The notes beneath the pieces are model-generated. The model saw only the letters and a list, made by a program, of their open reading frames with translations. It did no database searches and was not told where the DNA came from. The translations under genes were made by a program, and so were the position numbers. Positions 1-64,000 of a stretch of DNA of 64,000 bases are shown in pieces (positions within the stretch are counted from its first letter, which is position 1; each line of letters starts with the position of its first letter). The stretch spans positions 532-64,531 of the forward strand of contig JBPOIT010000008.1 of NCBI GenBank assembly GCA_052034235.1, in the 5' to 3' direction. The stretch is from Candidatus Levyibacteriota bacterium. Lineage in GTDB: Bacteria > Patescibacteriota > Microgenomatia > Levybacterales > UBA12049.

Positions 1-450
1 GTTATCAATCGAATTACCTGTTCCTCTATACGCACGCTCCTCATATTCCTCAAAGATTCGCATAGAAAGTGTCTCTTCACCTTGCGGTAAATGCTGCTTA
101 TAAGGAGACCTACAAAAAACAAGCAGTTCTCGAACAGTAGCCGCTGTTGCATAACCATATTCTCCCTCCGCTTGAATATGTTCATCTTGTATGTCAAGAA
201 CACCTACGATTCCTTCTCCTTTGTAAAAACTAATTTTTGATACAGGAACAGTACTAAATTGAATTATGTCAGGGTCTGCTACCAGCTCGGGGAAATTCCA
301 TTCTTGTCGTGGGGCAGTAACAAATGTTACACCTTCTCCCTGAAATGATCCGTCTATTCTTAAACGCTCGGCGATTGGTTGGTAATACGCTAACTCAGGT
401 GCTTTATGATAAACGGGAATTAAGGGAGTTAGACGCAGGAATTCACTCAT
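1..450 (-). CDS. hypothetical protein, N-terminal part only (gene runs off the window start)
   Basis: Minus-strand reading frame open from an ATG at 450 to the window edge, about 150 codons (MSEFLRLTPLIPVYHKAPELAYYQ...). It is absent from the ORF track only because no stop lies in the window. No recognisable family. Confidence 0.4.
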   Translation of the reverse strand, partial: MSEFLRLTPLIPVYHKAPELAYYQPIAERLRIDGSFQGEGVTFVTAPRQEWNFPELVADPDIIQFSTVPVSKISFYKGEGIVGVLDIQDEHIQAEGEYGYATAATVRELLVFCRSPYKQHLPQGEETLSMRIFEEYEERAYRGTGNSIDN

Positions 451-499
451 ATGAAATTATGAGCTATTATACCTGAAGCGATTATAGTATACTAGCGAT

Positions 500-1120
500 A
501 TGACACCTGAAGAAAAAGTTATTGAAATTAATAAGCGGTTGACCAAAGTGTATCCCAAACCGAAAATCGCACTTGATTTTACGACACCGATAGAGCTCCT
601 TGTTGCAACAATTATGTCAGCTCAAACCACTGACAAATTGGTTAATACACTTACACCCGCGCTTTTTAAAAAATATCCAACAGCCAAAGACTATGCAGAA
701 GCTGATGTTGAGGATATAAGACAATTAATTAGCAAAGTAAATTTTGCAGGCAACAAAGCCAAAAATATTAAAGCTGCCGCACAAATTATTGTTGAAAAAC
801 ACAACGGAAACGTCCCTGATACTATGGAAGAACTTGACGCACTTCCAGGTGTTGCGAGAAAAACGGCAAATGTTGTTTTGGGTCAGGCATTTCACAAAGC
901 GGAAGGCATTGTTATTGACACACACATGATCCGCATGTCAAACAAACTTGGTTTAACAACACAAAAAGACCCAGTGAAAATTGAACAGGACTTAATGAAA
1001 ATTATCCCAAAAGAAGAATGGATCGTTTTCGCCGCACGTCTTATTCTTTACGGTCGACATATATGTACTGCTAGACCACACGAAGAAACTGAATGCTTCC
1101 TGAAGGATTTATACGTGTAA
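500..1120 (+). CDS. nth: endonuclease III-like DNA glycosylase (HhH-GPD)
   Basis: HhH-GPD hallmarks are present (LPGVARKTANVVL, DTHMIRM). The C-terminus has only a C-x8-C pair, not the full C-x6-C-x2-C-x5-C iron-sulfur loop. Confidence 0.75.
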   Translation: MTPEEKVIEINKRLTKVYPKPKIALDFTTPIELLVATIMSAQTTDKLVNTLTPALFKKYPTAKDYAEADVEDIRQLISKVNFAGNKAKNIKAAAQIIVEKHNGNVPDTMEELDALPGVARKTANVVLGQAFHKAEGIVIDTHMIRMSNKLGLTTQKDPVKIEQDLMKIIPKEEWIVFAARLILYGRHICTARPHEETECFLKDLYV

Positions 1121-1124
1121 CTTT

Positions 1125-2942
1125 TTAGAGTAAACCTTGGGCTTTCATGCGACGGGCGAGGACTTCGTCTAAGATTTTCTTTCTGATTCTGATATTGAGT
1201 GGTGTTACTTCAACAAGTTCGTCGTCATTTACAAATTCGAGTGAATCTTCAAGATCCATAATTTTTGGAACATTAAAATGTTCCATGCCACCATCACCTT
1301 TTGAACGCATGTTTGAGAGAGCTTTTGCTTTGGTGACATTCACTGTCATATCTTCACTTCTCGCATTTTCACCAACAACTTGTCCTTTATACACTTGTAC
1401 ACCAGGTCCAATAAAAAGCAAACCTCGCTCTTGAATGTTGGTTAACCCGTAGAGATTTGATTGTCCATTTTCACTTGCGATAAGTGATCCACGCTCACGT
1501 TTGATTGGTGCACCAGTATCTATATCAAATTTTTCAAAGTTGGTGTTAATAATACCTAAACCTCGAGTATCAGTAATAAATTCACTTCTGTATCCAAATA
1601 ACGCACTGGTTGGCATGATAAATTCGAAATAGACAATATTATTGTCATCTGTGGTCATATTCTCTAGAACAGCTTTTCTCACACCCATCTTTTGCATAAC
1701 AATTCCTGAATAATCTTGTGGTGCTTCTAAAAAGACTCGTTCAAATGGTGCCATCATTTTTCCATCAATTTTTTTCATAATAACCTGCGGGCGACTCACC
1801 TGAAATTCATAACCTTCGCGTCGCATGCGTTCAATCAAAATTGCTAAATGGAGTTCACCACGTCCTGAGACAAGCCATTTTCCGTCTTCAGTATCTTCAA
1901 CCCGAAGTGCAGTATCTGTTTCAAGTTCTTTAAACAGTCGCTCTCTAATTTGACGTGATGTTTTAAATTCACCTTCTTGTCCGGCAAATGGAGAATCGTT
2001 GACACTGAAAGTCATTTTCACTGTCGGCTCTTCAATTGCAAGAAGTGGCAATGCCACAGGATTAGTAACATCGGCAATTGTTTCACCGATTGTGATATCT
2101 GGAATACCTGAAATTGCCACAATATCTCCGGCAGGTACTTCTGTAGCGTCGACACGTCCCAATCCTTCAAACGTCATAAGTGAAGTAAGACGATGTTTTT
2201 TCATGTTTCCATCTCGCTGAATGTGCATGATTTCTTGACCGGCAGTTACTGTACCGTTATAAACACGACCGATTGCGATTCTTCCCTTATAATCATCACG
2301 ACCAAGCGTTGTCATTAGCAGTTGGAGTGGAGCCGTAGGATCACCAGATGGTGCTGGGACATATTTAAGAATTGCTTCAAAAATAGGGGAGATATCTGTC
2401 ATTGTTGTAAGATCCGGTTCAAGACCAGCTTTTCCTACTTTAGCTGACGCGTAAACGATAGGAAAATCAGCTGTCTCATCATCAGCACCAAGTTCTAAAA
2501 AGAGATCAAGCGTTTTATCATGAACATGGTGAATTCGCGCATCTGATTTATCGATTTTATTAACAACAACAATAATCTTTAATTTCTTTTCCAAAGCCTT
2601 CTTCAAAACAAATCGTGTTTGTGGCATAGGACCTTCTTTCGCATCAACCAGCAGCAAACAGCCATCTGCCATACTTAAAACTCTTTCAACTTCACCGCCA
2701 AAATCAGCATGCCCTGGGGTATCGATGATATTAATTTTGGTACCCTCCCAGTCAACCGATGCATTTTTTGAAAAAATGGTAATACCACGTTCGCGCTCTA
2801 GGTCATTACTATCCATGATCAGATCAGAGGATTCATTGTCTTTTCCAAGCTTTGTCTTTGACTGTCTCAAAAGCGCGTCAACGAGCGTTGTTTTGCCGTG
2901 ATCAACGTGAGCGATTATGCCTATATTTCGTATATTATTCAT
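1125..2942 (-). CDS. typA: translational GTPase TypA/BipA
   Basis: N-terminus IGIIAHVDHGKTTLVDALL with G1-G4 motifs. Length about 605 aa from the internal Met; the ORF-track start at 2972 is probably an N-terminal over-extension. Confidence 0.9.
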   Translation of the reverse strand: MNNIRNIGIIAHVDHGKTTLVDALLRQSKTKLGKDNESSDLIMDSNDLERERGITIFSKNASVDWEGTKINIIDTPGHADFGGEVERVLSMADGCLLLVDAKEGPMPQTRFVLKKALEKKLKIIVVVNKIDKSDARIHHVHDKTLDLFLELGADDETADFPIVYASAKVGKAGLEPDLTTMTDISPIFEAILKYVPAPSGDPTAPLQLLMTTLGRDDYKGRIAIGRVYNGTVTAGQEIMHIQRDGNMKKHRLTSLMTFEGLGRVDATEVPAGDIVAISGIPDITIGETIADVTNPVALPLLAIEEPTVKMTFSVNDSPFAGQEGEFKTSRQIRERLFKELETDTALRVEDTEDGKWLVSGRGELHLAILIERMRREGYEFQVSRPQVIMKKIDGKMMAPFERVFLEAPQDYSGIVMQKMGVRKAVLENMTTDDNNIVYFEFIMPTSALFGYRSEFITDTRGLGIINTNFEKFDIDTGAPIKRERGSLIASENGQSNLYGLTNIQERGLLFIGPGVQVYKGQVVGENARSEDMTVNVTKAKALSNMRSKGDGGMEHFNVPKIMDLEDSLEFVNDDELVEVTPLNIRIRKKILDEVLARRMKAQGLL

Positions 2943-3008
2943 AATTAAAAAAACCCCGCGCTGCGAGGCCATATAATGATACCATTTTACCCTATAAATA
3001 GCAATTTT

Positions 3009-3236
3009 TTACTTTTTTGACTTTTTAAAGCCCCACGAAATTTTATTCCAATATTCTTCGTGAAGATAGTAAAGTACCATAGCAACAGCGTTTCTAATGA
3101 TTGTAACCGTTAATGCCAACTGTAATTCTCTTGTTATTGCATAGACAATGATGCCATCTGCTGTAAGAATAAGAATACGAAACGTTAACGACTTTAAAGC
3201 GATACGTTTATTGGATTCAATTAGTCGGGCAAGCAT
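3009..3236 (-). CDS. small hypothetical membrane protein
   Basis: 75-aa ORF with hydrophobic segments, same strand as neighbours. No family recognised. Confidence 0.3.
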   Translation of the reverse strand: MLARLIESNKRIALKSLTFRILILTADGIIVYAITRELQLALTVTIIRNAVAMVLYYLHEEYWNKISWGFKKSKK

Positions 3237-3241
3237 GTTTT

Positions 3242-3511
3242 TTATTCTTCCTCTTCACGTTTGTGAACGTCAACTTGCCAATCATTGATAAGATATGCTG
3301 CAAGTCCAAGAGTTGCGATAATCGGGAGCGCTACTGCAGCAGCAATCCCTAATGTCATTGGAAAAGAAACAAATGGTCGTTGCTGTCTGTCTTTAATCGT
3401 CACATGGCGTTTATGACTTTCACGAGCGAGATGATTTACTTTATCTAAAACTCTTTGCGTATGAGCTTTGAGTTTTTCTTTATCTATTTTTTCTTTAATT
3501 GGTAGTTTCAT
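3242..3511 (-). CDS. hypothetical membrane protein
   Basis: 89-aa ORF with a charged N-terminus and one predicted TM helix (LGIAAAVALPIIATLGLAAYL). Confidence 0.4.
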   Translation of the reverse strand: MKLPIKEKIDKEKLKAHTQRVLDKVNHLARESHKRHVTIKDRQQRPFVSFPMTLGIAAAVALPIIATLGLAAYLINDWQVDVHKREEEE

Positions 3512-3531
3512 AGTTAAACAAACAGTTAAAC

Positions 3532-4353
3532 TTAATCACTCTTTTTTATTTTGCGTGCACCATCGACAATGCCATCCAGATCAGTATGTATTTCCATAGT
3601 CACCAAACCTTTATATTCCTCTCTATGTAGTAAATCAATAAATTCTTTCATTGGCAACATCCCTTTCCCAAGCGGCATATGTTTAAACCTCATAGGGCGC
3701 AGAGAATTATTAAACATGTGATGTTTGTAATCACTCAAGTGAATATTGACAATGTTTTCTTTGTTCTTTTTGAAGAATTTAATAATATCTCCGCCTGATT
3801 GTGCTAAATGACACGTATCAAGTGTCATAGAAAATCCAGCATTTTTGACAAATTCAGGAAATGATTCTTCATGCCAACCGTATTTACTGTTAAGATTCCA
3901 AAATTGTTTTTCACGATTCTCAAATCCAACGGTAATGCCATATTTTTCCTGAAGTTCGTGCAGTTTTGCAATGTATTTTTTATCGAACAATTGCTTCCCA
4001 ACAGTACTCATGTGCAGTACTATTACTTTAGCACCAAGGAGTTCTGCCTGATGAAAAAGCTCTGAGACCTCATCAATTTTTGTTTTCGTAAAGAAACGTA
4101 ATTTTTGATGTAAGCTTAGTACAGGCATATGATAGGTTTCGAGTATTTCCTTTAAATTAATAAGTTCTTTATCTGAAATAACACTAAATTGAGGAAGGAG
4201 GATTTCTACGCCATCAATCCCTGCTTTTTTTAACGTTTTAAAAACATGTTCGCGGGTTTGTCCGTTAAAGACCTTATTCTTAATAATTGCCCCATAAAGC
4301 CTGCGTTTTTCAGGCATAATTTCAGTTAAAAACAGCAGAGCTGAAGTTTTCAT
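3532..4353 (-). CDS. sugar phosphate isomerase/epimerase (xylose-isomerase-like TIM barrel)
   Basis: 273 aa with the general pattern of AP-endonuclease-2 / xylose-isomerase-like TIM-barrel proteins (GVEIL, HLSDY). Family call from overall similarity only. Confidence 0.55.
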   Translation of the reverse strand: MKTSALLFLTEIMPEKRRLYGAIIKNKVFNGQTREHVFKTLKKAGIDGVEILLPQFSVISDKELINLKEILETYHMPVLSLHQKLRFFTKTKIDEVSELFHQAELLGAKVIVLHMSTVGKQLFDKKYIAKLHELQEKYGITVGFENREKQFWNLNSKYGWHEESFPEFVKNAGFSMTLDTCHLAQSGGDIIKFFKKNKENIVNIHLSDYKHHMFNNSLRPMRFKHMPLGKGMLPMKEFIDLLHREEYKGLVTMEIHTDLDGIVDGARKIKKSD

Positions 4354-4441
4354 ATGGTAAAAATATTATACATAATAAATAAGGCTTTGCCAAAGTGTTC
4401 GTTTGACATTTTTTGGTAGTTGGAGTACTGTGTAAATACTT

Positions 4442-4771
4442 ATGCCTAGGAAATCATATTCACCATTTGGAAAATATTTTAATAAACTTGACGAAATTGA
4501 CAAGGATCTTAAAAACACCGAAGAATTTGGCTCATTTCTCATTCTGAGTCTCGTTGAAGAAGTAGGGGAGATGGCAAGAGCTTATCTTGCCAAACACGGC
4601 CGAAAACCCACGAATAAAGCTGCGCAACAGGATGAAACTTATAAACAGGAACTGGGAGATATTTTAGTTGCAATTATTCGTTTTGCCAGAATTAAAAATA
4701 TAAATCTTGATTCACGAATTATGTATACGTTAAAGAAAATTGAGAAGAGAAAAACAAATCCAAAGGTTTGA
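4442..4771 (+). CDS. MazG-like nucleotide pyrophosphohydrolase domain protein
   Basis: EExGE-type motif (LVEEVGEMARAY) and an all-helical 109-aa protein typical of the MazG family. Confidence 0.55.
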   Translation: MPRKSYSPFGKYFNKLDEIDKDLKNTEEFGSFLILSLVEEVGEMARAYLAKHGRKPTNKAAQQDETYKQELGDILVAIIRFARIKNINLDSRIMYTLKKIEKRKTNPKV

Positions 4772-4773
4772 AA

Positions 4774-5730
4774 TCAGGATTTGTGTGTGTGTTTTCTCCC
4801 ACCAATTTTTGTATATTTGATAACAAACCACATAATCGCTCCCAGTACAAAAATAACACCAAACGCGACTCCTACAAATTGAGGCATTGATAATTTACTC
4901 TCGGTTTTTCCAGCACGTTCAGCTGCTTGTTCATACGTGCCAACTGTTACTAAAAGGTTCTTTTCGCTGTTAAACGGAGAAAACTGAAGTTTATCATTTT
5001 TATTTTCAGCGATAAATCCGATGTCTGCGATAAAACCATTGGCATCAATCACTCGATGAAAAATCTGTTCAACACCTAATGTTTCAGCTTTTTCAAATCG
5101 TCGTTGGACTGAAATCCCTTCCAAAAGTTTGCCATCACCAAAATCCCAAAGATACTTTTCTATTTTTGTCGATGCATCTGACCCGCCATCTGATAAAAGA
5201 AATACATTTTTTTTCAAATCATCATATTGTGTTCCCAGAAAAACTGACGCGTAAGGGAGTTGATATGACTGCTCAGGAACAATATTTATTTGCACTGTAT
5301 CGATGAGAATAAAATCTGAATCTTTCGGTAATTTGGCCTCAATTATGACAAGGTATGAACCTGGTTTCTTAAATGTTTTTGACAAAGAATTTACCGTTGA
5401 TGATTCATTTTGTTTGTTTTCAAAGTTATCACCCGTTGCGATAGACCAGCGGAAACGAATGTCCTTTGCTAATTCAGCGGGTACCGTTGTCGCTTTCATA
5501 AGTTCCGCAACATCAACAATAAAATTTACAGGAATGTTCACAAGATACGTTTCGGGCGGTAAATCCCAGGGGATCGTAAAGGTTGATGCACCTTGGTTTA
5601 GCGGATTTGTGTCTGCATCTTTCCCATTTACTTTAAGAAAAGGCGGACCTCCCCCGAGATGGGCAAAAACTGTAACATGAGAATTTGCAAAGAAAAATAC
5701 GATTATAAAAGCAATGAGTACTCTTTTCAT
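4774..5730 (-). CDS. hypothetical secreted protein with C-terminal membrane anchor
   Basis: N-terminal signal peptide and a C-terminal TM helix with a basic tail. No LPxTG motif and no recognisable domain. Confidence 0.45.
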   Translation of the reverse strand: MKRVLIAFIIVFFFANSHVTVFAHLGGGPPFLKVNGKDADTNPLNQGASTFTIPWDLPPETYLVNIPVNFIVDVAELMKATTVPAELAKDIRFRWSIATGDNFENKQNESSTVNSLSKTFKKPGSYLVIIEAKLPKDSDFILIDTVQINIVPEQSYQLPYASVFLGTQYDDLKKNVFLLSDGGSDASTKIEKYLWDFGDGKLLEGISVQRRFEKAETLGVEQIFHRVIDANGFIADIGFIAENKNDKLQFSPFNSEKNLLVTVGTYEQAAERAGKTESKLSMPQFVGVAFGVIFVLGAIMWFVIKYTKIGGRKHTHKS

Positions 5731-5733
5731 ATT

Positions 5734-6672
5734 TTAACGAAATAACTCGTAACCGACAAAACCTATATATGCACAAAGCATAAAAATACCATTGGTTCTG
5801 GAAATATAATTTTTGGTTAAAAATAAAGCATAAAAAACAAATATCGCTGATGCAATAAGGAGATATGTTACAAGGAAATTATTAACAGTGAGTACTTCGC
5901 CGTTACTAAGAATAGTAAATAAACCAAACAGAAATGTATTTGCCGCCGCAGATCCCATATAATCTCCCATGGCTATATCTTTTTTACCTGTAACAACTGC
6001 TCGTGCAGCAAGTGAAAGTTCTGGCAAATTCGTTCCAACTGAGATTGCAATTAAGCTGATATAAAAGGCTGAAACATGAAAAAATTCCGCAAAGTAAAGC
6101 GTTTTGTCGACAATAAGATTACTTGAAACAAAAACGAGTCCAACACCAACAAGAATTTTAATGAGATCATTAAAAGAAAAAGCCCGTGAATTGAGCAGAT
6201 CTAAATTTGATTTATCAAAAAATCCATGTTTGCGCTCGACAAGGATTAACAAAACAAAATACAATATCAACATCACAACCCCTTCTGCTGTCGTGACTTG
6301 CTTATCCAAGATTAGAAGTGAAGGAGTAATTATAACCCCAAAAGTTGCAAGAAGCGTTCCGTGATCCATCTCATGTTTTAGGCTGATTCCATTACCAAAA
6401 ATAGCAAGTAGGGGAATAACAAAAAGCATAATGACGGGGATACCGCCCAAAAGATTTCCAACAAAAATCTCAGGATCATGCTGCGCAATTGACTGCACAC
6501 CAACAGCAAATTCAGGAGTTGAGGTTAATAACCCGAGGAGCACAAATGACACAGCAAATGAGGAGAGTTTGAAACGCTTTGAAAATCTACTGACAGAACT
6601 GATAATTAGTCCGGCACCAAACCAAATCACAACAAAAGAGAGGATAAAAATACATATGTTTACAGCAAGCAT
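5734..6672 (-). CDS. Ca2+/Na+ antiporter (CaCA / YrbG family)
   Basis: Two alpha-repeat regions including GTNLPELSLAARAV, and about 10 TM helices. Confidence 0.7.
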   Translation of the reverse strand: MLAVNICIFILSFVVIWFGAGLIISSVSRFSKRFKLSSFAVSFVLLGLLTSTPEFAVGVQSIAQHDPEIFVGNLLGGIPVIMLFVIPLLAIFGNGISLKHEMDHGTLLATFGVIITPSLLILDKQVTTAEGVVMLILYFVLLILVERKHGFFDKSNLDLLNSRAFSFNDLIKILVGVGLVFVSSNLIVDKTLYFAEFFHVSAFYISLIAISVGTNLPELSLAARAVVTGKKDIAMGDYMGSAAANTFLFGLFTILSNGEVLTVNNFLVTYLLIASAIFVFYALFLTKNYISRTNGIFMLCAYIGFVGYELFR

Positions 6673-6701
6673 AATTTAAAGTATATTATTATACTACTCC
6701 C

Positions 6702-7991
6702 ATGAAACCTTTTTATAAACTACTTGCAACAGCACTTCTCGTAACTACCACAAATAATATTGTTTGGTTTGCCTTAACGTTCTGGGTTTATTTAGAGACT
6801 AAAAATGTGATCTCAACATCTATTGTAGCAGGTGTTTATTTAGTTGCCGCTGCATTATCTAGTTTTTGGTTTGGCTCACTTGTTGATCATCACCGAAAAA
6901 AATATGTCATGCTTGCATCTAGTGCTGCAACGCTCATATGCTTTGCTTTAGGTTTACTTTTATATACAGTTACTCCAGAAAACGCATTTCTTTCCGTTGC
7001 AAGTCCTTCGCTTTGGTTATTTATTATAATGCTACTTTCCGGCACAGTTGCGGGAAATATTTATGGCATAGCAATCCCCACACTCGTAACAGTACTCGTT
7101 CCTGAGAAAAACCATGACAAAGCCAACGGTCTCTTTGGAAGTATGATGGGCGTAGGGTTTGCGCTTACCTCTGTTGCCAGTGGATTTATTTTGGCTTTTG
7201 GCGGGATGAAGGCAGTATTGATCATTGCATGTAGTCTTACGCTCATTGCACTTATTGTTTTGTCACTTTTTACAATTCCAGAGAAAAAAATAATTCATAC
7301 TGCTGATAAACCTAAAAAAATTGATATCAAAGGTACCATAAAAGCGATACGCGATATTCCTGGACTCTTGGCACTTATTCTTTTTAACACCTTTAATAAC
7401 TTTCTCGGCGGCGTTTTCATGGCGCTTATGGATGCGTATGGATTATCACTTGTATCAGTTCAAACCTGGGGAACTATGTGGGGTGTTTTAAGTTTGGGTT
7501 TTATTATTGGAGGACTACTTGTTGCTCGTTTTGGACTTGGCAAAAATCCTATTAAAACGCTTTTTCGAATAAATATTCTCTTGTGGATCGTTTGTGCGAT
7601 TTTTACTATTCAAGCATCCATTGTTTTGCTTTTTGTTGGCATGATGGTCTATATGATTCTTGTACCATTTGTTGAAGCAACTGAACAAACAATTATTCAA
7701 AAAGTTGTACCTCATGAACGCCAAGGTCGTGTATTTGGATTTGCTCAAAGTACTGAACAAGCAGCATCACCACTGACTGCCTTTATGATTGGGCCGATTG
7801 CCCAACTTATTTTTATACCTTTTATGACAACCGGCACTGGTGTACAGTTAATAGGTGATTGGTTTGGAGTAGGAATTGGCAGAGGACTCGCACTTGTGTT
7901 TATTGTTACTGGTATAATAGGTCTTATCGTAACGCTCATTGCAATGCGCTCCGAATCATATAAATTGCTCGCCGCAAAATATAGAGAATAA
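6702..7991 (+). CDS. MFS transporter
   Basis: 429 aa, about 12 TM helices, MFS-type loop motifs. Confidence 0.7.
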   Translation: MKPFYKLLATALLVTTTNNIVWFALTFWVYLETKNVISTSIVAGVYLVAAALSSFWFGSLVDHHRKKYVMLASSAATLICFALGLLLYTVTPENAFLSVASPSLWLFIIMLLSGTVAGNIYGIAIPTLVTVLVPEKNHDKANGLFGSMMGVGFALTSVASGFILAFGGMKAVLIIACSLTLIALIVLSLFTIPEKKIIHTADKPKKIDIKGTIKAIRDIPGLLALILFNTFNNFLGGVFMALMDAYGLSLVSVQTWGTMWGVLSLGFIIGGLLVARFGLGKNPIKTLFRINILLWIVCAIFTIQASIVLLFVGMMVYMILVPFVEATEQTIIQKVVPHERQGRVFGFAQSTEQAASPLTAFMIGPIAQLIFIPFMTTGTGVQLIGDWFGVGIGRGLALVFIVTGIIGLIVTLIAMRSESYKLLAAKYRE

Positions 7992-7996
7992 TAGGT

Positions 7997-8662
7997 ATGA
8001 ATGAAATCAAAATTGATCCGACTTGGAAAAAAGCTCTTAAACCACAATTTAGTGAAGAATACTGGATAAAACTAACCACCTTCGTTCGCGAAGAATACCA
8101 AACAAAAACTGTCTATCCGCCTGGAAAAAATATCTTTCGTGCATTTGATCTTTGTCCATTTGATAAGGTGAAAGTTGTCATCGTTGGTCAGGATCCTTAT
8201 CACGGTTTAAAACAAGCAAACGGATTGTCCTTTTCAGTAAACGACGGCATGCGCCTTCCTCCATCTCTTCAAAATATTTATCAGGAGATTAGAAATGATT
8301 TAGGTGTTACTCCTTCAACTTCGGGAGATTTGACTCGTTGGGCTGAACAAGGAGTTTTGATGCTTAATAGCGTACTTACAGTGTTAGCGGGAAGTCCTGC
8401 CTCACATGCAGGGAAGGGTTGGGAAACGTTTACTGATGCCACCATTCAAGCTTTAAACGCTCAGAAAAAGCATGTCGTCTATATGTTGTGGGGGAAATAT
8501 GCGCAAAATAAAGGGCTTGTGATTGACAGAGAAAACAATCTCGTTCTTACATCAGCACACCCGTCGCCATATTCTGTTTCACTTTTTTATAATCAACACC
8601 ACTTTAGTAAATGTAATGACTATTTAAAGAAACACGATATAACTCCTATTGATTGGACTTAA
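7997..8662 (+). CDS. ung: uracil-DNA glycosylase (family 1)
   Basis: VVIVGQDPYHG water-activating loop, GLSFSV and HPSP motifs. 221 aa. Confidence 0.85.
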   Translation: MNEIKIDPTWKKALKPQFSEEYWIKLTTFVREEYQTKTVYPPGKNIFRAFDLCPFDKVKVVIVGQDPYHGLKQANGLSFSVNDGMRLPPSLQNIYQEIRNDLGVTPSTSGDLTRWAEQGVLMLNSVLTVLAGSPASHAGKGWETFTDATIQALNAQKKHVVYMLWGKYAQNKGLVIDRENNLVLTSAHPSPYSVSLFYNQHHFSKCNDYLKKHDITPIDWT

Positions 8663-9389
8663 CGTGAAGTTGTGAAGCTTGTTTCAATAATTGGATTTCT
8701 TTTCTTGTGAGTTCACGGAATTTACCTACACCAATACCTTCTTTGCCAATTGGTCCGAATTTCACTCGATCAAGTTCCAACAGTTTGACCCCCACAGTTT
8801 CACACATTCTTCTAATCTGTCTATTTTTCCCTTCATGCAGCGTTATTTCAAGAAGTGTCACTCCTAATTTTTCTTTTAATATCGTTACTTTTGCAGGGGA
8901 GGTAATACCATCATCAAGCAACACACCATTACGAAGCGCATTCAGTTGTGATTTTTCAATTCGTCCTGCAATGACTAATCGGTAAACTTTATAGACATGA
9001 TACCTCGGGTGCGCAAGTAAATTCGTCAGTGTACCGTCGTTTGTTAAAATAATAAGTCCAGTCGTCTCTTTATCCAGTCGTCCAACAGGATAGATACGTT
9101 CTTTTGTCGGAATAAGTGCTGTGACATTCTTACGACCAAACTCGTCAGCTGTTGTTGAAACAACACCTTTCGGTTTATTCAAAAGAAAATACAACGGTTT
9201 GGGAGCACGAATCGGTTTGCCATTAAGTCGTATGTCATCGGCATGGGGGATAATCCGTGTTCCTGATTCTTTCACACGTATTCCATTTACGGTAACATTT
9301 TGATGTTTCAACACATTTGCCACTTCGCGCCTTGAACAAATGCCCAAATTAGCGAGATATTTATTTAATCTAATTGTATTTTCTTCCAT
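8646..9389 (-). CDS. rRNA pseudouridine synthase, RsuA/RluB family
   Basis: N-terminal S4 domain (RLNKYLANLGICSRREV) plus the catalytic VGRLD motif. Confidence 0.8.
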   Translation of the reverse strand: MEENTIRLNKYLANLGICSRREVANVLKHQNVTVNGIRVKESGTRIIPHADDIRLNGKPIRAPKPLYFLLNKPKGVVSTTADEFGRKNVTALIPTKERIYPVGRLDKETTGLIILTNDGTLTNLLAHPRYHVYKVYRLVIAGRIEKSQLNALRNGVLLDDGITSPAKVTILKEKLGVTLLEITLHEGKNRQIRRMCETVGVKLLELDRVKFGPIGKEGIGVGKFRELTRKEIQLLKQASQLHVKSNQ

Positions 9390-9520
9390 ATCGCTTCTTA
9401 TTATACCAGTTCAGCCTTTTTTCTCTTAATTATCCCACTCTTAAACCCAAAATTGCATATGAATTTTTCTGAATGTTGACATTCTCAGCCATATATTATT
9501 AACTTAATGTAGGCTACAAA

Positions 9521-10966
9521 ATGAAAAAGAAAGCTACTAAAAAAGTGAAAAGAATTAATAAAAAGAAAAATAACCGCTTTTTACCCATACTCTTTTTTGC
9601 ACTAGGCATAGTTGCAATAATTTCCACAGTTTACATCGTCACAACACAATGGACTGAACTCCGTTCTCGAGCTCAAACCTCGAAAGGTTGGCTTTCTGGA
9701 TCAAGTGACATTGCCGGAGAAATTGATGGCAAGCCTGAACCTGAAATGCACTGGCAAAAATTCGAAGCTTGGAGAGGTTCGCCTGTAACCATCGCAGGAA
9801 CATGGAGTGATGCAACAGCGGGCGATCAAGAAAACATGTGGGCTTACAATAATTATAAAGATTTTCCGCACAGTTTAGATCTTTCAGTTGGTGCATATTA
9901 TGACGGTGAATCCTTCGCAGCTATTGCAAATGGCAGTTTAGATACAAGACTTAAAAAAGCCCTCGCAAATGTTGATGCTAATTGGAATAGTAAGCCAATA
10001 ATTTTCCTGCGGTTTGCACATGAATTCAATGGCAGTTGGTATCGATGGTCAGTAAAAAGTTCCAATGTCGAAGATTATAAGAAGGCTTTTCAACATTTTC
10101 ACGCTTTGGTCCAGTCTGAACTTATCGCTAAAGGCAGGAATGCAAAAGTTGTATGGAGCCCAAATGATGGCAATCACAGTGATATAGCAATCCAGCAAAT
10201 GTGGCCAGGAGATCAATATGTCGATGTCATCGGAGTTGATTCGTATGATTGGGATCCACAAAGAAACGAATCAAACTGGGAAACTGCAGCAAATGCTATG
10301 GAAGGTGATGGCAGTCCAAGGGGTATTGAATCATGGAGAAAATTTGCCGAGTCAAAAGGGAAACCAATTTCTTTTCCTGAATGGGGATGTAATCCTGATA
10401 AAACAACTCCTCCAGTTGATTGTCCTTTTTATATCCAAAAAATGAATGACTATTTCAGAACTCACGCTGGAACTACAGCAGGGAAAGTATGGTATGAAAT
10501 ATATTTCAATAGTTATGTTGAGAAGACAAGAATCTTTCCAACAACGAAAGTTCCGCAGGCTGCTGCCATGTATCAAAGTCTGAAATGGGGAGATGGCGGC
10601 GTTGTCACAAATCCTTCAACGACACTTCCGAGCACAAACACACCTTCGCAAGCTTTCATAAGCGTATCTCCGCCATTTGTTTGCGGCGGTTCTCAGTACT
10701 GCGTACCTTCAACAACGGTACCTCCAGAAAATCCAGGAACAAATCCTCCTGTAGATATTTCACAAACGGTCAATCCAAGTGGTGTCGTTGAAAACCCGCA
10801 GGAGAATCCTGATGGTAATGATGACGAAGATAACAATGACAATGACGGAGATAATAACGGTAATGACAATGGTAACAATCACGGCGACGGCAAAGGCCTC
10901 TTCGATCTTTTACTTGAACTCTTCAGACTTATCATCGAATTCTTCATGAAACTCTTCGGAAAATAA
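9521..10966 (+). CDS. secreted/membrane-anchored GH26-like (clan GH-A) glycoside hydrolase with Asp/Asn/Gly-rich C-terminal tail
   Basis: N-terminal signal anchor. Motifs FLRFAHEFNGSWYRW (candidate acid/base Glu), WPGDQYVDVIGVDSYD and FPEWG (candidate nucleophile Glu). Low-complexity NDNDGDNNGND tail. Paralog of the ORF at 17479..19332. Confidence 0.55.
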   Translation: MKKKATKKVKRINKKKNNRFLPILFFALGIVAIISTVYIVTTQWTELRSRAQTSKGWLSGSSDIAGEIDGKPEPEMHWQKFEAWRGSPVTIAGTWSDATAGDQENMWAYNNYKDFPHSLDLSVGAYYDGESFAAIANGSLDTRLKKALANVDANWNSKPIIFLRFAHEFNGSWYRWSVKSSNVEDYKKAFQHFHALVQSELIAKGRNAKVVWSPNDGNHSDIAIQQMWPGDQYVDVIGVDSYDWDPQRNESNWETAANAMEGDGSPRGIESWRKFAESKGKPISFPEWGCNPDKTTPPVDCPFYIQKMNDYFRTHAGTTAGKVWYEIYFNSYVEKTRIFPTTKVPQAAAMYQSLKWGDGGVVTNPSTTLPSTNTPSQAFISVSPPFVCGGSQYCVPSTTVPPENPGTNPPVDISQTVNPSGVVENPQENPDGNDDEDNNDNDGDNNGNDNGNNHGDGKGLFDLLLELFRLIIEFFMKLFGK

Positions 10967-11065
10967 CCACAGCCGATAAACCTACAATTTATTACTTTCA
11001 CTATTCTTACACCCTTCATATAGAAACTATTTTTACCTCAGCTATACTGATAAAAGGTAAAGGAG

Positions 11066-11362
11066 GTGAATATTATGATAAATAAAATTAAAAAAGGTAA
11101 AGCCACACATGTCCGACCAGTCGTTGCTGCTATAACTGGAGCAGTTATTGGCGCAGGGGTGGCTATTGCAGGTGCTGCTGTTATGAAAGACGAAAAGAAT
11201 CGCGAAAAGGCTAAAAAAGCATTTAACAATGTTAAAGGCCAAGCCGCTGAATATATTGAGGATCTACAAAAACAAACGCAAGATCAAAAAGCTAAAGCGG
11301 AAGATAAACTCGCTGACAGTAAGAAACAGTTGGAAAATGCTGTAAATAATGGTAATAAGTAG
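11066..11362 (+). CDS. small YtxH-like membrane-anchored protein
   Basis: Strong SD (AAAGGAGGTG) 8 nt upstream. One TM helix (VVAAITGAVIGAGVAIAGAAV) followed by a charged coiled tail. Confidence 0.5.
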   Translation: MNIMINKIKKGKATHVRPVVAAITGAVIGAGVAIAGAAVMKDEKNREKAKKAFNNVKGQAAEYIEDLQKQTQDQKAKAEDKLADSKKQLENAVNNGNK

Positions 11363-11378
11363 CGATTATGCTTAGGAT

Positions 11379-11828
11379 TTATCTTTCGAGCCTTTTTTTT
11401 AGTTCATCTATGACAGCTTTTTGCCAGTATTTCATAGAAAACCACCCAATCAGTGGTCGTGCAATTACACGAAGCCAGCGTTTATGAATGGTAACTTGAT
11501 AAGTGTAATCGATCATGGTTCCTTCTGGGCATTCAGAAAGCAATAATTCTTCATGTCCAGAAGTTCCAAATTTAGGGCTATCATTATCCGAAATGAAACC
11601 CTTTCCTGGGAGTATCTGCGTCTTCATTTTTACCGGAAATTTTTGTCCGAACGATTTAACTATCGCATCCATTTCCAAATTATCTCCTTCTTGCGTTACA
11701 ACTCGAAGAGATGCTGCTACCTTTGGAAAATACTCTGGCCATTTTTTAAAATCAGTCATTATGGTAAATACCTTCGCTTGCGGAGCCCTGATAAGCCACT
11801 TGGCATGGAGAGTAATATTTTCTTTCAT
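11379..11828 (-). CDS. SRPBCC (START / polyketide-cyclase-like) family protein
   Basis: 149 aa; N-terminal pattern AKWLIRAPQAKVFTIMTDFKKWPEYFP is typical of SRPBCC ligand-binding proteins. Confidence 0.55.
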   Translation of the reverse strand: MKENITLHAKWLIRAPQAKVFTIMTDFKKWPEYFPKVAASLRVVTQEGDNLEMDAIVKSFGQKFPVKMKTQILPGKGFISDNDSPKFGTSGHEELLLSECPEGTMIDYTYQVTIHKRWLRVIARPLIGWFSMKYWQKAVIDELKKRLER

Positions 11829-11973
11829 GATAAATTTTTTCTTATATCATGTTAATTGTAGCAGATGAGATTTTAAGGCTACACTATGGCTAAAAGAGGT
11901 AAAGGTGACCGCTTGATACAATATGACGATAAGATAACTACCGAGTCTTGATGAAATTGGAAACTTTTTAAGC

Positions 11974-12568
11974 TTATGCTAACCAATCTTCTTTCGTCAA
12001 TTTATAAGTGTCATACCATGTTGACTCTCCAAGGTCAGGACCGTCATAATCTTCACGACCATATTGTTTAAAACTTGCATTCACAAGTACTGCAATTGAG
12101 CCTTTATTTTTGAGGCACGACTCTCGATTTAATAATCTCATAACCATTTTTTGAAAACGCCCATAGTAATACAACTTTTACAAGTGCGCTGGTTATGCCT
12201 TTACCCCACATATTTTTCTCTCCAATAATATAATTCAAGCACCCTGCTTTAACCCCAAATTCATTGGAGGTATCTTTTATATCGCTAATATTTATATTTC
12301 CAATAACTGTCCCATCACATTCAATAATCCAATTATATCCATCTATATTTCCCAAAATTTCTTTTAATCTATCCTTTTCACCTTCTAAAGAAACATCTGA
12401 AAAATCTGCACCTACATATTTGCCAACTTCATTGTCACTAACCCAATCAAGACTTTCCTTTGCGTATGCAATATCGGGTGTGAGTAATCGGAGTTTATGA
12501 AGTGAGTATTCAGGAACTGATAATTCTACATAACCTGGATGCGTATCGATATATTTTTGCTTATCCAT
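11974..12568 (-). pseudogene. GNAT family N-acetyltransferase interrupted by a frameshift at a T5/A5 homopolymer (about 12107-12111)
   Basis: GNAT motifs continue across two frames. Track ORF 12104..12763 ends ...KNGYEIIKSRVVPQK*. Track ORF 11974..12174 continues ...NKGSIAVLVNASFKQYGRE, the expected N..SI.V.EK.GF segment. Removing one A from the minus-strand CAAAAATAAAGG run joins them. Confidence 0.55.
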
Positions 12569-12689
12569 ACAAGAAGTATAGCAAATGAAGGTTTGGAAAA
12601 CTAAAAGTTCTACTGCTAGAGAGCCTTGACGATATTGGAACTTTTTTCTCTCAGAAAAAATTGCATTTGTATACTTTTGATCAAATTCT

Positions 12690-13547
12690 TTAATCTGCTT
12701 TAGGAATAAGATAGTCAGATACAGGTTCATCACCAGGTGGAAAAACTGTATTAAGTAATTCAATTAATTCATACTCATATTCTTTACCTTTAACGTGAAT
12801 ATAAATTGGAGATATCCGCATTTTCTCTTTATTCAAAATATAAAAGTAAACTAATACTGCACCTATAGAACTGCGTGAAAGTTCTCTATAGACTACCTCA
12901 ATTAACTCATCTTCTGTAGGTAGAGAATTCATTAAACCGAGATTATGCATAATATTTGTAATATTTATAACTACCGCCGTTTTTTTATCGTAATGTGGAT
13001 TAGAAAGTTTAGAGTTTAGAACCTCTGAAAGCTTATCTAAACTAATTACTTTTTTATTATATGTATATACATGGGCACTAGTGCATTCTATTTGAAGTTC
13101 TTTACCTTTAAATCTAATTAAATAATCCGGTGTTTCTCTTTTTTCAAATTCTATACTATATTTTATTAGTTGTGAGGCTACATGAACTTCGCAACGAAAG
13201 CCATAGTATTTAGTCTCTGTAATTTGATTATGTTGTAATAGGTCTACGTTCTTTGATCTCTTAACATTAGCGTATGCTTTATGCAACAGAGCGAGTTTTT
13301 TGACAATAGAGGGATCTTTATCATAAATAAGTTTTAATTCATCATTCAATGCAGAAATTAATGTAAACGACCATTCAAGTTCTTGAAATTTGTGTTTATT
13401 ATTTAATTCTATTAATTCGTGCAGATGCCTACCTACCATACTCCCTTGTCTATAGTGAGGAATAAAATTCTCTCCTAAATATTTACTTAAACTAGAAGAA
13501 ACTTTCGCTAAAGTACTGATAAAAGCCATCGAGTCAAAATAAGTCAT
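12690..13547 (-). CDS. hypothetical protein, 285 aa, immediately downstream of the OLD-family nuclease gene
   Basis: Strongly AT-rich gene on the same strand, 117 bp after the OLD-like gene. No recognisable domain. A possible but unconvincing PD...E motif (TPDYLIRFKGKELQIECTS). Confidence 0.5.
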   Translation of the reverse strand: MTYFDSMAFISTLAKVSSSLSKYLGENFIPHYRQGSMVGRHLHELIELNNKHKFQELEWSFTLISALNDELKLIYDKDPSIVKKLALLHKAYANVKRSKNVDLLQHNQITETKYYGFRCEVHVASQLIKYSIEFEKRETPDYLIRFKGKELQIECTSAHVYTYNKKVISLDKLSEVLNSKLSNPHYDKKTAVVINITNIMHNLGLMNSLPTEDELIEVVYRELSRSSIGAVLVYFYILNKEKMRISPIYIHVKGKEYEYELIELLNTVFPPGDEPVSDYLIPKAD

Positions 13548-13664
13548 TTTAATTATTAATATTTTTCTTATTAGCTACTTTTTATACTCTTCAAATTAAG
13601 TAAATCAAGAATAAACGTCAAACCCTAATAAAAGTGAAATTGCCGCTTGAATTTTCTTATGCCA

Positions 13665-15686
13665 TTAAGTTGAATTTAAAATTGAAATAAAATATTGACA
13701 AAGATAATTAGGAATATCATCATATTTAATTTTCTTACTAACATCAATTGCATTTTTAACTTTATTTACTCTGCTTGAATTTAAATTAGGAAATATATTC
13801 TCTAAAACACCTTCTTCGAGTATAAGTATTTTTTCTTCTTTACTAATTTCTTTAAATATATTCAATAATTCATCACTAATAGTAATCGGTGTATTTAACT
13901 GCGTTGCTCTTTCTGTGATTATATATTCAGCTATATCATTCATCTCTTTATTAAATTTTCGTGAGGTCATATTATTTTTATTCTTAATCAAATCAACTAC
14001 GGAGAGTGCATCTCTTCCATTAGTTTTACATAATATTTTTTTTAATTTATTTTCGGAAAATGTAAGTAGTTGGGAAATTTCAGAACTACCAGTTTCAATT
14101 TTGAGTCTTATCGCTTCATTATTTATTAAACGAGCTCTATCTTTACGAATTTCTCTAATATAATCTAAATCAGCAATTATAAAATTCGTTATCTTCCATT
14201 GATCTAATAATTCACGAAAACGATATAGGTTGTATTTGCTTCCTGCCTCAACTATTTCTACTTCTGCATCTGAACTAATTTCTTTTTTAATAATTTCTAA
14301 AATTTTGCTATACATTATTAAGTCTGATAGTCCTTCAACTAGTAATACTTTTTGTGTAAAGAATATTTTTTCATTATTTGTAGTATTAATATATTGAATT
14401 AGATCTTTTAGGTCTGTACTTTCAATTGATGCGTCTGGTTTTATTATATTGCTAATATTATCTTGCATATAAACCCTATAAACCTTTGCTAAAGTAGTAG
14501 TATTAATAAATTTAGGAGAATGTGTAACTATAAAGAATTGGATTTTGAATTCTTTACTCAATTCATCTATAAGCTCTATAATTACTTGTTGCCATTGAAA
14601 ATGCAGATGTAATTCTGGTTCATCTAATAATACGATGCCATTTTTGACTCCAGTTAATATTAAGCCACTAATTAAATTAAAGAGTTCTTTTTCTCCTGAG
14701 CTTAGCTTCATTGGAATTCCTGAAACTCTATAAAAATCCAGCTTGTACATATATTTATTTGGGTGGTTAATCTTGCTAACTGTGAAATTAACTTTTAAAT
14801 ACTTTAATAAATACTTTTTATAAGAATCTAGTAATTTAGATTTATGGTTCTTAAATAAATAAGCTAATTTTATAAATGAAGTATCTACAAAGGAAGTACC
14901 TATATCCCTGTTTTGGTTTATACTTTTTGCAAAATTATCTTCATAATTGGATAAGGCGCTTAAATCAATAATATTTGATGGTGAAGGTTGTGTTATCACT
15001 CTTTGAGGACCAAAATAACGTGTTACAGGATTTATGTCTAAATCAGGTATTAATATAGAAAGCTCATGAAATATATTAATATGCTTAAAAATTTCAAATA
15101 ATTTCTGTGATTTTAATAATTGCTCTGCATTAAAATTAGAGGAATCATTAATACTAAGATTAAAGGATTCATTCGCATGTAAAACTAAATTAAAGTCTTT
15201 TTCTATAAACTCACTAAAGCTAATTTCAGCTGGTATTCCATTCAATAATTCAATTAACTCTTGAGAATTGGCTACTGAAGCATATAAAAATTCTGCTATC
15301 TTTTCTTTTTTTAATATAATCTTATTAATAGTAGAAATATCTCTTCTAGATAATGATACTGTTAAAATAACACTTGAAGGCTCATTAGTATGCTCAAAAT
15401 GCTTATCTAATATGTTATTAATTAAATTGAATTGATCATGCTGATCAAAAGCTATGCTAAATAACTTATTTGAATCCGGATGGTTCATTTGTCTAAAATT
15501 CTGATTATTCTGAACCGTTACATGTTTAAACAGCACTGTATTAATAACCCCCTGAATAATTTCAAATAAATTTGTTTTCCCTCCAGAATTAGTTCCAACG
15601 AAAATATTTGTATCCATTTCAAATGAAATAATTTCCTCTGGATAATAACTCTTAATATTTTTGATTATTGCCTGACTTAAAATCAT
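13665..15686 (-). CDS. OLD-family ATP-dependent endonuclease (ABC-type ATPase + TOPRIM)
   Basis: Walker A GTNSGGKT, signature-like LSSGEKE, Walker B VLLDEPELHLH, H-loop VTHSP. C-terminal TOPRIM (LLVEGLSDL glutamate motif and IIADLD DxD motif). Very AT-rich. Confidence 0.75.
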   Translation of the reverse strand: MILSQAIIKNIKSYYPEEIISFEMDTNIFVGTNSGGKTNLFEIIQGVINTVLFKHVTVQNNQNFRQMNHPDSNKLFSIAFDQHDQFNLINNILDKHFEHTNEPSSVILTVSLSRRDISTINKIILKKEKIAEFLYASVANSQELIELLNGIPAEISFSEFIEKDFNLVLHANESFNLSINDSSNFNAEQLLKSQKLFEIFKHINIFHELSILIPDLDINPVTRYFGPQRVITQPSPSNIIDLSALSNYEDNFAKSINQNRDIGTSFVDTSFIKLAYLFKNHKSKLLDSYKKYLLKYLKVNFTVSKINHPNKYMYKLDFYRVSGIPMKLSSGEKELFNLISGLILTGVKNGIVLLDEPELHLHFQWQQVIIELIDELSKEFKIQFFIVTHSPKFINTTTLAKVYRVYMQDNISNIIKPDASIESTDLKDLIQYINTTNNEKIFFTQKVLLVEGLSDLIMYSKILEIIKKEISSDAEVEIVEAGSKYNLYRFRELLDQWKITNFIIADLDYIREIRKDRARLINNEAIRLKIETGSSEISQLLTFSENKLKKILCKTNGRDALSVVDLIKNKNNMTSRKFNKEMNDIAEYIITERATQLNTPITISDELLNIFKEISKEEKILILEEGVLENIFPNLNSSRVNKVKNAIDVSKKIKYDDIPNYLCQYFISILNST

Positions 15687-16268
15687 AAACGTAATTATAC
15701 TCCAGTATATTGACTATTACTATTTAAAATACTAAATTATTGTAAATCTTGTTTTTATAAGATATTTAGCACTTTTAAATTAAAAAATAATGAAGTGGAG
15801 GCTACCCCGAAACAGCCTCTTGTAGTCAAATAACATTCACTACGTAATGTAAGCAAAGGGACTTAAAGAATCTTTATGCAATAATAATGCTTAAAGTGTA
15901 AGCGCAAACCCTGTAAGACTATCGTAGAATAACGTATTCACTACAAAATACCTCCTAGGGGCATAACGAAAATCTTCAAAAATAATTATTTCTAATTATT
16001 TTTCGTTATGTCATACCACGTTTTAGATAACTCCAAAAAAACTAAATTACAAAAGTATCTTAAAAAAGCGTTCAGTCGTGAATTTTCTGATGTGGAAATT
16101 TTAGAAATTGAAAATTCTCTATATTTCTTTGCTAGAGTAAAAAATGAATACCTCAAATATAAGAAACGGGTTAGTCATGAAGAATAGTGAAGGGCTGACG
16201 GGCGTCAGCCAGTCGCCCCGCTTATTATACTTAAAAAAGTGGCTAAAAAACCTACTATTGATAACTTG

Positions 16269-16339
16269 CTACCGAGCCTGGATTCGAACCAGAATAAACA
16301 GCTCCAAAGGCTGTTGTCCTACCGTTAGACGACTCGGTA
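16269..16339 (-). tRNA. tRNA-Gln (anticodon UUG)
   Basis: Cloverleaf folded by hand: acceptor UACCGAG/CUCGGUA with U1-A72 and G73 (typical of bacterial tRNA-Gln), anticodon stem ACAGC/GCUGU, loop CUUUGGA, T-arm GGTTCGAATCC. CCA not encoded. Confidence 0.75.
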
Positions 16340-16474
16340 ATTTTATCTATCCATTAGGGACAGAGTACATTTTACTAAAAATATAGCTAAAAAGCCAATC
16401 TGTAAACACATTCTTATTTCTTTCATATTGAATTTTTTTCCAAATTACTGATTTGTTATAATTGCTATCATTTT

Positions 16475-17320
16475 ATGATTATCTCAGAAAAGTATCGATG
16501 GAAAAAATTATTAGCTGTATCTGATGTTGCTACTGTAAATTTATATGCAGATCAGGCTGGAGGGGAAGTAGCGATAAAAGTAGCAAAGCGCTATTTCGAA
16601 GATTATATAGGCATTGAAGCAGGTGTCCTTAGCCGTCTAAATCACCCCTCAATAGTGAAATTTATAGAAACAGGTTTGTCAGAGGAGAGTAGACCAGCTT
16701 TGGTCACACGCTTTGTTTCATCAATTGGCTATGAAAGACTTCTTTCTTTACCGGTCGACGACGCGATTACGGTAATTGAGAATGCTGCAAATGGTCTTCA
16801 GGTCGTCCATGATAGTGGCATTGTGCACAGAGATATAAAGCCATCAAATTTTGCTGTACAACCAAACAAAGAAGTGACACTGTTAGATTTTGCGACATGT
16901 GCTCCAGCACCAGACGCATTAGATTTTAGACATAAATCAATACCCAACAGAGCAATTGGCACACCTGATTATATGTCTGCTGAAGCAATGGCTGGGCAGA
17001 TTTCACCTTCAGGCGATGTCTATTCCCTTGGAGTAGTAGCTTATGAATTTCTGACACGTTCACGTGCTAATAGAGTATCTCCTGGGAGTCCTATACAAAA
17101 GTATATTGCATCACACCAAGCAATCAGTCCACAGACTTACGAGCGAGATTTGGGCAGCAGACGAACAACAATATATGATGCCTTACAACACCCACTTTGG
17201 TCAGCACTTAAATTCGCCGACCAAAACCGTCCAAGTGCTGCTGCATTTGGGGCAGCAATGAGAGAAACCTATGAACAGGCAGCTGCAGAAAGCAGACGAT
17301 CTAGACAGATTGTTCTGTAA
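16475..17320 (+). CDS. stand-alone Hanks-type Ser/Thr protein kinase
   Basis: VAIK lysine (EVAIKVAK), catalytic loop HRDIKPSN, DFA (DFG-like) and TPDYMSAE (APE-like) motifs. 281 aa with no extra domains. Confidence 0.75.
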   Translation: MIISEKYRWKKLLAVSDVATVNLYADQAGGEVAIKVAKRYFEDYIGIEAGVLSRLNHPSIVKFIETGLSEESRPALVTRFVSSIGYERLLSLPVDDAITVIENAANGLQVVHDSGIVHRDIKPSNFAVQPNKEVTLLDFATCAPAPDALDFRHKSIPNRAIGTPDYMSAEAMAGQISPSGDVYSLGVVAYEFLTRSRANRVSPGSPIQKYIASHQAISPQTYERDLGSRRTTIYDALQHPLWSALKFADQNRPSAAAFGAAMRETYEQAAAESRRSRQIVL

Positions 17321-17478
17321 ATCCAAAAACAATAATTTATTCTAGAAATTTTATACGCTCATGTAAATAACTACTTCGAGGGTTGATTGTGCAATTGAAA
17401 GAATAGCTAGATAATTTTTCAGCAAATTTAAATATATATTGACATTACGATAAAATCAATCATATACTAGATGAGTTC

Positions 17479-19332
17479 ATGAAAAAGAATACTGCCAAAA
17501 AATATTCATCGCGAGGTCGCACAAACTCCAGTCTAAAACTCCTCCCCATTGTCATTTTAGGCGCATCGCTTATTACAGGAGCTCTCGTTTTGGGAAAACT
17601 GACAACCGGCAATCAATCAGTCTCTCGTTTAACAGCTGAAGCTGCAGGAAATCGCTGGGAATCAGGAGCTTCTTGTGAAGGAGTCGCTAGCGGCACTTTT
17701 GGAACTTGGAGAGGCTCGCCAATGACCATAGCTGGAACGTGGAATGATGCCAGTTTGGCTGTACAAAAAGAACAATGGAGTATGTCATCAGGCGGTGAAT
17801 ATAAAAATTGGACTGAGAGTGTTGATAATGCTGTTGGGGCATTCTGGGGAAGTAACTGGCAGGCAGCAGCAAGAGGGGACCATGATGCAAATTTGCGAAC
17901 AGCACTTCAAGTTATCAATAATGGCTGGGGAAATAAAAAAACAGTTTATCTACGCTATGCGCATGAATTTAACGGCGATTGGTATCAATGGAAAGTGACA
18001 CCAGCTGACAATGAGTATTTCAAACAAGCATCTATTCGCTTTTATAATCTTGTCCAAACTGAACTCGTTGCCAAGGGGCGAGATGCAAAAGTAGCTTGGG
18101 CTCCAAATAGCGGTGAACATAATGGCATTAATACCGAGCTTAATTGGCCAGGAGACCAATACATCGATGTCATTGCAGTTGATTATTATGATTGGGATGT
18201 TCTAAATACTCAAGCAAAATGGGATGCCAACTTTATGAAAAAAGGCAGCAATGGCGGACCATATGGAATTGGTGCATGGCAAGATTTTGCTAGACGACAC
18301 GGTAAACCGTTGGCATTTTCTGAATGGGGAACAAGTGGTGAAAAGCCAACTGAAAATCCATTCTTTATTCAAAAAATGAATGAATTTATGACTGCAAATG
18401 CTGGAAACGGACCTGGACAAGTCGTTTACGATGTCTACTTCAACTGCACCGGTTATGGCGGAAGTGGCGGAGAAAAATTCCAAATTTTCCCAAACACCGT
18501 ATTACCTCAAACAGCAGCAAAATATAAAAGTTTGAAATGGGGATCAGCAATCATAGCAAGTGCCACACCTACTCTTGCGGTTATAGACACACCAACAACG
18601 GGACCAACAACACTTCCGACTGTTACAAGTACTATTCCAACACCAACCAATACGCCTGTTCCAACGGTAACGGTAACACCAACTCCCACACCTGCAGCTG
18701 CAACACCAATTGTTTACCGTTCAGCAACTTCAGGAAATAATGGCTCATCATCAAGAACTATTACGCTTACAAAACCTTCAGGAGTCGTTACAGGAGATAT
18801 TATGATCGCTCAAATTGCAGTTTTGACAGCTTCAACAACCATTACTCCACCATCAGGTTGGAAGCTCATCCGAAGCAATCAGACATCAGGTAGCATGAAA
18901 ATGTCCACGTATTACAAATTTGCATCAACACTGGAACCAGCTTCATATAACTGGTCATTTAACGCAACAAGAGCTGCGACAGGTGGTATCAGCGCATTTG
19001 GAGGAGTACATGCAACAAACCCAATTCAAGCATCAAGTGGCAAATATAATGACTCCACAGCAACGGTAAGCTTTACACAAGTGAACGCAAGTGTTGCTAA
19101 CGGATTAGTATTAGCATTTGTAAGTGTCTCTGGAAATACGACAGTTACACCACCATTAGGATACAACGAATATTACGATAAAAATAATACTTCTTCTCCA
19201 TCAAACGGAAAAACTGTTGAAATATCAAGCCAAATCAAAACAAATACCGGATCAACAAATGTTCCGTCTACACGAGAAGATTCACTGACAAAATCAAATC
19301 TCACCCAAGTCGTTGTACTTAGACCTCGGTAA
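17479..19332 (+). CDS. GH26-like glycoside hydrolase paralog with Thr/Pro linker and extra C-terminal beta-rich domain
   Basis: About 50% identical to 9521..10966 over the catalytic region (YLRYAHEFNGDWYQW, WPGDQYIDVIAVDYYD, FSEWG). Signal anchor, PT-rich linker, then about 200 aa of unknown domain. Confidence 0.55.
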   Translation: MKKNTAKKYSSRGRTNSSLKLLPIVILGASLITGALVLGKLTTGNQSVSRLTAEAAGNRWESGASCEGVASGTFGTWRGSPMTIAGTWNDASLAVQKEQWSMSSGGEYKNWTESVDNAVGAFWGSNWQAAARGDHDANLRTALQVINNGWGNKKTVYLRYAHEFNGDWYQWKVTPADNEYFKQASIRFYNLVQTELVAKGRDAKVAWAPNSGEHNGINTELNWPGDQYIDVIAVDYYDWDVLNTQAKWDANFMKKGSNGGPYGIGAWQDFARRHGKPLAFSEWGTSGEKPTENPFFIQKMNEFMTANAGNGPGQVVYDVYFNCTGYGGSGGEKFQIFPNTVLPQTAAKYKSLKWGSAIIASATPTLAVIDTPTTGPTTLPTVTSTIPTPTNTPVPTVTVTPTPTPAAATPIVYRSATSGNNGSSSRTITLTKPSGVVTGDIMIAQIAVLTASTTITPPSGWKLIRSNQTSGSMKMSTYYKFASTLEPASYNWSFNATRAATGGISAFGGVHATNPIQASSGKYNDSTATVSFTQVNASVANGLVLAFVSVSGNTTVTPPLGYNEYYDKNNTSSPSNGKTVEISSQIKTNTGSTNVPSTREDSLTKSNLTQVVVLRPR

Positions 19333-19401
19333 TTTATTCTAAATCGTGCTCAAAATCAATTACCCACTAGCGGCAGAGCAAAAATAGTGTATAATATATC
19401 C

Positions 19402-19524
19402 ATGGCAAAACGACCTACAGGACTCAGTAATAAGAAGAAATCATCTCCTTACAAGACAAAGAAACGTCTTGAAACAAAACGTGCAATGCTCGCTGAAAGA
19501 GCAGCAAAAAAGAAGAAAAAATAA
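19402..19524 (+). CDS. possible small basic protein, 40 aa
   Basis: ATG ORF MAKRPTGLSNKKKSSPYKTKKRLETKRAMLAERAAKKKKK in an otherwise empty 245-bp gap. Very basic. Below the track cutoff. Confidence 0.25.
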   Translation: MAKRPTGLSNKKKSSPYKTKKRLETKRAMLAERAAKKKKK

Positions 19525-19578
19525 CTTCGTTCATTTCCTCAAATATAACCTTAAACTCATTCGTGTTAAAATGACATT

Positions 19579-19923
19579 ATGACTGATGAAGCTTTTCGGG
19601 AAGTTGTTTTAGAAACACTGAGCAAGCTACCGATTGAATTTAGAGAACAACTGAACACTGTTGAGGTAGTTGTTGAGCAAATTGGTTTTGATGACGAGGG
19701 CAAACCTGATAATAATTTGCTTGGACTTTTTCATGGTGTACCTCGAACTGAAAAAAATAATTTCCCGCAATTACCAGACAAGATTTCAATATATAAGGAA
19801 CCAATTTTGCGAATCTCTCAAGATGCAGATGAAGCAAAAAAACGCATACGACAAACAGTATTACATGAAGTCGGTCATTACTTCGGACTTTCTGATGATG
19901 AACTTGAAAAGTTTGAACGATAA
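19579..19923 (+). CDS. small zincin-like metallopeptidase (HExxH)
   Basis: 114 aa with HEVGHYFGL near the C-terminus. Resembles the small Zincin_1-type possible metallopeptidases. Confidence 0.5.
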   Translation: MTDEAFREVVLETLSKLPIEFREQLNTVEVVVEQIGFDDEGKPDNNLLGLFHGVPRTEKNNFPQLPDKISIYKEPILRISQDADEAKKRIRQTVLHEVGHYFGLSDDELEKFER

Positions 19924-19992
19924 AGAGTAATTCTTACGTTTTTGACATTACTATCTGATCCAATTCATACAATCATACTCTACTGTTAGCTT

Positions 19993-20436
19993 ATGGCAGT
20001 ACTTAAACAGGATGAACACATAGATTCAGCACAAAAAGGGATACTTGTCGTAGATGTATTAAAAAAACAATTAATCAGAGCTTTGTTTATTTACTTACTG
20101 GTTGCAAATGTGTTCATTTTTTTAAGAATGGTTTTACGACTTTTTGGAGCTGACCCTCAGAACTTATTTGCTAGTTTTATTTTTGTTATTAGTGGTTTTT
20201 TCTTGTTACCATTTTTTGGCATTTTCCCGAGGTTTCGTGAAGAAATTATTGCGGGAGAACCAACTGCAGATGTATCTGCGTTTATGGGACTGTTTTGTCT
20301 GAATATATTACTTTTTCTTTTAATGAGCGTTATATATATTACTGCGCGAATGGTTAAAACCCGCAAACAGGCAAGAGAAACTGTTGAGACAAGTAAACCA
20401 CTTAACGCAATAGAAGCTGAGGATGCTGTTGATTAA
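19993..20436 (+). CDS. YggT-like membrane protein
   Basis: 147 aa, multiple TM helices, repeated hydrophobic pattern reminiscent of YggT/Ycf19. Confidence 0.4.
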   Translation: MAVLKQDEHIDSAQKGILVVDVLKKQLIRALFIYLLVANVFIFLRMVLRLFGADPQNLFASFIFVISGFFLLPFFGIFPRFREEIIAGEPTADVSAFMGLFCLNILLFLLMSVIYITARMVKTRKQARETVETSKPLNAIEAEDAVD

Positions 20437-21083
20437 ATCCTAAAAGAATCTCCATTTCTTTTTAGCCAGGTTCTGTATTGACGATAAAGAGGATACATTT
20501 TACGAACAGTCTCCCAAAAGGCTGCTGAATGATTTAACTGTGTAAGGTGAGCTAGTTCGTGACAAATGACATAATCAATAACTTCAATTGGTGCCATAAC
20601 GAGTTTCCAGTTAAAATTTAGTGTTTTTTCGCTAGAACATGAACCCCAGCGTGTCTCAGCACTCGTAATGCTAATTGACTTGTATGTAGAACCTGAAAGT
20701 TTGGCGTATTGCTGCACTCGAGGAATTATTATTTTTCTTGCTTGTTGTTTGTACCAGCTTTCAAGATAGGTTTTAGCGAATTTTGGATTTGTGCTTCCGA
20801 CATAAAGTTTGTCTGATACTTCGACTAATTCTTTTTTTGTATTCCCCAAAACGAGTTTATACATTTTTCCGAGGTACCAATATTCATCTGGTTTGGTTGT
20901 GCTTATTCTTGCTGCCACCATTTGTTGTTTTTGCATTATCCACTCTTCCTTTTCCTTAAGAAATCTGTTGATGAGAAACTTTGGAATAAAATGAGGCGCA
21001 GTCACCGTAACACTAGCATCATGATTAATTTTAATACCAACCGTACTTCTGTTTCTTGATCTGACGATGGTGACATTTTCCAT
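20433..21083 (-). CDS. YgjP-like metal-dependent hydrolase (DUF45 / M48-like)
   Basis: ICHELAHL HExxH motif near the C-terminus of a 216-aa protein. Typical YgjP architecture. Confidence 0.6.
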   Translation of the reverse strand: MENVTIVRSRNRSTVGIKINHDASVTVTAPHFIPKFLINRFLKEKEEWIMQKQQMVAARISTTKPDEYWYLGKMYKLVLGNTKKELVEVSDKLYVGSTNPKFAKTYLESWYKQQARKIIIPRVQQYAKLSGSTYKSISITSAETRWGSCSSEKTLNFNWKLVMAPIEVIDYVICHELAHLTQLNHSAAFWETVRKMYPLYRQYRTWLKRNGDSFRI

Positions 21084-21168
21084 AGGGGAGTATTATTATA
21101 CCATGTGAGTAAAGATCACCTTGACTTCTTTTTATTTAGCATATAAACTATTTATTCCGTAAACTATT

Positions 21169-21588
21169 ATGCAAAACACACTTGATCAACTCATTAGTCA
21201 AACGATTCATATAGCCAAATATGTCAGCTCACAGGCAGATATGTCTTTTGAAGAAAGAACAGCGACCTTTTTACAATATCATGTACTTTCTTTTCTTGAA
21301 AAAAATCCCCAGGCAAAAGTAGGTGATATAGCAAAGCATCTACATGCATCGCTGTCTTCTGTAACACAGCTTATTGAACGTATGCATAAATTAGGACTTG
21401 TCATAAGATCAAATGATCAAATTGATAGACGTGTCATTCGGCATACATTAACAACTGAGGGATTGACGAAGTTAAACCAAATAAAAGAAAATAAACGTGC
21501 ACGAATGAAAAATTTAATTGAAAAATTAGATAAAGATGAAGTAAAAACCTTACTACAACTTCAAGAGAAATTACTAAAAGATATATAA
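21169..21588 (+). CDS. MarR family transcriptional regulator
   Basis: Winged-HTH pattern ([28 protein letters not shown]...DRRV). Translationally adjacent to the DHA2 transporter. Confidence 0.8.
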
Positions 21589-21590
21589 CC

Positions 21591-23276
21591 ATGAGTACAC
21601 TTGCCCATATTACAAAGAGACAAAAAATAGGTGTTATGTTTGGCGCCATGCTTGCCATGCTGTTAGCAGCACTTGATCAAACAATTGTCGCAACAGCCAT
21701 GCCCGAAATAGTAAGAGAGCTAAATGGTTTAGAACATCTTAGCTGGGTTTTCACTTCATACATGCTAGCATCCACAGTAATTGTCCCCATCTATGGGAAA
21801 TTATCTGATATTTATGGACGTAAACTGTTTATTCTCATAGCAATTGGCATTTTTCTCCTCGGATCAGTTTTGAGCGGATTTTCTCAGAATATGATGCAGC
21901 TTATTCTTTTTAGAGGTATCCAAGGAATCGGAGGAGGAGCTATTATGGCTAATGCCTTTGCCATTATCGGTGATCTGTTTCCCCCTGCAGAAAGAGGTAA
22001 ATGGCAAGGAATGTTTGGTGCTGTCTTTGGACTCTCTTCTGTTATTGGACCGTCACTTGGAGGTTGGCTGACAGATAGCGTATCGTGGCGATGGAACTTT
22101 TTTATAAATATTCCGTTAGGTATTATCGCGTTCATTGTTGTTGCCTACCTCATGCCTAAAATAAAACATGATGCATCAAACAGATCAATCGATTATCTCG
22201 GAGCAACGCTGCTTTCTTTAACGATTGTCACCTTATTACTTGGCCTTGTTTGGGGAGGCAATGAATTTGCCTGGAATTCATGGGAAATTCTATCACTTTT
22301 AACTGGCTCACTTGTTTTCCTTTTTTCTTTCATACTCACACAATCGAAAGTAAAAGAACCAATTCTACCGTTATCATTGTTTAAAAATAAAATATTTTCA
22401 GTATCAATGCTTATCATTTTTCTCACAGGCATTGGCATGTTTGGGACAATACTTTATATTCCTCTTTTTGCTCAACTCGTTTTGGGTGCAAACGCGACGA
22501 ACTCAGGTGCGATTATCACACCGTTGACACTCGGAATCGTCTTTGCGAGTATATTTGCTGGCCAATTCATCTCACGTACAGGAAAGTACAAACTACTCGC
22601 ACTTTTTGGTTTGGCAGTGACAACAATTGGATTATTCATGCTTTCACAAATGAATGTATCAACGACACAAACATATCTTCTTATCAGCATGATACTAACT
22701 GGGATTGGGATTGGAACGACAATGCCGCTTTTTAATCTCGCTGTTCAAAACGCATTTGACCATTCCAAACTTGGCGTTGCAACTGCTGCAATACAACTTT
22801 TCAGAAGCATAGGTGCAACAGTGGGCACAGCATTACTTGGTGGGGTACTCAACAGTAATATCACACTACATGCCCAAAGTCTCGTCAATACACCATTTGT
22901 CGAGATGATTTCAAAAATAAATCCTCAATTACATTTCAACGAAATAAACGCCAACAAAATGCAAAATCTTCTCACCGGAGATGGTAAAAAAATGATTGAA
23001 ACCTTACTCGCACGACTGCCTGAACCTATGCACACACAGGCCACTATGGCATTTGCAGACTTTACCGAAAAAACGAAAATCGTTTTTGCATCTGCGATTT
23101 CTGAAGTATTTATGATTGCTGCAATATTAGCTGCAATAAGTTTTCTTATTGCATTGTTCCTGAAAGAAATACCTCTTCGAAAAACCCACCACAATAGTCC
23201 ACTTGAAGAGGCTGGTATGGAACTGGCTGTTGAAGAAGGAAATAGTCCCTCCAAATCTGAGCCAAGACTGCTCTAA
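21591..23276 (+). CDS. MFS drug:H+ antiporter, DHA2 (EmrB/QacA) family
   Basis: 14 predicted TM helices and DHA2 motifs ([32 protein letters not shown]). Confidence 0.8.
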
Positions 23277-23319
23277 CTCCTTACTTGAAGTCACTAGGTA
23301 ATTGTGATATCAATAAAGC

Positions 23320-23823
23320 ATGATACTCAAATTCCTTTATTCAGTCTTCATAGGCGTACTTTTTGCAACACTTGTTGGAGTTGGAATTGCTGCTTTTTAT
23401 CCACAACCTGCATATCCTGATTATCCGGTCAAACTCTCATATCCTGAAGATCCCAAGGTGCAAACTGCAACGGAACGAAGTGAACAAATGAAACTGCAGG
23501 AGAAATTTGAGAGAGAATCAAAAGAGTATCAAACAAAAAATCAAATCTATAGTCGCAATGTGTCAATTGTTGCACTCATATTTGCAATTGCCGCTCTTGT
23601 CGTGAGTCTGACTCTCCTTAAGACACTGATGCTTATTGCTGACGGTTTACTCCTCGGAGGACTGCTCACACTGATTTATAGTATCATCAGAGGTTTTGAA
23701 ACACAGGATAATATGTTCAGATTTATTGTTGTCGCAATCGGATTTATCATTGCAGTAACTGTTGGCTATCTTAAATTTGCCAAACAAATAACTGTCCAAA
23801 CAACTCCCTCAAAAAAGAAATAA
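23320..23823 (+). CDS. membrane protein, paralog A of a duplicated family
   Basis: 167 aa with TM helices. Clear paralogy to 30458..30982 (VGVGIAAFY...IADGLLLGGLLTLIYSIIRGF..FRF). Confidence 0.5.
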   Translation: MILKFLYSVFIGVLFATLVGVGIAAFYPQPAYPDYPVKLSYPEDPKVQTATERSEQMKLQEKFERESKEYQTKNQIYSRNVSIVALIFAIAALVVSLTLLKTLMLIADGLLLGGLLTLIYSIIRGFETQDNMFRFIVVAIGFIIAVTVGYLKFAKQITVQTTPSKKK

Positions 23824-25166
23824 TGAATCTCAAACGTGTTAGACAGCTGAATAATCAGCCGCAAAAAAAAGGATCACTAATCTACTGGATGCAGCGTGAA
23901 CATCGTGTTTCTGATAATTGGGCACTTTTATACGCTCAACAGCTTGCCAAAGAAAAAAACACTGACTTAGCAGTTATCTTTTGTTTAAGAACCCATGCTG
24001 TAGACTTCACGGAGCGGCTCATTACCTTTATGCTTGCGGGGCTGAAAGAAGTTGAAGAAAAACTCAAAGAATATAACATCCCATTTTATTTTTTAATTGG
24101 TGATCCGCCTGATGAAATACCTGCTTTCTTAGCGAAGCATTCTGTAGGAGCGCTAATCACTGAATTCCATTCTCTCACTATGGAACGGGGATGGCGGGAA
24201 TCAATTGCAGATAGCATCGATATTCCTTTGTATGAAGTTGATGCCAGAAATATCATTCCGTGCTGGATTGCCAGTCCAAAACAAGAATTTGGTGCGTATA
24301 CCCTTAGGCCAAAATATCATAGGCAATTACCTGAGTATCTCGATATATTCCCAAATATAGATCAACAGATAAATAAAAATCTCAAAAGAGAACCAATTGC
24401 TTGGGAATCTATTGATAAAAAAATTAGTAAAGATACATCAGTTAAAAAAGTTGCTTGGCTTAAACCAGGCGAAAAAGCAGCACGTCAACAACTGAGGGAT
24501 TTTATTTTTGATAAACTGCCGAAGTATCATGAGGATCGCAATGATCCAACAAACGATGGACAGTCTGGACTGTCGCCATATTTACACTTTGGCCATATTG
24601 CTTCGCAGCGGATTGTTCTCGAAATACAAAAACATAAAATACCCGTTGCAGCGGAAGAGGCATTTATTGAAGAAGTAACGGTCAGACGTGAACTAGCTGA
24701 TAATTTCTGTTTTTATAATAAAAACTATACAACAACAGCAGGTTTTCCAAACTGGGCAAAAGAAACACTTGCCGCACATCTTCTTGATAAACGCGAATAT
24801 ATTTATTCATTAAAAGAACTTGAGACATACAAAACGCATGATGATTTATGGAATGCTGCGATGCTTCAGGCCATAAAAACTGGTGTTATGCACGGTTGGG
24901 TGAGAATGTATTGGGCAAAAAAAATACTTGAATGGTCAAAGACACCAGATGATGCAATGAAACACGCGACTCTTCTCATGGATAAGTGGTTTCTTGATGG
25001 ACGGGAAGCAAATGGATTTACAGGTATCGCCTGGTCAATGGGGGGTGTTCATGATAGAGCGTGGTTTGATAGGCCAATTTTTGGCAAAGTGAGATATATG
25101 AATTATGCAGGTGCAAAGAGAAAGTTTGATGTTCAAGCGTATATTGAGAAGATTAACCTACTTTAA
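23823..25166 (+). CDS. phr: deoxyribodipyrimidine photolyase, class II
   Basis: Class II signatures: YWMQREHRVSDNWAL near the N-terminus and GWVRMYWAKKILEW in the FAD-binding domain. 447 aa. Confidence 0.8.
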   Translation: MNLKRVRQLNNQPQKKGSLIYWMQREHRVSDNWALLYAQQLAKEKNTDLAVIFCLRTHAVDFTERLITFMLAGLKEVEEKLKEYNIPFYFLIGDPPDEIPAFLAKHSVGALITEFHSLTMERGWRESIADSIDIPLYEVDARNIIPCWIASPKQEFGAYTLRPKYHRQLPEYLDIFPNIDQQINKNLKREPIAWESIDKKISKDTSVKKVAWLKPGEKAARQQLRDFIFDKLPKYHEDRNDPTNDGQSGLSPYLHFGHIASQRIVLEIQKHKIPVAAEEAFIEEVTVRRELADNFCFYNKNYTTTAGFPNWAKETLAAHLLDKREYIYSLKELETYKTHDDLWNAAMLQAIKTGVMHGWVRMYWAKKILEWSKTPDDAMKHATLLMDKWFLDGREANGFTGIAWSMGGVHDRAWFDRPIFGKVRYMNYAGAKRKFDVQAYIEKINLL

Positions 25167-25650
25167 AGAAGGTACCAACGAGTATACCGATAAACGTAGC
25201 AAGACCTCCTAAGAGGAGTATCTCTATTGCGCTACTCCATGGATTTACTTTGACCATCTTTGCTTTGACATAACCTAATATGAATAATCCTATGAGAGCC
25301 GCAACGATACTCATGTAATATGATTGCGGCAATTCAAGAAAAACAATAGGCAGCAGAGGTACCAAACCTCCCAAAAAATAAGAGATTGTCATGAGTCCTG
25401 CACCTACATAAAGATTATCCGTATGTTTCCCTGTTGTGTCCATTTGATGTACTGATTTTTCGCTTTGATACTGGCCAATTCCCATCGAAATCGCCTCAAC
25501 GGTAATAACGACAACACCCGTAAGAATTACAAGGTTTTTATCATGACTTCCAGCAGCCACACCAGCAATAGCGCCAGTTGTCGAAACAAGTGCGTCTTGG
25601 AAGCCAAAAACTATACTTCTGAAATAATCTTCGTGAATCTTAAACTTCAT
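25153..25650 (-). CDS. VIT1/CCC1 family membrane protein (short)
   Basis: N-terminal GFQDALVSTTGAIAGVAAG motif and TM helices. 165 aa, shorter than typical VIT proteins. Confidence 0.55.
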   Translation of the reverse strand: MKFKIHEDYFRSIVFGFQDALVSTTGAIAGVAAGSHDKNLVILTGVVVITVEAISMGIGQYQSEKSVHQMDTTGKHTDNLYVGAGLMTISYFLGGLVPLLPIVFLELPQSYYMSIVAALIGLFILGYVKAKMVKVNPWSSAIEILLLGGLATFIGILVGTFFKVG

Positions 25651-25651
25651 A

Positions 25652-26665
25652 TTATGAAAATTCGATGATGGATTTTATCCTGTTGGATTTATCTGTGAGG
25701 GATTCGTCAAAAGCCTTGACGGCATCCTCAAAACTATAACGGTGGGTAATGAGTTGATTAGTATCCAGTTTTTGTGATTTCATAAAAAGCATTGTTTGTT
25801 CGAATGAGAAAATGCATGTCCATGAACCCCGAACCTTTAATTCTTTTTTAACAATTTGCATCATGTTGATCATGACGTCATGTTCAAAAACACCGAGTAT
25901 TGTGACTCGTCCACCTGGTTTTGCAAGTTCAAGTGCAAGTTCTGCTGATGAATCACTCCCAACGACTTCAAAAACAATATCAGCACCTTCTGGCGCATCA
26001 TTGCGGAATTGCTCCTTGTATCTTTCTTCACCTATGTTGAAGGCTTTATAAACATAATTATGATCCTTTGCATAACCAAGACGATTGTCATGTTTATCAA
26101 AACCAAACACAATACCACCTGAGGCTTTGGCAACATAATCAACAAGCAAACCGACAGGACCCTGTCCCACGACTGCTACACGATCACCGACATCAACGTA
26201 TGTCTTTCTCACAGCATAAACTGCAATAGAAACAGGTTCGACGAGCACACCTTCATCATAACTGAGTTCATCAGGTAATTTGTAAACGAGTTCTGCCGGC
26301 AAAACGACATATTCTGCCAACGCTCCTGGTCTATGAATACCAATGACAGTTGGATTTTTGCAAAGATTTCTTTTACCTTGAATACAATACGTACATTTCT
26401 CACAACCGACGACATGTTCTGCAACGGCTCTATCTCCAACACTCACATTCGTTACTTGTTCGCCAACTTTTACTAAATCACCAACAAATTCATGCCCAAG
26501 GACAAGAGGCGTGGGAACACTCATACCTCCGTTATAGATATGAAGATCAGTTCCACAAATGCCAACTTTTTTAACTCGCATGAGTACTTCATTGGCTTTG
26601 ATTTCAGGTTCAGGAATTTCAACAAAACGGAGATCTTTTTTTCCAAAAAATTGTAGTGCTTTCAT
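25652..26665 (-). CDS. zinc-dependent medium-chain alcohol dehydrogenase (threonine/sorbitol dehydrogenase-like)
   Basis: GICGTDLHIY catalytic-Zn motif, structural-Zn Cys cluster (CEKCTYCIQGKRNLC), Rossmann GQGPVGLL. Confidence 0.8.
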   Translation of the reverse strand: MKALQFFGKKDLRFVEIPEPEIKANEVLMRVKKVGICGTDLHIYNGGMSVPTPLVLGHEFVGDLVKVGEQVTNVSVGDRAVAEHVVGCEKCTYCIQGKRNLCKNPTVIGIHRPGALAEYVVLPAELVYKLPDELSYDEGVLVEPVSIAVYAVRKTYVDVGDRVAVVGQGPVGLLVDYVAKASGGIVFGFDKHDNRLGYAKDHNYVYKAFNIGEERYKEQFRNDAPEGADIVFEVVGSDSSAELALELAKPGGRVTILGVFEHDVMINMMQIVKKELKVRGSWTCIFSFEQTMLFMKSQKLDTNQLITHRYSFEDAVKAFDESLTDKSNRIKSIIEFS

Positions 26666-26758
26666 AATTTACTCTTCAATACTATTGTAGCAATTTTCAA
26701 AACAAATGAAACTCCCCAAAATAGTAATATCTATTATGAAGATATTGCAGCAACAAAA

Positions 26759-26775
26759 CTGTGATTATCATCACA
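26759..26775. promoter_or_regulatory. perfect CRP/FNR-type palindrome TGTGA-N6-TCACA
   Basis: cTGTGATTATCATCACAg in the 181-bp divergent intergenic region between the ADH gene and the FAD-oxidase gene. Centred about 80 bp upstream of the 26847 ATG. Confidence 0.45.
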
Positions 26776-26846
26776 GCCCATAGCTTTTATGCTCATCTAT
26801 AGGTATTTATTTTAAAATATGTTACGCTAATAAATGAAGTATATTT

Positions 26847-28445
26847 ATGAATCTGGACGGAATCAAAACATTTTTCAAAGGCGAAATTGAAACCTCACCT
26901 GACGTATGTAAAAAGTACAATAGGGATGCTAGTATTTTTGAAGTTACACCTTCTGCAGTATTATACCCAAAAGACACTGACGATCTAAAAAAACTTGTCC
27001 GCTGGGTCAAAAAGAGAATTAAGAAAAATCCGAACCTTTCACTCACAGCACGAAACGGAGGAACGTGCATGTCCGCAGGATCCCTCACAACGGGAATTAT
27101 GATTGACATGTCAAAATATTTTAATCATATTAACGAAATAAATACGCAGGATTCGTCCATAATAGTTCAGGGTGGTGTTATGCATTTGGAAGTAGAAAAA
27201 GCGACACATCCTCACAATCTTCTTTTTGCACCATATACGTCATCACGCGATATCTGCGGTATTGGAGGTATGATCGGCAATAATGCTTCAGGTGAAAAAT
27301 CAGTGAAATACGGCCCAACGAGTGCGAATGTCGGAAAACTGAAAGTGCTGCTTTCTGATGGAAACGAATATGAGTTTGGTCCATTAAATGCAACTCAGCT
27401 GGAAGAAAAGAAAAAACAGGATAACTATGAAGGATTCCTCTATAAAGAAGTAACCAAAATGCTTGATGATAATTGGGAACTCATACAACATCGCCATCCA
27501 AAAGTGAAGAAAAATGCAGCCGGGTATGCCCTGTGGGATTTATGGGATGAAAAAAAGGAGACATTTAATATGGCGCGACTTTTTGTCGGTTCACAAGGAA
27601 CACTTGGATTTGTTACCGAGGCACAACTCAAACTCGTTCCATTTTCAAAAGCTAGTAGGATGATCGTTGTCCCAATCAGTGCTCTCAGCGACCTTGCACC
27701 GGTTGTCACAACACTTTTAAAGTTTAAACCAGAAACGTGTGAGACCTTTGATTACCACACGTATGATTTAGCAAAACAATATCACCCGGAAGATGCAAAA
27801 CGCGCACCAGTTGCTGATGGGAAACACATGGTTGTGTTTGCTATTTACGCAGGTGAAACACAAGAAGAAGCAGATCACGCTGCTACTGATGCCAAAAACG
27901 CAGTTGAAGCACTCGGCAAAGAAGTTTCATGGATTGACGATGCGCAGACGCTTGAGAGTTTGCTTCTTATCAGAAGAAAGAGCTTTAAAATGCTTTTAGA
28001 ACATCCGCATGACAATCAGCGAGCAATGGCATATCTTGAAGATTCCATTGTTTCAATTGATAGATATGGTGAATTCCTCGCTTCTCTTGAAAAGATACTC
28101 TCTGAATATGAAATGACCTATACCTATGCAGGACACATTGGAGATGGCAGTATACGTCTTGTACCGCTTGTGAACATGGAGAAACCCGACTCACGCGACA
28201 TGATTATAGAGAGTGCGACAAGAGTGTATGATCTAGTACTCGCGTTTGGAGGCTCAATCAGTGTCGATCATAATGACGGCATCATTCGAACACCATATCT
28301 TGAACAAATGTATGGGGAAGAAATGGTAGCGCTTTTTGCAGAGATTAAAAAGCTTTTCGATCCGCTCACGCTGTTTAATCCTGGGAAAAAGGTAGGAGGA
28401 ACACTTGAATACGCATACGACCATATTATTACTTCTAATGCGTAG
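26847..28445 (+). CDS. FAD-binding oxidase (FAD_binding_4 / GlcD-D-lactate dehydrogenase-like)
   Basis: 532 aa. N-terminal FAD-binding PCMH-type region and C-terminal FAD-oxidase_C-like region. Confidence 0.65.
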   Translation: MNLDGIKTFFKGEIETSPDVCKKYNRDASIFEVTPSAVLYPKDTDDLKKLVRWVKKRIKKNPNLSLTARNGGTCMSAGSLTTGIMIDMSKYFNHINEINTQDSSIIVQGGVMHLEVEKATHPHNLLFAPYTSSRDICGIGGMIGNNASGEKSVKYGPTSANVGKLKVLLSDGNEYEFGPLNATQLEEKKKQDNYEGFLYKEVTKMLDDNWELIQHRHPKVKKNAAGYALWDLWDEKKETFNMARLFVGSQGTLGFVTEAQLKLVPFSKASRMIVVPISALSDLAPVVTTLLKFKPETCETFDYHTYDLAKQYHPEDAKRAPVADGKHMVVFAIYAGETQEEADHAATDAKNAVEALGKEVSWIDDAQTLESLLLIRRKSFKMLLEHPHDNQRAMAYLEDSIVSIDRYGEFLASLEKILSEYEMTYTYAGHIGDGSIRLVPLVNMEKPDSRDMIIESATRVYDLVLAFGGSISVDHNDGIIRTPYLEQMYGEEMVALFAEIKKLFDPLTLFNPGKKVGGTLEYAYDHIITSNA

Positions 28446-28449
28446 AGAG

Positions 28450-28920
28450 TCACACAGAATGTGACAAATGTATTGCCCACTGTCTCGCTTTCTCCATTTC
28501 TCCTTTTTTAAGTGGCCCTCGTTTCTCATTCACGATAAATCCTTGCGGCTTGGTAATTAACACACCACCTTTTTTAACAAGAATTTTTGCAATGCGTTCT
28601 GCTGCATATTTGATAATGCGAAGTAATATTTTGATTCCAATATTATGATCGTCGGGTTCAAATCGAGTATCAAACGCAGCGACCTTTATACCTTTCAAAC
28701 AGTTTGGTGGTAGTTTCATAAGAAATGCCTCAAGTTCTGGGGTTGGCCTACCGCCATGCACGGGTGACCCGACAATAAGCAAATCAACAACTTTTAGCTT
28801 TTCAATATCAACTTCACCAAGACGAATGACTCGAACCAGACCCGGTAAATATTTACCTATTTGTTTGGCGATTAGTTCTGTATTGCCGTAGAAAGAATCG
28901 TAGATAATAAGTGCCTTCAC
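28450..28920 (-). CDS. flavodoxin-like protein
   Basis: MKALIIYDSFYGNTE phosphate-binding loop, LLIVGSPVHGG. Confidence 0.7.
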   Translation of the reverse strand: MKALIIYDSFYGNTELIAKQIGKYLPGLVRVIRLGEVDIEKLKVVDLLIVGSPVHGGRPTPELEAFLMKLPPNCLKGIKVAAFDTRFEPDDHNIGIKILLRIIKYAAERIAKILVKKGGVLITKPQGFIVNEKRGPLKKGEMEKARQWAIHLSHSV

Positions 28921-28998
28921 TCATTCCATTCTAGTTTGAAGGGTTTTTTACGCAATGATATTTGTCATGGTAGGGGAGTGATTAAAATCACCTTGTCG

Positions 28999-30396
28999 TT
29001 ATTTGAAGAATTTGTCAAATATTGTATATAAACTAAATCCTCCGTAGAAAAGAAAGGCAAGTACCATAGCGATAATTCTAAAATAACTTGGTCTGAGTGG
29101 TTTGGCAAGACTCGTCATATTGAGCCACAACGTAAGTCCTACATGGACAAACATCGCAAAGGCATTGAGCACTGCCGCAATCATGAGGAGTTCAAGCGGT
29201 TGTGTGAAACCTCTAAGGAAAATAAGAATTCCTCCCAAAATCTGTATCCATAACACAATATAATAAATCTTTGGAATATGCTGTTCTTTCAGTTTTGGAT
29301 AAAGTGAAAGTACAGTGTTTTCGGTGAGGATTCGACTCGTGGCGTCAAAAACAGTTAGCTGTGTCCCAAAAAGAGTGAGTGAAGCTACAAGAATGAAAAA
29401 GGTACCAACAATAGGAATAATTCTCTGGCCAATCACTTGTCCTTCTCTGATAACAAAACCAATGCCTTCTTTATTGCCTTCCAATCCAAAGACTGTTGTA
29501 TAAGAAAGCAGCGCAAGAAGGACGATTGTGATAGAACCGGTAAGCCAAAAGACTATAAAATGTTCAATATTGATGTTTTTCCACCAATGATTAAAGCGTT
29601 TCATGCTTTCCTTATCTGGTTCAAATTTGCTCCCTGTTAATGAAACTTCTTCTTTTTTACCAGCAATAAGACTGGTAATTCTCCCTGCATATTTACCCAT
29701 ACCATACCCTTTTTCCCTGATATAAAATGATTGGGCGAGATTAAGATTGCCCCCAGCTCCAGCATAAGCCAATGCCGCAAGGAATGACGTTATGGCAATT
29801 CCCTCAGGCAAAAACATAAAGTTGTTACCGATGCCAACTGTGCCTTTTGCGACTTCAATCCAATCTGTTGGTTTTGCAAGGATAATACTCAAAAGAAAAA
29901 TAGTAGGCACACCGATGGTGATAAGTGTTTTTTGCAGTGTTTCGACCGTTTTATAGAGAACTGGGCCAAGTGACAAAATAAGTCCCATGGTAATAAGCAT
30001 ACCGATTGCCAAATACTGCGTATCTTTTATGCCAAAGACAGATCCGAGCAAGGTAGCCGAAGACGCAGCAATGCCTGGCCAAACCCACGGTATAAATGTC
30101 GAAAGCAAAAACCAGAATGAAATCCAGCGGAATTTGCGAGCCAAACCGACAAACACACTTTCACCATGGGCAAGTGCATATCTTTCAATTTCCATATTCA
30201 TAAAGAATTGGAAGGTAAGCCCGAGAAGCGCGCCCCAAATTATTCCCATACCGAAATTGGAGGCAAGATAAGGCCAAAGTATAATTTCACCACTCCCAAG
30301 TCCGAGACCAAGAATAATAAAACTAGGACCAACAAGTTTACGAAGCGAAGGTGCATCAGGAAGAATATTTGTTTGTAGCGGTTTAAAAGACATCAA
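28999..30396 (-). CDS. NRAMP-related membrane transporter (putative metal transporter)
   Basis: 465 aa with about 11 TM helices. N-terminal GPSFIILGLGLGSGEIILWP...FGMGIIW pattern resembles the Nramp/MntH first helix region. Family assignment tentative. Confidence 0.45.
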   Translation of the reverse strand: MMSFKPLQTNILPDAPSLRKLVGPSFIILGLGLGSGEIILWPYLASNFGMGIIWGALLGLTFQFFMNMEIERYALAHGESVFVGLARKFRWISFWFLLSTFIPWVWPGIAASSATLLGSVFGIKDTQYLAIGMLITMGLILSLGPVLYKTVETLQKTLITIGVPTIFLLSIILAKPTDWIEVAKGTVGIGNNFMFLPEGIAITSFLAALAYAGAGGNLNLAQSFYIREKGYGMGKYAGRITSLIAGKKEEVSLTGSKFEPDKESMKRFNHWWKNINIEHFIVFWLTGSITIVLLALLSYTTVFGLEGNKEGIGFVIREGQVIGQRIIPIVGTFFILVASLTLFGTQLTVFDATSRILTENTVLSLYPKLKEQHIPKIYYIVLWIQILGGILIFLRGFTQPLELLMIAAVLNAFAMFVHVGLTLWLNMTSLAKPLRPSYFRIIAMVLAFLFYGGFSLYTIFDKFFK

Positions 30397-30457
30397 TATT
30401 AAGACTATGTAAATGAGAGCGGTCTGTATGTGATCTAAATCACAGTTAAAGTACAGC

Positions 30458-30982
30458 TTATTTTTTCTGTCTTTTCAATGGTTTCTTTTCGGGTATGGTT
30501 TTAATGAATTTAATATAACCTAAAAGAAGTGAAATAATCAGCCCGACAGTTACTACAAGAAAGCGAAATTTGTTATCATCCGTTCCAAAGCCACGAATGA
30601 TACTATACACTAATGTCAAAACACCACCGAGGAGCAAGCCATCAGCGATTAGTGCAATCTTTTTTGCATACGTTAAACTGACAATAAGGACAATAATTGC
30701 AGCAAAAAGCGACGCGATTGAGACATTACGATTATAGACCTTCGAAACTGCCTCATAGTCTTTAACTTGTCTGTCATGTAATTCAGCTGCAGCTTTGAAT
30801 TCAAGAAACGTTTGTTTCTCTTTTGCGATATCTGGTGAACAATATTTTAAGATAGCTGGTGGTTCAGGAAAGGTAGGACCGACGTAAAATGCTGCAATGC
30901 CAACCCCCACAAATGCAGCCATTAGCACCCCAATAAACAAGACATATATACCTTTAATACTCATAAACTTAGCATATATCAA
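30458..30982 (-). CDS. membrane protein, paralog B of duplicated family
   Basis: 174 aa, paralogous to 23320..23823 and encoded in inverted orientation. Confidence 0.5.
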   Translation of the reverse strand: MIYAKFMSIKGIYVLFIGVLMAAFVGVGIAAFYVGPTFPEPPAILKYCSPDIAKEKQTFLEFKAAAELHDRQVKDYEAVSKVYNRNVSIASLFAAIIVLIVSLTYAKKIALIADGLLLGGVLTLVYSIIRGFGTDDNKFRFLVVTVGLIISLLLGYIKFIKTIPEKKPLKRQKK

Positions 30983-30988
30983 AAACTC

Positions 30989-31339
30989 TTATTTCGATTC
31001 TTTTCTAATACTTGCTTGTGATGCATGTTTGCTGCTGCCTTTGAAATGTTTGGCTTTGTATGTTTCAAATTCTTTATTGAGTTTATTAAATCCACTATGC
31101 AGAATTTCTGAGACGTCATGGCCGCCGAGTTCTGCAGTTAACTTTTTCTTAGGCAATTGCATTGTCATCGAACCGGCATAGAAATGATTTTTTTCGTGTT
31201 TTTTTAATATGAGTGTTAAAAGGGGAATGTCATTTTCAAAATTATGAAATTTCTTTTCAAGCAGTGCTAACTGATGCAGCATGAGCTGCTCTTCTTTTTC
31301 AGTGAGTATAAAGTCCTTTAGCGTTGCCAGATATTTCAT
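30989..31339 (-). CDS. hpf: ribosome hibernation promoting factor (HPF/RaiA/YfiA family)
   Basis: 116 aa with a beta-alpha-beta-beta-beta-alpha pattern and a HFYAGSMTMQLP...AELGGHDVSEILHSGFNKL region typical of YfiA/HPF. Confidence 0.65.
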   Translation of the reverse strand: MKYLATLKDFILTEKEEQLMLHQLALLEKKFHNFENDIPLLTLILKKHEKNHFYAGSMTMQLPKKKLTAELGGHDVSEILHSGFNKLNKEFETYKAKHFKGSSKHASQASIRKESK

Positions 31340-31341
31340 AG

Positions 31342-31827
31342 TTATTTTTCTTTCATTTTTGCTTTCACAAGCAAAACAGGACAGGGTGCATTTTTGACGA
31401 CATCATCGGCAATTGAACCAAGTAATGCACGCTTAATTCCTGATCTTCCGTGTGTTGACATGACAATCAAATCACATGCGTGTCTATTGGCAACCTGGAC
31501 AATTTTATCTCTTGCATCGCCTTCTTCAATTGAGACTGTTACATCGGTAATGCCAGCTTTATCAAGCTGCAATTTTATATGCTTGAGTACATTTTTGGCA
31601 GCCTTACGTTCTTGTTTCGCTAAATCTTCAAGAATTCCTTGGGTCCCGATTGTTGCGGGAGTAATAGTAATGGCCGGAAGTAATTTAACGACTGAATCGA
31701 TGACATGTAAAACGACGAGTTCTGCATTATATGCTTTCACAAGACTAACTGCATGAGGAAGGGCTTTTGATGCGAGGGTTGAACCATCGTGCGTAACTAA
31801 TATTTTCTTATAAGTTATAGCTTTCAT
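31342..31827 (-). CDS. universal stress protein (UspA family)
   Basis: ILVTHDGS start, ATP-binding motif GRSGIKRALLGSIADDV. Confidence 0.8.
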   Translation of the reverse strand: MKAITYKKILVTHDGSTLASKALPHAVSLVKAYNAELVVLHVIDSVVKLLPAITITPATIGTQGILEDLAKQERKAAKNVLKHIKLQLDKAGITDVTVSIEEGDARDKIVQVANRHACDLIVMSTHGRSGIKRALLGSIADDVVKNAPCPVLLVKAKMKEK

Positions 31828-31903
31828 GGCGCACGTATAATAACTCTATATCTTATAGATTGCAATGATATGTCTCATAATCTCTCTGTGATACAGATCA
31901 ATT

Positions 31904-32971
31904 ATGTGCTACTATAGAGCTATGGATCAGCAAACTCCTCCAAGCCAAACACTTCAAAAAGGTTTTGATGAACTCCAAGAACATGTCGTCATAACCGATA
32001 CCCATGGAACCATTGTCTATGCCAATAAAGCCGTTGAACAAACGACTGGTTATCCATTGAGTGAAGTTATTGGCAAAAATCCCGGACAACTTTGGGGAGG
32101 AAAGATGCCAAAAGAATTTTATGAAAACATGTGGCACGTCCTAAAAGATGAAAAGCAACCGTTTGTCGGAGAAGTCAAGAATGTGAGAAAAGACGGTACT
32201 GAATATTGGCAGGAACTTCATGTAACACCTGTTCTTAATGAAAAAGGAGACGTGCAATATTATATCGGTATTGAGCCTGTTATTACGGAGAGAAAGAAGA
32301 AGGAACAATTTCGTGATGAATTTTTCTCAATAGCCAGACATCAAATCATGAACCCGCTTACCAAAAATAATATTATTCTTGATCTGTTACTTTCAGAATC
32401 CTGGACTGGCAAAAATAAAGAATACATTCAGCAATTATATAAAGATAACCTCAGCATTATGACACTTATTAACGACCTTGTGTTTCTCGACCGCATGGAA
32501 AACCACAGTCATATTCGTGAGGATATAAATATTTCAGACATAATTGATGAAACATATGGCCGTGCAAAAGCCAGTAACCCGACAATTGTTATGACATATA
32601 CCAAAGAAGGCTCTGACTTTACCATAAATTCCAATGAAACACTCGTCAGACAAGTTATTAATAATATCGTTACCAACTCTGTTGAATATACAGCATCAGA
32701 AGCTGGAACAATTAACATTATATTGAAAGACACTGGTAATGAATTTGCCTTTAGCTGTGCAGACAACGGGGTCGGTATACCTGAAGATGAACACGAAAAA
32801 ATATTTCAAAAATTCTATAGAGCTTCTAACGCCTCAACAATGAAAAACGACGGATCTGGACTAGGGCTGTATATCGTTAAAAAAATTACTGAAGAATTAG
32901 GTTGGAAAATATCCTTCACCAGTACACCGGGCAAGGGGACGACATTTTTTGTCACAATACCTAAAAAATAA
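31904..32971 (+). CDS. PAS domain sensor histidine kinase
   Basis: PAS fold near the N-terminus and an HATPase_c G2 box (DGSGLGLYIV) and G-rich lid at the C-terminus. The true start may be the Met at 31922. Confidence 0.75.
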   Translation: MCYYRAMDQQTPPSQTLQKGFDELQEHVVITDTHGTIVYANKAVEQTTGYPLSEVIGKNPGQLWGGKMPKEFYENMWHVLKDEKQPFVGEVKNVRKDGTEYWQELHVTPVLNEKGDVQYYIGIEPVITERKKKEQFRDEFFSIARHQIMNPLTKNNIILDLLLSESWTGKNKEYIQQLYKDNLSIMTLINDLVFLDRMENHSHIREDINISDIIDETYGRAKASNPTIVMTYTKEGSDFTINSNETLVRQVINNIVTNSVEYTASEAGTINIILKDTGNEFAFSCADNGVGIPEDEHEKIFQKFYRASNASTMKNDGSGLGLYIVKKITEELGWKISFTSTPGKGTTFFVTIPKK

Positions 32972-33022
32972 CTAAACTTTGTGTAATTAATCTTCTGGAG
33001 CTTTCTCGTATTGGAGTTTGTC

Positions 33023-35473
33023 TTACTTACCACTTTCAACTTCGTTAATCCTAATAGCAGTCTTGAGAACGGTATCAGGACTCAATGAAATTGAATCAAT
33101 GCCTTCTTTAACCAGGAATTCACAAAGCTCAGGGAAATCTGACGGACCTTGGCCACAAATACCCACTTTCAAACCAGCTCTATGTGCTTTTTGGATTAAG
33201 GTTGAAATAAGTTGATGGACAGCATCATTATTTTCATTGCCGATGTGAGCTATGAGTTTGGAATCACGATCAAGTCCGAGTGTTAATTGAGTTAGATCAT
33301 TTGAACCGATTGAGAATCCATCAAATATCTTTGCAAATTCGTCAACAAGCAGGATATTTGAAGGGATTTCTGCCATGACCCAGACATGTAAGTTCTGGTC
33401 TAACTGATCGTGATTTTGCAGATTCTTTTCTTTATCATGATGTAATCCATTTTTTTCCATGACCTCAAGCACTTTCTTTCCTTCTTCAGGTGTTCGACAG
33501 AAAGGAATCATCACTTGAAGATTCCAGAGACCATATTCTTCTCTTACTCGTTTTACTGCTTTGCATTCAAGTGCAAATGCATCCGCAAAATTTTCGTCAT
33601 AATAACGACTTGCACCGCGCCATCCAATCATTGGATTCTCTTCATGAGGTTCAAATTCGCGTCCACCGATAAGATTTGCGTACTCATTTGATTTAAAATC
33701 ACTAAAGCGTAGCAACACTTCATAGGGATAATACGCTGCAGCGATAATACTGATACCATAGGCCAATTTGTCTACATAATAATCGACTTTATTTTCGTAT
33801 CCTACTGTTAATTCTTCAATCTGCTTTTTCACTGCCTCATCTTTGAGGTCGTCAAAATGGAGGAGAGCATTAGGATGAATTTTGATGTAATTCATAATAA
33901 TGAATTCTTCTCTTGCAAGACCAACACCTCTATTTGGAATGAAACTATAATTGAAAACGAGGTCAGGATTTGCAACGATCATCTTTACATCAGTTTTTGG
34001 CAGTGAAAATCCTGTTAGATCTGTTTTGTCTATTCTGAATTTCAATGTTCCTTCATAGACTCTTCCTAGTTCACCATCAGCACAACTGACGGTAATTTCT
34101 TGCCCATTTGGAATAACTTTGGTTGCGCTGCCAGTGCCGACAATCGCGGGGATGCCAAGCTCTCTTGATACAATTGCCGCATGACTAGTTCTGCCTCCAG
34201 AATTGGTCACAATAGCACTCGCTATTTTCATAATAGGCTCCCAATCCGGATCGGTGATTTCAGCAATTAATACTTCGCCTTGTTTAAATTCAGATAATTC
34301 ACTTGGGTCTTTGATAAAATGAGCCTTGCCTTGTCCAATTTTGCGACCAACAGATGCTCCTTGTACAAGTACTTTCCCTGTTTCTTCGAGAACATATTCT
34401 TCGATTTGATTAGCATCTTTTCTTGCCTGTACTGTTTCTGGACGTGCCTGGACGATATAAAGCTGGTTGTCTTGACCATCATACGCCCACTCAATATCCA
34501 TAGGTCTTTTATAATGATCTTCTAAAATTGTTCCCCATTTAGCAAGTTTGAGTACCTGTTCGTCAGTGAGTACAAATTTTTGTCTTTCGTTTGGACTGGT
34601 AACGACATCTTTTGTTGGAGTTGTACCTTCAGTTGCATAAATCAGTTTCTTTTCTTTGGTACCGAGATTCTTACTGATAATCGTTGGATAACCTTTTTTC
34701 AGTGTCGGTTTAAATACCATAAATTCATCTGGTGTGACGATACCTTTAACAATATATTCACCAAGTCCCCATGATCCGTTAATAAGTACAACATTTCTGA
34801 ATCCACTGTCTGAATCCAGTGTAAACATAACGCCACTAGCTCCACGATCAGAACGTGCCATTTTTTGAACTGCGACTGAGAGTGCTACTTTAAAATGATC
34901 AAATTTTTGATCAACACGGTAGGAGATTGCGCGATTGGTAAAAAGAGATGAAAAAGCCATCTTTATAGCCTGAAGTACTGCATGTTCTCCGGTGATGTTA
35001 AGGTAGGATTCTTGTTGTCCTGCAAATGAAGCATCAGGAAGATCTTCTGCTGTTGCTGAAGAACGAACAGCAACGTCAACATCATGCTCAGCTGAAAGTT
35101 TGGATTTAAGTTCCTGATATGCAGAACGTACTGCTTTATCAACTTCTTCAGGAAAAGGAGCACTGAGGATTAGTTGACGGACTTTGTGTCCAACAGTTTC
35201 AAGAGCTTTCATGTCACTCGTATCAAGACCGTCGAGTACTTCATGAATCTTTTTATCGAGTTCGTTCTTTTCAACAAAATAACGATACGAATACGCAGTT
35301 ACTGCAAAGCCAAAAGGAACCTGAATTTTTTCATCAGGAAATACTTCACTTGTTGCATGGGTGAGGTTTTGATACATTTCACCAAGGTTGGCATTTTTGC
35401 CGCCGACGAGCGGTATGTCATCCTTACTAACTTCATCAAACCAGAGTATAAATTTTTTGCTTTTTTCTTCCAT
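33023..35473 (-). CDS. ppsA: phosphoenolpyruvate synthase (pyruvate, water dikinase)
   Basis: 816 aa. PEP-utilizer mobile domain GGRTSHAAIVSRELGIPAIVG, with ATP-grasp N-terminal and TIM-barrel C-terminal regions. Confidence 0.85.
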   Translation of the reverse strand: MEEKSKKFILWFDEVSKDDIPLVGGKNANLGEMYQNLTHATSEVFPDEKIQVPFGFAVTAYSYRYFVEKNELDKKIHEVLDGLDTSDMKALETVGHKVRQLILSAPFPEEVDKAVRSAYQELKSKLSAEHDVDVAVRSSATAEDLPDASFAGQQESYLNITGEHAVLQAIKMAFSSLFTNRAISYRVDQKFDHFKVALSVAVQKMARSDRGASGVMFTLDSDSGFRNVVLINGSWGLGEYIVKGIVTPDEFMVFKPTLKKGYPTIISKNLGTKEKKLIYATEGTTPTKDVVTSPNERQKFVLTDEQVLKLAKWGTILEDHYKRPMDIEWAYDGQDNQLYIVQARPETVQARKDANQIEEYVLEETGKVLVQGASVGRKIGQGKAHFIKDPSELSEFKQGEVLIAEITDPDWEPIMKIASAIVTNSGGRTSHAAIVSRELGIPAIVGTGSATKVIPNGQEITVSCADGELGRVYEGTLKFRIDKTDLTGFSLPKTDVKMIVANPDLVFNYSFIPNRGVGLAREEFIIMNYIKIHPNALLHFDDLKDEAVKKQIEELTVGYENKVDYYVDKLAYGISIIAAAYYPYEVLLRFSDFKSNEYANLIGGREFEPHEENPMIGWRGASRYYDENFADAFALECKAVKRVREEYGLWNLQVMIPFCRTPEEGKKVLEVMEKNGLHHDKEKNLQNHDQLDQNLHVWVMAEIPSNILLVDEFAKIFDGFSIGSNDLTQLTLGLDRDSKLIAHIGNENNDAVHQLISTLIQKAHRAGLKVGICGQGPSDFPELCEFLVKEGIDSISLSPDTVLKTAIRINEVESGK

Positions 35474-35477
35474 AGTT

Positions 35478-36041
35478 TTAATCTTCTACTTCTGCTAATT
35501 CTTGTCTCTTTGGCATGAACGGTAATCTTTTTCGATCAGATTGTGTTTCAAGCCTTGGTCTCAGAATTTGTAATATTTTTGCGTATCTATCCGGATTATG
35601 GATAAGATACATATCCAAACTCTTATTTAATCTTACATCATAAAGGGTCAATGTTGCAAAGTTGCAAATTTCGCCTAAGAATGTATCCTGCACACTTATC
35701 CTTCGTACTTTATCAAGGCCGTATTTTTCAGATTTACGATTAATTATCCCTCTTTTATGAATAACAGCCTCTGGTGTTATTTCATAATACTCATTGAGCC
35801 ATTGTAATACGATATATATACTTATCGAAATTTTAAAAACTCCAATAAGAATGAATATCCACAAAAATAAATTTGTACTCGTTGTTAATGCCCGGTAATA
35901 TTGTTCTCCCTGTGTTATTACCAAGTAAAAGCCAATGACTGTGATTGCTAAAAGTAAATCATTAACGATGAGTTTTGTAAGTAAAATAACGATACTTTGC
36001 CTGACATTCAGGTGGGTAAGTGTTATTTTCTGATCGTACAT
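35478..36041 (-). CDS. bacterial PH domain (bPH_2, YdbS-like) membrane protein
   Basis: Two N-terminal TM helices followed by YEITPEAVIHKRGIINRKSEKYGLDKVRRISVQD, a bPH_2-like segment. Confidence 0.5.
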   Translation of the reverse strand: MYDQKITLTHLNVRQSIVILLTKLIVNDLLLAITVIGFYLVITQGEQYYRALTTSTNLFLWIFILIGVFKISISIYIVLQWLNEYYEITPEAVIHKRGIINRKSEKYGLDKVRRISVQDTFLGEICNFATLTLYDVRLNKSLDMYLIHNPDRYAKILQILRPRLETQSDRKRLPFMPKRQELAEVED

Positions 36042-36177
36042 AACTCTGCCATTAGTATAATCCTACATGAATTTCAGACCTCATGCAATATCACTATTTA
36101 AGTATATGGATATTGGAATAGGTAAAACATTGACATGTATCAAGTATTTTCTGTGATACGAATCACTGAAATAGACT

Positions 36178-36558
36178 TTGGTTTTATCTATAGTTTTCTG
36201 CACCATGATTAAAATCGTCGCTCAAGGAACGTATCATCTTATTGAAACCAAAGGACACACAAAAATACTCACTCTCGACAGGAAGAAAACTTATGCCTGG
36301 GTAAATGCTGAGGATATTGGAGAAATTCTTGTGACAACACATAAAAGTCATGAGGTAGACCATTTGTTGTCGGCGGGGAACTATCGTATTTATGATGTAA
36401 AAGATGAGGATAATATTGCCGATTTGCTCCATCTTGAACTCTTTGTAGGTGAAGGGTTGTGGCAAGGATATGTGCTCCCAACAGGATTACCAAATGATGA
36501 GAAGAAAAGAAATCGAATAATTCCAACAAAGGAACTCATTACAAAAACATTCCACTAA
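36178..36558 (+). CDS. hypothetical protein
   Basis: 126-aa ORF with no family recognised. The true start may be the internal Met (MIKIVAQG). Confidence 0.35.
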   Translation: MVLSIVFCTMIKIVAQGTYHLIETKGHTKILTLDRKKTYAWVNAEDIGEILVTTHKSHEVDHLLSAGNYRIYDVKDEDNIADLLHLELFVGEGLWQGYVLPTGLPNDEKKRNRIIPTKELITKTFH

Positions 36559-36560
36559 AC

Positions 36561-37211
36561 TTAATACTGAAGGACAAGTTCCTCTTCAAGCAGTGCCAAA
36601 CTATGAACGACAAGTTGATTCTTTTGGAAGCTGACAATACCTTTTTCCTTCAGCACTTTCATCTCACGACTGACTGTTTCTCTCGTGAGACCAGTTTGCA
36701 TACCTAAATCTTTTTCAGTCAACGTGACAATAAGTGAGCCATCATCTGAAGCAGTGCCAAAACGTTTGGAGGAAATAATAAGTTCTGATATCAATCGCGC
36801 ATTGGCATTACCAGCCATAAGATACGCCATTCGCGTCATCATACCGTCAATTCCACGATAAAGCCTGCCAACCAAATCATACAGCACATCAGGGTTGTTT
36901 TTTACAAATGCTACCACCTGATCACGAGGCGCTCGCCATACTTCAAGTTCTGTCATTGCCTCAAAGTAATAAAGATTTTTTTGACCATTAATTGCCCAGG
37001 ACATAGGAAAAAAAGCGATTGGTTTAAAAATATTTAAAACAACTTCATCACCTTTTCTCGAAATAAGATACATTTTGACTTGTCCTTTGGTGAGATAAAA
37101 AACACCAGTCGGGTCATCATCTGCTCTCACAAGAATTTCACCTTTACGGTACTGCTGATTTTTATACTGAGTAAAAAAATTCTCGAGTTTACTATTAATT
37201 GCCTGATCCAT
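36561..37211 (-). CDS. Crp/Fnr family transcriptional regulator
   Basis: cNMP-binding beta-roll followed by a C-terminal HTH (TRETVSREMKVLKEKGIV). Confidence 0.8.
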   Translation of the reverse strand: MDQAINSKLENFFTQYKNQQYRKGEILVRADDDPTGVFYLTKGQVKMYLISRKGDEVVLNIFKPIAFFPMSWAINGQKNLYYFEAMTELEVWRAPRDQVVAFVKNNPDVLYDLVGRLYRGIDGMMTRMAYLMAGNANARLISELIISSKRFGTASDDGSLIVTLTEKDLGMQTGLTRETVSREMKVLKEKGIVSFQKNQLVVHSLALLEEELVLQY

Positions 37212-37274
37212 TGTTGTATTATACTAAAAATATTGCAAACCTGATACGTGATTATGCTGTGATAGAATGAAGAT

Positions 37275-39041
37275 ATGAAAAAGCTTTTTGTATGGGTACT
37301 CACTTTTTTCGCATTTCTGGTACCAAATCAGGTATTCGCAGATGATGGATGGGTAATTGATAACTTCAAATCAGACATCGCGATCCAGGAATCCGGAGAG
37401 GTGCGGATCGTTGAGACAATTGAAGCTGATTTTGGTTATCAATCAAAACACGGTATTTACCGCGATATACCATATGTGTATGAACGCAATGGAGAAAAAA
37501 CATATACAGAAATTACTGTTGAAAGTGTTACGCAAAACGATAAAAAAGCAACATACGAGACCTTGCGTATTGAAGGCTACATACGACTAAAGATCGGTGA
37601 GGAAGATAAAACGATTACCGGAAAAAATTACTATACTGTCGCATATAAAGCAAAAGGTGTTTTAAGAAGTTTTTCGAACTATGACGAGTTGTACTGGAAT
37701 GTGACTGGCAATGGCTGGCCAGTCGGGATCACACGAGCTGAGGCAGTTGTAACACTACCCAAAGAAGGCCTCATAAAAATAACCTGTTTTGAAGGCTATC
37801 TTGGTTCAGCAAACGCCTGCCAATATACGCAGGACTCACCGCAACTTGCCCGTTTCGAAACGATACAGCCTCTTGAGACAACACAAGGCCTGACAATTGT
37901 CGCAGGATACACCAAAGGCATGGTTCCAATCCTGATTGTTGAGAGACCTAAAGAATTCTGGGAAAAATTCATCGAATGGCCATCCCTGATGACACTTGCG
38001 TTAGGCCTTATTGGTGGTATCGGCACAATTTTATATTTGTGGAATAAGTATGGGAGAGATTATTGGTTTGCTCAAAATATTTTTGGTAAACCCGATGATC
38101 CAGGTGTCAAAAAACCAATTGGTGCACACGAAACGGTTACCGTTGAATTTACTCCACCTGAAAAACTTCGACCTGCCGAAATCGGTGTGCTTATGGACGA
38201 GGTCGCACATACGCAAGATGTCGTCGCAACGATTATTGACCTCGCAACAAGAGGCTTTTTGACGATAACTGAAATTCCAAAAAAATGGCTTTTTGGCTCG
38301 GTTGATTACGAACTGACAAAAAGAGAAAAAGACACAGTAGAACTCTTAGGTTATGAAAAAATGCTCTATGATAATCTCTTTTCAGGAAGAAAAACGGTAA
38401 AGGTTTCGAGTCTAAAAACAACATTTTATGACGATTTAGAAAAGGTAAAAAAAGAACTTTATAAAGAAGTCATCGCCAAAAAACTCTTTACATCAAATCC
38501 TGAAAGTGTCAGAAGTACGTATCTAGGTATTGGCATAGCTGCATTAATAATTGGTATCGTTAGTATCGTCATGAGTGTTTCAGCTGATTTTGTGTTTGGT
38601 GCAGACATTGGAGTTGGTGCGCTTGTTAGTGGGATTCTGCTGCTGAGCGTCTCAAAATATATGCCAAGACGTACTGCTTATGGAAGGGAAATATACAGAC
38701 GAGTAAAAGGATATCGTTTGTTTATCGACAAAGCTGAGAAATACAGACAACAATATTTTGAACGCAAAAATATGTTTAATGAAGTTTTGCCTTACGCTAT
38801 AACCTTTGGTATTACTGAAAAATTCGCTAAACAAATGCAGGATTTAGGTGTCCAAACAACGCAAACTGGCTGGTATAGTGGAACCCATCCAATTACCTCT
38901 CCACATTTTGCATCAAACATCAATCATTTCTCAAGTTCACTTTCAACGGCCATTGCTTCAACTCCATCATCAAGCGGCGGATTCTCAAGCGGGGGATCAA
39001 GTGGAGGAGGATTTGGCGGCGGCGGTGGCGGCAGCTGGTAA
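37275..39041 (+). CDS. DUF2207-family membrane protein with Gly-rich C-terminal tail
   Basis: 588 aa with signal peptide, large extracytoplasmic domain, two TM helices and a GGFSSGGSSGGGFGGGGGGSW tail, as in DUF2207 proteins. Confidence 0.6.
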   Translation: MKKLFVWVLTFFAFLVPNQVFADDGWVIDNFKSDIAIQESGEVRIVETIEADFGYQSKHGIYRDIPYVYERNGEKTYTEITVESVTQNDKKATYETLRIEGYIRLKIGEEDKTITGKNYYTVAYKAKGVLRSFSNYDELYWNVTGNGWPVGITRAEAVVTLPKEGLIKITCFEGYLGSANACQYTQDSPQLARFETIQPLETTQGLTIVAGYTKGMVPILIVERPKEFWEKFIEWPSLMTLALGLIGGIGTILYLWNKYGRDYWFAQNIFGKPDDPGVKKPIGAHETVTVEFTPPEKLRPAEIGVLMDEVAHTQDVVATIIDLATRGFLTITEIPKKWLFGSVDYELTKREKDTVELLGYEKMLYDNLFSGRKTVKVSSLKTTFYDDLEKVKKELYKEVIAKKLFTSNPESVRSTYLGIGIAALIIGIVSIVMSVSADFVFGADIGVGALVSGILLLSVSKYMPRRTAYGREIYRRVKGYRLFIDKAEKYRQQYFERKNMFNEVLPYAITFGITEKFAKQMQDLGVQTTQTGWYSGTHPITSPHFASNINHFSSSLSTAIASTPSSSGGFSSGGSSGGGFGGGGGGSW

Positions 39042-39054
39042 AATAAAATCTAAT

Positions 39055-39480
39055 CTACATTTTTCCACCGTTTTTATCAAATTGTGCTACACCTTCTAGA
39101 ATAATTTTTTTCAATACTGTTAAATCGATATCTTTGGTATGTTTAATTCGTATACAGCTACGTCCGATACTCGCCTTTGGTAATTGTTCTTTATGTTTTT
39201 CAGCGACATACTGTGTACCATCACTCGCACAAACATACACTGAAATATAATTTTTCTGACTTGCAAGACCGATCAAATGCCAATCACCTTCTTGGCCGCT
39301 TTTTGTTTTATAGTGAAATTTACGAAACCCAATCATGCCGTACCCAATTTCGGGTGGATACTGAGGAATTGTTTTTGTTATAAGATCAAATAATACTTTC
39401 ATTTCACTTTTACGAGGTTCTTCAAGGTTTTCGATGTATTCTTCAGGTGTTTTCGCATCAAGCGATTTAAACATGTTCAT
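39055..39480 (-). CDS. DUF1801 (YdhG-like) domain protein
   Basis: 141 aa. Pattern consistent with DUF1801. Confidence 0.45.
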   Translation of the reverse strand: MNMFKSLDAKTPEEYIENLEEPRKSEMKVLFDLITKTIPQYPPEIGYGMIGFRKFHYKTKSGQEGDWHLIGLASQKNYISVYVCASDGTQYVAEKHKEQLPKASIGRSCIRIKHTKDIDLTVLKKIILEGVAQFDKNGGKM

Positions 39481-39485
39481 ATGAG

Positions 39486-40013
39486 TTATTGTAACATAGC
39501 TATTTTCTTAATGGTATTCCAATTCCGGGTAGTGACTTTCTTGCCAAACCTCTTATCAATAATATTCATTGCATCTGTTGATTTTCCACCAGTATACAAA
39601 GTAGAAAAGAGTTCATATTTCGTAGCACTAATAATACTAAATGTTTTATCTGGTGATTCATAGGGAATTGTCAAAACATTTTTTGTATTCGGAGTAAGAA
39701 AAGAAACATAGAGTTTAACATCAACACTCCCCCCTTCCTTAAAAGGATTGGCAAGAATAAGTTCATGCAGATATTCTTTCGTCCGTATTTGAACAATAAT
39801 CTCAAATCCAAATACTTCCCGAAGTTTGCTTTCGATTTGACGCACCAATACTGGCTCATCAGAAGTTTCACTTTCAAAAAGTACGTTGCCACTTGCGAGT
39901 AGTGTTCTAACATTTGCAAAACCGATCTCCTCAAAACTTTTTTTGAGAATATCCATCTTAACAGTTTTCCCTCCAACATTAATTCCGCGTAAAAACGCTA
40001 CGTACATTTTCAA
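39486..40013 (-). CDS. DUF1697 domain protein
   Basis: MKMYVAFLRGINVGGKTVKM N-terminus is the DUF1697 signature. Confidence 0.65.
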   Translation of the reverse strand: MKMYVAFLRGINVGGKTVKMDILKKSFEEIGFANVRTLLASGNVLFESETSDEPVLVRQIESKLREVFGFEIIVQIRTKEYLHELILANPFKEGGSVDVKLYVSFLTPNTKNVLTIPYESPDKTFSIISATKYELFSTLYTGGKSTDAMNIIDKRFGKKVTTRNWNTIKKIAMLQ

Positions 40014-40588
40014 TACAGTTTTTCTCCTTTCTCAAGCATCACGATGAATTGTTGTATGCGACGCTCAACTGTTTCTGGTTTTTTTGCTGTTTGAAGACGA
40101 AATCCTATTGCGTATTTATTTGTTTTATTCAGAGATTCAAACATCACTTTCGCTTTCTTATTTTTTTCAAGCGCTTGCAAAAAAGCCTCAGGCAATGTCA
40201 TTGACAAAGGGGATGCATATGCGTTGTCCCACCTGCCATCAGCCTTTGCAGCTTCAACTGCAGCTATGCCAGATGGTTTCATTTTTCCCAATTTGGTGAG
40301 TCGTTTGACATGTTCAGTATTAATTTTTGACCAGATACTTTTTGATCCGCGTGGTGTAAATTTTTGTTTGTATGATTTTTCATCAATGCTTTTTAATTGA
40401 CTATCAATCCAACCATAACACAAACTAACCTGAACAGCTTCAGCATAACTCACTGTGGGAACACCGGAATTTTTTTTAAATATTTGAAGCCAAATACCTT
40501 TTGAGGTTTCATGGTTTTTTGCAAGCCATGCCTCAAACGTATCAACTGTGGGGAAAGGAATAATTGGTAATTCAATTGCATCCTTCAT
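40010..40588 (-). CDS. YdeI/OmpD-associated family protein
   Basis: C-terminal FTPRGSKSIWSKIN...KADGRWDNAY pattern. The track ORF is over-extended; the likely start is the Met at 40588. Confidence 0.5.
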   Translation of the reverse strand: MKDAIELPIIPFPTVDTFEAWLAKNHETSKGIWLQIFKKNSGVPTVSYAEAVQVSLCYGWIDSQLKSIDEKSYKQKFTPRGSKSIWSKINTEHVKRLTKLGKMKPSGIAAVEAAKADGRWDNAYASPLSMTLPEAFLQALEKNKKAKVMFESLNKTNKYAIGFRLQTAKKPETVERRIQQFIVMLEKGEKLY

Positions 40589-40598
40589 ATAAGAAACT

Positions 40599-40907
40599 TT
40601 AAGACTTTTCGCCCCATTTTGCAAGTGATGCAAAAATATCACTCAGAGACTCACCTTTTTTTGTTAAATCATACTCAACATGAAGGGGCACTTCTGCAAA
40701 TACTTTTTTAGTAACAATACCTTCCTGTTCCAGCTCCTGCAATCTTTGTGAGAGTGTTTTTGGACTAATTCCAGGCAAAGCACGCTGCAAACTGCCAAAG
40801 CGATTATTTCCATTAAATAAATTATGGATAATAAGCATCGTCCATTTGCTGCCGATAACTTTAAGTGTTTTGGTTACCGGACAATTATCTGGAATTGTTT
40901 CTTTCAT
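40599..40907 (-). CDS. HxlR family transcriptional regulator
   Basis: CPVTKTLKVIGSKWTMLII...GSLQRALPGISPKTLSQRLQELEQEGIV matches HxlR winged-HTH. Confidence 0.8.
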   Translation of the reverse strand: MKETIPDNCPVTKTLKVIGSKWTMLIIHNLFNGNNRFGSLQRALPGISPKTLSQRLQELEQEGIVTKKVFAEVPLHVEYDLTKKGESLSDIFASLAKWGEKS

Positions 40908-40973
40908 ACTTTACTAATTGTAAGTACTTTACATATGAAAGTACCTTCTGTTAGTATAGCATAAAGAGAGGAG

Positions 40974-41588
40974 GTGAGCAACTTGGACACACTTGCAAAT
41001 AAAGAAATCGTTGAAAAAACACTACACGCATTAAAGGAAAATAACATAACAGGATTGTTTGTTGAGACGGGTGAGGAAGCAAAACAAAAGGTTTTGGAAC
41101 TTATACCCAAACATGCAGAAGTTATGACAATGACTTCAGTCACAACTGATTCAATCGGACTCGCCGATGTCATTAACAAATCTGGCGACTATAACGCAGT
41201 TATGCCAAAGCTTTATAGTTTGGATCGTGAAACACAAGGTCTCGAAATGCAAAAACTAGGAGCAGCACCAGAATGGGCTGTTGGTAGTGTACACGCAGTT
41301 ACGCAGGAAGGACATGTGGTTATTGCATCAAACACGGGAAGTCAGCTTCCTGGATATGCATACGGTTCACAACACGTTATCTGGATTGTCGGCACACAAA
41401 AAATTGTTGAAAATCTTGATGGCGCAATGAAACGTATTTATGACTATGTGCTTCCACTTGAATCAGACCGTGCGCACAAAGCATACGGTGTTGATGGAAG
41501 TAACGTCAGCAAAATGCTTATCGTCAACAAAGAGGTAAATCCGCAAAGAATTACACTTATTTTTGTAAACGAAAAACTAGGATTCTAG
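40974..41588 (+). CDS. LUD-domain (LutC/YkgG-like, DUF162) protein
   Basis: 204 aa. N-terminal region consistent with the LUD domain. Family call from overall pattern. Confidence 0.5.
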   Translation: MSNLDTLANKEIVEKTLHALKENNITGLFVETGEEAKQKVLELIPKHAEVMTMTSVTTDSIGLADVINKSGDYNAVMPKLYSLDRETQGLEMQKLGAAPEWAVGSVHAVTQEGHVVIASNTGSQLPGYAYGSQHVIWIVGTQKIVENLDGAMKRIYDYVLPLESDRAHKAYGVDGSNVSKMLIVNKEVNPQRITLIFVNEKLGF

Positions 41589-41634
41589 TTAAGAGCAGAG
41601 CAACGAAAAGTAAGCCCGATTCGTCGGGCTTTCG

Positions 41635-42021
41635 TTGTATAATGGGTGTATGCAGCCGACCTATGTTTTTATCGCCAGCGGCATTGGCATTACACCATTT
41701 CGAAGTATTATAAAAAATCTTATAGATACAAAGAGAAATGAATCAATTCTTCTTTTGTACCGGGCCAAACGTAAAGAATTTTTATTTGAGGATATTTTTG
41801 AACAAGCTGAGGAAAGGGGAGTCGTGACACGCTACATTAAAGATGATACACATCTTGATCAAGCATTGATAAAACACCATATTACCAACCCATTAACACC
41901 CATATATTACCTCTCAGGACCACAACATATTATCGAAACACAAAGACAATTACTTATGGATATGGGAGTTGATCAAACACACATCAAAACAGATCTGTTT
42001 AGCGGGTATGAGAAAGTCTGA
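41635..42021 (+). CDS. orphan NAD(P)-binding domain of an FNR-like oxidoreductase (probable gene remnant)
   Basis: 128 aa corresponding only to the C-terminal Rossmann half (YVFIASGIGITPFRSI...YLSGPQHII). No FAD-binding domain, and only 46 bp of upstream space. Confidence 0.4.
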   Translation: MYNGCMQPTYVFIASGIGITPFRSIIKNLIDTKRNESILLLYRAKRKEFLFEDIFEQAEERGVVTRYIKDDTHLDQALIKHHITNPLTPIYYLSGPQHIIETQRQLLMDMGVDQTHIKTDLFSGYEKV

Positions 42022-42778
42022 GTGCGTCTTCAATTGTGTATGCTCCAACCCGTGTCCGCTTAATATCGAGTGCAATTGCTCCTGTCCCGAGAAATGCACC
42101 TAATTCATAAACAAGACCACGTACATACGTACCGCTTGAACACGAGATACGAAACTTAGCAGTTTGAAACGTTTTTGCGTGATGTTTCATAAAAAATGTT
42201 TCCCATGCTTTATGAATCTCTTCCTGCCTAAAATCTCCTTTTATACGCTCAATCATTTCAGTAATTCGTTTTTTTAAGTCCTTATTTTCTATTTGGTCAA
42301 AATCTGTAACTGCAAAGTCAAAGACTGTTACTTCCTTTTTAGGGATTATAATTTCAGAAAGTTTCCCATTTCGCGCCCACCAGAAAAGCGGCTTGCCGCC
42401 AACCGTTTTTGATGAGTAGGGGGGATATGATTGTACTATTGTTCCTGCGTGCTTCTTTACAAAATTATTTACCTTTTCATTGACAATTAATGCAGTTTGG
42501 GATGCATTTTTTTGCAATAAGCCCAGCACATCATAGGTATCAGTGTCACAACCAAACAACACTTCAAATTCATAGACCTTATCCAAATGTATATACGTGT
42601 CGCGCTCTTTCGTCGCTTCTCCTAGCATAAGAAGCATCACACCATGTGCCATTGGATCAAGTCTGCCGGCATAACCGATGGTAACATCCTGATACTCAGG
42701 AAACGATAGGCGCAGCTCTTTAATGAGCTCAAGTGGCGTCGAACCTATTGGTTTGTAAACACTTAGCACTTTATTCAT
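41999..42778 (-). CDS. truB: tRNA pseudouridine(55) synthase TruB
   Basis: GYAGRLDPMAHGVMLLMLGEATK catalytic motif. Start set at the internal Met (MNKVLSVYKP); the track ORF is over-extended. Confidence 0.85.
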   Translation of the reverse strand: MNKVLSVYKPIGSTPLELIKELRLSFPEYQDVTIGYAGRLDPMAHGVMLLMLGEATKERDTYIHLDKVYEFEVLFGCDTDTYDVLGLLQKNASQTALIVNEKVNNFVKKHAGTIVQSYPPYSSKTVGGKPLFWWARNGKLSEIIIPKKEVTVFDFAVTDFDQIENKDLKKRITEMIERIKGDFRQEEIHKAWETFFMKHHAKTFQTAKFRISCSSGTYVRGLVYELGAFLGTGAIALDIKRTRVGAYTIEDALRLSHTR

Positions 42779-42876
42779 TGAACACATTATAGAGCATAGA
42801 GAAAATTTGCCAATCTCAAGGCTATCTGGTATAGTTAATTCAGGAGATACATTACGCACACACCGCACCATAATAC

Positions 42877-44160
42877 ATGGAAATAGCCCTTATACTTATA
42901 TTAATTATCCTTAACGGTGTCTTTGCAATGGCGGAGATTGCGATTCTTTCAGCCAAAAAATCCCGACTCCAAAAACTTGCAAATGATGATAATAAAAACG
43001 CCCAAACCGCACTCGAGCTTGCACAACACCCCAACAAACTTCTCTCAACAGTACAAATTGGTATAACGTTGATTGGTATTCTCGCTGGTGCTTATGGAGG
43101 AACTGCCGTTGCTGAAACGCTCGCCGTTTCGGTAAATACAATTCCACTTCTTGCACCATATAGTGGACCAATTTCATTTGGACTGGTTGTGGGTATAATA
43201 ACGTTTCTTTCACTCATCATTGGAGAAATCGTTCCGAAACGCCTCGCACTTTTAAATCCTGAAAAAATTGCAGTCAGCATCGCACAGCCCATGAGCACAC
43301 TTTCCAAACTTGCGTCACCCCTCGTTTCAATTCTTAGTTTTTCAACTGATTTTGTTTTAAAATTTCTTCCAATCCCAAAATCAAAGGAATCTCAAGTCAG
43401 TGATGAAGAAGTCAAATTGCTCCTTCGGGAAGGTACACAAATTGGTGTTTTTGAAACAGCTGAGCAGGATATCGTTGAACGGACACTAAAATTAAGTGAT
43501 AAGCGAGTTAATGCGCTTATGAGCCCACGATCAGAAATTAATTGGCTTATCGTTGACGCACCTGTTTCACATATTAGGAGCAAACTTAACAATAGTGCTC
43601 ATTCACATTATCCTGTCTGCCGTGACTCACTTGATAGTGTTATGGGTGTTGTCAAAACGTCTGATGTTTTGGTTGATTATTTACTTGATGAGAAAATTGA
43701 TCTCAAGAAATCTCTTCATAAGCCGCTTTTTGTTCCTGAAAGTATGCCTGCATTTCGACTGTTAGAACTTTTCAAAAAATCAGGTATTCATATGGCTCTT
43801 GTCATTGACGAATACGGCAGCATTAAAGGTCTTGTGTCACTGACTGATTTACTTGAAGAGATCGTCGGCGATATACCGGACATTGATGATCTTGAAGATC
43901 AGGAAATCACCAAACATGACGAAAACTCATGGCTCGTAAATGGTGCGTTGCCTATTGAAGAATTTAAGGATTATTTCCATATCAGAAAAATCCCATCAGA
44001 AAAAACTGGTGTCTACCACACAATTGGAGGATTTGTCATGAACAAATTAGGTAAGATACCAATAACAGGAGATAAAATTGAATGGGGCGAATATAGTTTT
44101 GAAATTGTAGATATGGATGGAAATAGGATTGATAAAATCCTCGTTACCAAACTTACGTAA
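42877..44160 (+). CDS. hemolysin-like/CNNM transporter (DUF21 - CBS pair - CorC_HlyC)
   Basis: N-terminal four-TM DUF21, tandem CBS domains, C-terminal CorC/HlyC transporter-associated domain. Confidence 0.8.
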   Translation: MEIALILILIILNGVFAMAEIAILSAKKSRLQKLANDDNKNAQTALELAQHPNKLLSTVQIGITLIGILAGAYGGTAVAETLAVSVNTIPLLAPYSGPISFGLVVGIITFLSLIIGEIVPKRLALLNPEKIAVSIAQPMSTLSKLASPLVSILSFSTDFVLKFLPIPKSKESQVSDEEVKLLLREGTQIGVFETAEQDIVERTLKLSDKRVNALMSPRSEINWLIVDAPVSHIRSKLNNSAHSHYPVCRDSLDSVMGVVKTSDVLVDYLLDEKIDLKKSLHKPLFVPESMPAFRLLELFKKSGIHMALVIDEYGSIKGLVSLTDLLEEIVGDIPDIDDLEDQEITKHDENSWLVNGALPIEEFKDYFHIRKIPSEKTGVYHTIGGFVMNKLGKIPITGDKIEWGEYSFEIVDMDGNRIDKILVTKLT

Positions 44161-44809
44161 AGAGTTTAAATTTGCGTGCGGTTTTCTCAACAATAACGAT
44201 AACACCAAACCACAAGAGTCCTGCAATATAGCCTGCTAAAACATCACTTGGGTAGTGCACTCCGAGATAAATTCTGCTTAACCCAATTAGACCAATAAGT
44301 ACACCAAAAAACGAAACACTCAGGATGCGTACTTTCACATTTTTTGTGTTGCGATTAATGAAATAGGCGAGACATACATAAAAAATAAATGAATTCATTG
44401 CATGTCCTGAGGGAAAACTATACGTTGATTCAAACATGAGCGGCTGATATTCAGGGCGTGGCCGTTGATATATAAATTTTAATAATAAATTTATTATAGT
44501 GCCAAAAACTAAAAGCACGGTGAAATTAAATGTTGAGACTTTATGCTTTTTATACAGGAGACCAAGTAATACCACTATGCCGCAGGTTATAAAAATTTCT
44601 CCCCCAAAGAAAGTAATTACTTTCATAACTGCTGTAAGGGATTCACTACGAAACGAATAAACCCAGTCAATAATTGATTTATCAAAATTGCTTAAATTAT
44701 GAGTAAAAATAACAAGAAAAAACGAGAGGTAGGCAATAATAGCAAGGACTCCAACTGCAAGCTCAGCTCCTATGATAAGAACAGCAGGTAAAAAAGATTT
44801 GTTAGGCAT
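44153..44809 (-). CDS. PAP2 family phosphatase (undecaprenyl-diphosphatase-like)
   Basis: PAP2 motifs KxxxxxxRP (YQRPRP), PSGH (SFPSGHA) and SRxxxxxHxxxD (SRIYLGVHYPSD). Confidence 0.75.
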   Translation of the reverse strand: MPNKSFLPAVLIIGAELAVGVLAIIAYLSFFLVIFTHNLSNFDKSIIDWVYSFRSESLTAVMKVITFFGGEIFITCGIVVLLGLLYKKHKVSTFNFTVLLVFGTIINLLLKFIYQRPRPEYQPLMFESTYSFPSGHAMNSFIFYVCLAYFINRNTKNVKVRILSVSFFGVLIGLIGLSRIYLGVHYPSDVLAGYIAGLLWFGVIVIVEKTARKFKLFT

Positions 44810-44831
44810 ACTCTTATCCTAACATAAAAAA

Positions 44832-44869
44832 ACTCCAGGTAAATATCGTACGTCTATTTACCTGGAGTA
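44832..44869 (-). terminator. rho-independent terminator (13-bp stem) for the small acidic-protein gene
   Basis: Perfect inverted repeat CTCCAGGTAAATA / TATTTACCTGGAG (44832-44844 and 44857-44869). On the minus strand it is followed by TTTTTTTAT (complement of 44821-44831). Confidence 0.5.
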
Positions 44870-44879
44870 AAACTATTTT

Positions 44880-45041
44880 AGCTTTGTTTTTCATCTTCAT
44901 CCATATTTTCTGTTTCTGTGGATGTCTCTGTATCCTCATTCACATCGGTTATCGCCTGATCAGTTTCAGTTGCCTGACCTCCTTTTTGCTGATCGTCTGT
45001 GTCTTCCTGGAATGGTTTCTTTTTCTTATCATCTACCATAC
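44880..45041 (-). CDS. small acidic protein, 53 aa
   Basis: Minus-strand ATG ORF MVDDKKKKPFQEDTDDQQKGGQATETDQAITDVNEDTETSTETENMDEDEKQS. Strong SD AAGGGGGTG 8 nt upstream. Followed by a terminator hairpin. Below the track length cutoff. Confidence 0.4.
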
Positions 45042-45158
45042 TTTTTTCACCCCCTTTCTTAAATTGTTATAAGAAGTTAATAGTACATGAGCCCATTAAG
45101 AATTCCGCAAAAGCCGGGTAAGAGTTCAATAATAGAGTGAGCCTTAATAACGAGATAT

Positions 45159-45533
45159 TTGTTCCGTTCTTACGTAATTATTAAACTCAACAGCTATAAT
45201 GCGTACATGAGTAAACGCGCACCTGATCCAATACTACAAGCTCTCAACAAGCTGTATCACTTTATAAGCCACCCTTACACCTTTGTTTTTGTTGTCCTGA
45301 TTATTTTAGGATGGTATGTCGCGGGATATGTCTATCATTTTTCAGAGGAGTGGTATAAGTTATTTCATATTTTTGAAATAACCGTGGCTCTGATTATGGT
45401 CTTTTTAATCGAACAAACCACGCACGCAGATAACAGAGCCATGCAGGAGAAGCTTGATGAGATCATTAAAAAAATGCCTGCAGCGGATAATAAAAAAATT
45501 GGTTTAGAGAGGCGTTATAAGGGCGGAAAGTAA
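45159..45533 (+). CDS. small membrane protein, possibly low-affinity iron permease family
   Basis: Two TM helices and a C-terminal FLIEQTTHADNRAMQEKLDEIIKK segment resembling the bacterial low-affinity iron permease family. Tentative. Confidence 0.4.
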   Translation: MFRSYVIIKLNSYNAYMSKRAPDPILQALNKLYHFISHPYTFVFVVLIILGWYVAGYVYHFSEEWYKLFHIFEITVALIMVFLIEQTTHADNRAMQEKLDEIIKKMPAADNKKIGLERRYKGGK

Positions 45534-45547
45534 TATAATCTTTCGTA

Positions 45548-46006
45548 CTAGCTTCGTGAATACACACCAATTAACTCATCATTTGCTACGACATGTCCTT
45601 CCATTGCATTTTCTACCATACTTTTAGTCACGCCTGACGCATCATCAAAATTCAGCATAGTATCGAGTGCAAAAAGTTTAAAGAAGTAGCGATGTTGTCC
45701 GTTTGGCGGACAAGCACCCTGATAAGCTGCACCACCACTCGTATTAAGCCCGACAGACCCCACAGGAGTTTTTCCTTCTTCAATAGTAGTAACAGTCGGA
45801 TCGATATTATAAACGACCCAATGATCCCACATGCCATCAGCTCGGAGGTTACGCGGAACATCAGGATCATCCATCAGAAGTACCAAACTCTTCGTGTCAG
45901 AAGGTACATCATGAAACGAAAGTGGAGGATTTATACTTTCTCCATCACAAGTATATTTTGCAGGTAGTGTTTGGTTATGTGCAAATGCGGAACTTGTGAT
46001 TTTCAT
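45548..46006 (-). CDS. YbhB/YbcL family PEBP (Raf-kinase-inhibitor-like) protein
   Basis: LLMDDPDVP and GQHRYFFKLFALD PEBP motifs. Confidence 0.8.
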   Translation of the reverse strand: MKITSSAFAHNQTLPAKYTCDGESINPPLSFHDVPSDTKSLVLLMDDPDVPRNLRADGMWDHWVVYNIDPTVTTIEEGKTPVGSVGLNTSGGAAYQGACPPNGQHRYFFKLFALDTMLNFDDASGVTKSMVENAMEGHVVANDELIGVYSRS

Positions 46007-46094
46007 GTGCCCAAATTGTAATGCAAAGATTCGAGTGAAACAATAAGGAAGATTATAGACGCGCTAGAAAGATTTATCTATGAATTCTATTTCT

Positions 46095-46673
46095 TTACGG
46101 TTGGGCTGTTGGAATTGGACGAATTTGCACAGTTACTGTATTCCCAACCTTAGGCTGTTCTTGAGGTATTGTTACGAATATATTCACTACATTCCCTGGA
46201 ATATTAGTATTTTGAACAAACCTTGTGTCTGATATTGTCACAACATTTGATGACGGAGTAGGAGTAGCTGTTGGTATTGCTGTATTGTCTTGAGGATTTG
46301 TAGGAGTTATGAGAGTAGGAGTTGGCGTAGCGGGTGTACTTGAGCTTTGTGTCGTATCACTACCGCCACGAGCAGCTTCATTCGTTGTTGGGTTTTGAGT
46401 TGCGTTAGATGAAGCATCTGATGCGTGATTAGTTGTTGCAACGATAGGTGTAGGAGATAGTATTATTCCTTTCTTCTGAGTCACTATTTTTTGCTCTTTC
46501 TTTTCTGTGGGAATCTTACTGGGCGATGGTGCAGCTATTGATTGTGTTTTTTCTAAAAGCTTTGCATCTACTGCCAAAAAATGTGAAGTCTTTGGTTGCA
46601 TTGCATAACTTAGAAAAGCTACAACAAATAAAAACAGTAGGCAGGACAAACTAATACTCATTCTTGTCCTCAT
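46095..46673 (-). CDS. secreted Thr/Pro-rich hypothetical protein
   Basis: Signal peptide followed by a long low-complexity T/P/S-rich region. Confidence 0.45.
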   Translation of the reverse strand: MRTRMSISLSCLLFLFVVAFLSYAMQPKTSHFLAVDAKLLEKTQSIAAPSPSKIPTEKKEQKIVTQKKGIILSPTPIVATTNHASDASSNATQNPTTNEAARGGSDTTQSSSTPATPTPTLITPTNPQDNTAIPTATPTPSSNVVTISDTRFVQNTNIPGNVVNIFVTIPQEQPKVGNTVTVQIRPIPTAQP

Positions 46674-46767
46674 AAATTTAACTAGGGGATTATATCATAC
46701 TATATCAAAAAAGGCAGTGATGATGATTCTACTAAATGAGATTTCTAACGGATTGGTATCTCGGTTA

Positions 46768-47268
46768 CTAAAGAGGTTTAATAAAAAATCCTATTATAAA
46801 CCATTTCCCATCGCGGTTAATTAACATTACTCTTATATTTGCAGGCCCTTTTTCAAATTGTGCTTTGACAGTATATTCTGCTCTCCTCGTTACATTTGGT
46901 ATAAAATTCCAAACATGCGCGCTAATTCCGGACTCACCTTCAGAGCCGGAATAGCTTATAAGTTTGCCATAGGTAGAAGAAGAATAGTTTAACAAATCAT
47001 CAATTTCTTTATCTGAAACAGTAGTGAGAAATGCCTCATCAGCACGAGATTTTAATTCACTCTTACTCCAGTTACTAAGTATTACTGGTACATTTCTATC
47101 AATATATACCTTACTTTCTTTATCTAAACGATCACCATGTTTAAAAGATTCAATAATAACACCAGTAAAGAGCAGCGCAATGTAGCTGCAATAAATAACT
47201 ACGATGATAAGTAGTACTCGAAGAAATCTCCTTATTTTGCCTGTTGGTTTTTTATTTCTGCTTGTCAT
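46768..47268 (-). CDS. membrane-anchored hypothetical protein
   Basis: N-terminal TM anchor and a 130-aa extracytoplasmic domain. No family recognised. Confidence 0.45.
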   Translation of the reverse strand: MTSRNKKPTGKIRRFLRVLLIIVVIYCSYIALLFTGVIIESFKHGDRLDKESKVYIDRNVPVILSNWSKSELKSRADEAFLTTVSDKEIDDLLNYSSSTYGKLISYSGSEGESGISAHVWNFIPNVTRRAEYTVKAQFEKGPANIRVMLINRDGKWFIIGFFIKPL

Positions 47269-47500
47269 ATATCTTTTATACGAGAAACGTATTATAACAT
47301 ATATTTCTATTTTATATAGGTCTATTTTAATTTATATTTAAGTTTATATATCGAAACTATGAAACATTTTTTAGTTATCTACTGTGCATATTAAATACCA
47401 GATTAGATAAATAATCTTGGTGTATGGAGCTAGTAATAATTCGTACAACTAGTAGGGTCTTTTTAAAAGCCACATGCTCAATAGATTGTGTTTTGATTTA

Positions 47501-48019
47501 TTAAGAAACACCACTTGGATAACGTCTTATCTTGACCCAATCATTCATACCACTTTTTTCAATGAATTCTTTGCCTAAAAGCTTTAGGACAAGAAATCTG
47601 TGACGTCCTTCATCTGAAGATCTCCAATCATCATCAAGACCAATCCATTTATATTCTTGTTCTTCAAGGATATTCATTGACGGCAAAGTTGCTTTCTGAC
47701 CTCCTGCGTCACGCCCCGTATAACCTTCCCGTGTCATCATGAGTCTTGCGAGGTCATGAAGATAATGTGCCATTGTTTGATTTTTGGCATGTCGATGACC
47801 TACTTTTATGCCTTTCAAATGATCCCAATCTACACGACCATACTCCGCGACATCACTAGCTGTGGGGTTCTCTGGAACAGGCGGAAGATCTTCATTTCCT
47901 TCTGTTTTCCTCATCCTCAAGAGTCTATACATGAATTCAATTTGTGTAGGAAGTCTGGGTGGTTTCTCTCCCTTATTTTCAGGTTTTTCAGGCTGAAATG
48001 GAGGATTTTCTGATTCCAT
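47501..48019 (-). CDS. hypothetical protein
   Basis: ORF with plausible GGAAGGA SD. Start placed at the Met (MESENPP) downstream of the terminator hairpin. No family recognised. Confidence 0.4.
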   Translation of the reverse strand: MESENPPFQPEKPENKGEKPPRLPTQIEFMYRLLRMRKTEGNEDLPPVPENPTASDVAEYGRVDWDHLKGIKVGHRHAKNQTMAHYLHDLARLMMTREGYTGRDAGGQKATLPSMNILEEQEYKWIGLDDDWRSSDEGRHRFLVLKLLGKEFIEKSGMNDWVKIRRYPSGVS

Positions 48020-48041
48020 ACTATTTATAATATATCCTTCC

Positions 48042-48062
48042 CACAAAAAAAGCACCTTTCGG
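48042..48062 (-). terminator. rho-independent terminator downstream of tRNA-Gly
   Basis: On the minus strand: GCACCGAAAGGTGC hairpin (stem GCACC/GGTGC, loop GAAA) followed by TTTTTTT. Confidence 0.45.
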
Positions 48063-48085
48063 TGCTTCAATTGACTTATTCAGTG

Positions 48086-48157
48086 AGCGGGAGACGGGAT
48101 TCGGACCCGCGACCTTCTCGTTGGCAACGAGACGCTCTACCCCTGAGCTACTCCCGC
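48086..48157 (-). tRNA. tRNA-Gly (anticodon GCC)
   Basis: Hand-folded cloverleaf GCGGGAG...CTCCCGC-T. Anticodon stem TCTCG/CGAGA, loop TTGCCAA. Closely resembles bacterial tRNA-Gly(GCC). The T-loop reads TCCGAAT (C at position 55), which is unusual. CCA not encoded. Confidence 0.75.
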
Positions 48158-48396
48158 GATTGTAATAATCGCTTTAACTGTTCTCTTCCTTGACCTGATT
48201 TGAAAAATTGTGCTCGTGTGTGTGCTTCTGGTTTTGTTTTAAATTGTTCTTTGTAAACTAACGTAAAAGGAGCTGTGTGTCTGGTGTCGTTTGACAGGCC
48301 ACTGTTGTGCTCCAATACGGCTCTTTCCAGGTCATTGGTCGAACTCGTATACAATCCTCCGGTTTTTAGACTTCGTAATACATATACATAAAACAT
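48148..48396 (-). CDS. GIY-YIG nuclease domain protein (UPF0213/YhbQ-like)
   Basis: MFYVYVLRSLKTGGLYTSSTNDLERAVLEHN is the GIY-YIG core. Start at the internal Met. The 3' end overlaps the tRNA-Gly 5' end by about 10 nt. Confidence 0.6.
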   Translation of the reverse strand: MFYVYVLRSLKTGGLYTSSTNDLERAVLEHNSGLSNDTRHTAPFTLVYKEQFKTKPEAHTRAQFFKSGQGREQLKRLLQSRE

Positions 48397-48507
48397 CAGA
48401 GAAATGTAATCATGAGTATACCAAAAACTATAAATCACCTCAAGACTGAAATAGAAAAGAGGATCTTCCTACAATGGCAACCTGTTGTGATAATATAATA
48501 GTAAAAG

Positions 48508-50277
48508 ATGAATATGCCAGAGGGTGAATTATCCCCAAAAGTTGATAAACCAGCACAATTTCCTCCTCACGTCTTGACTGAGGCCAGCTCGCTCACTGTT
48601 CCTCCTGAATTACTCGCTGGTAGAGATACAGAAGAAGCAATCACCATAGATGGTGTGAGCTCAAGAGATTTAGATGACGCTATTCGATTAGAAAAAATCG
48701 GTGAAAATTATATTGTGCATATTTCAATTGCTGACGTCGGAGCACTTGTGCAGAAAGGATCTGCAATTGATACGACAGCACAAGAAAAAGGTTTTACACG
48801 ATACTTCGGAGAAGGGGAAACAGATCCTATGATCCCTCGTGAAGTATCCGAAGATAAATTGAGCCTTCTACCAGGTGGGGAGAAACCAACATTCACTGTC
48901 TCTATCCCTCTCACTAAGGATGCAAAAACTAAGGGCTTCAAAATAGGCGAAGCGCAATTTCGTAAAACTGCTTTTACCAGCAAAGGAAAATATGATTATT
49001 CAACGGTCGACAATGCTCTAAGCAATGAATCTGATCCAGCACATGAAATATTTGCGGATTATGAAGAAGTCGCTCAAAAATTGCATGAACAAAGAACAGG
49101 GGATGAATCTCTTCCTATTTATGATTTTGAGAAGGGAATTGTTTTGGACGAAGAAGGAGAAATTATTAGAATAACCGACGAGGAGCAATACAAGTCATAT
49201 ATGATCATTCATGAGTTTATGCATTTAGCAAACAGATCTGTAGCAGATTATTTTGTGAAAAATAATATTAACGCACTCTTTCGTAACCACACAGCCAAAG
49301 ATATAAGCAGTCCGCATGCGGCAATTATTCACAACTTGCATGAATATGAAGCTCAAGCAGATGTTGATGATTTAGACGAATTTCGAAGCAACATTTCGCT
49401 AGTTATGAATAAGGCAACTATTGATACACAAGCTAAAGGACATTTTGGACTCAATATTCCTGCATATCTCCATTTCACCTCTCCAATTAGAAGATACGAA
49501 GATCTTGTCAATCATCGAATATTGACAGCAGTTTTGGCTGGAGAGGCTAACCCTTATACGCTAGGTGAACTGCAAGAAATAGCTGATAAACTTAACACTC
49601 TCTCTGACGCGTCCCACCAAGAAACAAGGCAACATTTCATCGATAAAGCAAACAAGGTCGTTGATGTATTTGCTGAATCCGGTAATTATAGCGCAGCTTC
49701 AGAAAAAGAAATGGATAGAATCATTAAATCCATGGTCCGAAGAGACGATGAGTATCAATTGCCTCCAGCCTTACGTGAAGAAATAGAGACAAGAATTAAT
49801 GAGGGCAACTTGCCTATCGAAGATCTCTTTATGATACTTACGAAACAAGTACATAGAGATGCTGATTGGGAACATTTGCAAATCAGAGTAATAAGATTCT
49901 TGCAACGAACTATTGCTGCAAATAAAGCAGGATATAGCGGTATTATTGATCTGGGAGTCAAACGACTCAGTTGGCAGCGGCCAAGTCATACAACTGAAAA
50001 AACAGACACCGATGAAGCCGGTAGAAGTGTTTTTACAGCTTCAGCGACACTCAATGTCGGCGAAGATAGACCTCAAATTACCTCTGATGAGGGTAAACAT
50101 TATCAGGTAAAGCATGCCAAAAATCTCGCAACTATTGATGCAATTGCAAAGTACTTCCATATTCCGCTTGAGCAAGAACCTGAAATATTACCATTTGATA
50201 TTGGAAAACCATATAGTCGTTCGACACGTAATCGAAGGGAGAGAATACAACGGCCAGTTCGGAGGGATGAGACATAG
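48508..50277 (+). CDS. RNB-domain 3'-5' exoribonuclease (RNase II/R family) without canonical CSD/S1 flanks
   Basis: RNB motif ITIDGVSSRDLDDAI and HFGLNIPAYLHFTSPIRRYEDLVNHR. No S1 domain visible at the C-terminus. Confidence 0.7.
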   Translation: MNMPEGELSPKVDKPAQFPPHVLTEASSLTVPPELLAGRDTEEAITIDGVSSRDLDDAIRLEKIGENYIVHISIADVGALVQKGSAIDTTAQEKGFTRYFGEGETDPMIPREVSEDKLSLLPGGEKPTFTVSIPLTKDAKTKGFKIGEAQFRKTAFTSKGKYDYSTVDNALSNESDPAHEIFADYEEVAQKLHEQRTGDESLPIYDFEKGIVLDEEGEIIRITDEEQYKSYMIIHEFMHLANRSVADYFVKNNINALFRNHTAKDISSPHAAIIHNLHEYEAQADVDDLDEFRSNISLVMNKATIDTQAKGHFGLNIPAYLHFTSPIRRYEDLVNHRILTAVLAGEANPYTLGELQEIADKLNTLSDASHQETRQHFIDKANKVVDVFAESGNYSAASEKEMDRIIKSMVRRDDEYQLPPALREEIETRINEGNLPIEDLFMILTKQVHRDADWEHLQIRVIRFLQRTIAANKAGYSGIIDLGVKRLSWQRPSHTTEKTDTDEAGRSVFTASATLNVGEDRPQITSDEGKHYQVKHAKNLATIDAIAKYFHIPLEQEPEILPFDIGKPYSRSTRNRRERIQRPVRRDET

Positions 50278-50318
50278 TTTTCCTTGTAAAGTCACTACAA
50301 AACAGCTAAAGTAAATGT

Positions 50319-50756
50319 ATGACCTACGGAAAAGTGAATGAGTCTCAATATCTTCTGCGACTTGAAAAAGGGGAAGAAATCCCTGAAGTGGTAAAACATT
50401 TTTGCAAAATACAAAACATACAAAACGCCTCAATCAGTGCCCTCGGTTCAATAGAAAGTCCCACACTTGCTCATTATCGAGTTGATTCGAAGAAATATTC
50501 AGAAAAAACGCTTGAAGGAATATTTGAAGTGACAAGTTTGATTGGAACAGTTGGCATGTCAGAAGGGGAGCCAGTTGTTCATTTACATGCAACAATCAGT
50601 GATGAATCCATGACTGTCTTTGGAGGTCATCTCGCAAAAGGAAACGTTTCAGCGACACTTGAAATGGTCATTAGCGTTTTTGAAACGTCATTTGAGAAAA
50701 TCCCGAACGAGGAGATAGGACTTAAATTATTTGAACTGCCAAGCAAACTCGACTAA
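50319..50756 (+). CDS. PPC (DUF296) domain protein
   Basis: 145 aa. The QNASISALGSIESPTL...HLHATISDE pattern matches the PPC/DUF296 fold. Confidence 0.55.
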   Translation: MTYGKVNESQYLLRLEKGEEIPEVVKHFCKIQNIQNASISALGSIESPTLAHYRVDSKKYSEKTLEGIFEVTSLIGTVGMSEGEPVVHLHATISDESMTVFGGHLAKGNVSATLEMVISVFETSFEKIPNEEIGLKLFELPSKLD

Positions 50757-50760
50757 TAAT

Positions 50761-51993
50761 TTAACACGCTTCACAAATACTCTTGAACTTCGCTGCTGTT
50801 GCTTCCCAACTTAAATCCTGGACCTTACTGTACACAAGCTCACTTGCTTTGGCATACGCATCCTGATCGATCAGTAAATTTTGCATTTTTTCAGCAAGCA
50901 GAAGCGGGTTATTGGCTGAGGTGATAAGGGCAGAATGTTTTTTGTCGAAAAGATCTGAAACACCCGTTGCATCAGTTGTGATAACAGGAATCCCGCATGC
51001 CATCGCTTCAAGAGCTGTGATGCCAAACGATTCGTAATGTGAAGGCATAGCCACAATTTTGGAAGCATTATAATAATTTGGCAGCTCATCCTGATGTTTG
51101 CGTCCCACAAATTTTACCGCGGTTGGGATGTTAAGAATTTGGCGAATTTTTTCAAGTTTTCGAAGTTCATCTGACCATTTTGCAACTTCCTCAGAAGTGT
51201 TACCTCCCACAACCCACAAACAAACCTGTAGATCCGGATTTTTTTGACGGAGTATTTTGAGAGCATAAATAATCGTATCAATCCCTTTTAACGGTTCGAT
51301 CCTGCCGACGAATAGAATAATTTCATGATCCAAATCTGCCCCAATGGTTCTTTTTGCCTGCAATTTATCTTTGGGACGAAAATGCTGCAAGTTAACCCCA
51401 GGTGTTAAAACTTCAATTTTTCTCTCAGGACAATCATAAAGTGTTGCGAGGTATTCCGAATCGTGCTCACTCGTTGCAATCACCTTATCAGCTTTTTTAA
51501 CAAGCAGTAGTTCAGCTTCAACCCGTTCAATGTCTTCTTTTTCATCAGCTGAGCGTGCAACCAGGTTTTTCATAAGAGCCAATGTATGAAACGTAATTGT
51601 CATCGGTATACCCAGGTTCTTTTTAATATCCATTCCAATGAGACCTGATAAATAGTAATGACAACTGACCACATCATACTTTAGCTCCTCAGATTCAACG
51701 AATGCATAAAAGTTAAGTAAAAATTCCTGGATGTAATTTCCTAACTCTTTTTTGGGAAGTGGTATTTCTTCACCTGCTGGAATATGTATAACGCGGAGAT
51801 TTTTCGCAACGTCTACAATTTTAGGTCTGGAGTCATCTTGCGATCTCGTATACAGATCAAGCACATAACCTTTTTTGGCCAGTGCTTTTGCAAGCTCTAG
51901 TACATACACATTCATGCCGCCAACTTCCTTTCCTTCCTCATCGGAAAGGGGACACGTGTGATAAGAAATAACTGCTAATCGTTTTAATTTCAT
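50761..51993 (-). CDS. glycosyltransferase family 4 (MshA/BshA-like retaining GT)
   Basis: N-terminal SYHTCPLSDEEGKEVGGMNVYVLELAKAL, like MshA/BshA-type GT4. C-terminal EX7E region (FGITALEAMACGIPVI). Confidence 0.8.
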   Translation of the reverse strand: MKLKRLAVISYHTCPLSDEEGKEVGGMNVYVLELAKALAKKGYVLDLYTRSQDDSRPKIVDVAKNLRVIHIPAGEEIPLPKKELGNYIQEFLLNFYAFVESEELKYDVVSCHYYLSGLIGMDIKKNLGIPMTITFHTLALMKNLVARSADEKEDIERVEAELLLVKKADKVIATSEHDSEYLATLYDCPERKIEVLTPGVNLQHFRPKDKLQAKRTIGADLDHEIILFVGRIEPLKGIDTIIYALKILRQKNPDLQVCLWVVGGNTSEEVAKWSDELRKLEKIRQILNIPTAVKFVGRKHQDELPNYYNASKIVAMPSHYESFGITALEAMACGIPVITTDATGVSDLFDKKHSALITSANNPLLLAEKMQNLLIDQDAYAKASELVYSKVQDLSWEATAAKFKSICEAC

Positions 51994-52037
51994 AAGGCGC
52001 TAAACAGACCCGAGTATTGTATAATAATTAAATAGAA

Positions 52038-52640
52038 ATGACTACGATCTATCTCACACGCCACGGAGAAGTTTTTAACCCAAAAGGAATTCTTTACGGC
52101 AGACTACCACGGTATAAATTGTCTGACCACGGAAAAAAACAAATTGAACAATCTGCAGCATTTTTGAAAGATAAAAAGATCGAAGCCGTGTATGCAAGCC
52201 CGCTCATGCGAGCACAACAAACGGCAGAAATACTGTGCGACAAGCTCAAACTACATAGAAATTATATGTCCAAATCCCTCCTTGAAGTGAATACGTCGTT
52301 TCAGGGAACTCCTTTTGCCAAACTTAGTCCAGACCAATCTGAACTCTATCTCTCTGAAAAGCGCCATAAGTCAGATGAAAGTATTGAAGAACTTGCCCAG
52401 CGTTATCACAAATTTTTTGAAAGATTGTCAGCACTGCATCCTGACGAAACATTTGCAGCCGTGGGACACGGTGATCCGATTATGGCATTTCGCGCATTCG
52501 TTAATAATATGCCCCTCACACTGCCCTCAATCAGAACGAACAAACACTATAACTATGTAAAACATGGAGAGGTATTAAAATTACAAATCGACAGAGATGG
52601 CACAATGACAATCGAAAACGCGTTTATCCCTACTGTCTGA
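52038..52640 (+). CDS. histidine phosphatase (phosphoglycerate-mutase-like) family protein
   Basis: IYLTRHGE catalytic His motif and YASPLMRAQQTAEIL. Confidence 0.75.
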   Translation: MTTIYLTRHGEVFNPKGILYGRLPRYKLSDHGKKQIEQSAAFLKDKKIEAVYASPLMRAQQTAEILCDKLKLHRNYMSKSLLEVNTSFQGTPFAKLSPDQSELYLSEKRHKSDESIEELAQRYHKFFERLSALHPDETFAAVGHGDPIMAFRAFVNNMPLTLPSIRTNKHYNYVKHGEVLKLQIDRDGTMTIENAFIPTV

Positions 52641-52644
52641 TCAG

Positions 52645-53799
52645 ATGAAACTCTATAATTCCCTCACAAAACAACTTGAACTCTTCAAGCCGTCAAACGG
52701 CAAGAGTGTGACGATGTATGTTTGCGGTATAACGCCGTATGACACAACACATCTTGGGCACGCCTTTACCTATATGGCCTTTGATATTTTGCAGAGATAC
52801 ATGCGTTTTCAGGGGTATACCGTAACGTATGTCCAAAATGTGACGGATATTGATGATGATATTCTCAAACGGGCAAAGGAAACAAACCAAAATTGGCGGG
52901 AACTTGGAAATTTTTGGACAGAAAAATTTCTTTTTGACTTAAAAACGCTCAATATCGATTTACCCACAACGTATGTAAAAGCAACAGAATCGATAGATAC
53001 AATTATTGAAATCGTAAAAGGTCTACAAAAAAAAGATTTTGCATACGAAGTTGATGGAACTGTTTTTTTTGATGTGCAAAAAGATAACGAGTACGGCAAA
53101 TTATCAAAGTATTCAAAAACTGAAATGATAACACTTTCAAAAGAACGTGGTGCCAATCCTGATGATCCGCGAAAAAAGAATCCGCTTGATTTTATAATGT
53201 GGCAAAAAGCAGCAGGCGACGAACCTTTTTGGCAATCACCTTGGGGGAAAGGCAGACCCGGATGGCATATTGAATGCAGTGCCATGATATACAAATACCT
53301 TTACAAATACATTGACATACACGGTGGCGGTAGTGATTTGATTTATCCACATCACGAGAGTGAAATAGCCCAATCTGAGAATTTTACTGGCGAAAAACCC
53401 TTTGTGAAATTTTGGATGCATACGGGGGCGGTCGGCTACCAAGGTGAAAAAATGTCAAAATCGCTGGGTAATCTTGTGATGATTTCTGATCTTTTAAAAA
53501 CATATTCTCCAAACACTATTCGTTTTTTGCTCCTTTCTCACCACTACAGAGAACCATGGGAATATATAGAGGAAATGACCCAAGAGGCGAGTAAACATGT
53601 ACAAAGGCTCTTTGAAAACATGCATTCAGCAACATTGCATGAAACGCACATCGACAAAAAACTCATTGAGTTGTTTACGAAAGCCCTGCAACAAGACCTA
53701 AATACACCTGAGGCTCTCAAAGTAGTAGAACAAGCGATTATCCGAAAAGAGATTGCCACAGCCAAAAAAATGGCGGACATACTTGGATTTATTATTTAG
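52645..53799 (+). CDS. cysS: cysteinyl-tRNA synthetase-like Cys ligase (short form, 384 aa)
   Basis: HIGH-type CGITPYDTTHLGHA, Zn/Cys-binding WHIECSAM, KMSKS (KMSKSLGN). Ends about 60-80 aa before a canonical CysS C-terminus. Confidence 0.75.
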   Translation: MKLYNSLTKQLELFKPSNGKSVTMYVCGITPYDTTHLGHAFTYMAFDILQRYMRFQGYTVTYVQNVTDIDDDILKRAKETNQNWRELGNFWTEKFLFDLKTLNIDLPTTYVKATESIDTIIEIVKGLQKKDFAYEVDGTVFFDVQKDNEYGKLSKYSKTEMITLSKERGANPDDPRKKNPLDFIMWQKAAGDEPFWQSPWGKGRPGWHIECSAMIYKYLYKYIDIHGGGSDLIYPHHESEIAQSENFTGEKPFVKFWMHTGAVGYQGEKMSKSLGNLVMISDLLKTYSPNTIRFLLLSHHYREPWEYIEEMTQEASKHVQRLFENMHSATLHETHIDKKLIELFTKALQQDLNTPEALKVVEQAIIRKEIATAKKMADILGFII

Positions 53800-53942
53800 T
53801 TTTCTTTAAAATCCTCTCAATCTTGAAATTTTCTATTAATTTTTTTACAATTTTAGTTGGAATGTAAATCTTGCAATATGAAGTATGTAAGAAAAAAGTA
53901 ATCAAAAAGAGTATCTGACCTCAAATCAGCCTACTGCTGACC

Positions 53943-54773
53943 TTGCAATACTTTGTTCCTCGTACTAATATGGATATAATGAATATTAAATTTAAACACG
54001 ACTATAAAGCTATTATGCTTGATGTCGACGGTACACTGGTTACAAATGAATACGAAGGCAGAATCTCCCCCAAAGTAAAACAAACAATCCTCAAGGCAAA
54101 CGCAAAAGTAAAAGTAGGCATAGCAAGCGGTAGACCTTTAGCACGAGTGAGCTTTATTATGGAAGAACTCAAACTCAAAATACCCTGTGTTATCGGCGGC
54201 GGAACACAAATAGTTGATCCGTTAACTGGTTTAATTATTTGGGAACAACCAATCCTTACAAAAGATGCAGCTCTCCTTCAGAAAGAACTCCAGCAAGTAC
54301 CATACAAAGTGTGGGTCGTTGATGAAGTTGAAGAAATATTACTGACTCCAAATTTAAAATTAAAAAAACCGTTAAACTTCTTTATGTCTAAAATACTTGA
54401 AGAAGAAGCCGATAGATTAATTTCTCTTTTTTCTAATACTCCAACCCTTGCACTCACGAAAGTCGTCGCTTATACACCAGGGTATGTTTCACTACATATT
54501 ACACACGCTCAGGCTACAAAACAACACGCGATTGAAAAAGTTGCAGAAATTCTCAAACTTGACCGTGATCAAATAATCGGAGTGGGGGATGGCCACAACG
54601 ATATTCCTCTTTTCAAAGCTTGTGGATTACGAGTTGCTATGGGAGATGCTGTACAGCTTCTGAAAGAACGTGCAGATTATATTGCACCTAGCTGTATAGA
54701 TGACGGCGTTGCTGATGTATTTGAGAAGTTTATTATGCATGATACCATGCAAACAATTAAGAAACTTGACTAG
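53943..54773 (+). CDS. Cof-type HAD-IIB phosphatase
   Basis: Motif I LDVDGTLV and motif IV GDGHNDIPLF. Confidence 0.75.
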   Translation: MQYFVPRTNMDIMNIKFKHDYKAIMLDVDGTLVTNEYEGRISPKVKQTILKANAKVKVGIASGRPLARVSFIMEELKLKIPCVIGGGTQIVDPLTGLIIWEQPILTKDAALLQKELQQVPYKVWVVDEVEEILLTPNLKLKKPLNFFMSKILEEEADRLISLFSNTPTLALTKVVAYTPGYVSLHITHAQATKQHAIEKVAEILKLDRDQIIGVGDGHNDIPLFKACGLRVAMGDAVQLLKERADYIAPSCIDDGVADVFEKFIMHDTMQTIKKLD

Positions 54774-54774
54774 T

Positions 54775-55461
54775 TTATTTTTCTACCGCAAATACCACAT
54801 GAACGTCTTCTCTGTTTGAAACAATTTCAATTCTTACTGTTTTGTCCAATGTGTTTTCAATGTATAAATTCTGCATTTCACTAACGTTTGGCTCACCTGG
54901 AGCATAATATATTGATGTACCATATTCACGAGAAACATCAGGTATGACTGCAAAATCATGGTTCACAGGCGAAACCACTTTCAAACCAGCACTGCGAGCA
55001 GCACGATTAAAAAGTGAAGCTAAATGGCAGACTCCATCTCCATAAAGATAGCCTGACGATTTAAAGCCGTCTGATGCATTAAAATGAGACGCTGTAGTTG
55101 CAACAACTGAGTCTTTATATTGCTCCATGACGCCGTCATGAAAGGCAAAGACCTCGCCAGGTTTTAAAACAATTTCATGTGTTTGTTCTGCTCTGACAGC
55201 TTCCCAGTTAATATTCTTAGGATCAACAATACGTCCAGACATACGAGAAAGTGTCAAAAGGATATTGTCTGCAAACACTTCATTAACGTTTGGCACTTTG
55301 TACCTGTTGGTTAATGACATGTTGTCTTCAGCAAGAATATCTTTTTGAGCATACGCTTGCTGCACTGTAGACAATGCGGCCAAAGATACTGCTCCCGATT
55401 GGACTTGCATTGCACCGATTGCAATCGCCATTGGTGTAATAACTAATAATTTTTTTATCAT
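54775..55461 (-). CDS. VanW family protein
   Basis: Signal peptide. GDGVCHLASLFNRAARSAGL matches the conserved VanW GGGVCQ.ST.LYNAA..AGL block. Confidence 0.6.
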   Translation of the reverse strand: MIKKLLVITPMAIAIGAMQVQSGAVSLAALSTVQQAYAQKDILAEDNMSLTNRYKVPNVNEVFADNILLTLSRMSGRIVDPKNINWEAVRAEQTHEIVLKPGEVFAFHDGVMEQYKDSVVATTASHFNASDGFKSSGYLYGDGVCHLASLFNRAARSAGLKVVSPVNHDFAVIPDVSREYGTSIYYAPGEPNVSEMQNLYIENTLDKTVRIEIVSNREDVHVVFAVEK

Positions 55462-55570
55462 AATACTCCTGGCTTAATTAAAAGCCTATAGTTTGTATTA
55501 TACATTACTATAAGTCTATTTGTCAAATTAATACTTTACTTTCTTAACGGAGTTGTTCTAATCTATATCT

Positions 55571-56266
55571 ATGGCAAAAAAAGCTGCACCTTCTAAAAAA
55601 TCGCAAAAGAATAAAGCGTTACACTTAACAATCGTCATTCTCGGAACATTTCTTCTTCTCGTTGGATTTATCGCTTTTTCACAACAGCCCAAAATCCTTG
55701 ATTGTGCTAATTCAGAAAGTTGTATAGGAGACCTCTCAGGTAAGAGAGAATTCGATAATACTGGTGTATTCATGGGGCAAAACGTAGAAGCTCCTATGAA
55801 ATTTGAAAAGCAGTTGTATGCACTTGAAGAGGCACAAGCAGTCCTGGGTGAAGCGACAAATAAAAAACTGTATGTCGATCTTAGTAAGCAAAGGATCTAT
55901 GCATTTGAAGGTGATAGTCTGAAATATGAATTCCCAGTATCAACGGGGAAGTGGTATGCGACGCCAACTGGAGAATTTAGAATTTGGACATGGCTTCGTT
56001 ATACCCGTATGTCAGGCGGCAATAAAGCTAACGGCACATATTATAACCTGCCAAACGTGCCATATACCATGTACTTTGCTAACTCATCGATTTCTCGTAC
56101 TCGAGGTTATGGTATTCATGGAGCATATTGGCACAACAATTTTGGACAACCGATGAGTCATGGATGTGTCAATATGAAAGAGGAAGATGTGGCTCAAATT
56201 TATGAGTGGACATACAAAAACACTGAAATTCCACTTGTTATCTACGGAACAACACCAAAGGCATAA
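55571..56266 (+). CDS. L,D-transpeptidase (YkuD domain)
   Basis: N-terminal TM anchor. Catalytic HG...SHGCVNM motif (GIHGAYWHNNFGQPMSHGCVNM). Confidence 0.8.
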   Translation: MAKKAAPSKKSQKNKALHLTIVILGTFLLLVGFIAFSQQPKILDCANSESCIGDLSGKREFDNTGVFMGQNVEAPMKFEKQLYALEEAQAVLGEATNKKLYVDLSKQRIYAFEGDSLKYEFPVSTGKWYATPTGEFRIWTWLRYTRMSGGNKANGTYYNLPNVPYTMYFANSSISRTRGYGIHGAYWHNNFGQPMSHGCVNMKEEDVAQIYEWTYKNTEIPLVIYGTTPKA

Positions 56267-56269
56267 GCA

Positions 56270-56986
56270 TTAGATAAGTCCCGCACTACGCATTTTCTTT
56301 GCACAACCAGGGAATTGGTTATAAATACTTGATCCTGAAAGTAACTGTTTTACAGCAGCCTTTTGGACTTCAAGCGGTGCAAGGTCAGCACGTTCATAGC
56401 CAGTATTCATTCTTTTCCAAGTTCCATGTGAGAATTGAAACGCTCCATAATAGCCGTTACCAGTATTTTTCGCAGGATCCATTCCAGCTTCACAATTACC
56501 AAGGTAGGTAATAGCTTCTTCAGATATAGGTGAAGCAGCGTTTGGCGCGCTTACAGGGGCTGCAGGCGCCTGTGTAGGTGCAACGGTAGGTTGTACACTG
56601 AGGGCAGACAAATAGCCGATTTGTTTCAAATAAACATCATTTTTTTGCTTTGTAATTTCACTATTACGCTCCGCAAGCACCGTTGCAAGTTCTACTGGCA
56701 TTTCAGGCTTTTCGGCACGTACTTTAAGAACAGCATCTTTGGCGATATTTTCAGGATTAGTGATCCATGCATTATCGTTCCACAATGTTGTCCAGTGTTC
56801 ATTTGAACCATAGGCTTTTTCAGAAAGGGATGCTAGGGTTGTTTCTTTTTCAACAACATAGCCAACGTATTCTTTTTCAGGAAGCACACGTGTAAACGCC
56901 ATGTTTGTATCAGAAACGGCAGGTGTTCCCAACGCGGTTGATAGGAACAATGCTGATGATAAAACTGTTGTAATCATAGTCTCCAT
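56270..56986 (-). CDS. LysM-domain resuscitation-promoting-factor-like transglycosylase
   Basis: LysM (YVGYVVEKETTLASLSEKAYG...) followed by a Pro/Ala linker and an Rpf-type transglycosylase domain (CEAGMDPAKNTGNGYYGAFQFSHGTW). Confidence 0.65.
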   Translation of the reverse strand: METMITTVLSSALFLSTALGTPAVSDTNMAFTRVLPEKEYVGYVVEKETTLASLSEKAYGSNEHWTTLWNDNAWITNPENIAKDAVLKVRAEKPEMPVELATVLAERNSEITKQKNDVYLKQIGYLSALSVQPTVAPTQAPAAPVSAPNAASPISEEAITYLGNCEAGMDPAKNTGNGYYGAFQFSHGTWKRMNTGYERADLAPLEVQKAAVKQLLSGSSIYNQFPGCAKKMRSAGLI

Positions 56987-57138
56987 AGTTTTTCCTCAAT
57001 CCTTGCTCATGTATATCAGAACAAAGACAATGTGCGAGATTATATACTATAAGACGTATTTTGTCAAGTCTAGGGGGATTTCGTTCTACTGAAGATAGAA
57101 TGTCTGAGTCTTTACCGAAGTTGTATTAAACGAGAATT

Positions 57139-57214
57139 TGGTGCTGAGAGAGTGAGTCGAACACTCATGGCCTGTTCTTCAGACAGGTGCCTTGACCACC
57201 TTGGCTATCTCAGC
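57139..57214 (-). tRNA. tRNA-Phe (anticodon GAA), CCA encoded
   Basis: Hand-folded: acceptor GCTGAGA/TCTCAGC, anticodon stem CCTGT/ACAGG, loop CTGAAGA, T-arm GAGTG-TTCGACT-CACTC, discriminator A followed by encoded CCA. Confidence 0.8.
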
Positions 57215-57890
57215 ATGTATATCTATTTTATCAAACATGGCCTCGTTTGTATATATTGTGAACGATGAATTTCTTAAGTGGAACTCCATCCAGGCTCATT
57301 TTAAACGAATTTACGATACATTTCAACTATATATCTATACTATGTATTTAAAATATAGTATACCTGAATTCACTAGAAGCCCTAGGATATATGTACTTTA
57401 GATAAATAATGATATGTAAACAATAACAAAGGCAATAGGCCAAACAACTGCACTAATAACAAGGAATATTTTTATACTTCCTAGGACGACTTTCAATATT
57501 GGTATGTCAATAAGCTGCATAGTAAGCTTATTGATATTACCATATAGATTTATATATGCATTCATACATTAATTATTACTAAATTTTAGACTAGATAAGA
57601 TCCTAATATGGATCATTACCTTCGTAGAGACATGATACTTGCTACAGAAAGAGGTTTTCAATATCCTAGAAGGTCTATGCAAGCCATAATATTCAAGAGT
57701 TAGTTTCTTATATATTTTTTCTTCTTGTTAGACAATTAGATAATTTTTATATTGTGCTTTTCCTGGCTGAGGTATAAAATATTATCCGTGAATTATAGGA
57801 AAACGCACTCTTCAGTTTTATATCTATCTACGTATGATCAAATGTTAATAAATATTTAATCTCCAGCTCGTATGATACGCATGAAGTATT

Positions 57891-58313
57891 ATGAAAAGCT
57901 TGGTTTTATTCCTCATGGCTACGCTCTTCTTTTCGATTGCCCCTCATGTAGATGCCAGAAGTGGATGTTGCTCTCAGCATGGGGGAGTACGGGCAGATGG
58001 TTGTGCCTGCAATGACGGCTCTTCACTAAGTGCCAAGTGTGCGCCTTACTATTCATGTACTGCTGCTGAACCTGTGCAGAAAAAAAACATTATAAAACCT
58101 ATATATCCCACAGCTACAAAAACACCAATCAAACTCCAGGTTAAACCGACAATGAAGAAAACAAAATTAACTCCAACACCTACTGTTTTTCTAGAAACGC
58201 CTACTATAAAACCTACTTCGAAAGCACAAAAGCCGATTACACTACAAAAAGATACCCAACAGAAGCAAAGTGGATTTTTAAACTTTTTCCTCTCACTTTT
58301 TGGAATGAACTAA
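57891..58313 (+). CDS. secreted Cys-rich / Thr-Pro-Lys-rich hypothetical protein
   Basis: Signal peptide, Cys-rich module (RSGCCSQHGG...CACNDG...KCAPYYSC), then a T/P/K low-complexity region. Confidence 0.45.
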   Translation: MKSLVLFLMATLFFSIAPHVDARSGCCSQHGGVRADGCACNDGSSLSAKCAPYYSCTAAEPVQKKNIIKPIYPTATKTPIKLQVKPTMKKTKLTPTPTVFLETPTIKPTSKAQKPITLQKDTQQKQSGFLNFFLSLFGMN

Positions 58314-58778
58314 ATGAAACAACTTGTGTATACCCTTGTATGGGGAGCCATTTTATTCGGTGGTTATATATTTTTTACCAGTGATAAAACTAGTAGTAAT
58401 GTTTCATTCTCCTCTCGATATTTCGATAGTACAGAATACTCATCTGAAGAAGAATCGAACACAATAAGTTATGAGGATGCAATCTCAGATAACTGGGATG
58501 AAATTCGAGATTATATTGATGCAACTGAAACAATAGAAGCTTGCTCTGATTCAAATGGTAACTGTTATGATCTTGAAGCAGATATTTCTGAAGGATGTAT
58601 TGATACTATCTATTTTGACAATGGGGGATATTTAAATTTTTATAGTGCATGTTTTAACGAGGATGGTTATACATATGATAGTGATGAAAATGGCGACGAT
58701 TGGGAATTTAACCTTGATATGGGTTCTTCGCTTGTTACAGAAGCAATAGATGAATGGGCATCTGAAAGCGATCTCTGA
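58314..58778 (+). CDS. membrane-anchored acidic hypothetical protein
   Basis: N-terminal TM helix and a D/E-rich, Cys-containing extracytoplasmic region. Start codon overlaps the upstream stop (TAAATG). Confidence 0.45.
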   Translation: MKQLVYTLVWGAILFGGYIFFTSDKTSSNVSFSSRYFDSTEYSSEEESNTISYEDAISDNWDEIRDYIDATETIEACSDSNGNCYDLEADISEGCIDTIYFDNGGYLNFYSACFNEDGYTYDSDENGDDWEFNLDMGSSLVTEAIDEWASESDL

Positions 58779-58842
58779 ATAGAATAAATATATTATTGCC
58801 CATCAAACAATCCTTATACAGCTTGCAATAAAAAGACCCATA

Positions 58843-59175
58843 GTGCATAATTGCCACTATGAAAAAACTCAATTGGACTATTATAATTGTCGCTCTTCTT
58901 TTGAGCCTTGCATTACTTGGTTATGTCACCCTCAACTATATTTCAAACAAAATGAGCTAAGAGTTCAAAGAGACAATATTAAACTATTAGCCCTAAAGGA
59001 AACTGAGGTTAAAGAGTGTCTTCAAAAGGTAGAGAAGGATTATCTACGTAAGTATGATTTAGTGCCCACTAAGGACTATCCTGATGCTAGGAGATGGCAT
59101 AATGATGCAGTAGGTAAGGTTGTTGAGGAAAAATATAATAACGATCGGGATTTTTGTTTGAAGCTAAACAAATAG
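58843..59175 (+). CDS. hypothetical protein (possible frameshifted secreted protein)
   Basis: 110-aa ORF. A 33-aa signal-peptide ORF (MKKLNWTIIIVALLLSLALLG...) in another frame overlaps its 5' part. Confidence 0.3.
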   Translation: MHNCHYEKTQLDYYNCRSSFEPCITWLCHPQLYFKQNELRVQRDNIKLLALKETEVKECLQKVEKDYLRKYDLVPTKDYPDARRWHNDAVGKVVEEKYNNDRDFCLKLNK

Positions 59176-59513
59176 ATCTTGTTCTTAATTCTCTTTATCT
59201 TTTTGAATTCTACTATCCTGCAACACAACCAAATTTTCCTTACTCTAGCCGAATGATTTAATATTGCTTCTAGTTTATGATGAACTTGAAGATTTTTAAA
59301 CTTTAAAGGAGTAATTGTAAATAGCATCTGAATGCAATGCGGTTCTGCAAAGATATCGAGGAGTTAAGTAAATGTAATTTTAAAAGAGTAGTACATATCC
59401 TATGTATTAAGATTATACACCCACCTGATTAATAGGATAAAATTTAATATATTTTTAATCTATCTAAGCGATAATATGCGACGAGATATATAGTTAACTC
59501 TATTCAATCAAAA

Positions 59514-59810
59514 GTGAATTATCTTGCCATTATTAGTACGCTTGCCTTATTATTTGGGATCCCTAATGGCTGGGGATATGACTATTATGTTTTATTAAGA
59601 ATTCTTATCTTTACTTCTGCATCAGTTCTTGCTTTTAATCTGTATAAAAAAAATACATTTATAATAACTATTTTTCTTGTAATAGCAATTCTTTTCAACC
59701 CGTTCTTTCCGATCCATTTACATAAAAGTGCATGGATTATTATCGATTTTATATCTGCTATAGTATTTCTCTCTTCAGTTTCATTAACTAAAAATAAACA
59801 TGGAAAATAA
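59514..59810 (+). CDS. small membrane protein
   Basis: 98 aa with three predicted TM helices. AT-rich. Confidence 0.4.
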   Translation: MNYLAIISTLALLFGIPNGWGYDYYVLLRILIFTSASVLAFNLYKKNTFIITIFLVIAILFNPFFPIHLHKSAWIIIDFISAIVFLSSVSLTKNKHGK

Positions 59811-60243
59811 TTCTACAACAATTAATAGAAATGAAAGCGATTTGGCCATAGGTACATTTGTAGAAAAATGGCCAGAATGGATTAGGTGGATACTCTTCAT
59901 CCCTGCTTCTTTTATTGTTCCTATTCTATTTTTTGCCATTCAAAAATTTACTGCAGAATTATACATGGGCACTGATGGAGGGATAATAATGGATTTTTTG
60001 GGTAACATGATTATGGGTGGGGGCATTGTTGCAATCGGCGCCATGGTTGCTCCAAGAAACCAATTTTTTATTGGAATAATTATGCTTCTTCTTGTTACCA
60101 TATTGGGAATTCTAAGTTTATTTGGAGAGCTCTCAACCAATGAGATACATCCAGTTATGGCATTATTACATGTTATTTCGTTTGTAGGTTCTGGTGTTTA
60201 TGCGCTTAATTTTATACACAAGACTGAAAAGGGAGAGGAATGA
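59800..60243 (+). CDS. membrane protein
   Basis: 147 aa with four predicted TM helices. Overlaps the previous ORF by 11 nt. Confidence 0.45.
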   Translation: MENNSTTINRNESDLAIGTFVEKWPEWIRWILFIPASFIVPILFFAIQKFTAELYMGTDGGIIMDFLGNMIMGGGIVAIGAMVAPRNQFFIGIIMLLLVTILGILSLFGELSTNEIHPVMALLHVISFVGSGVYALNFIHKTEKGEE

Positions 60244-60731
60244 TATTAAAAAAAATTATTAAAGTTATATTTATTATTTTATGTTTGATTACTTGGGTAG
60301 GAGTATTCGCATTAGATGATTACACATGGCAGGATTCGTATATTAATAATAATGATTATTTTTTGTATAAAAAGTACAGTAACGTTCTGGATTTAACTTG
60401 CATTTACTGTTGGTTTAAACAACCAGTAAATAGCATAGGCCTTGTAGATAAAAATGAAACTAAGTATTTAGGTAATAATATATATTTCATTAAACTTATA
60501 TGGGTCAACAAAGAATTTGGTTCTAGTAAGAAAACAGAAGTCTTTAGTCATTTTACCGATTGCTATAACAAGAAAAATGGATGGTTAAAGAATGGTAATA
60601 ACATTCCAGACATCAATACAGATATGAGTACTGTAAAATGGTCAAGTTTTAGCGATAATAAAGAAGTCGACGACTCACAAGCACTTTATGAAGAACAATG
60701 TAAATTTCTCCAAGAAAGATTTAAAAAATAG
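60240..60731 (+). CDS. hypothetical secreted/membrane-anchored protein
   Basis: N-terminal TM/signal segment. Asn/Tyr/Lys-rich. No family recognised. Confidence 0.45.
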   Translation: MILKKIIKVIFIILCLITWVGVFALDDYTWQDSYINNNDYFLYKKYSNVLDLTCIYCWFKQPVNSIGLVDKNETKYLGNNIYFIKLIWVNKEFGSSKKTEVFSHFTDCYNKKNGWLKNGNNIPDINTDMSTVKWSSFSDNKEVDDSQALYEEQCKFLQERFKK

Positions 60732-60757
60732 CTTCATTTTTTTTATTAAGCGAGACT

Positions 60758-60898
60758 ATGAAACTTCCCAAAGGACTAAGTGTGGACAATAGATCCGTCG
60801 TTTGGAACCCAATCCTCGAATCTATCTTCATAGTATACCAGAAATTAGTAGATTATGGATTCATGTATTTTGAAGAAGGATACGGATGTAGAAAATAG
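60758..60898 (+). CDS. small conserved ORF (46 aa), leader module copy 1
   Basis: MKLPKGLSVDNRSVVWNPILESIFIVYQKLVDYGFMYFEEGYGCRK. Paralogous at protein level to the 39-aa ORF at 61706..61825; substitutions are mostly conservative, which argues for coding selection. Confidence 0.5.
   Translation: MKLPKGLSVDNRSVVWNPILESIFIVYQKLVDYGFMYFEEGYGCRK
60776..60886 (+). repeat. direct repeat copy 1 (about 110 bp, roughly 85% identical to copy 2)
   Basis: GTGGACAATAGATCCGTCGTTTGGAACCC...TACCAGAAATTAGTAGATTATGGATTCATGTATTTTGAAGAAGGA aligns with 61709..61810. Confidence 0.7.
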
Positions 60899-60959
60899 TA
60901 GTTAAATATATAAATCTTCAAGAGTTGAAAATACTATAAGTCTGTGATATGCTTCGGTT

Positions 60960-61697
60960 ATGGCTGAAAAATATTTCCCAGGTTTTGAATTTAGAAGGAA
61001 AGAACGAGTCAATCCAATAGAAATAGTTACTTTTGTTGCTGAAAGTGGAGCTGTGCATTCAAATCCAAGAGAAACAATTCGTTTAAGTGATTTATGTGAT
61101 CTGGAAGATATTGCTGAAGAATCAACTCCCAAAGTATGGAATCAAAACAAGCTTAATCAAGAATTCACAAGTCATTTAAATAGTCTGGGTAGACAAATTA
61201 AGCATCCAGGATTAACGATGAGGCAAAGAACTATGCAATTTGTTACTCGTGAAGCAATGAGACCGAAGAATGATATCGAGAGACAATTGTTAGTAGAAAG
61301 ATATGGAGACTATGTTGCTGATGGTGCAGCTGGGGATTGTACTCGTAATCCTAATGGAACTTTTACCTTGCGAATTGGCTTCTTAGGACAAGAAGATACT
61401 GCATCAAAAGAAGAAGTACTCGATGTAATGGCACATGAATATGGACATACACTCGGAAGTGACATTTCTGATCCTACTTTCGAGGAATTAAAGGCGTACA
61501 CGTTTGCAAGATTACTTATGAGACAGACTCAAGATGTAGAATATGGCGGTACTTTATTAGATAATTCTACAGTTCATAACACAGCGCAGTTATGGCTAGA
61601 ACAACTCGTAGCGAATGGTATTAGTGAAGAAAAAGTACTTGCCCATTTAACGGGTAATAAGTTTGGCACTTCCTATCCTGATGATTATCGTAAATAA
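60960..61697 (+). CDS. HExxH metallopeptidase-like protein (ImmA/IrrE-like?)
   Basis: 245 aa with MAHEYGHTLG (HExxH) and a downstream Glu-rich helix. No further family resolution. Confidence 0.5.
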   Translation: MAEKYFPGFEFRRKERVNPIEIVTFVAESGAVHSNPRETIRLSDLCDLEDIAEESTPKVWNQNKLNQEFTSHLNSLGRQIKHPGLTMRQRTMQFVTREAMRPKNDIERQLLVERYGDYVADGAAGDCTRNPNGTFTLRIGFLGQEDTASKEEVLDVMAHEYGHTLGSDISDPTFEELKAYTFARLLMRQTQDVEYGGTLLDNSTVHNTAQLWLEQLVANGISEEKVLAHLTGNKFGTSYPDDYRK

Positions 61698-61705
61698 AAT
61701 CTACT

Positions 61706-61825
61706 ATGGTGGACAATAAGTCCGTCGTTTGGAACCCCTTGTTTGATTCTATCCTCAGATTATACCAGAAATTAGTAGATTTGGGATTCACTATTTTCGA
61801 AGAGAAGGAGGATTCCCATGAATAA
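61706..61825 (+). CDS. small conserved ORF (39 aa), leader module copy 2, translationally coupled to the PLD-like gene
   Basis: MVDNKSVVWNPLFDSILRLYQKLVDLGFTIFEEKEDSHE. Its stop overlaps the downstream ATG (cccATGAATAA). AAGGAGG SD for the downstream gene lies inside it. Confidence 0.5.
   Translation: MVDNKSVVWNPLFDSILRLYQKLVDLGFTIFEEKEDSHE
61709..61810 (+). repeat. direct repeat copy 2
   Basis: Aligns to 60782..60886 (see copy 1). Confidence 0.7.
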
Positions 61826-62258
61826 TTCACGGCTCTATGACGAAAAGACGTTCTATGATGCGTTTGTGACTGATCTAAACGCCTGTAGACAAGAGATAGT
61901 CATCGAAAGCCCTTTTATTACTTCAAGCAGGATGAGAAGCCTTAAATCCTATTTTGAAAGCCTCGTTGAAAGAAACGTAAAAGTATACGTTATTACGCGT
62001 GATCCGAAGGAGCATAGTAATGGCTATGATATTGAGGCTGAAGAGGAAATACAGTATTTTGAAGCTATCGGCGTACAAGTTTTGCTTTGCTCAGGCAATC
62101 ATCACAGGAAACTCGCTATTTTGGACCGAAAGATATTGTGGGAAGGATCACTGAATATTTTATCCCAGGCACACAGCCGGGAGATTATGAGGAGGATTGA
62201 CAGTAGGAAGATAACAGAAGAAACGATGCAGTTTCTCAAGTTGAGCAAGTTTCTCTGA
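61818..62258 (+). CDS. PLD-family (Nuc-like) HxK nuclease domain protein
   Basis: Single HxKx4D motif (HHRKLAILD) followed by GSLN. 146 aa, the size of stand-alone Nuc-type endonucleases. Confidence 0.65.
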   Translation: MNNSRLYDEKTFYDAFVTDLNACRQEIVIESPFITSSRMRSLKSYFESLVERNVKVYVITRDPKEHSNGYDIEAEEEIQYFEAIGVQVLLCSGNHHRKLAILDRKILWEGSLNILSQAHSREIMRRIDSRKITEETMQFLKLSKFL

Positions 62259-62276
62259 TTCTGGTATACTGCGCAT

Positions 62277-62462
62277 ATGAGCAACACAAAATACACAGAA
62301 GATGAATTTCAATGGGCGATAGAGGAGCTGAAGAAAAAGCATCCTGAACGAGCTACTAGAGAGCAGGCAATCAGTTTACTTGATTCTTTAGGTGAATTGC
62401 CCAAATATATGATTGAAAAGATCGCGAAGGACAAAAAATCCGGCAAACTCAGCAAAAATTAA
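62277..62462 (+). CDS. small hypothetical protein (61 aa)
   Basis: Charged helical ORF. Converges on and overlaps the XRE gene by 4 nt. Confidence 0.35.
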   Translation: MSNTKYTEDEFQWAIEELKKKHPERATREQAISLLDSLGELPKYMIEKIAKDKKSGKLSKN

Positions 62463-62659
62463 TCAACTGAGTACGAGACTTTTATTTTGAGGATTTTAAG
62501 AATTGTATCGCGAGTATCCTGAGAAGCATTTTCCTCCCCACGCTCAAACCTCGCATACCAATTGGCATTCACACCAGCTTTTTCAGCCACCTGCTGTTGC
62601 GTCAGCTTCAGTTTATGCCTAGCTTCTTTTAATAATCTCCCTAACTGCTTATCTCCCAT
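62459..62659 (-). CDS. XRE-family HTH transcriptional regulator
   Basis: LTQQQVAEKAGVNANWYARFERGE is the classic XRE HTH. 66 aa. Divergent from the 62792 operon. Confidence 0.75.
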   Translation of the reverse strand: MGDKQLGRLLKEARHKLKLTQQQVAEKAGVNANWYARFERGEENASQDTRDTILKILKIKVSYSVD

Positions 62660-62791
62660 ACGTTATACGGATAGTATAGCATTTTTATATACACTCAAAT
62701 ACATCGATGATAATATGTCTTATTCAAAAAGTCATTTATTTGAAAAAGACTATCGCCGTTGTTATAAATATCTGGTATATTTAATTAACCT

Positions 62792-63508
62792 ATGAAATCT
62801 CCTAATACCTCTTATGACCATATTCATATGAAAAATAGGAAACGAACTGAAGGCCCTGAATCCGCGTTAGTTGACTCATTTTTAATGTCATTCGAAGAGA
62901 TGTTTGGTGAAAAGGGTCTTAAATTTTCGGTTTTTATTGAACCCTATATCGATATCGGGTTTCCAGATATCATTGGTGTATTGTGGGATGAAAAATCGAC
63001 TAAAGTTTGGTCAAAAGAAAGAATGTTGATAAATAGTAAAGATATACGAATACTCAATCACTTAAGTTTACAAGATAAACTAAAAAGCGAACTTGATCTT
63101 CATAGGGAGTTGGGATATTCAGAAAGAGAAGTAGATAGAAGTATTACTCGGTTAAATAACGCTGGTTTAATTATTCCGACAAGAAATAAGTATAAAGCAT
63201 GTCCTCTTAAGAAAGTCTTTGCTCCCAGAAGAATAATTGCAATAGAGGCAAAAATGAGTGACTGGAAAGGTGCCTTTAGACAGGCAAGAATCAATAAATG
63301 GTTCGCTTCTGAGTCATATGTACTTTTCCCTGGTGAAGCTGCTAGAAAAGATATTCTTGATTATTCAAAATTTAGCCAAATTGGTGTAATAGCAAAAGAA
63401 AGGAATAATTTTGTACATCTTTCTAACTCAGAAAAAATAAACATTCCAACATCATACGGGTCATGGCTTATAAATGAATGGCTTATAAAATCATTATATT
63501 ATCAATAG
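62792..63508 (+). CDS. hypothetical protein with possible PD-(D/E)xK-like nuclease motifs and internal winged-helix-like segment
   Basis: 238 aa. Motifs EPYIDIGFPDIIGVLWDEK and IIAIEAKMSDW resemble PD...(D/E)xK. 1-nt gap to the downstream kinase gene. Confidence 0.4.
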   Translation: MKSPNTSYDHIHMKNRKRTEGPESALVDSFLMSFEEMFGEKGLKFSVFIEPYIDIGFPDIIGVLWDEKSTKVWSKERMLINSKDIRILNHLSLQDKLKSELDLHRELGYSEREVDRSITRLNNAGLIIPTRNKYKACPLKKVFAPRRIIAIEAKMSDWKGAFRQARINKWFASESYVLFPGEAARKDILDYSKFSQIGVIAKERNNFVHLSNSEKINIPTSYGSWLINEWLIKSLYYQ

Positions 63509-63509
63509 A

Positions 63510-64000
63510 ATGAGTAAATTAAATTTACAAGATGTATCAACTGCCTTTACCAATATAACTAATATCAAGCCTCTACCCTCAGGTGGTCAAAAACAAGTTT
63601 TTTCTGGAGAAAATAAAAACAATTCACTTGTAATTAAGTTATTGGATAGCATTAATAGCACAGAAAGACTACAACGAGAGATAGATGCTGTAAAAATATT
63701 AAATTCTGATAATATACCTAAAATACTGGGGCTTGGAGAAAAAGAAATAAATGGAGAAAAATATAACTACATAATCGAAGAATATATAGACGGAGAGGAT
63801 TTAGATAATCAACACAAAAAGGGTAATAAACTAAACCTTCAACAAATCGTAAATTGTTTGGAAACGATATTAGAAATATGTGTGAATGCAGAAAAAAAAG
63901 AAGTAGATATCGTTCACAGAGATATAAAGCCTGGGAATATTATACTAGATAAAAATGGTAAATTTTGGCTAATAGATTTTGGAATAGCAAGACATTTAAA
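63510..64000 (+). CDS. Hanks-type Ser/Thr protein kinase, 3'-truncated by the window end
   Basis: Gly-rich loop region, VIKLL lysine, HRDIKPGNIILD catalytic loop, DFGIAR. Runs off the window and is absent from the ORF track because it has no stop. Confidence 0.7.
   Translation, partial: MSKLNLQDVSTAFTNITNIKPLPSGGQKQVFSGENKNNSLVIKLLDSINSTERLQREIDAVKILNSDNIPKILGLGEKEINGEKYNYIIEEYIDGEDLDNQHKKGNKLNLQQIVNCLETILEICVNAEKKEVDIVHRDIKPGNIILDKNGKFWLIDFGIARHL

Follow-up and report, generated by a model that had tools for sequence, protein, structure and literature searches.

An AT-rich islet beside a tRNA-Gln gene in a Levyibacteriota genome: a Class 1 OLD protein and a probable PD-(D/E)xK nuclease as likely chance neighbours

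[quoted passage not shown] An earlier note on this DNA had put forward a variant two-gene OLD system, with a Class 1 OLD beside unrelated cargo as the fallback. We consider the second of these probable: an islet of roughly 4.2 kb next to tRNA-Gln would hold two independently acquired single-gene modules that are neighbours by chance, one a Class 1 OLD and the other a probable PD-(D/E)xK nuclease. The features of the locus are as follows.

12104-12570, minus strand: GNAT acetyltransferase gene (Pfam Acetyltransf_3, E=1.3e-11)
12690-13547, minus strand: gene for the 285-aa protein, with an N-terminal helical bundle and a predicted PD-(D/E)xK-type core (homologs, AF2 model)
13548-13664, minus strand: intergenic spacer separating the OLD and 285-aa genes, 117 bp, 23.9% GC (from sequence)
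13665-15686, minus strand: gene for the OLD-family ATPase-TOPRIM nuclease, 673 aa (open reading frame, Pfam, PADLOC, AF2, Foldseek)
15687-16267: non-coding stretch from the OLD start codon to the tRNA, 581 bp (from sequence)
16268-16339, minus strand: tRNA-Gln (TTG) (ARAGORN; Rfam tRNA, 59 bits)

The arrangement is as first described, with the 285-aa gene on the same strand as the OLD gene and 117 bp downstream of it, and the island is indeed very AT-rich: positions 12104-16267 have a GC content of 28.2%, against 37.8% in the remainder of the window, with the OLD gene at 25.7% and the 285-aa gene at 29.7%. A further 119 bp downstream on the same strand lies the GNAT gene (start set at the ATG at 12570), which has an intermediate GC content of 33.6% and possibly belongs to the islet. 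At the other end, the 3′ end of the tRNA-Gln points toward the island, and this tRNA is likely the landmark at which the island was inserted. The islet holds neither an integrase nor an att repeat that would mark a mobile element; the only pair flanking the island that could pass for a repeated tRNA 3′ end (13/14 nt, at 12009 and 16009) is indistinguishable from chance in DNA this rich in AT. At E≤1, Rfam found the tRNA and no other family, the 581-bp non-coding stretch included. Within the 117-bp spacer, scans found no terminator-like hairpin, and promoter-like matches did not exceed the number expected by chance for the region. With a shared strand, a short gap and shared AT-richness, co-transcription of the OLD and 285-aa genes is possible.

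Several lines of evidence support reading the 673-aa protein as an OLD-family ATPase-TOPRIM protein of full length. Pfam places AAA_21, AAA_15 and SMC_N matches on it together with OLD-like_TOPRIM (PF20469, residues 442-508, E=1.2e-12), its top PADLOC model is Old (E=1.4e-23), and its AF2 model (pLDDT 86.4) matches GajA, TsOLD (the Thermus scotoductus OLD) and the retron-Eco8 OLD in Foldseek at E values of about 1e-14 to 1e-15. These matches, with the conserved residues described below, bear out the full OLD architecture that had been read from the sequence. Its parts are:

14427-15686, minus strand: ABC-type ATPase region with a large inserted domain, aa 1 to ~420
14163-14363, minus strand: TOPRIM core, aa 442-508 (PF20469 match)
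13827-14162, minus strand: helical insertion, aa ~509-620 (alignment; model helices 507-618)

Every OLD motif quoted in the earlier note is found: GTNSGGKT at residues 31-38, LSSGEKE at 328-334, DEPE at 355-358, VTHSP at 387-391, LLVEGLSDL at 448-456 and IIADLD at 503-508. In a 33-sequence alignment, K37 of Walker A, S329-S330-G331 of the signature, D355/E356 of Walker B, H362 of the D-loop and H389 of the H-loop are invariant. The TOPRIM catalytic acids, which the note had set as a test of its own reading, are likewise all present; E451, D455 and D506 show no variation in the alignment, and the conservation of D508 is 90% or higher. A phmmer alignment to the TsOLD structure (PDB 6p74) pairs H362 with TsOLD H283, H389 with H310, E451 with E377 and D455 with D381, and the TsOLD equivalents of the catalytic residues have been tested by mutation (PMC7049728). 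Judged from these alignments, E451 and D506-x-D508 would be the ligands of metal A and D455 a ligand of metal B. We picture a protein in which the ABC-type ATPase probably serves as a sensor or regulator and the TOPRIM domain, by two-metal catalysis at these residues, probably nicks or degrades DNA.

The C-terminal part of the protein differs somewhat from its first description as an extra region of about 100 aa. Extra material is present; most of it, however, is an insertion of about 110 aa that follows the TOPRIM DxD motif and contains an invariant D559. After it come a conserved G626-x-x-E629 motif (nt 13800-13811) and then a tail of ~40 aa. According to the same 33-sequence alignment, the insertion is kept throughout a clade of OLD proteins of about 670 aa, a long and divergent group that seems common in small-genome uncultured bacteria. 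D559 and the likewise invariant G626-x-x-E629 are candidate counterparts of the TsOLD metal B ligands S478/E480 and of its transition-state residue R487.

The 285-aa protein had been taken for an ORFan, and this description does not hold: an exhaustive phmmer search recovered 299 cluster representatives at E≤1e-3, of which 112 reach E≤1e-10. The members are mostly 260-270 aa long and occur in both Bacteria and Archaea, sporadically across phyla; the closest relatives of the window protein, P0122 and P0123, share 32-33% identity with it. A word-seeded protein search with the 285-aa protein returned the query alone, and the same type of search with the family alignment added one member, P0171. 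The protein has no match in Pfam, PADLOC, NCBIfam or PHROGs, a scan of viral contigs found no members of the family, and tblastn of the protein against plasmid and phage collections gave no match.

A function for this family is suggested by its predicted structure. The AF2 model (pLDDT 91.9, pTM 0.91) contains the helix-strand-strand-strand-helix-strand core fold of PD-(D/E)xK nucleases:

12954-13241, minus strand: predicted nuclease core, aa 103-198 (model secondary structure and conservation)

Specifically, helices span residues 103-129 and 171-181, and strands span 133-136, 142-146, 149-157 and 190-195. In order, the core runs from a helix carrying E120 through a strand, a strand beginning at P140-D141, a strand with E154-C155 and a helix with K172 and K180 to a strand ending in D195-x-T197-N198. 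E120, D141, E154 and K180 are invariant in the family, as is P140. As in PD-(D/E)xK nucleases, an acidic residue (D141) opens the second strand and a glutamate (E154) lies in the third; unlike in the canonical motif, the residue two positions past E154 is T, S or G rather than lysine. On the helix that follows the E154 strand, the invariant K180 is accompanied by a near-invariant K172, and active-site residues are known to migrate within the PD-(D/E)xK superfamily.

Searches with the model and the family point faintly in the same direction. Foldseek against PDB and BFVD gave nothing significant and a PDB profile search with the family gave nothing, and the weak fold matches of the model are enriched for PD-(D/E)xK nucleases. 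Among 50 family members, two match Card1_endonuc weakly and three match PD-T7-1 weakly (PADLOC PDLC04073, best E=1.2e-4), the window protein not being one of the latter; in two PADLOC scans of 20 members, the one match of this kind to emerge was a weak PD-T7-5 match, which covers the core. Both PD-T7-1 and PD-T7-5 appear among the validated ‘Nuclease’ defence systems that consist of a single gene (PMC9519451), and by HHpred PD-T7-1 itself has no more than a weak Hjc/PDDEXK_5-like core (PMC9519451 Table S3). In our reading, the 285-aa protein most likely works by itself as a metal-dependent nuclease, and its gene is plausibly a single-gene defence or mobile-element gene.

The same observations can be read differently, with OLD as the sole defence gene of the islet and the 285-aa protein as something other than a defence nuclease; its PD-(D/E)xK-like fold could be inactive or non-catalytic and serve, for instance, to bind DNA or to regulate, or the protein could be the nuclease of a mobile element. 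The missing (D/E)xK lysine, the failure of every known nuclease and defence model to match the 285-aa protein significantly and the several family members that adjoin transposases or integrases all fit this reading, as does the empty search of the phage and plasmid collections. We nevertheless regard it as unlikely, given that four invariant charged residues stand where a metal-dependent active site is expected, that the matches to PD-T7-1, PD-T7-5 and Card1 nuclease models are weak but repeated, and that a sporadic distribution across phyla combined with AT-richness is typical of defence or accessory genes. Neighbourhoods of the family are varied and include transposases, integrases, a HigB/HTH pair and housekeeping genes. 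A role as a restriction-modification endonuclease was discarded, since no methyltransferase adjoins the members in the loci examined. The family, which has no entry in Pfam, NCBIfam, PADLOC or PHROGs and is found in AT-rich neighbourhoods rich in mobile elements, may thus reasonably be considered a candidate new family of nucleases, of the single-gene defence or mobile-element type, and could be an unrecognised family of single-gene anti-phage nucleases that spans Bacteria and Archaea.

If the OLD and 285-aa genes formed a system, they might be found together elsewhere, and this was examined from both sides. An OLD profile run against the open reading frames found no OLD gene at any of 32 loci carrying a 285-aa family member; 13 of the 32 have at least 2 kb of upstream sequence, and all were retrieved by the motif ALF[IV]DITN, where the window protein has AVVINITN. 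Conversely, the 285-aa family profile found no member at any of eight independent loci that encode the closest OLD homologs (best non-self E 0.44); this side of the test comprises only eight contexts, in which OLD identity reaches 40-52%. The pair was seen only here, so the two genes most likely just adjoin one another and do not make up a new two-gene system. The variant two-gene proposal of the earlier note thus finds no conserved linkage behind it, and the absence of linkage in both directions instead supports its fallback, a Class 1 OLD beside a gene that has nothing to do with it. Composition speaks for independent acquisition: all eight OLD homologs and six of eight 285-aa family genes are AT-richer than their own flanks.

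A pairing formed recently in this lineage might still exist, in which OLD and the 285-aa protein are co-transcribed and cooperate; OLD would, for example, sense or nick DNA and its partner degrade it. Such a lineage-restricted system would agree with the shared strand, the 117-bp gap in which no terminator was found and the common composition. A second sample (L043) repeats the OLD/285-aa arrangement, with the GNAT gene in the same order as well, and the nearest relatives of the 285-aa protein, P0122 and P0123, lie on contigs too short to enter the linkage test. However, L043 represents the same organism and the same locus as the window and so is not an independent observation, co-occurrence is zero on both sides of the test even at 40-52% OLD identity, and the 285-aa family is clearly viable by itself elsewhere. 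We accordingly hold a dedicated pair to be quite improbable, and retain the view that the two proteins probably function independently at this locus.

The OLD side of the test also bears on a broader idea, that the ~670-aa OLD clade provides a common sensor/ATPase module whose downstream effectors are interchangeable. In the window this role would fall to the PD-(D/E)xK-like protein, and elsewhere to a membrane protein, a DUF5677 protein, a Fic protein or a 288-aa protein of unknown function; such an arrangement, if real, would amount to a new class, by context, of OLD systems whose partners can be exchanged. In four of nine contexts (the window, L001, L009 and L010), a same-strand gene for a protein of 227-288 aa does lie 30-117 bp downstream of OLD, and in L045 a Fic gene lies 261 bp downstream of the OLD homolog. 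Across the contexts, however, what lies downstream (a membrane protein, the 288-aa unknown, DUF5677, Fic, small open reading frames or convergent genes) shows no detectable mutual sequence similarity and no PADLOC match, and four contexts have no such gene, or one that is convergent or tiny. In defence or mobile islands, independent cargo is expected to have variable neighbours, and Class 1 OLDs are known to act alone (PMC12392090). We find the modular arrangement decidedly improbable and return to two single-gene modules as the preferred explanation.

How, then, does this OLD protein compare with the known classes? Its best Foldseek match is Gabija GajA (PDB 8X5I, 8SM3; E=1.7e-15), several PADLOC GajA models align to it up to residue ~650 (some to ~652), and like GajA it has additional helical material around the TOPRIM domain; its top PADLOC model is Old and not GajA. 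Membership in Class 2 (Gabija) was rejected because the downstream 285-aa protein has no helicase match in library scans, in keeping with its earlier description as a non-helicase partner, and no helicase adjoins any of the OLD homologs. Class 3 (retron) was rejected as well, there being no reverse transcriptase open reading frame in the 8-21 kb region of the window and no msr/msd RNA in the 10-19 kb region, where Rfam, over 9 kb, found no non-coding RNA other than tRNA-Gln. With Class 4 (PARIS, AriA plus AriB), the resemblance is confined to the ATPase, which matches AriA models (E=4e-20) and AriA structures; these matches stop at residue ~395, the ATPase and TOPRIM are fused in the window protein, and its neighbour is not a TOPRIM/DUF4435 protein, so this class was set aside too.

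The fused ATPase and TOPRIM, without a helicase, reverse transcriptase, non-coding RNA or conserved neighbour, correspond to the single-gene organization of Class 1, whose examples include P2 Old, Thermus scotoductus OLD (PDB 6P74), Vibrio cholerae Vc OLD and E. coli YbjD. Because no helicase, reverse transcriptase or non-coding RNA lies nearby, the window protein is a Class 1 OLD by context, and it belongs to the distinct ~670-aa clade with the ~110-aa helical insertion. Like TsOLD, it keeps the metal-ligand equivalents and the D-loop and H-loop histidines, and it matches 6p74 structurally (E=3.7e-14, TM 0.53 normalised to the target), with low sequence identity to the PDB entries. For the 285-aa protein, the nearest known parallels are PD-(D/E)xK nucleases, among them PD-T7-1 and PD-T7-5, defence nucleases that each consist of one gene (Vassallo et al. 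2022), and the Card1/Can2 nuclease domain; its family, too, consists of single genes in variable or mobile neighbourhoods. The weak matches to these models come from other family members, the window protein itself matching none of them, and at 285 aa it is shorter than PD-T7-1 (E. coli ECOR46 RCQ85672.1), which has about 450 aa.

If our main reading is true, the locus itself adds little that is new, being one more Class 1 OLD in a tRNA-adjacent islet. The architecture of its OLD protein is less ordinary. At 673 aa it is much longer than the 528-aa chain of 6p74, with the helical insertion past the DxD motif and a bigger insert in the ATPase domain. TsOLD has no C-terminal helical domain (PMC7049728), and its compact TOPRIM is absent from the window protein, owing to the 509-620 insertion and the tail; this is a structural trait and not part of the context by which Class 1 is defined. 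Moreover, the signature motif is reported to be degenerate in Class 1 homologs (PMC7049728), whereas in the window protein it is canonical, LSSGEKE. The ~670-aa clade thus combines a canonical ABC signature with a helical insertion after the DxD motif, both unlike the solved Class 1 example, which suggests that the division of OLD proteins by genomic context hides real structural diversity.

The OLD gene, which encodes the 673-aa ATPase-TOPRIM protein, and the 285-aa gene share a small AT-rich islet next to the tRNA-Gln gene:

12690-13547, minus strand: 285-aa gene (ORF)
13665-15686, minus strand: OLD gene, 673 aa (ORF)
16268-16339, minus strand: tRNA-Gln (TTG), directly at the islet edge with its 3′ end toward the islet

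Strand, positions and the 117-bp spacer are exactly as the earlier note had them, and the AT-rich setting it described is evident in the composition: GC content is 25.7% in the OLD gene, 29.7% in the 285-aa gene and 28.2% across the stretch 12104-16267, versus 37.8% in the remainder of the window. The islet also contains a same-strand GNAT gene, and 581 bp of non-coding sequence separate the OLD gene from the tRNA upstream. We found neither an integrase nor a convincing att repeat for the islet, the sole flanking pair (12009 and 16009) being a match of 13/14 nt. Because no terminator was detected in the spacer and promoter-like matches there are at chance level, co-transcription of the two genes is possible. 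L043 also has the pair, but represents this same locus in a different sample.

Several other features of this region were observed. Two GC-rich hairpin-forming sequences, GGCTGAC-GGGC-GTCAGCC (16191-16211) and GAGGCT-N10-AGCCTC (15797-15822), stand in the AT-rich non-coding sequence that separates the tRNA from the OLD gene, and neither has a match in Rfam. On either side of the islet and tRNA are paralogous secreted proteins (9521-10966 and 17479-19332, both plus strand; 39% identity over 381 aa), each of which has a membrane anchor at its N terminus and carries a GH26 label in the gene table of L043. Just past the tRNA is a Ser/Thr-kinase-like ORF of 281 aa (16475-17320, plus strand); a kinase gene also lies near an OLD homolog in locus L045 (76-2172), probably by coincidence. 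Further low-GC stretches at 59000-61000 and 63000-64000 (30-31% versus ~38%), with several plus-strand ORFs of 146-245 aa, may be other acquired segments.

The full OLD architecture claimed for the 673-aa protein is borne out by domain matches, conserved residues and a predicted structure. Pfam places AAA_21, SMC_N and AAA_15 across residues 1-410 and OLD-like_TOPRIM (PF20469) across 442-508, and in PADLOC the Old model scores best (E=1.4e-23), ahead of GajA and AriA models. All of the quoted motifs are in place: GTNSGGKT (31-38), LSSGEKE (328-334), DEPE (355-358), VTHSP (387-391), LLVEGLSDL (448-456) and IIADLD (503-508). Residues invariant in a 33-homolog alignment include the Walker A K37, the signature S329/S330/G331/E334, the Walker B D355/E356, H362, H389 and the TOPRIM acidic residues E451, D455 and D506, with D508 at least 90% conserved; the acidic residues are thus retained. 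In a phmmer alignment to Thermus scotoductus OLD (6p74), H362 corresponds to H283 (D loop), H389 to H310 (H loop), E451 to E377 and D455 to D381; in that enzyme these residues belong to the ATPase or bind metals A/B, and were tested by mutation (PMC7049728). An AF2 model (pLDDT 86.4) matches GajA (E=1.7e-15), TsOLD (E=3.7e-14; TM 0.53 to target) and retron-Eco8 OLD (E=4e-14) about equally; the modelled structure confirms family membership but picks no class. The closest homologs, P0003 and P0005 (L004:5426-7444 and L001:6001-8019; 52% and 49% identity), carry ADLGY in place of the window protein's ADLDY. With the DxD motif of their TOPRIM domain thus missing its second Asp, these two may be catalytically altered.

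The earlier note had proposed that the two genes may form a variant two-gene OLD system, with a Class 1 OLD beside unrelated cargo as the fallback. From the family side, we searched 32 loci of 285-aa homologs (9 from species-representative genomes, 21 from metagenomes, plus direct contig look-ups), retrieved with the peptide ALF[IV]DITN, which is absent from the window protein; among the genomes represented are Thermococcaceae, Halolamina, Neobacillus, Colwellia, Thauera, flavobacteria and an unclassified Proteobacteria MAG. Of the 32 loci, 13 extend 2 kb or more upstream, and about as many do so downstream; the contigs of the closest relatives, P0122 and P0123, are too short to inform linkage. 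A search of all their ORFs with an OLD profile (up to 120 homologs) found no OLD gene in any of these loci (window control, 583 bits). Immediate neighbours vary, among them DDE transposases (L015, L042), integrases (L012, L017), a HigB/HTH pair (L011), YaaC (L031), ppk/ppx (L021) and a PBP (L015), and none recurs except among near-identical contigs. In L014 (Neobacillus sp.) the family gene is 2.4 kb from a PADLOC candidate-system pair:

L014:2007-4555 (-): BnzB / PDC-M09A/B, PADLOC models, E=1e-106 and 8e-73

In a divergent flavobacterial branch, the family gene has a same-strand ORF immediately upstream, 10-40 bp away (L019:6008-6847, L020:47-544, L039:102-716). These ORFs resemble one another weakly (38% over 55 aa), match nothing in Pfam or PADLOC, and could be a branch-specific partner.

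From the OLD side, a profile of the 285-aa family found nothing in eight independent homolog contexts (seven at 40-52% identity, one at 33%; best non-self E = 0.44). Downstream of the OLD homologs lie:

L001: 227-aa membrane protein
L009: 288-aa unknown
L010: DUF5677 protein
L045: Fic protein
L005, L006: ORFs of 74-95 aa
L004, L008: convergent relaxase-like or integrase genes

These proteins show no detectable similarity to one another or to the 285-aa protein, and none matches a PADLOC model. An OLD clade with differing downstream partner genes would fit the same-strand gene of similar size found within 120 bp in four of nine OLD contexts; we consider this model improbable. Since the pair recurs in none of the 32 family loci or eight OLD contexts and the downstream genes are unrelated, the two-gene system is unsupported, and it is the fallback reading that the absence of linkage from either side upholds.

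The 285-aa protein, for which library scans and a word-seeded search found nothing, had been called an ORFan. This is refuted by an exhaustive phmmer search of 1.84 billion representatives, which yields 299 homologs at E<=1e-3 (112 at E<=1e-10), most of them 260-270 aa long and 25-33% identical. In a 50-sequence alignment, E120, D141, E154 and K180 are invariant and G116, R118, P140, C155, K172, Y185, D195, T197 and N198 nearly so. The AF2 model built on this alignment (pLDDT 91.9, pTM 0.91) has an N-terminal helical bundle, followed by helix 103-129 (E120), strand 133-136, strand 142-146 (P140-D141 just before), strand 149-157 (E154-C155), helix 171-181 (K172, K180) and strand 190-195. The predicted core has the topology of PD-(D/E)xK nucleases and a like placement of acidic residues; where those enzymes have their canonical lysine the family has T/S/G, and a conserved lysine lies on the next helix. 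The model has no significant match in PDB or BFVD, but among the non-significant hits at the end of each list there is an enrichment of PD-(D/E)xK enzymes (lambda exonuclease, Hjc, I-Ssp6803I, LmuA, YaeQ, HindIII, MGME1, McrC), together with phage ‘restriction endonuclease’ and ‘PD-(D/E)XK’ entries. Pfam Card1_endonuc is weakly matched by 2 of the 50 family members and the PADLOC PD-T7-1 model by 3 (best E=1.2e-4), and P0123 weakly matches PD-T7-5 over its core (residues 116-178). Both PD-T7 systems are listed as validated single-gene ‘Nuclease’ systems, and PD-T7-1 itself has only a weak HHpred signal to Hjc/PDDEXK_5 (PMC9519451, Tables S1-S3). On these grounds the 285-aa protein is probably a PD-(D/E)xK-fold nuclease from an undescribed family, with superfamily membership short of proven; this family is the most useful by-product of the locus.

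In every comparison, OLD homologs have a GC content 3-15 points lower than that of their own flanks, and family genes are below theirs in six of eight long loci (Halolamina, 47% versus 65%; Thauera, 45% versus 61%). This is the signature of accessory genes transferred independently. At this locus, then, a stand-alone (Class 1) OLD nuclease from a long, divergent clade neighbours an unrelated, probable PD-(D/E)xK nuclease of an uncharacterised family.

The published OLD classes are contextual (PMC10568477, PMC12392090). A gene on its own is Class 1; a UvrD-like helicase downstream marks Class 2, a retron RT with ncRNA marks Class 3, and in Class 4 the protein is split into the AriA/AriB pair. 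In contrast to Class 4, the window protein has its ATPase and TOPRIM domains fused; in contrast to Class 2, the gene downstream has no helicase match; and in contrast to Class 3, ORF calls and Rfam found no RT ORF or ncRNA around the OLD gene. By context the window OLD is therefore Class 1. According to a review, Class 1 OLD genes do not occur close to other defence genes. In the clade examined here, the homologs in L004 and L010 adjoin restriction-modification genes (MmeI-type and type III-like, respectively), those in L001, L006 and L008 serine or tyrosine recombinases, and that in L045 a Fic gene; these neighbourhoods are at odds with the review. The window protein is an atypical Class 1 OLD in its 673-aa length, in keeping the canonical LSSGEKE signature, and in a helical insertion of ~110 aa (residues 509-620, with an invariant D559) between the DxD motif and the conserved G626-x-x-E629. 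This insertion corresponds to the extra C-terminal region reported earlier and is conserved across the OLD clade.

What the first reader, a model, noticed from the sequence alone, without database searches (positions are those of the whole stretch)
60758..62258. Duplicated leader-ORF modules: a conserved 39-46-aa ORF precedes two different hydrolase genes (HExxH peptidase-like and PLD/Nuc nuclease)
Two roughly 110-bp segments (60776-60886 and 61709-61810) are about 85% identical at the nucleotide level. Each encodes a small protein (46 aa and 39 aa) sharing the core VDN[RK]SVVWNP[IL].[ED]SI..[VL]YQKLVD.GF..FEE. Most differences are synonymous or conservative, which argues that the small ORFs are translated. 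Copy 1 sits 60 bp upstream of a 245-aa HExxH (MAHEYGH) protein. Copy 2 is translationally coupled (overlapping TAA/ATG, SD inside the ORF) to a 146-aa single-HKD PLD-family nuclease. The architecture is a constant small adaptor or leader gene followed by a swappable effector. It resembles cassette shuffling seen in polymorphic toxin or toxin-antitoxin loci and in some phage-defence islands. I do not recognise this small-protein family.
Basis: seen in the sequence. Interest (0 to 1): 0.7.

Follow-up and report, generated by a model that had tools for sequence, protein, structure and literature searches.

The report
tRNA-site island ends carrying micro-ORF
The repeated small gene marks the outer end of several mobile DNA islets stacked beside a tRNA gene; its first codons look like a copied tRNA end, and in intact islets it is the coupled partner of a PLD nuclease, so it is not a universal leader for swappable enzymes.

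Summary
The repeat is real: 95 nt, 81% identical, at 60782-60876 and 61709-61803. A third, decayed copy lies at 57258, 44 nt from tRNA-Phe. The small ORF belongs to an unannotated family of 35-50-aa proteins. I found about 50 copies in about 40 loci from CPR and other bacteria.

Each copy has two parts. A 27-nt head (GTG-N18-TGGAAC) is constrained as DNA (pN/pS 1.5, low pS). In related loci it matches the 3' end of a nearby tRNA gene (12/12 nt in L022). A 22-codon body is under protein-level purifying selection (pN/pS 0.29).

The usual downstream gene is the PLD nuclease, seen in 16 of 30 loci found through the small ORF. All 7 loci found through the PLD have a small overlapping upstream ORF. 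A 61-aa gene and a convergent Xre HTH gene often follow.

No HExxH homologue occurs in those 30 loci, and three more distant HExxH homologues (42-57% identical) have no small ORF nearby. Copy 1 is therefore an orphan that lost its PLD.

Copies form same-direction arrays, and in 9 of 9 arrays the rightmost copy is the most intact.

Best reading: tandem tRNA-site islets, each headed by an att-spanning micro-ORF. An antidote or regulator role for the small protein is inferred, not shown.

The parts
57139..57214 (-). tRNA-Phe(GAA). Its 5' side forms the chromosomal flank of the array.
   Evidence: ARAGORN and Rfam tRNA at 62 bits. A tRNA-Phe(-) followed by a small-ORF head 19-22 nt away is seen in L007 and L010; L033 carries the 5'-terminal nucleotides of the same tRNA-Phe flank, 95% identical to the window, with the head 44 nt away.
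57258..57401 (+). W0: third, degenerate copy of the small ORF (GTG-N18-TGGAAC head; VNDEFLKWNSIQAHFKRIYDTF...).
   Evidence: Motif scan finds 3 hits in 64 kb, all on the + strand. W0 is 47% identical to W1 and W2, with 0 of 20,000 shuffles reaching this. The flank and the first 10 nt are 95% identical to L033.
57891..60731 (+). Cargo of the outermost cassette: six small ORFs (140, 154, 110, 98 [DUF6804], 147 and 163 aa). The close relative L033 has PIN, HTH_17 and CN_hydrolase genes here instead.
60782..60808 (+). Head of copy 1 (GTGGACAATAGATCCGTCGTTTGGAAC): the DNA-level-constrained, tRNA-3'-end-like segment. It is the exact left boundary of homology with L033.
60758..60898 (+). Small ORF copy 1 (W1). 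It is 46 aa from the ATG and 38 aa from the homologous GTG at 60782. It is an orphan with no PLD, and it departs from the family consensus at R->I, L->V, L->Y and T->M.
60871..60891 (+). Possible vestige of the PLD ribosome site and start: GAAGAAGGA...CGGATG followed directly by TAG. This is weak evidence.
   Evidence: Compared with the GAGGAGG-N5-8-ATG junctions of PLD-linked loci.
60960..61697 (+). 245-aa HExxH protein with invariant HEYGH...EELKAY. It is zincin-like, belongs to a small family of 13 relatives, and is cargo rather than a partner of the small ORF.
   Evidence: Homologues L035-L037 lack the small ORF.
61709..61735 (+). Head of copy 2 (GTGGACAATAAGTCCGTCGTTTGGAAC).
61706..61825 (+). 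Small ORF copy 2 (W2), 39 aa. It is intact, matches the consensus, and overlaps the PLD start by 8 nt.
61805..61811 (+). Shine-Dalgarno AAGGAGG for the PLD gene, lying inside the acidic tail of the small ORF.
   Evidence: A conserved GAGGAGG-ATG junction is seen in most of the PLD-linked loci.
61818..62258 (+). 146-aa single-HKD PLD-family nuclease with the motif H96-x-K98-x4-D103-x6-G110-S111-x-N113.
   Evidence: Pfam PLDc_2 at 48.4 bits. Invariant motif columns. AF2 model at pLDDT 91, matching NucT, Zucchini and Nuc.
62277..62462 (+). 61-aa conserved helical protein (p61) of unknown family. It is the third gene of the module.
   Evidence: Present in about 11 of 16 PLD-linked loci. No family hit.
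62459..62659 (-). 66-aa Xre-type HTH protein, convergent with p61 and overlapping it by 4 nt. It is the fourth gene of the module.
   Evidence: Pfam HTH_31 at 4.5e-11. Conserved together with p61.
60782..62686 (+). Block conserved as a unit with the close relative L033 (91% nt identity): sORF1, HExxH, sORF2, PLD, p61, HTH.
   Evidence: blastn.

Best explanation
The two repeats, plus a third decayed one, are the tRNA-distal ends of mobile islets integrated one after another beside a tRNA gene.

Each end starts with a 27-nt head, GTG-N18-TGGAAC. Its first 6-12 nt are the reverse complement of a tRNA 3' end. This is the displaced tDNA fragment or att core that marks an island boundary. The GTG of that core serves as the start codon of a micro-ORF. 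The remaining roughly 30 codons of the ORF are island-encoded and selected as protein.

In intact elements the micro-ORF is translationally coupled to a single-HKD PLD nuclease. The SD lies inside the ORF and the stop and start overlap by 8 nt. A 61-aa gene and a convergent Xre HTH gene usually follow.

The three window copies fit this picture:
- W2 is the intact module.
- W1 lost its PLD and now abuts an unrelated zincin gene.
- W0 is older still.

Inferred, not shown:
- The micro-protein binds the PLD as an antidote or regulator, in the manner of a toxin-antitoxin pair.
- Because its start sits on the att junction with no element-borne promoter upstream, expression of the pair depends on what lies across the junction.
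For: 1. Family and coding.
- The exhaustive HMMER search finds only 41-95-aa proteins, never a domain of a larger protein.
- Across 30 copies, pN/pS of the 22-codon body is 0.29 with pS at 0.78. Only the + frame 0 is open in all 30 copies.

2. The head is a DNA element.
- Conservation starts abruptly at an invariant GTG, with nothing conserved upstream.
- Head pN/pS is 1.5 with pS only 0.33.
- The Asn codon is AAC, never AAT, in the 24 aligned copies (the third base is invariant; one copy has GAC), while body codons vary freely.
- The head is kept in L025, L029 and L031, where a 1-nt deletion puts it out of frame with the body.

3. tRNA origin.
- The L022 head, TGGTGCGCGAGA, equals the 3' end of the tRNA-Leu(-) 740 nt downstream (12/12).
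- L016 and L020 match their downstream tRNA-Leu 8/8.
- The L007 head starts GTGGAC, as does the tRNA-Val(-) 1.5 kb downstream, and it also has a T-arm-like GTTTGGAACCCC against GATTCGAACCCC.
- L024 has a tRNA-Val-like gene about 750 nt downstream of its copy, with a similar 3' end.
- A tRNA lies within about 1.5 kb of a copy in at least 14 loci.

4. Arrays and polarity.
- Two or three same-strand copies, mostly 0.7-3.5 kb apart, occur in 10 loci and in the window.
- In 9 of 9 arrays the rightmost copy scores best.

5. Boundaries.
- The window and L033 are 91% identical from exactly 60782 to 62686 and 95% identical across the tRNA-Phe flank plus the first 10 nt of W0. The cassette in between is completely different.

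6. PLD partnership.
- 16 of 30 loci ascertained by the small ORF carry the PLD downstream, most with a conserved GAGGAGG-ATG(T/A)TTAA junction.
- 7 of 7 PLD-ascertained loci have a small overlapping upstream ORF, of three sequence types.
- The PLD decays first: it is frameshifted in L012, and only its first roughly 20 nt remain in L007.

7. Mobile context.
- Replic_Relax lies in the window's rightward extension.
- T4SS genes occur in L043 and a large serine recombinase in L044.

8. Established principle.
- A regenerated tDNA and its displaced fragment mark island ends, and tandem arrays occur (PMC4383910).
- Successive integrations push older elements outward (bioRxiv 10.1101/2020.12.28.424599).
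Against: - The target tRNA and any integrase of the window's own array were not seen. No tRNA lies within 13 kb to the right (L038), and no recombinase lies in the visible part.
- For the CPR-type head, the exact match to tRNA-Val is only 6 nt. It comes from another genome (L007).
- The head is 5 nt longer than a true tRNA 3' segment, which is unexplained.
- The outermost cassette differs between two close relatives while the inner ones are shared. Pure accretion does not predict this. It needs later replacement by recombination.
- Many cassettes are single-gene and about 1 kb, which simple decay does not obviously produce.
- No data bear directly on binding, toxicity or expression.
- Promoter-like matches are at chance level.
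- In L044 the PLD module lies at the tRNA-proximal end of the element, not the distal end.
Confidence: 0.6

Rival explanations
1. An integron-like cassette platform. The 27-nt head, perhaps with the ORF body, is a recombination site. Single-gene cassettes are excised and inserted individually by a recombinase acting in trans, so the array is actively shuffled rather than a graveyard of decayed islands.
For: - Most inter-copy spacings are 0.7-1.6 kb, with one or two genes on either strand.
- The outermost cassette was swapped cleanly between the window and L033, with junctions at the head cores.
- The heads are conserved as DNA.
- An XerD-like recombinase lies 700 nt from the head in L003.
Against: - No recombinase lies next to the window array.
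- Cassette gene orientation is mixed.
- The repeat has no attC-like palindrome and nothing is conserved upstream of GTG.
- The polarity of decay, with the rightmost copy always best, fits accretion.
- The clean swap can also be explained by homologous recombination between the conserved flanks.
Confidence: 0.17
2. One reading: a constant leader or adaptor gene that serves interchangeable downstream hydrolase effectors, as in polymorphic-toxin or toxin-antitoxin cassette shuffling.
For: - The small ORF precedes different genes in different cassettes.
- It is translationally coupled to the PLD.
Against: - Only the PLD is a recurrent coupled partner.
- Downstream genes in orphan cassettes are unrelated to one another and often lie on the opposite strand.
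- HExxH homologues elsewhere lack the small ORF.
- Copy 1 lies 61 nt from the HExxH gene with no coupling.
- There is no in-frame fusion to variable domains, apart from one probable accident in L010.
Confidence: 0.08
3. The small ORF is only a translational-coupling upstream ORF or leader whose peptide has no function of its own. Alternatively, the repeat is a purely non-coding att or RNA element.
For: - The SD and start of the PLD gene lie inside the ORF, and the acidic tail is simply the SD read as Glu-Glu.
- The head is constrained as DNA.
- Gene callers rarely annotate the ORF.
Against: - Body pN/pS is 0.29 at saturated pS, with Leu TTA/CTG and Ser TCT/AGT codon switches.
- The frame is open in 30 of 30 copies, including orphans without a PLD.
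- There is no Rfam family.
- The minus-strand frames are broken.
Confidence: 0.1
4. Ordinary paralogous duplication of a small chromosomal gene, with no link to tRNA integration.
For: Three copies lie within 4.5 kb in one orientation.
Against: - The copies are as diverged from each other as from copies in other genomes.
- Homology boundaries fall exactly at the GTG.
- The heads match adjacent tRNA 3' ends.
- The same family occurs in CPR genomes and in MAGs labelled as other phyla, in mobile contexts.
Confidence: 0.05

Closest known systems
tRNA-gene-targeting genomic islands in tandem arrays (the Islander principle; tycheposon-type accretion)
   Same: - Direct repeat of the tRNA 3' end at the distal island boundary.
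- Arrays in one orientation next to tRNA genes.
- Older, decayed units lie further from the tRNA.
- Variable cargo that includes TA genes and mobility genes.
   Different: - The displaced-fragment core here doubles as the start codon of a conserved micro-ORF.
- The repeated unit extends about 100 nt into protein-coding sequence.
- Many units are about 1 kb and carry no integrase.
- The integrase and target tRNA of the window's own array were not seen.
Type II toxin-antitoxin modules on mobile elements
   Same: - A small upstream gene overlaps a downstream enzyme gene with intact catalytic residues.
- Orphan copies of the upstream gene persist after the enzyme gene is lost.
- The pair sits on integrative elements.
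- The upstream partner comes in different sequence types with the same enzyme.
   Different: - The upstream protein is only 35-50 aa and has no DNA-binding domain.
- A PLD nuclease matched no toxin model in the libraries searched here.
- A separate Xre HTH gene and a 61-aa gene accompany the pair.
- Nothing has been tested.
Single-HKD PLD nucleases Nuc / NucT / Zucchini
   Same: The HxK-x4-D-x6-GSxN motif, a domain of about 150 aa, and the predicted fold (Foldseek E about 1e-10, TM about 0.7).
   Different: Sequence identity is only 16-24%. No dedicated upstream micro-ORF was noted for these proteins in anything examined here.
Integron cassette arrays
   Same: An array of short cassettes, each with a repeated site, next to a fixed anchor.
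   Different: - No IntI and no attI.
- The repeat is coding, tRNA-derived and at the 5' end of each unit, not a palindromic attC at the 3' end.
- Gene orientation is mixed.

Membership tests
tRNA-integrated genomic island (tandem array) | Intact target tRNA gene at one end of the island. | tested here: inconclusive
   Met in the related loci L007 (tRNA-Val), L016, L020, L022 and L027 (tRNA-Leu), and L024.
tRNA-integrated genomic island (tandem array) | Displaced 3' tDNA fragment as a direct repeat, in the correct orientation, at the other end. | tested here: met
   L022 matches 12/12, L016 and L020 8/8, L007 6/6, all anchored at the exact tRNA 3' end and in the same orientation. The window heads share the L007 tRNA-Val-type GTGGAC.
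tRNA-integrated genomic island (tandem array) | Integrase gene within the island. | tested here: not met
   None in window 53.9-64 kb or among the L038 genes tested. Recombinases were seen only in other loci: L003 (XerD-like) and L044 (large serine recombinase).
Type II toxin-antitoxin system | Adjacent co-directional gene pair with coupled translation. | tested here: met
   An 8-nt overlap and an internal SD in the window and in most of the PLD-linked loci. 7 of 7 PLD-ascertained loci have a small overlapping ORF.
Type II toxin-antitoxin system | Match to a known toxin or antitoxin family. | tested here: not met
   The small ORF has no hit in Pfam, NCBIfam, PHROGs or PADLOC. The PLD hits only nuclease domains (MkoC, DrmC).
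Type II toxin-antitoxin system | The toxin is harmful alone and is neutralised by direct binding of the antitoxin. | not testable with these tools
There are no experimental data.
Integron | IntI integrase with attI next to the array, and a palindromic attC at the 3' end of each cassette. | tested here: not met
   No recombinase is adjacent. The repeat is coding, nothing is conserved upstream of it, and it has no Rfam or attC-like match.
Polymorphic toxin / CDI orphan cassettes | Conserved pre-toxin fragment fused in frame to a variable toxin tip, followed by an immunity gene. | tested here: not met
   The small ORF ends with its own stop. Downstream genes lie in other frames or on the other strand and are unrelated to one another.
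PLD superfamily, single-HKD nuclease | HxK-x4-D-x6-GSxN motif, PLDc_2 above the gathering score, and a Nuc-like fold. | tested here: met
   H96, K98, D103, G110, S111 and N113 are invariant. PLDc_2 scores 48.4 bits against a cut-off of 27. Foldseek to NucT 6ehi gives 2.6e-10 and to Nuc 1byr 6.5e-09.
Zincin metallopeptidase (the HExxH protein) | HExxH plus a third zinc ligand, and a zincin fold. | tested here: inconclusive
   H159, E160, H163, E175 and E176 are invariant. All Pfam hits are below their cut-offs. The best fold matches are zincins, but with E > 0.4.

The most novel reading that the evidence does not exclude
The arrays are an active, tRNA-anchored cassette-exchange system found in CPR and other bacteria. 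In this reading the 27-nt tRNA-derived head, fused to a micro-ORF, is the recombination site, and roughly 1-kb single-gene cassettes move individually. The ever-present PLD enzyme works through a covalent phosphohistidine intermediate. It could itself take part in DNA cleavage and joining, or in policing the junction, with the micro-protein as its regulator.
Probability: 0.12. Interest if true: 0.85.

Novelty: new variant of a known kind. Interest (0 to 1): 0.55.

Why it matters
It defines an unannotated micro-protein family that gene callers mostly miss. The window's own 39-aa sequence is absent from a collection of 15 billion proteins. The family appears to be the obligate small partner of a very widespread PLD nuclease, with about 5,000 homologue clusters, many named from CPR (Microgenomates) genomes.

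It also shows a start codon donated by a tRNA-derived attachment core. This gives a simple sequence signature, GTG-N18-TGGAAC followed by ...YQKL..GF, for mapping island ends and hotspots in CPR genomes, where mobile elements are poorly charted.

If the small protein proves to be an antidote, this would be a nuclease/micro-antidote pair that matches no toxin-antitoxin model in the libraries searched here.

Tried and rejected
- **Domain of a larger protein?** The exhaustive search returned only proteins of 95 aa or less.
- **Minus-strand ORF?** In copy 2 it is open for 69 aa, but in most family members it is broken, because TAT-CAA reads as TGA on the minus strand.
- **Known families.** Pfam, NCBIfam, PHROGs, PADLOC, the PDB sequence search and Rfam gave nothing for the small ORF.
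- **Convergent genes next to orphans.** The roughly 232-aa genes beside the orphans whose ORF ends in 'PP' looked like a second conserved partner, but they are unrelated to one another.
- **Hairpins upstream of the Leu-type copies.** They look like ordinary terminators of flanking genes or tRNAs, not a conserved element. I did not pursue them.
- **Promoter and terminator scan.** Matches were no more frequent than in shuffled sequence.
- **Plasmids and phages.** The PLD has no match in either collection, and the viral contig scan for the small ORF was empty.
- **HExxH structure.** The AF2 model gave only non-significant zincin matches.
- **Integrase search.** Neighbouring large ORFs were searched for integrases and none was found.
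Full report
**1. The observation**

The window holds one long direct repeat in the region: 60782-60876 and 61709-61803, 95 nt, 81% identical. No shuffle of 5,000 reaches this identity. Both small ORFs exist, at 60758-60898 (46 aa) and 61706-61825 (39 aa). Copy 1 ends 61 nt before a 245-aa HExxH ORF. Copy 2 overlaps a 146-aa PLD ORF by 8 nt, with AAGGAGG at 61805-61811. Of the 12 codons that differ, 2 are synonymous, about 6 conservative and 4 non-conservative.

The motif GTG-N18-TGGAAC, shared by both copies, occurs a third time at 57258 on the same strand and nowhere else in 64 kb. This copy, W0, is 47% identical to the other two, and none of 20,000 shuffles reaches that. It starts 44 nt from the 5' end of tRNA-Phe (57139-57214, minus strand).

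**2. A real, unannotated micro-protein family**

Pfam, NCBIfam, PHROGs, PADLOC, the PDB sequence search and Rfam all give nothing for the small ORF. The word-indexed search found only the window's own 46-aa ORF. An exhaustive HMMER pass over 1.84 billion representatives found 20 proteins, all 41-95 aa and never part of a larger protein. DNA-level scans added 4 genome loci and 26 metagenome loci.

The core reads W-N-P-[IV]-[YF]-[DE]-S-[IL]-L-x-[ML]-Y-Q-K-L-x-D-L-G-F-x-Y, often followed by G-K-V-x-I-I-E and an acidic tail. Gene callers mostly miss these ORFs. The exact 39-aa sequence is absent from a 15-billion-protein collection, and the named members are called 'hypothetical protein'.

**3. 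Two parts under different constraints**

Column-by-column information content shows no conservation upstream, an invariant GTG, and then clear three-base periodicity from the TGG onwards. Across 30 copies:
- The 22-codon body has pS 0.78, pN 0.23 and pN/pS 0.29. PLD-linked copies (0.27) and orphans (0.30) are alike.
- The 7-codon head has pS 0.33, pN 0.50 and pN/pS 1.5. It is conserved as DNA, not as protein.

Only the + frame 0 is open in all 30 copies. The Asn codon is AAC, never AAT, in the 24 aligned copies (one copy has GAC), while Tyr, Gln, Lys, Leu and Ser codons in the body vary synonymously, including TTA/CTG and TCT/AGT switches. In L025, L029 and L031 a 1-nt deletion just after TGGAAC puts the head out of frame with the body, yet the head is still conserved. 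These copies probably start at the TTG inside cTTGGAAC.

**4. The head resembles a tRNA 3' end**

tRNA genes are strikingly frequent near the copies. In one subfamily the head reads (A/T)TGGTGCGCGAGA. In L022 this is identical, 12 of 12 and in the same orientation, to the 3' end (acceptor strand plus ACCA, reverse complement) of the tRNA-Leu 740 nt downstream. L016 and L020 match their downstream tRNA-Leu 8 of 8.

In the CPR-type subfamily the head starts GTGGAC. In L007 a tRNA-Val 1.5 kb downstream starts, in the same view, GTGGACTCTGAGGGATTCGAACCCCC, against the head GTGGACAATCGAGCCGTGGTTTGGAACCCC. L024 has a tRNA-Val-like gene about 750 nt downstream of its copy. Its 3' end, GTGGGCAC, matches the heads of L017 and L010b 8 of 8. 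In both subfamilies the GTG corresponds to tRNA positions 72-74.

This is the classic signature of integration at a tRNA gene: the regenerated tRNA gene and a displaced 3' fragment mark the two island ends (PMC4383910). The head is 5 nt longer than a real tRNA segment, which I cannot explain.

**5. Arrays with polarity**

An HMM scan of every locus shows two or three same-strand copies, mostly 0.7-3.5 kb apart, in L005, L010, L015, L018, L022, L023, L028 (with L030, an identical region from a second metagenome), L029 and L033, and in the window. The genes between copies are unrelated and lie on either strand. They include YafQ/ParE, PIN, NUDIX, a histidine kinase and a C39-like peptidase.

In all 9 arrays that can be scored, the rightmost copy has the best score and the left copies are truncated, frameshifted or diverged. 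If order were random, the chance of this is about 4e-4 (my calculation). Where the target tRNA is visible, it lies to the right. This matches successive integrations pushing older elements outward, as described for tycheposons (bioRxiv 10.1101/2020.12.28.424599).

**6. Comparison with a close relative**

L033 is 91% identical to the window from exactly 60782 (the GTG of copy 1) to 62686, which is 27 nt beyond the HTH start. It is 95% identical across the 8-nt end of tRNA-Phe, the 44-nt spacer and the first 10 nt of W0. Between these points it carries PIN, HTH_17 and CN_hydrolase genes instead of the window's six small ORFs.

The unit sORF1-HExxH-sORF2-PLD-p61-HTH is therefore old and shared. 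The outer cassette has been replaced, with junctions falling at the head cores. L033 has an in-frame stop 6 nt before the GTG of its copy 1, so the homologous start is the GTG.

**7. The partner is the PLD, not 'any effector'**

Of the 30 loci found through the small ORF, 16 have the PLD directly downstream. Most share a conserved junction in which GAGGAGG (read as Glu-Glu in the small ORF) precedes ATG(T/A)TTAA. About 11 also have the 61-aa gene and the convergent Xre HTH gene. No HExxH homologue occurs in those 30 loci.

The HExxH family has only 13 relatives. Three with 42-57% identity lie in other contexts with no small ORF nearby.

Orphan copies show the PLD being lost first:
- L012 keeps a frameshifted first 50 codons of the PLD.
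- L007 keeps ATGTTTAAC and about 10 more bases.
- W1 has GAAGAAGGA...ATG followed directly by TAG.

Starting instead from the PLD (5,070 homologue clusters, many named from Microgenomates CPR genomes), 7 of 7 distinct loci have a small overlapping upstream ORF:
- The same family in the window, L039, L042 and L043.
- A second type (MCTIWDDVRTYLTSQIDPKEKANL...KQKEGKP) in L040 and L041.
- A third, distantly similar type in L044/L045.

**8. Context and the enzyme**

The window's rightward extension (L038) carries a protein kinase, several unknown genes and a Replic_Relax gene. L043 has T4SS genes and a TIR protein next to the module. L044 has a large serine recombinase immediately upstream and a tRNA-Leu 420 nt beyond the HTH gene.

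The PLD has the full H96-x-K98-x4-D103-x6-G110-S111-x-N113 motif. It models with pLDDT 91 as a complete Nuc-like domain, with NucT, Zucchini and Nuc as top matches. The small ORF is therefore not a missing piece of the fold. The HExxH protein models at pLDDT 79 and gives only non-significant zincin matches.

**9. Mechanism**

*Shown:*
- The repeat structure.
- The split of each copy into a DNA-constrained head and a protein-constrained body.
- The tRNA-end matches in related loci.
- The arrays and their polarity.
- The PLD coupling.

*Inferred, with good support:* the copies are the distal ends of tandemly integrated elements, and the att core supplies the start codon.

*Inferred, with moderate support:* the micro-protein is a physical partner of the PLD, most simply an antidote or regulator. 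Five observations point this way:
- A small coupled upstream ORF is universal in the PLD-ascertained loci, though its sequence type varies.
- The ORF body is under strong purifying selection.
- Intact orphans persist.
- No PLD lacking a small ORF was found.
- The peptide is too small to fold alone. It looks like one amphipathic helix flanked by short strands, with pI 4.4-4.9.

*Speculative:* because nothing element-borne lies upstream of the GTG, expression of the pair may depend on what is joined across the junction, whether chromosomal flank, preceding cassette or the other island end after excision.

**10. What remains open**

- The window's own target tRNA and recombinase.
- The 5-nt length difference between the head and a real tRNA 3' segment.
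- Why so many cassettes are single-gene and about 1 kb.
- Whether cassettes move individually, as the integron-like rival proposes.

The cause is different, and the effector is not freely swappable.

Noticed in passing
window 57258-57401: Third, degenerate small-ORF copy (W0), 44 nt from the 5' end of tRNA-Phe. The same head next to a tRNA-Phe(-) is seen in L007 and L010 (19-22 nt away) and next to the tRNA-Phe flank fragment of L033 (44 nt away).
   Followed up: yes
window 57891-60731: Six small ORFs with no family assignment except DUF6804 (59514-59810). Several look secreted or membrane-bound, for example a Cys-rich 140-aa protein with a signal-like N-terminus. The whole block is replaced by PIN, HTH_17 and CN_hydrolase genes in the close relative L033.
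   Followed up: partly
window 62277-62659: A 61-aa protein of unknown family and a 66-aa Xre HTH gene converge and overlap by 4 nt. This pair is conserved with the PLD in about 11 loci, and its role is unknown.
   Followed up: partly
L040 5873-6004; L041 about 5888-6004; L044 about 8870-9014: PLDs 65-66% identical to the window's carry a different small overlapping upstream ORF. Type B is MCTIWDDVRTYLTSQIDPKEKANL..KQKEGKP. Type C is ..EPLFAVLTDFIRFMEAYQASEEKNGTL and overlaps the end of a large serine recombinase gene.
   Followed up: partly
L025 about 950-1082; L029 about 1480-1617; L031 about 2070-2203: A subgroup with a shared 1-nt deletion just after TGGAAC. The head stays conserved but is out of frame with the body, so translation probably starts at the TTG inside the head.
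   Followed up: partly
L010 2253-3095: A small-ORF head and its first 24 codons are fused in frame to a 280-aa ORF with no family hit. This is probably a recombination accident that created a chimeric gene.
   Followed up: no
L018, L021, L027, L028, L032: 5-35 nt upstream of the GTG: Strong hairpins of varying sequence, several oriented as minus-strand terminators. Some have an arm containing GTTCCA/TGGAAC that could pair alternatively with the head.
   Followed up: no
L018, L020, L023, L027 and proteins P0007, P0013-P0015: Many orphan copies of the tRNA-Leu-type subfamily end at the same point with ...(E)PP-stop (CCGCCNTAG/TGA). This suggests a shared breakpoint or a defined element end.
   Followed up: no
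L043 5340-13895: Next to the PLD module lies a CPR-type conjugative gene set (TraG/VirB4-like, TraC-like and T4SS pilin genes, an M23 peptidase) together with a 605-aa TIR-domain protein.
   Followed up: no
window 60925-60953, 61663-61691, 62241-62270: Promoter-like hexamer pairs end 6-15 nt before the start codons of the HExxH, sORF2 and p61 genes, which hints at very short or absent leaders. Overall, promoter-like matches are at chance frequency.
   Followed up: no
L003 3457-5006; L022 2498-2851: NUDIX hydrolase genes recur next to the copies. In L003 the NUDIX start codon abuts the GTG of the small ORF on the opposite strand, with an XerD-like recombinase just beyond it.
   Followed up: no

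Follow-up and report, generated by a model that had tools for sequence, protein, structure and literature searches.

The right end of the 64,000-nucleotide stretch of the Candidatus Levyibacteriota contig JBPOIT010000008.1 that was analysed here (the window) carries a gene for a nuclease-like protein followed by a gene for a Hanks-type Ser/Thr kinase, which is cut by the window edge. This arrangement raises the question of whether the pair belongs to a defence system and, if so, which genes such a system comprises. The initial annotation of the window proposed a defence or abortive-infection module in which both genes stand under an XRE-family switch, within an island that also includes upstream PLD and HExxH genes.

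Gene content and local neighbours of the cassette

The proposed gene layout was found as described. An XRE-family HTH gene (62459-62659, minus strand, 66 aa) is divergent from a plus-strand ORF of 238 aa encoding the nuclease-like protein (gene 1, 62792-63508). The stop codon of the latter (TAG, 63506-63508) is separated by 1 nt from the ATG (63510) of the kinase gene (gene 2, plus strand), of which the window contains the part encoding the first 163 aa (63510-64000). Extension of the contig to the longer locus L001 recovered the complete kinase of 286 aa, whose gene runs on to the window-equivalent position 64370 (L001 6341-7201), and a downstream gene for a 399-aa TIM-barrel protein (gene 3) located just past the window edge. 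The unit seen on L001 is thus made of three abutting genes encoding the nuclease-like protein, the kinase and the TIM-barrel protein, of which the window holds only the 5' part; throughout the cassette, genes 1-3 abut or overlap. A blastn comparison of L001 with its closest relative, L002, gave a single block (L001 5575-9163, 77% identity) starting at window position 62744. Homology between the two loci therefore begins 48 nt ahead of the nuclease ATG, and this conserved upstream segment (62744-62791, plus strand) marks the left edge of the shared module. The features described in the window are conserved genes with matches at family level, which sets them apart from chance ORFs. In the window, the cassette lies within a lower-GC stretch past a tRNA-Phe gene, for which we make no att-site claim because the 3' end of the tRNA faces away from the island. 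A Replic_Relax gene is found downstream of the cassette.

The XRE gene itself is well recognized (HTH_31, 4.5e-11, 43 bits for a cut-off of 27; HTH_3, 1.4e-8; PADLOC capH, 1.2e-8). An XRE homologue is found upstream of the nuclease gene in one of 140 loci and is absent from the other 139, and the gene lies outside the L001/L002 homology block, which does not support an XRE switch as part of the system. It is a local neighbour, possibly a local regulator, and not a conserved component. The XRE/nuclease intergenic region contains an inverted repeat, GTCTTATTCAAA-N10-TTTGAAAAAGAC (62717-62750, 12-nt arms, 92% complementary), which could be an operator, with a chance origin also possible in this AT-rich region. 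The repeat overlaps a weak minus-strand promoter-like site (62735-62707), and such sites are no commoner here than in shuffled sequence. The upstream PLD-like gene (61818-62258, PLDc_2, 1.1e-12) and the gene for the HExxH protein (60960-61697, sub-threshold metallopeptidase matches only) do not travel with the cassette either; both are local neighbours and not parts of it. The second Hanks kinase pointed out in the window (16475-17320) is genuine (Pkinase, 3e-25), but it belongs to an unrelated kinase lineage.

On L001, a convergent fourth gene (8397-9161, 254 aa) encodes a protein with phosphatase-like motifs (FAIADGV, GASTL, SSDGV and DDxSxIxI) that are conserved in three homologues. It has no match in Pfam, NCBIfam or the PDB, and PP2C and SpoIIE profiles give it no support. 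Only six loci were found to have the gene, and they come from a few closely related cassettes (L001, L002, L080 and L074-L076). Its PP2C-like motifs make it a candidate phosphatase, limited to the Patescibacteria lineage of the window. A fourth gene conserved in all cassette loci was not found.

Predicted folds and activities of the three proteins

Gene 1 had been read as a restriction-endonuclease-like protein of no known family with an inserted winged-helix-like segment. The 238-aa protein contains the motifs GFPDII (P58, D59) and IEAK (E152, K154), and residues E23, P58, D59, E152, K154, Q164, W170, F171 and S173 are invariant in an alignment of 49 homologues with a mean column identity of about 34%. 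The catalytic signature of PD-(D/E)xK enzymes is present, with the helix-1 acid, the strand-2 D and the strand-3 (D/E)xK. The AF2 model (pLDDT 91.8) displays the order a1-b1-b2-[wHTH]-b3-a2-b4 (helix 22-38, strands 44-49 and 60-65, insert 67-136, strand 145-153, helix 158-168, strand 174-179), and the alpha-beta-beta-beta-alpha-beta topology of the core was judged by this order of elements only. The insert is a MarR-like wHTH (about residues 67-136) that separates the 'PD' strand from the 'ExK' strand. It was matched to MexR/MarR chains by a PDB profile search (MexR 1lnw, E 4.1e-4, residues 64-141) and to ArsR, MarR and DtxR wHTH domains by Foldseek (probability 1.0), while Pfam and NCBIfam gave sub-threshold matches only. 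The inserted winged helix is thus borne out.

One search returned 90 homologues of gene 1, and a profile search returned 491 clusters at 50% identity (E <= 1e-30). The full family matched no Pfam, NCBIfam, PHROG or PADLOC family above threshold, so that the absence of a known family holds in these four collections, and a profile restricted to the core (A3) found nothing in Pfam or in PDB sequences. This core profile matches a minimal family devoid of the wHTH (A4; hhalign 99.1%, E 1.3e-18), whose invariant set is E17, E43, D52, E66-x-K68 and Q78. Among 25 A4 members, 20 match NucS_C over the catalytic strands (best E 6.8e-4, all below the gathering score); HSDR_N and DUF234 are matched by four and three A4 members, respectively, again below gathering scores. 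Gene 1 shares the motif order E ... D ... ExK with the NucS/EndoMS C-terminal domain (PF01939), but it lacks the NucS N-terminal domain and has its own wHTH insertion as well as a conserved C-terminal 'SYGSWLxNEW' helix that is specific to the gene 1 family. Its tie to curated nuclease families appears to be transitive, through A4, and weak to NucS_C. The motif set, the order of strands and helices and the A4 link to NucS_C, HSDR_N and DUF234 back the initial reading, and we infer from sequence and model that the gene 1 product is nuclease-like and of the PD-(D/E)xK type, its nuclease activity being a prediction.

The kinase predicted at the window edge was confirmed. The 163-aa translation contains the HRDIKPGN and DFG motifs, and Pkinase (PF00069) matches both the fragment (3.9e-17) and the full 286 aa (7.9e-28, 98 bits for a cut-off of 31.7), the latter above the gathering score. 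The catalytic residues are intact: among 51 cassette kinases, G26, K43, E57, H136-R137-D138, K140, N143, D156-F157-G158, the activation-loop T169, E186, D200 and R265 are conserved at 95% or more. By these residues, gene 2 is predicted to encode a minimal, catalytically competent Hanks-type Ser/Thr kinase. The kinase matches the PADLOC PD-T4-6 models at about 1e-27. These models also match mad6 and PknB-type kinases, as well as a kinase in every S. thermophilus genome (PMC11514479), and the match therefore reflects the kinase fold and not membership. We rejected a PD-T4-6 identity since the model matches are unspecific and the same pair of genes borders the kinase wherever sequence suffices; PD-T4-6 is a stand-alone kinase gene, whereas the cassette kinase is never alone where flanks are available. 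Three other identities were discarded: MAD6 (NCBIfam antiphage_MADS6, 90.7 bits for a cut-off of 460), PglW (NCBIfam BREX_PglW equivalog, 51.1 bits for a cut-off of 990) and CapK/CapS, CapK being an anti-sigma-factor-type kinase.

The 399-aa product of gene 3 is the most conserved member of the cassette. Its AF2 model (pLDDT 92.9) consists of a (beta/alpha)8 TIM barrel, with strands and helices alternating over residues 1-270, followed by a C-terminal helical bundle. Foldseek searches of the PDB and BFVD returned many TIM barrels with a probability of about 1.0, E values of at least 1e-3 and TM scores of 0.3-0.5, all of them generic barrels that point to no specific superfamily. Residues Q6, S30, D56, Q58, Y60, Y175 and R238 are invariant, and in the model these polar and aromatic residues lie at the usual active-site place of TIM-barrel enzymes. 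The protein has no match in Pfam, NCBIfam, PHROG, PADLOC or PDB sequences; designer PPR repeats, returned by the PDB-sequence search, were rejected as spurious summed scores (each domain E > 100). No link to the TGT/DpdA or radical-SAM families was found by PDB-sequence profile and Foldseek searches. Some weak fold matches are AP and UV-damage endonucleases, and these are no better than the matches to glycosidases and aldolases.

Conservation, spread and genomic context of the triad

The three genes are co-inherited, and the triad is essentially obligate. Anchoring on gene 1 gave 63 genome loci (53 canonical, 2 rearranged, 5 at contig ends, 1 uninformative and 2 decayed), with the triad intact or contig-truncated in 60 of the 62 informative ones. 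Gene order and strand are constant in the canonical loci, and the two decayed cassettes retained the nuclease gene and lost the kinase. Anchoring on gene 3 gave 80 metagenome loci, among which 67 are complete (67/67 informative) and 13 are cut by contig ends, without exception to the triad. The pairwise identity matrices of the three proteins are correlated (r = 0.68-0.76). Linkage of the kinase to the nuclease gene in other genomes, on which the initial proposal had been staked beforehand, was upheld, the pair being obligate there.

The cassette appears to be self-contained and horizontally mobile. It is distributed patchily over ten or more phyla, which include both Bacteria and Archaea, with carriers among Patescibacteria, Acidobacteriota, Planctomycetota, Myxococcota, Bacillus, haloarchaea and Asgard archaea. 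Four plasmid matches were obtained, and the three plasmids retrieved (from Bacillus mycoides, Polaromonas pPNAP03 and Natribaculum) all contain the triad. Culturable carriers include Nonlabens sp. YIK11 (LBMJ01000001, region 756726-777925), Bacillus mycoides SIN2.2 (plasmid NZ_CP128131, 65234-67922), Polaromonas naphthalenivorans (pPNAP03, NC_008759, about 148390-150842), Citreicoccus inhibens and Nannocystis punicea. In IMG/VR, only four contigs carry the cassette, each with the triad, and no match was detected among 50,697 phage genomes.

BREX operons of four phyla contain the cassette, which is inserted there between the genes for the PglX(I) methyltransferase and BrxHI. These embedded cassettes (loci L006, L009, L012 and L047) have the same orientation as the neighbouring genes and overlap them, and no other kinase gene was found in the four loci. 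Between these loci, the BREX proteins share 51-69% identity and the proteins of the cassette 35-60%, a similar degree of divergence. About 90% of cassette loci have no BREX genes within 10 kb, and the L009 cassette is most closely related to a solo cassette from Desulfuromusa. Among the genes around the cassettes, the families that recur are Phage_integrase, N6_Mtase, HSDR_N, AbiEii/AbiEi, Mrr_cat, ResIII and NA-iREase1, and the Bacillus plasmid cassette adjoins a recombinase and an integrase. The cassette is also found as a stand-alone insertion among housekeeping genes, and the genes around many cassette loci are ordinary housekeeping genes. Location within BREX has been published as a predictor of a function in defence (10.1101/2024.01.29.577857). 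The BREX embedding and the integrase, restriction-modification, AbiE and Mrr neighbours point towards the defence setting first proposed for the kinase and nuclease pair. Genes 1 and 3 matched no PADLOC model, embedded 'PDC' candidates included. With most subscription journals lying outside our literature search, we found no description of a cassette combining a kinase, a TIM barrel and a restriction endonuclease.

Proposed role and rival explanations

Since the triad is kept intact in a wide range of phyla of Bacteria and Archaea, and likewise on plasmids and in BREX loci, we infer a defence role and regard the cassette as a strong candidate for a new system of anti-phage defence. The reading that we prefer, with a probability of about one half, is that of a horizontally mobile three-gene system involved in anti-phage/anti-mobile-element conflict and equipped with a kinase switch. 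The mechanism would probably be that of a phosphorylation-gated nuclease. The gene 1 protein would bind DNA via its inserted winged helix, and the kinase, acting as a switch, would autophosphorylate on a trigger and then phosphorylate its partners or host proteins. Once licensed by this phosphorylation, the nuclease could cleave DNA and/or the TIM-barrel enzyme could turn to its substrate, either a small molecule or a nucleic acid, with restriction or abortive infection as the outcome. For the Patescibacteria lineage of the window, the fourth gene with PP2C-like motifs could reset the switch, and the divergent XRE gene would do no more than adjust transcription locally. More tentatively, the cassette may be an autonomous, undescribed immune system in which the kinase gates two effectors, the nuclease recognises DNA, the TIM barrel has a new chemistry and the triad has replaced PglW in some BREX lineages. 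Such a chemistry could, for example, modify DNA, or produce or break down a phosphorylated or glycosidic small molecule.

PglW and some DndF proteins display a layout of restriction-endonuclease domain, S/T kinase and wHTH, PglW being a fused NERD-pseudokinase-kinase-wHTHx3-iSTAND protein (PMC12839542). The cassette resembles PglW and the NERD-kinase DndF proteins by its predicted PD-(D/E)xK module, active-type Ser/Thr kinase, winged helix and defence-linked context. It is conceivable, if unlikely, that the cassette is not autonomous and is a split, miniature counterpart of PglW that provides BREX-type or other partner systems with a sensor or back-up effector hub. Its same-strand, overlapping placement between PglX(I) and BrxHI in L006, L009, L012 and L047 is consistent with this, as are the absence of a further kinase gene found in these loci, where BrxHI is otherwise the partner of PglW in type-2 BREX (PMC12839542), and the similar divergence of BREX and cassette proteins. 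However, most loci (about 90%) have no BREX genes nearby, the L009 cassette is closest to the solo one of Desulfuromusa, and the 51 bits of the kinase are far from the PglW cut-off of 990. Moreover, in contrast to PglW, the cassette is made of separate small genes, its wHTH is inserted in the nuclease, which is not NERD by HMMER (no Pfam match), and it has no pseudokinase and no iSTAND, while its obligate TIM-barrel partner is absent from PglW. The nuclease and TIM-barrel proteins have no PADLOC PglW match.

The presence of the cassette on plasmids and islands as a small, tightly coupled operon would also fit a kinase-based toxin-antitoxin or addiction module that stabilises these elements and has no dedicated antiviral role. 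Kinase/phosphatase triads can be toxin-antitoxin systems, as shown by KKP (PfkA/PfkB/PfpC) of Pf prophages, a tripartite toxin-antitoxin and anti-phage system (PMC11341870). Compared by description, KKP is likewise a small mobile cassette around Ser/Thr kinase activity, and the Patescibacteria version of our cassette adjoins the convergent gene with phosphatase-like motifs; KKP contains no nuclease or TIM barrel, whereas the cassette has one kinase and a putative, lineage-specific phosphatase. We consider this explanation rather improbable: the cassettes have no recognisable antitoxin in common, the gene with phosphatase-like motifs having been found in only six loci, and two decayed cassettes kept the nuclease without the kinase, which is unexpected for an unopposed nuclease toxin. 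It also overlaps with the main explanation, since KKP itself defends. Less probable again is that the gene 1 product chiefly regulates transcription, in the manner of MarR, or senses DNA, that its nuclease-like domain is non-catalytic and that its phosphorylation by the kinase controls expression. The wHTH is the only part of the protein with database matches, NCBI lists one homologue as a MarR-family regulator, gene 1 comes first in the operon like many defence regulators, and CapK/CapS provides a precedent for kinase-to-repressor control (PMC13373217). Nevertheless, E23, D59, E152, K154 and Q164 are invariant in 49 sequences of about 34% mean column identity, and Polaromonas-type relatives that have no wHTH have kept the triad along with E, D, ExK and Q. 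Catalytic residues are normally lost from nuclease domains that have become inactive. Finally, the weak matches of the minimal family to NucS_C and of the TIM barrel to AP and UV-damage endonucleases could suggest a housekeeping DNA-repair signalling module, with a NucS-like endonuclease and an AP-endonuclease-like TIM barrel under kinase control. The patchy, horizontal distribution, including plasmids and BREX embedding, makes this very improbable, and glycosidases and aldolases are at least equally good fold matches. Endo IV and UVDE have multi-His/Glu metal sites, and the invariant residues of the TIM-barrel protein are unlike these.

Two of the three protein families of the cassette are without annotation in Pfam, NCBIfam, PHROGs and PADLOC. 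As things stand, the kinase would receive the wrong label 'PD-T4-6', and 'MarR regulator' is the label given to homologues of the nuclease-like protein. If the cassette is a defence system, it would be a compact and very widespread three-gene module of bacteria, archaea and plasmids, and a minimal, genetically tractable model for the control of nucleases by eukaryotic-like kinases in prokaryotic immunity, which is likewise a standing question for PglW (BREX type 2) and DndF. The TIM-barrel protein could bring to light a new chemistry of effectors or sensors and, if the triad has replaced PglW in some BREX lineages, BREX kinase signalling would be tied to a minimal module that can be dissected.

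Extent and distribution of the cassette

The initial annotation placed its three ORFs correctly at the end of the window. These are a 66-aa XRE gene (62459-62659, minus strand; Pfam HTH_31, 4.5e-11), a nuclease-like ORF of 238 aa ending in TAG (gene 1; 62792-63508, plus strand) and, 1 base past this stop, the plus-strand ATG at 63510 of a Hanks kinase (gene 2), which runs off the window and whose 163-aa fragment matches Pfam Pkinase (3.9e-17). Extension of the contig had been proposed. An exact-protein look-up retrieved L001, a 13.4-kb contig overlapping the window end (window position = L001 position + 57169), which gave the full kinase (286 aa; L001 6341-7201, window-equivalent 63510-64370) and, 3 nt past its stop, a 399-aa TIM-barrel protein (gene 3; L001 7205-8404, window-equivalent 64374-65573).

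A genome-collection scan anchored on the 238-aa family yielded 63 loci from Patescibacteria, Acidobacteriota, Actinomycetota, Planctomycetota, Myxococcota, Zixibacteria, Verrucomicrobiota, Clostridia, Thermoplasmatales and Promethearchaeota. The nuclease-like gene is followed on one strand by abutting kinase (~285 aa) and TIM (~400 aa) genes in 53 of them; the kinase-TIM pair is inverted in 2, a contig end is reached with an order so far consistent in 5, and 1 is uninformative. The last 2 are decayed cassettes, an orphan nuclease-like gene (L033 10699-11181) and a nuclease-like gene followed by a kinase reduced to its N-terminal 130 aa (L050 9749-10687), and in both the nuclease gene outlasted the kinase and TIM genes. 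Among 80 metagenome loci anchored on the 399-aa protein, 67 carry the whole triad and 13 are cut by a contig end, with 0 exceptions. The complete triad was also present in all 3 plasmids fetched (of 4 matches) and in 4 IMG/VR contigs, and 50,697 deposited phage genomes gave no match. Pairwise identity among the proteins averages 35% (gene 1), 42% (gene 2) and 47% (gene 3), and since the distance matrices of the three proteins correlate (r = 0.68-0.76), we conclude that their genes are inherited together. No universal fourth gene was found among cassette loci; the real unit is the triad.

Its limits can be seen against the closest relative, L002, whose DNA homology to L001 (77% identity) is confined to positions 5575-9163 of that contig, a block that opens 48 nt before gene 1 and closes at the start codon of a convergent fourth gene. 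The XRE gene, initially taken as the switch of the operon, lies outside this block and has an upstream homologue in only 1 of 140 loci; we no longer count it as part of the system. The same applies to the PLD and HExxH genes, formerly included in a compact defence island, which are also outside the block and accompany the cassette in no other locus. The PLD-like protein (61818-62258, 146 aa) matches PLDc_2 (1.1e-12) and the C-terminus of PADLOC MkoC (2e-12), with a weak NucT match, and the HEYGH-motif protein (60960-61697, 245 aa) has only sub-threshold metallopeptidase matches. A lysine-rich ORF (62277-62462, 61 aa) converges on the XRE gene, sharing 4 nt with its 3' end, and has no family match in Pfam, PADLOC, NCBIfam or PHROGs. 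An inverted repeat between the XRE gene and gene 1 (62717-62750) may be the XRE operator, or a chance occurrence in AT-rich DNA.

The fourth gene (L001 8397-9161, minus strand, window-equivalent 65566-66330; 254 aa) overlaps the end of gene 3 by 8 nt. Its placement and convergent orientation are the same in L002 and L080, and also in L074-76 at 33% identity (E 2e-25). Its motifs FAIADGV, GASTL, SSDGV and DDxSxIxI are reminiscent of PP2C phosphatases; no profile support for this reading was found. Beyond it, L001 encodes membrane proteins, TPR proteins and, near the contig end, a Replic_Relax gene (12386-13267).

The three proteins

Nine residues are invariant in 49 gene 1 homologues: E23, P58, D59, E152, K154, Q164, W170, F171 and S173. 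The AF2 model (pLDDT 91.8) runs helix, strand, strand, insert (67-136), strand, helix, strand, the PD-(D/E)xK order, in which D59 starts strand 2 and the ExK lies in strand 3. The insert, three helices and a hairpin, is a MarR/ArsR-type winged helix, judged by a PDB profile match (4e-4) and a Foldseek assignment probability of 1.0. The full protein gives solely sub-threshold winged-helix matches in Pfam (residues 74-135), and the core with the insert removed has no match in Pfam or PDB. Judged by sequence comparison, distant cassettes whose first gene is devoid of the wHTH appear to provide the decisive link to nuclease families. On Polaromonas naphthalenivorans plasmid pPNAP03, this gene (L068 4697-5206, missing from the plasmid's distributed gene table) encodes 169 aa and keeps the E, E, D, ExK and Q. 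Its family, with about 80 homologues of ~171 aa and no Pfam annotation among them, can be aligned with the 238-aa family core at an hhalign probability of 99.1% (E 1.3e-18). Pfam NucS_C is matched over the catalytic strands by 20 of 25 members (best E 6.8e-4, below gathering score), and other members match HSDR_N and DUF234, all below gathering scores; all three are PD-(D/E)xK families. The earlier proposal of a nuclease-like protein with a winged-helix insert therefore holds for fold order, invariant residues and wHTH, while its family matches are only transitive and below gathering scores. That gene 1 is a nuclease-fold protein with an inserted wHTH is well supported, and its invariant residues suggest that it may be catalytic.

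Gene 2 encodes a minimal Hanks kinase in which the glycine loop, K43, E57, HRD, K140, N143, DFG, activation-loop T169, APE glutamate, D200 and R265 show at least 95% conservation. From this catalytic set and T169, we read it as a presumably active 'RD' kinase, probably regulated by activation-loop phosphorylation. The PADLOC labels PD-T4-6 and mad6 were rejected as matches to the fold only; the scores of gene 2 lie far below the curated MAD6 and PglW cut-offs of NCBIfam, and PD-T4-6 models match a kinase found in every S. thermophilus genome (PMC11514479).

Gene 3 is the most conserved partner (45-58% identity across phyla, >700 homologues), and no match was found in Pfam, NCBIfam, PHROG, PADLOC or PDB sequences. 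In its AF2 model (pLDDT 92.9), residues 1-270 form a (beta/alpha)8 barrel and a helical bundle comes after it, and Foldseek returns solely generic barrels (E >= 1e-3): glycosidases, aldolases, PRPP- and phosphate-binding barrels and AP endonucleases. Residues Q6, G8, S30-P31, D56-P57-Q58, Y60, P112, Y175, G232 and R238, kept even at 21-30% identity, look like the active site of an enzyme.

Genomic surroundings

The triad is embedded in BREX operons at 4 loci from 4 phyla (L006, L009, L012 and L047), co-oriented and overlapping, in the order BrxC, 503-aa protein, PglX(I), triad, BrxHI, PglZ, BrxA (L009 1898-18384; each named BREX protein at E = 0 in PADLOC). No kinase gene besides that of the cassette was found in these four loci. 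The subtype looks hybrid, with a PglXI-type methyltransferase and BrxHI. The 503-aa protein weakly resembles pAgo-associated SIR2/PNTD proteins (E about 4e-12). A PLD-helicase and a TIR/RtcR-like protein are among the other neighbours, and the only Pfam families that recur in the 133 nearest neighbours are Phage_integrase, N6_Mtase, HSDR_N, AbiEii/AbiEi, Mrr_cat, HARE-HTH, ResIII, NA-iREase1, rve_3 and DUF4276. A recombinase and an integrase adjoin the triad on a Bacillus mycoides plasmid, and in Nonlabens and Desulfuromusa it is a bare three-gene insertion among housekeeping genes. Five loci (L003 15017-15676, L016 440-1057, L038 12858-13481, L042 12723-13391 and L046 12847-13452) share, in variable orientation and at most 3 kb from the cassette, a protein family of about 200-220 aa without PADLOC match.

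The window cassette sits in a lower-GC stretch (0.33-0.34 vs 0.38-0.39) starting after tRNA-Phe (57139-57214, minus strand). A run of small genes without Pfam matches follows this tRNA. Together, 57139-64000 and L001 1-13376 probably represent an integrated mobile element; neither an integrase nor an att repeat was identified there. A second low-GC island (12000-17320, GC 0.27-0.30) holds an OLD-family nuclease (13665-15686, minus strand; AAA_21/AAA_15 plus OLD-like TOPRIM), tRNA-Gln (16268-16339, minus strand) and a stand-alone Hanks kinase (16475-17320, 281 aa; PADLOC PD-T4-6, 9e-35), which has only 34% identity to the cassette kinase, over 77 aa.

A candidate defence system

A position inside a BREX, DISARM or type I R-M locus predicts defence function (10.1101/2024.01.29.577857). 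A restriction-endonuclease domain, an S/T kinase and a wHTH form the 'grammar' of PglW and some DndF, hubs for which sensor/effector action on DNA and proteins and a suicidal back-up response were proposed (PMC12839542), and the cassette has the same combination. Because of this shared grammar and the BREX embedding, a phosphorylation-gated defence or abortive-infection system is our best explanation, with a probability of about 0.5. Three rival readings overlap with it: the triad could serve as a BREX-dependent accessory module or be purely an addiction module, and gene 1 could have a regulator role. A repair module is a separate rival.

In the literature searched we found no description of this triad; the gene 1 and gene 3 families are absent from PADLOC 2.0, embedded 'PDC' candidates included, and the 2026 BREX survey (PMC12839542) mentions neither a TIM barrel nor a stand-alone kinase cassette. 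Given the PglW and DndF precedent, we judge the cassette not to be categorically new. As a phosphorylation-gated defence system, it would be switched by the kinase and act on DNA through the wHTH-nuclease as effector, with the TIM barrel as a second enzyme or a sensor.
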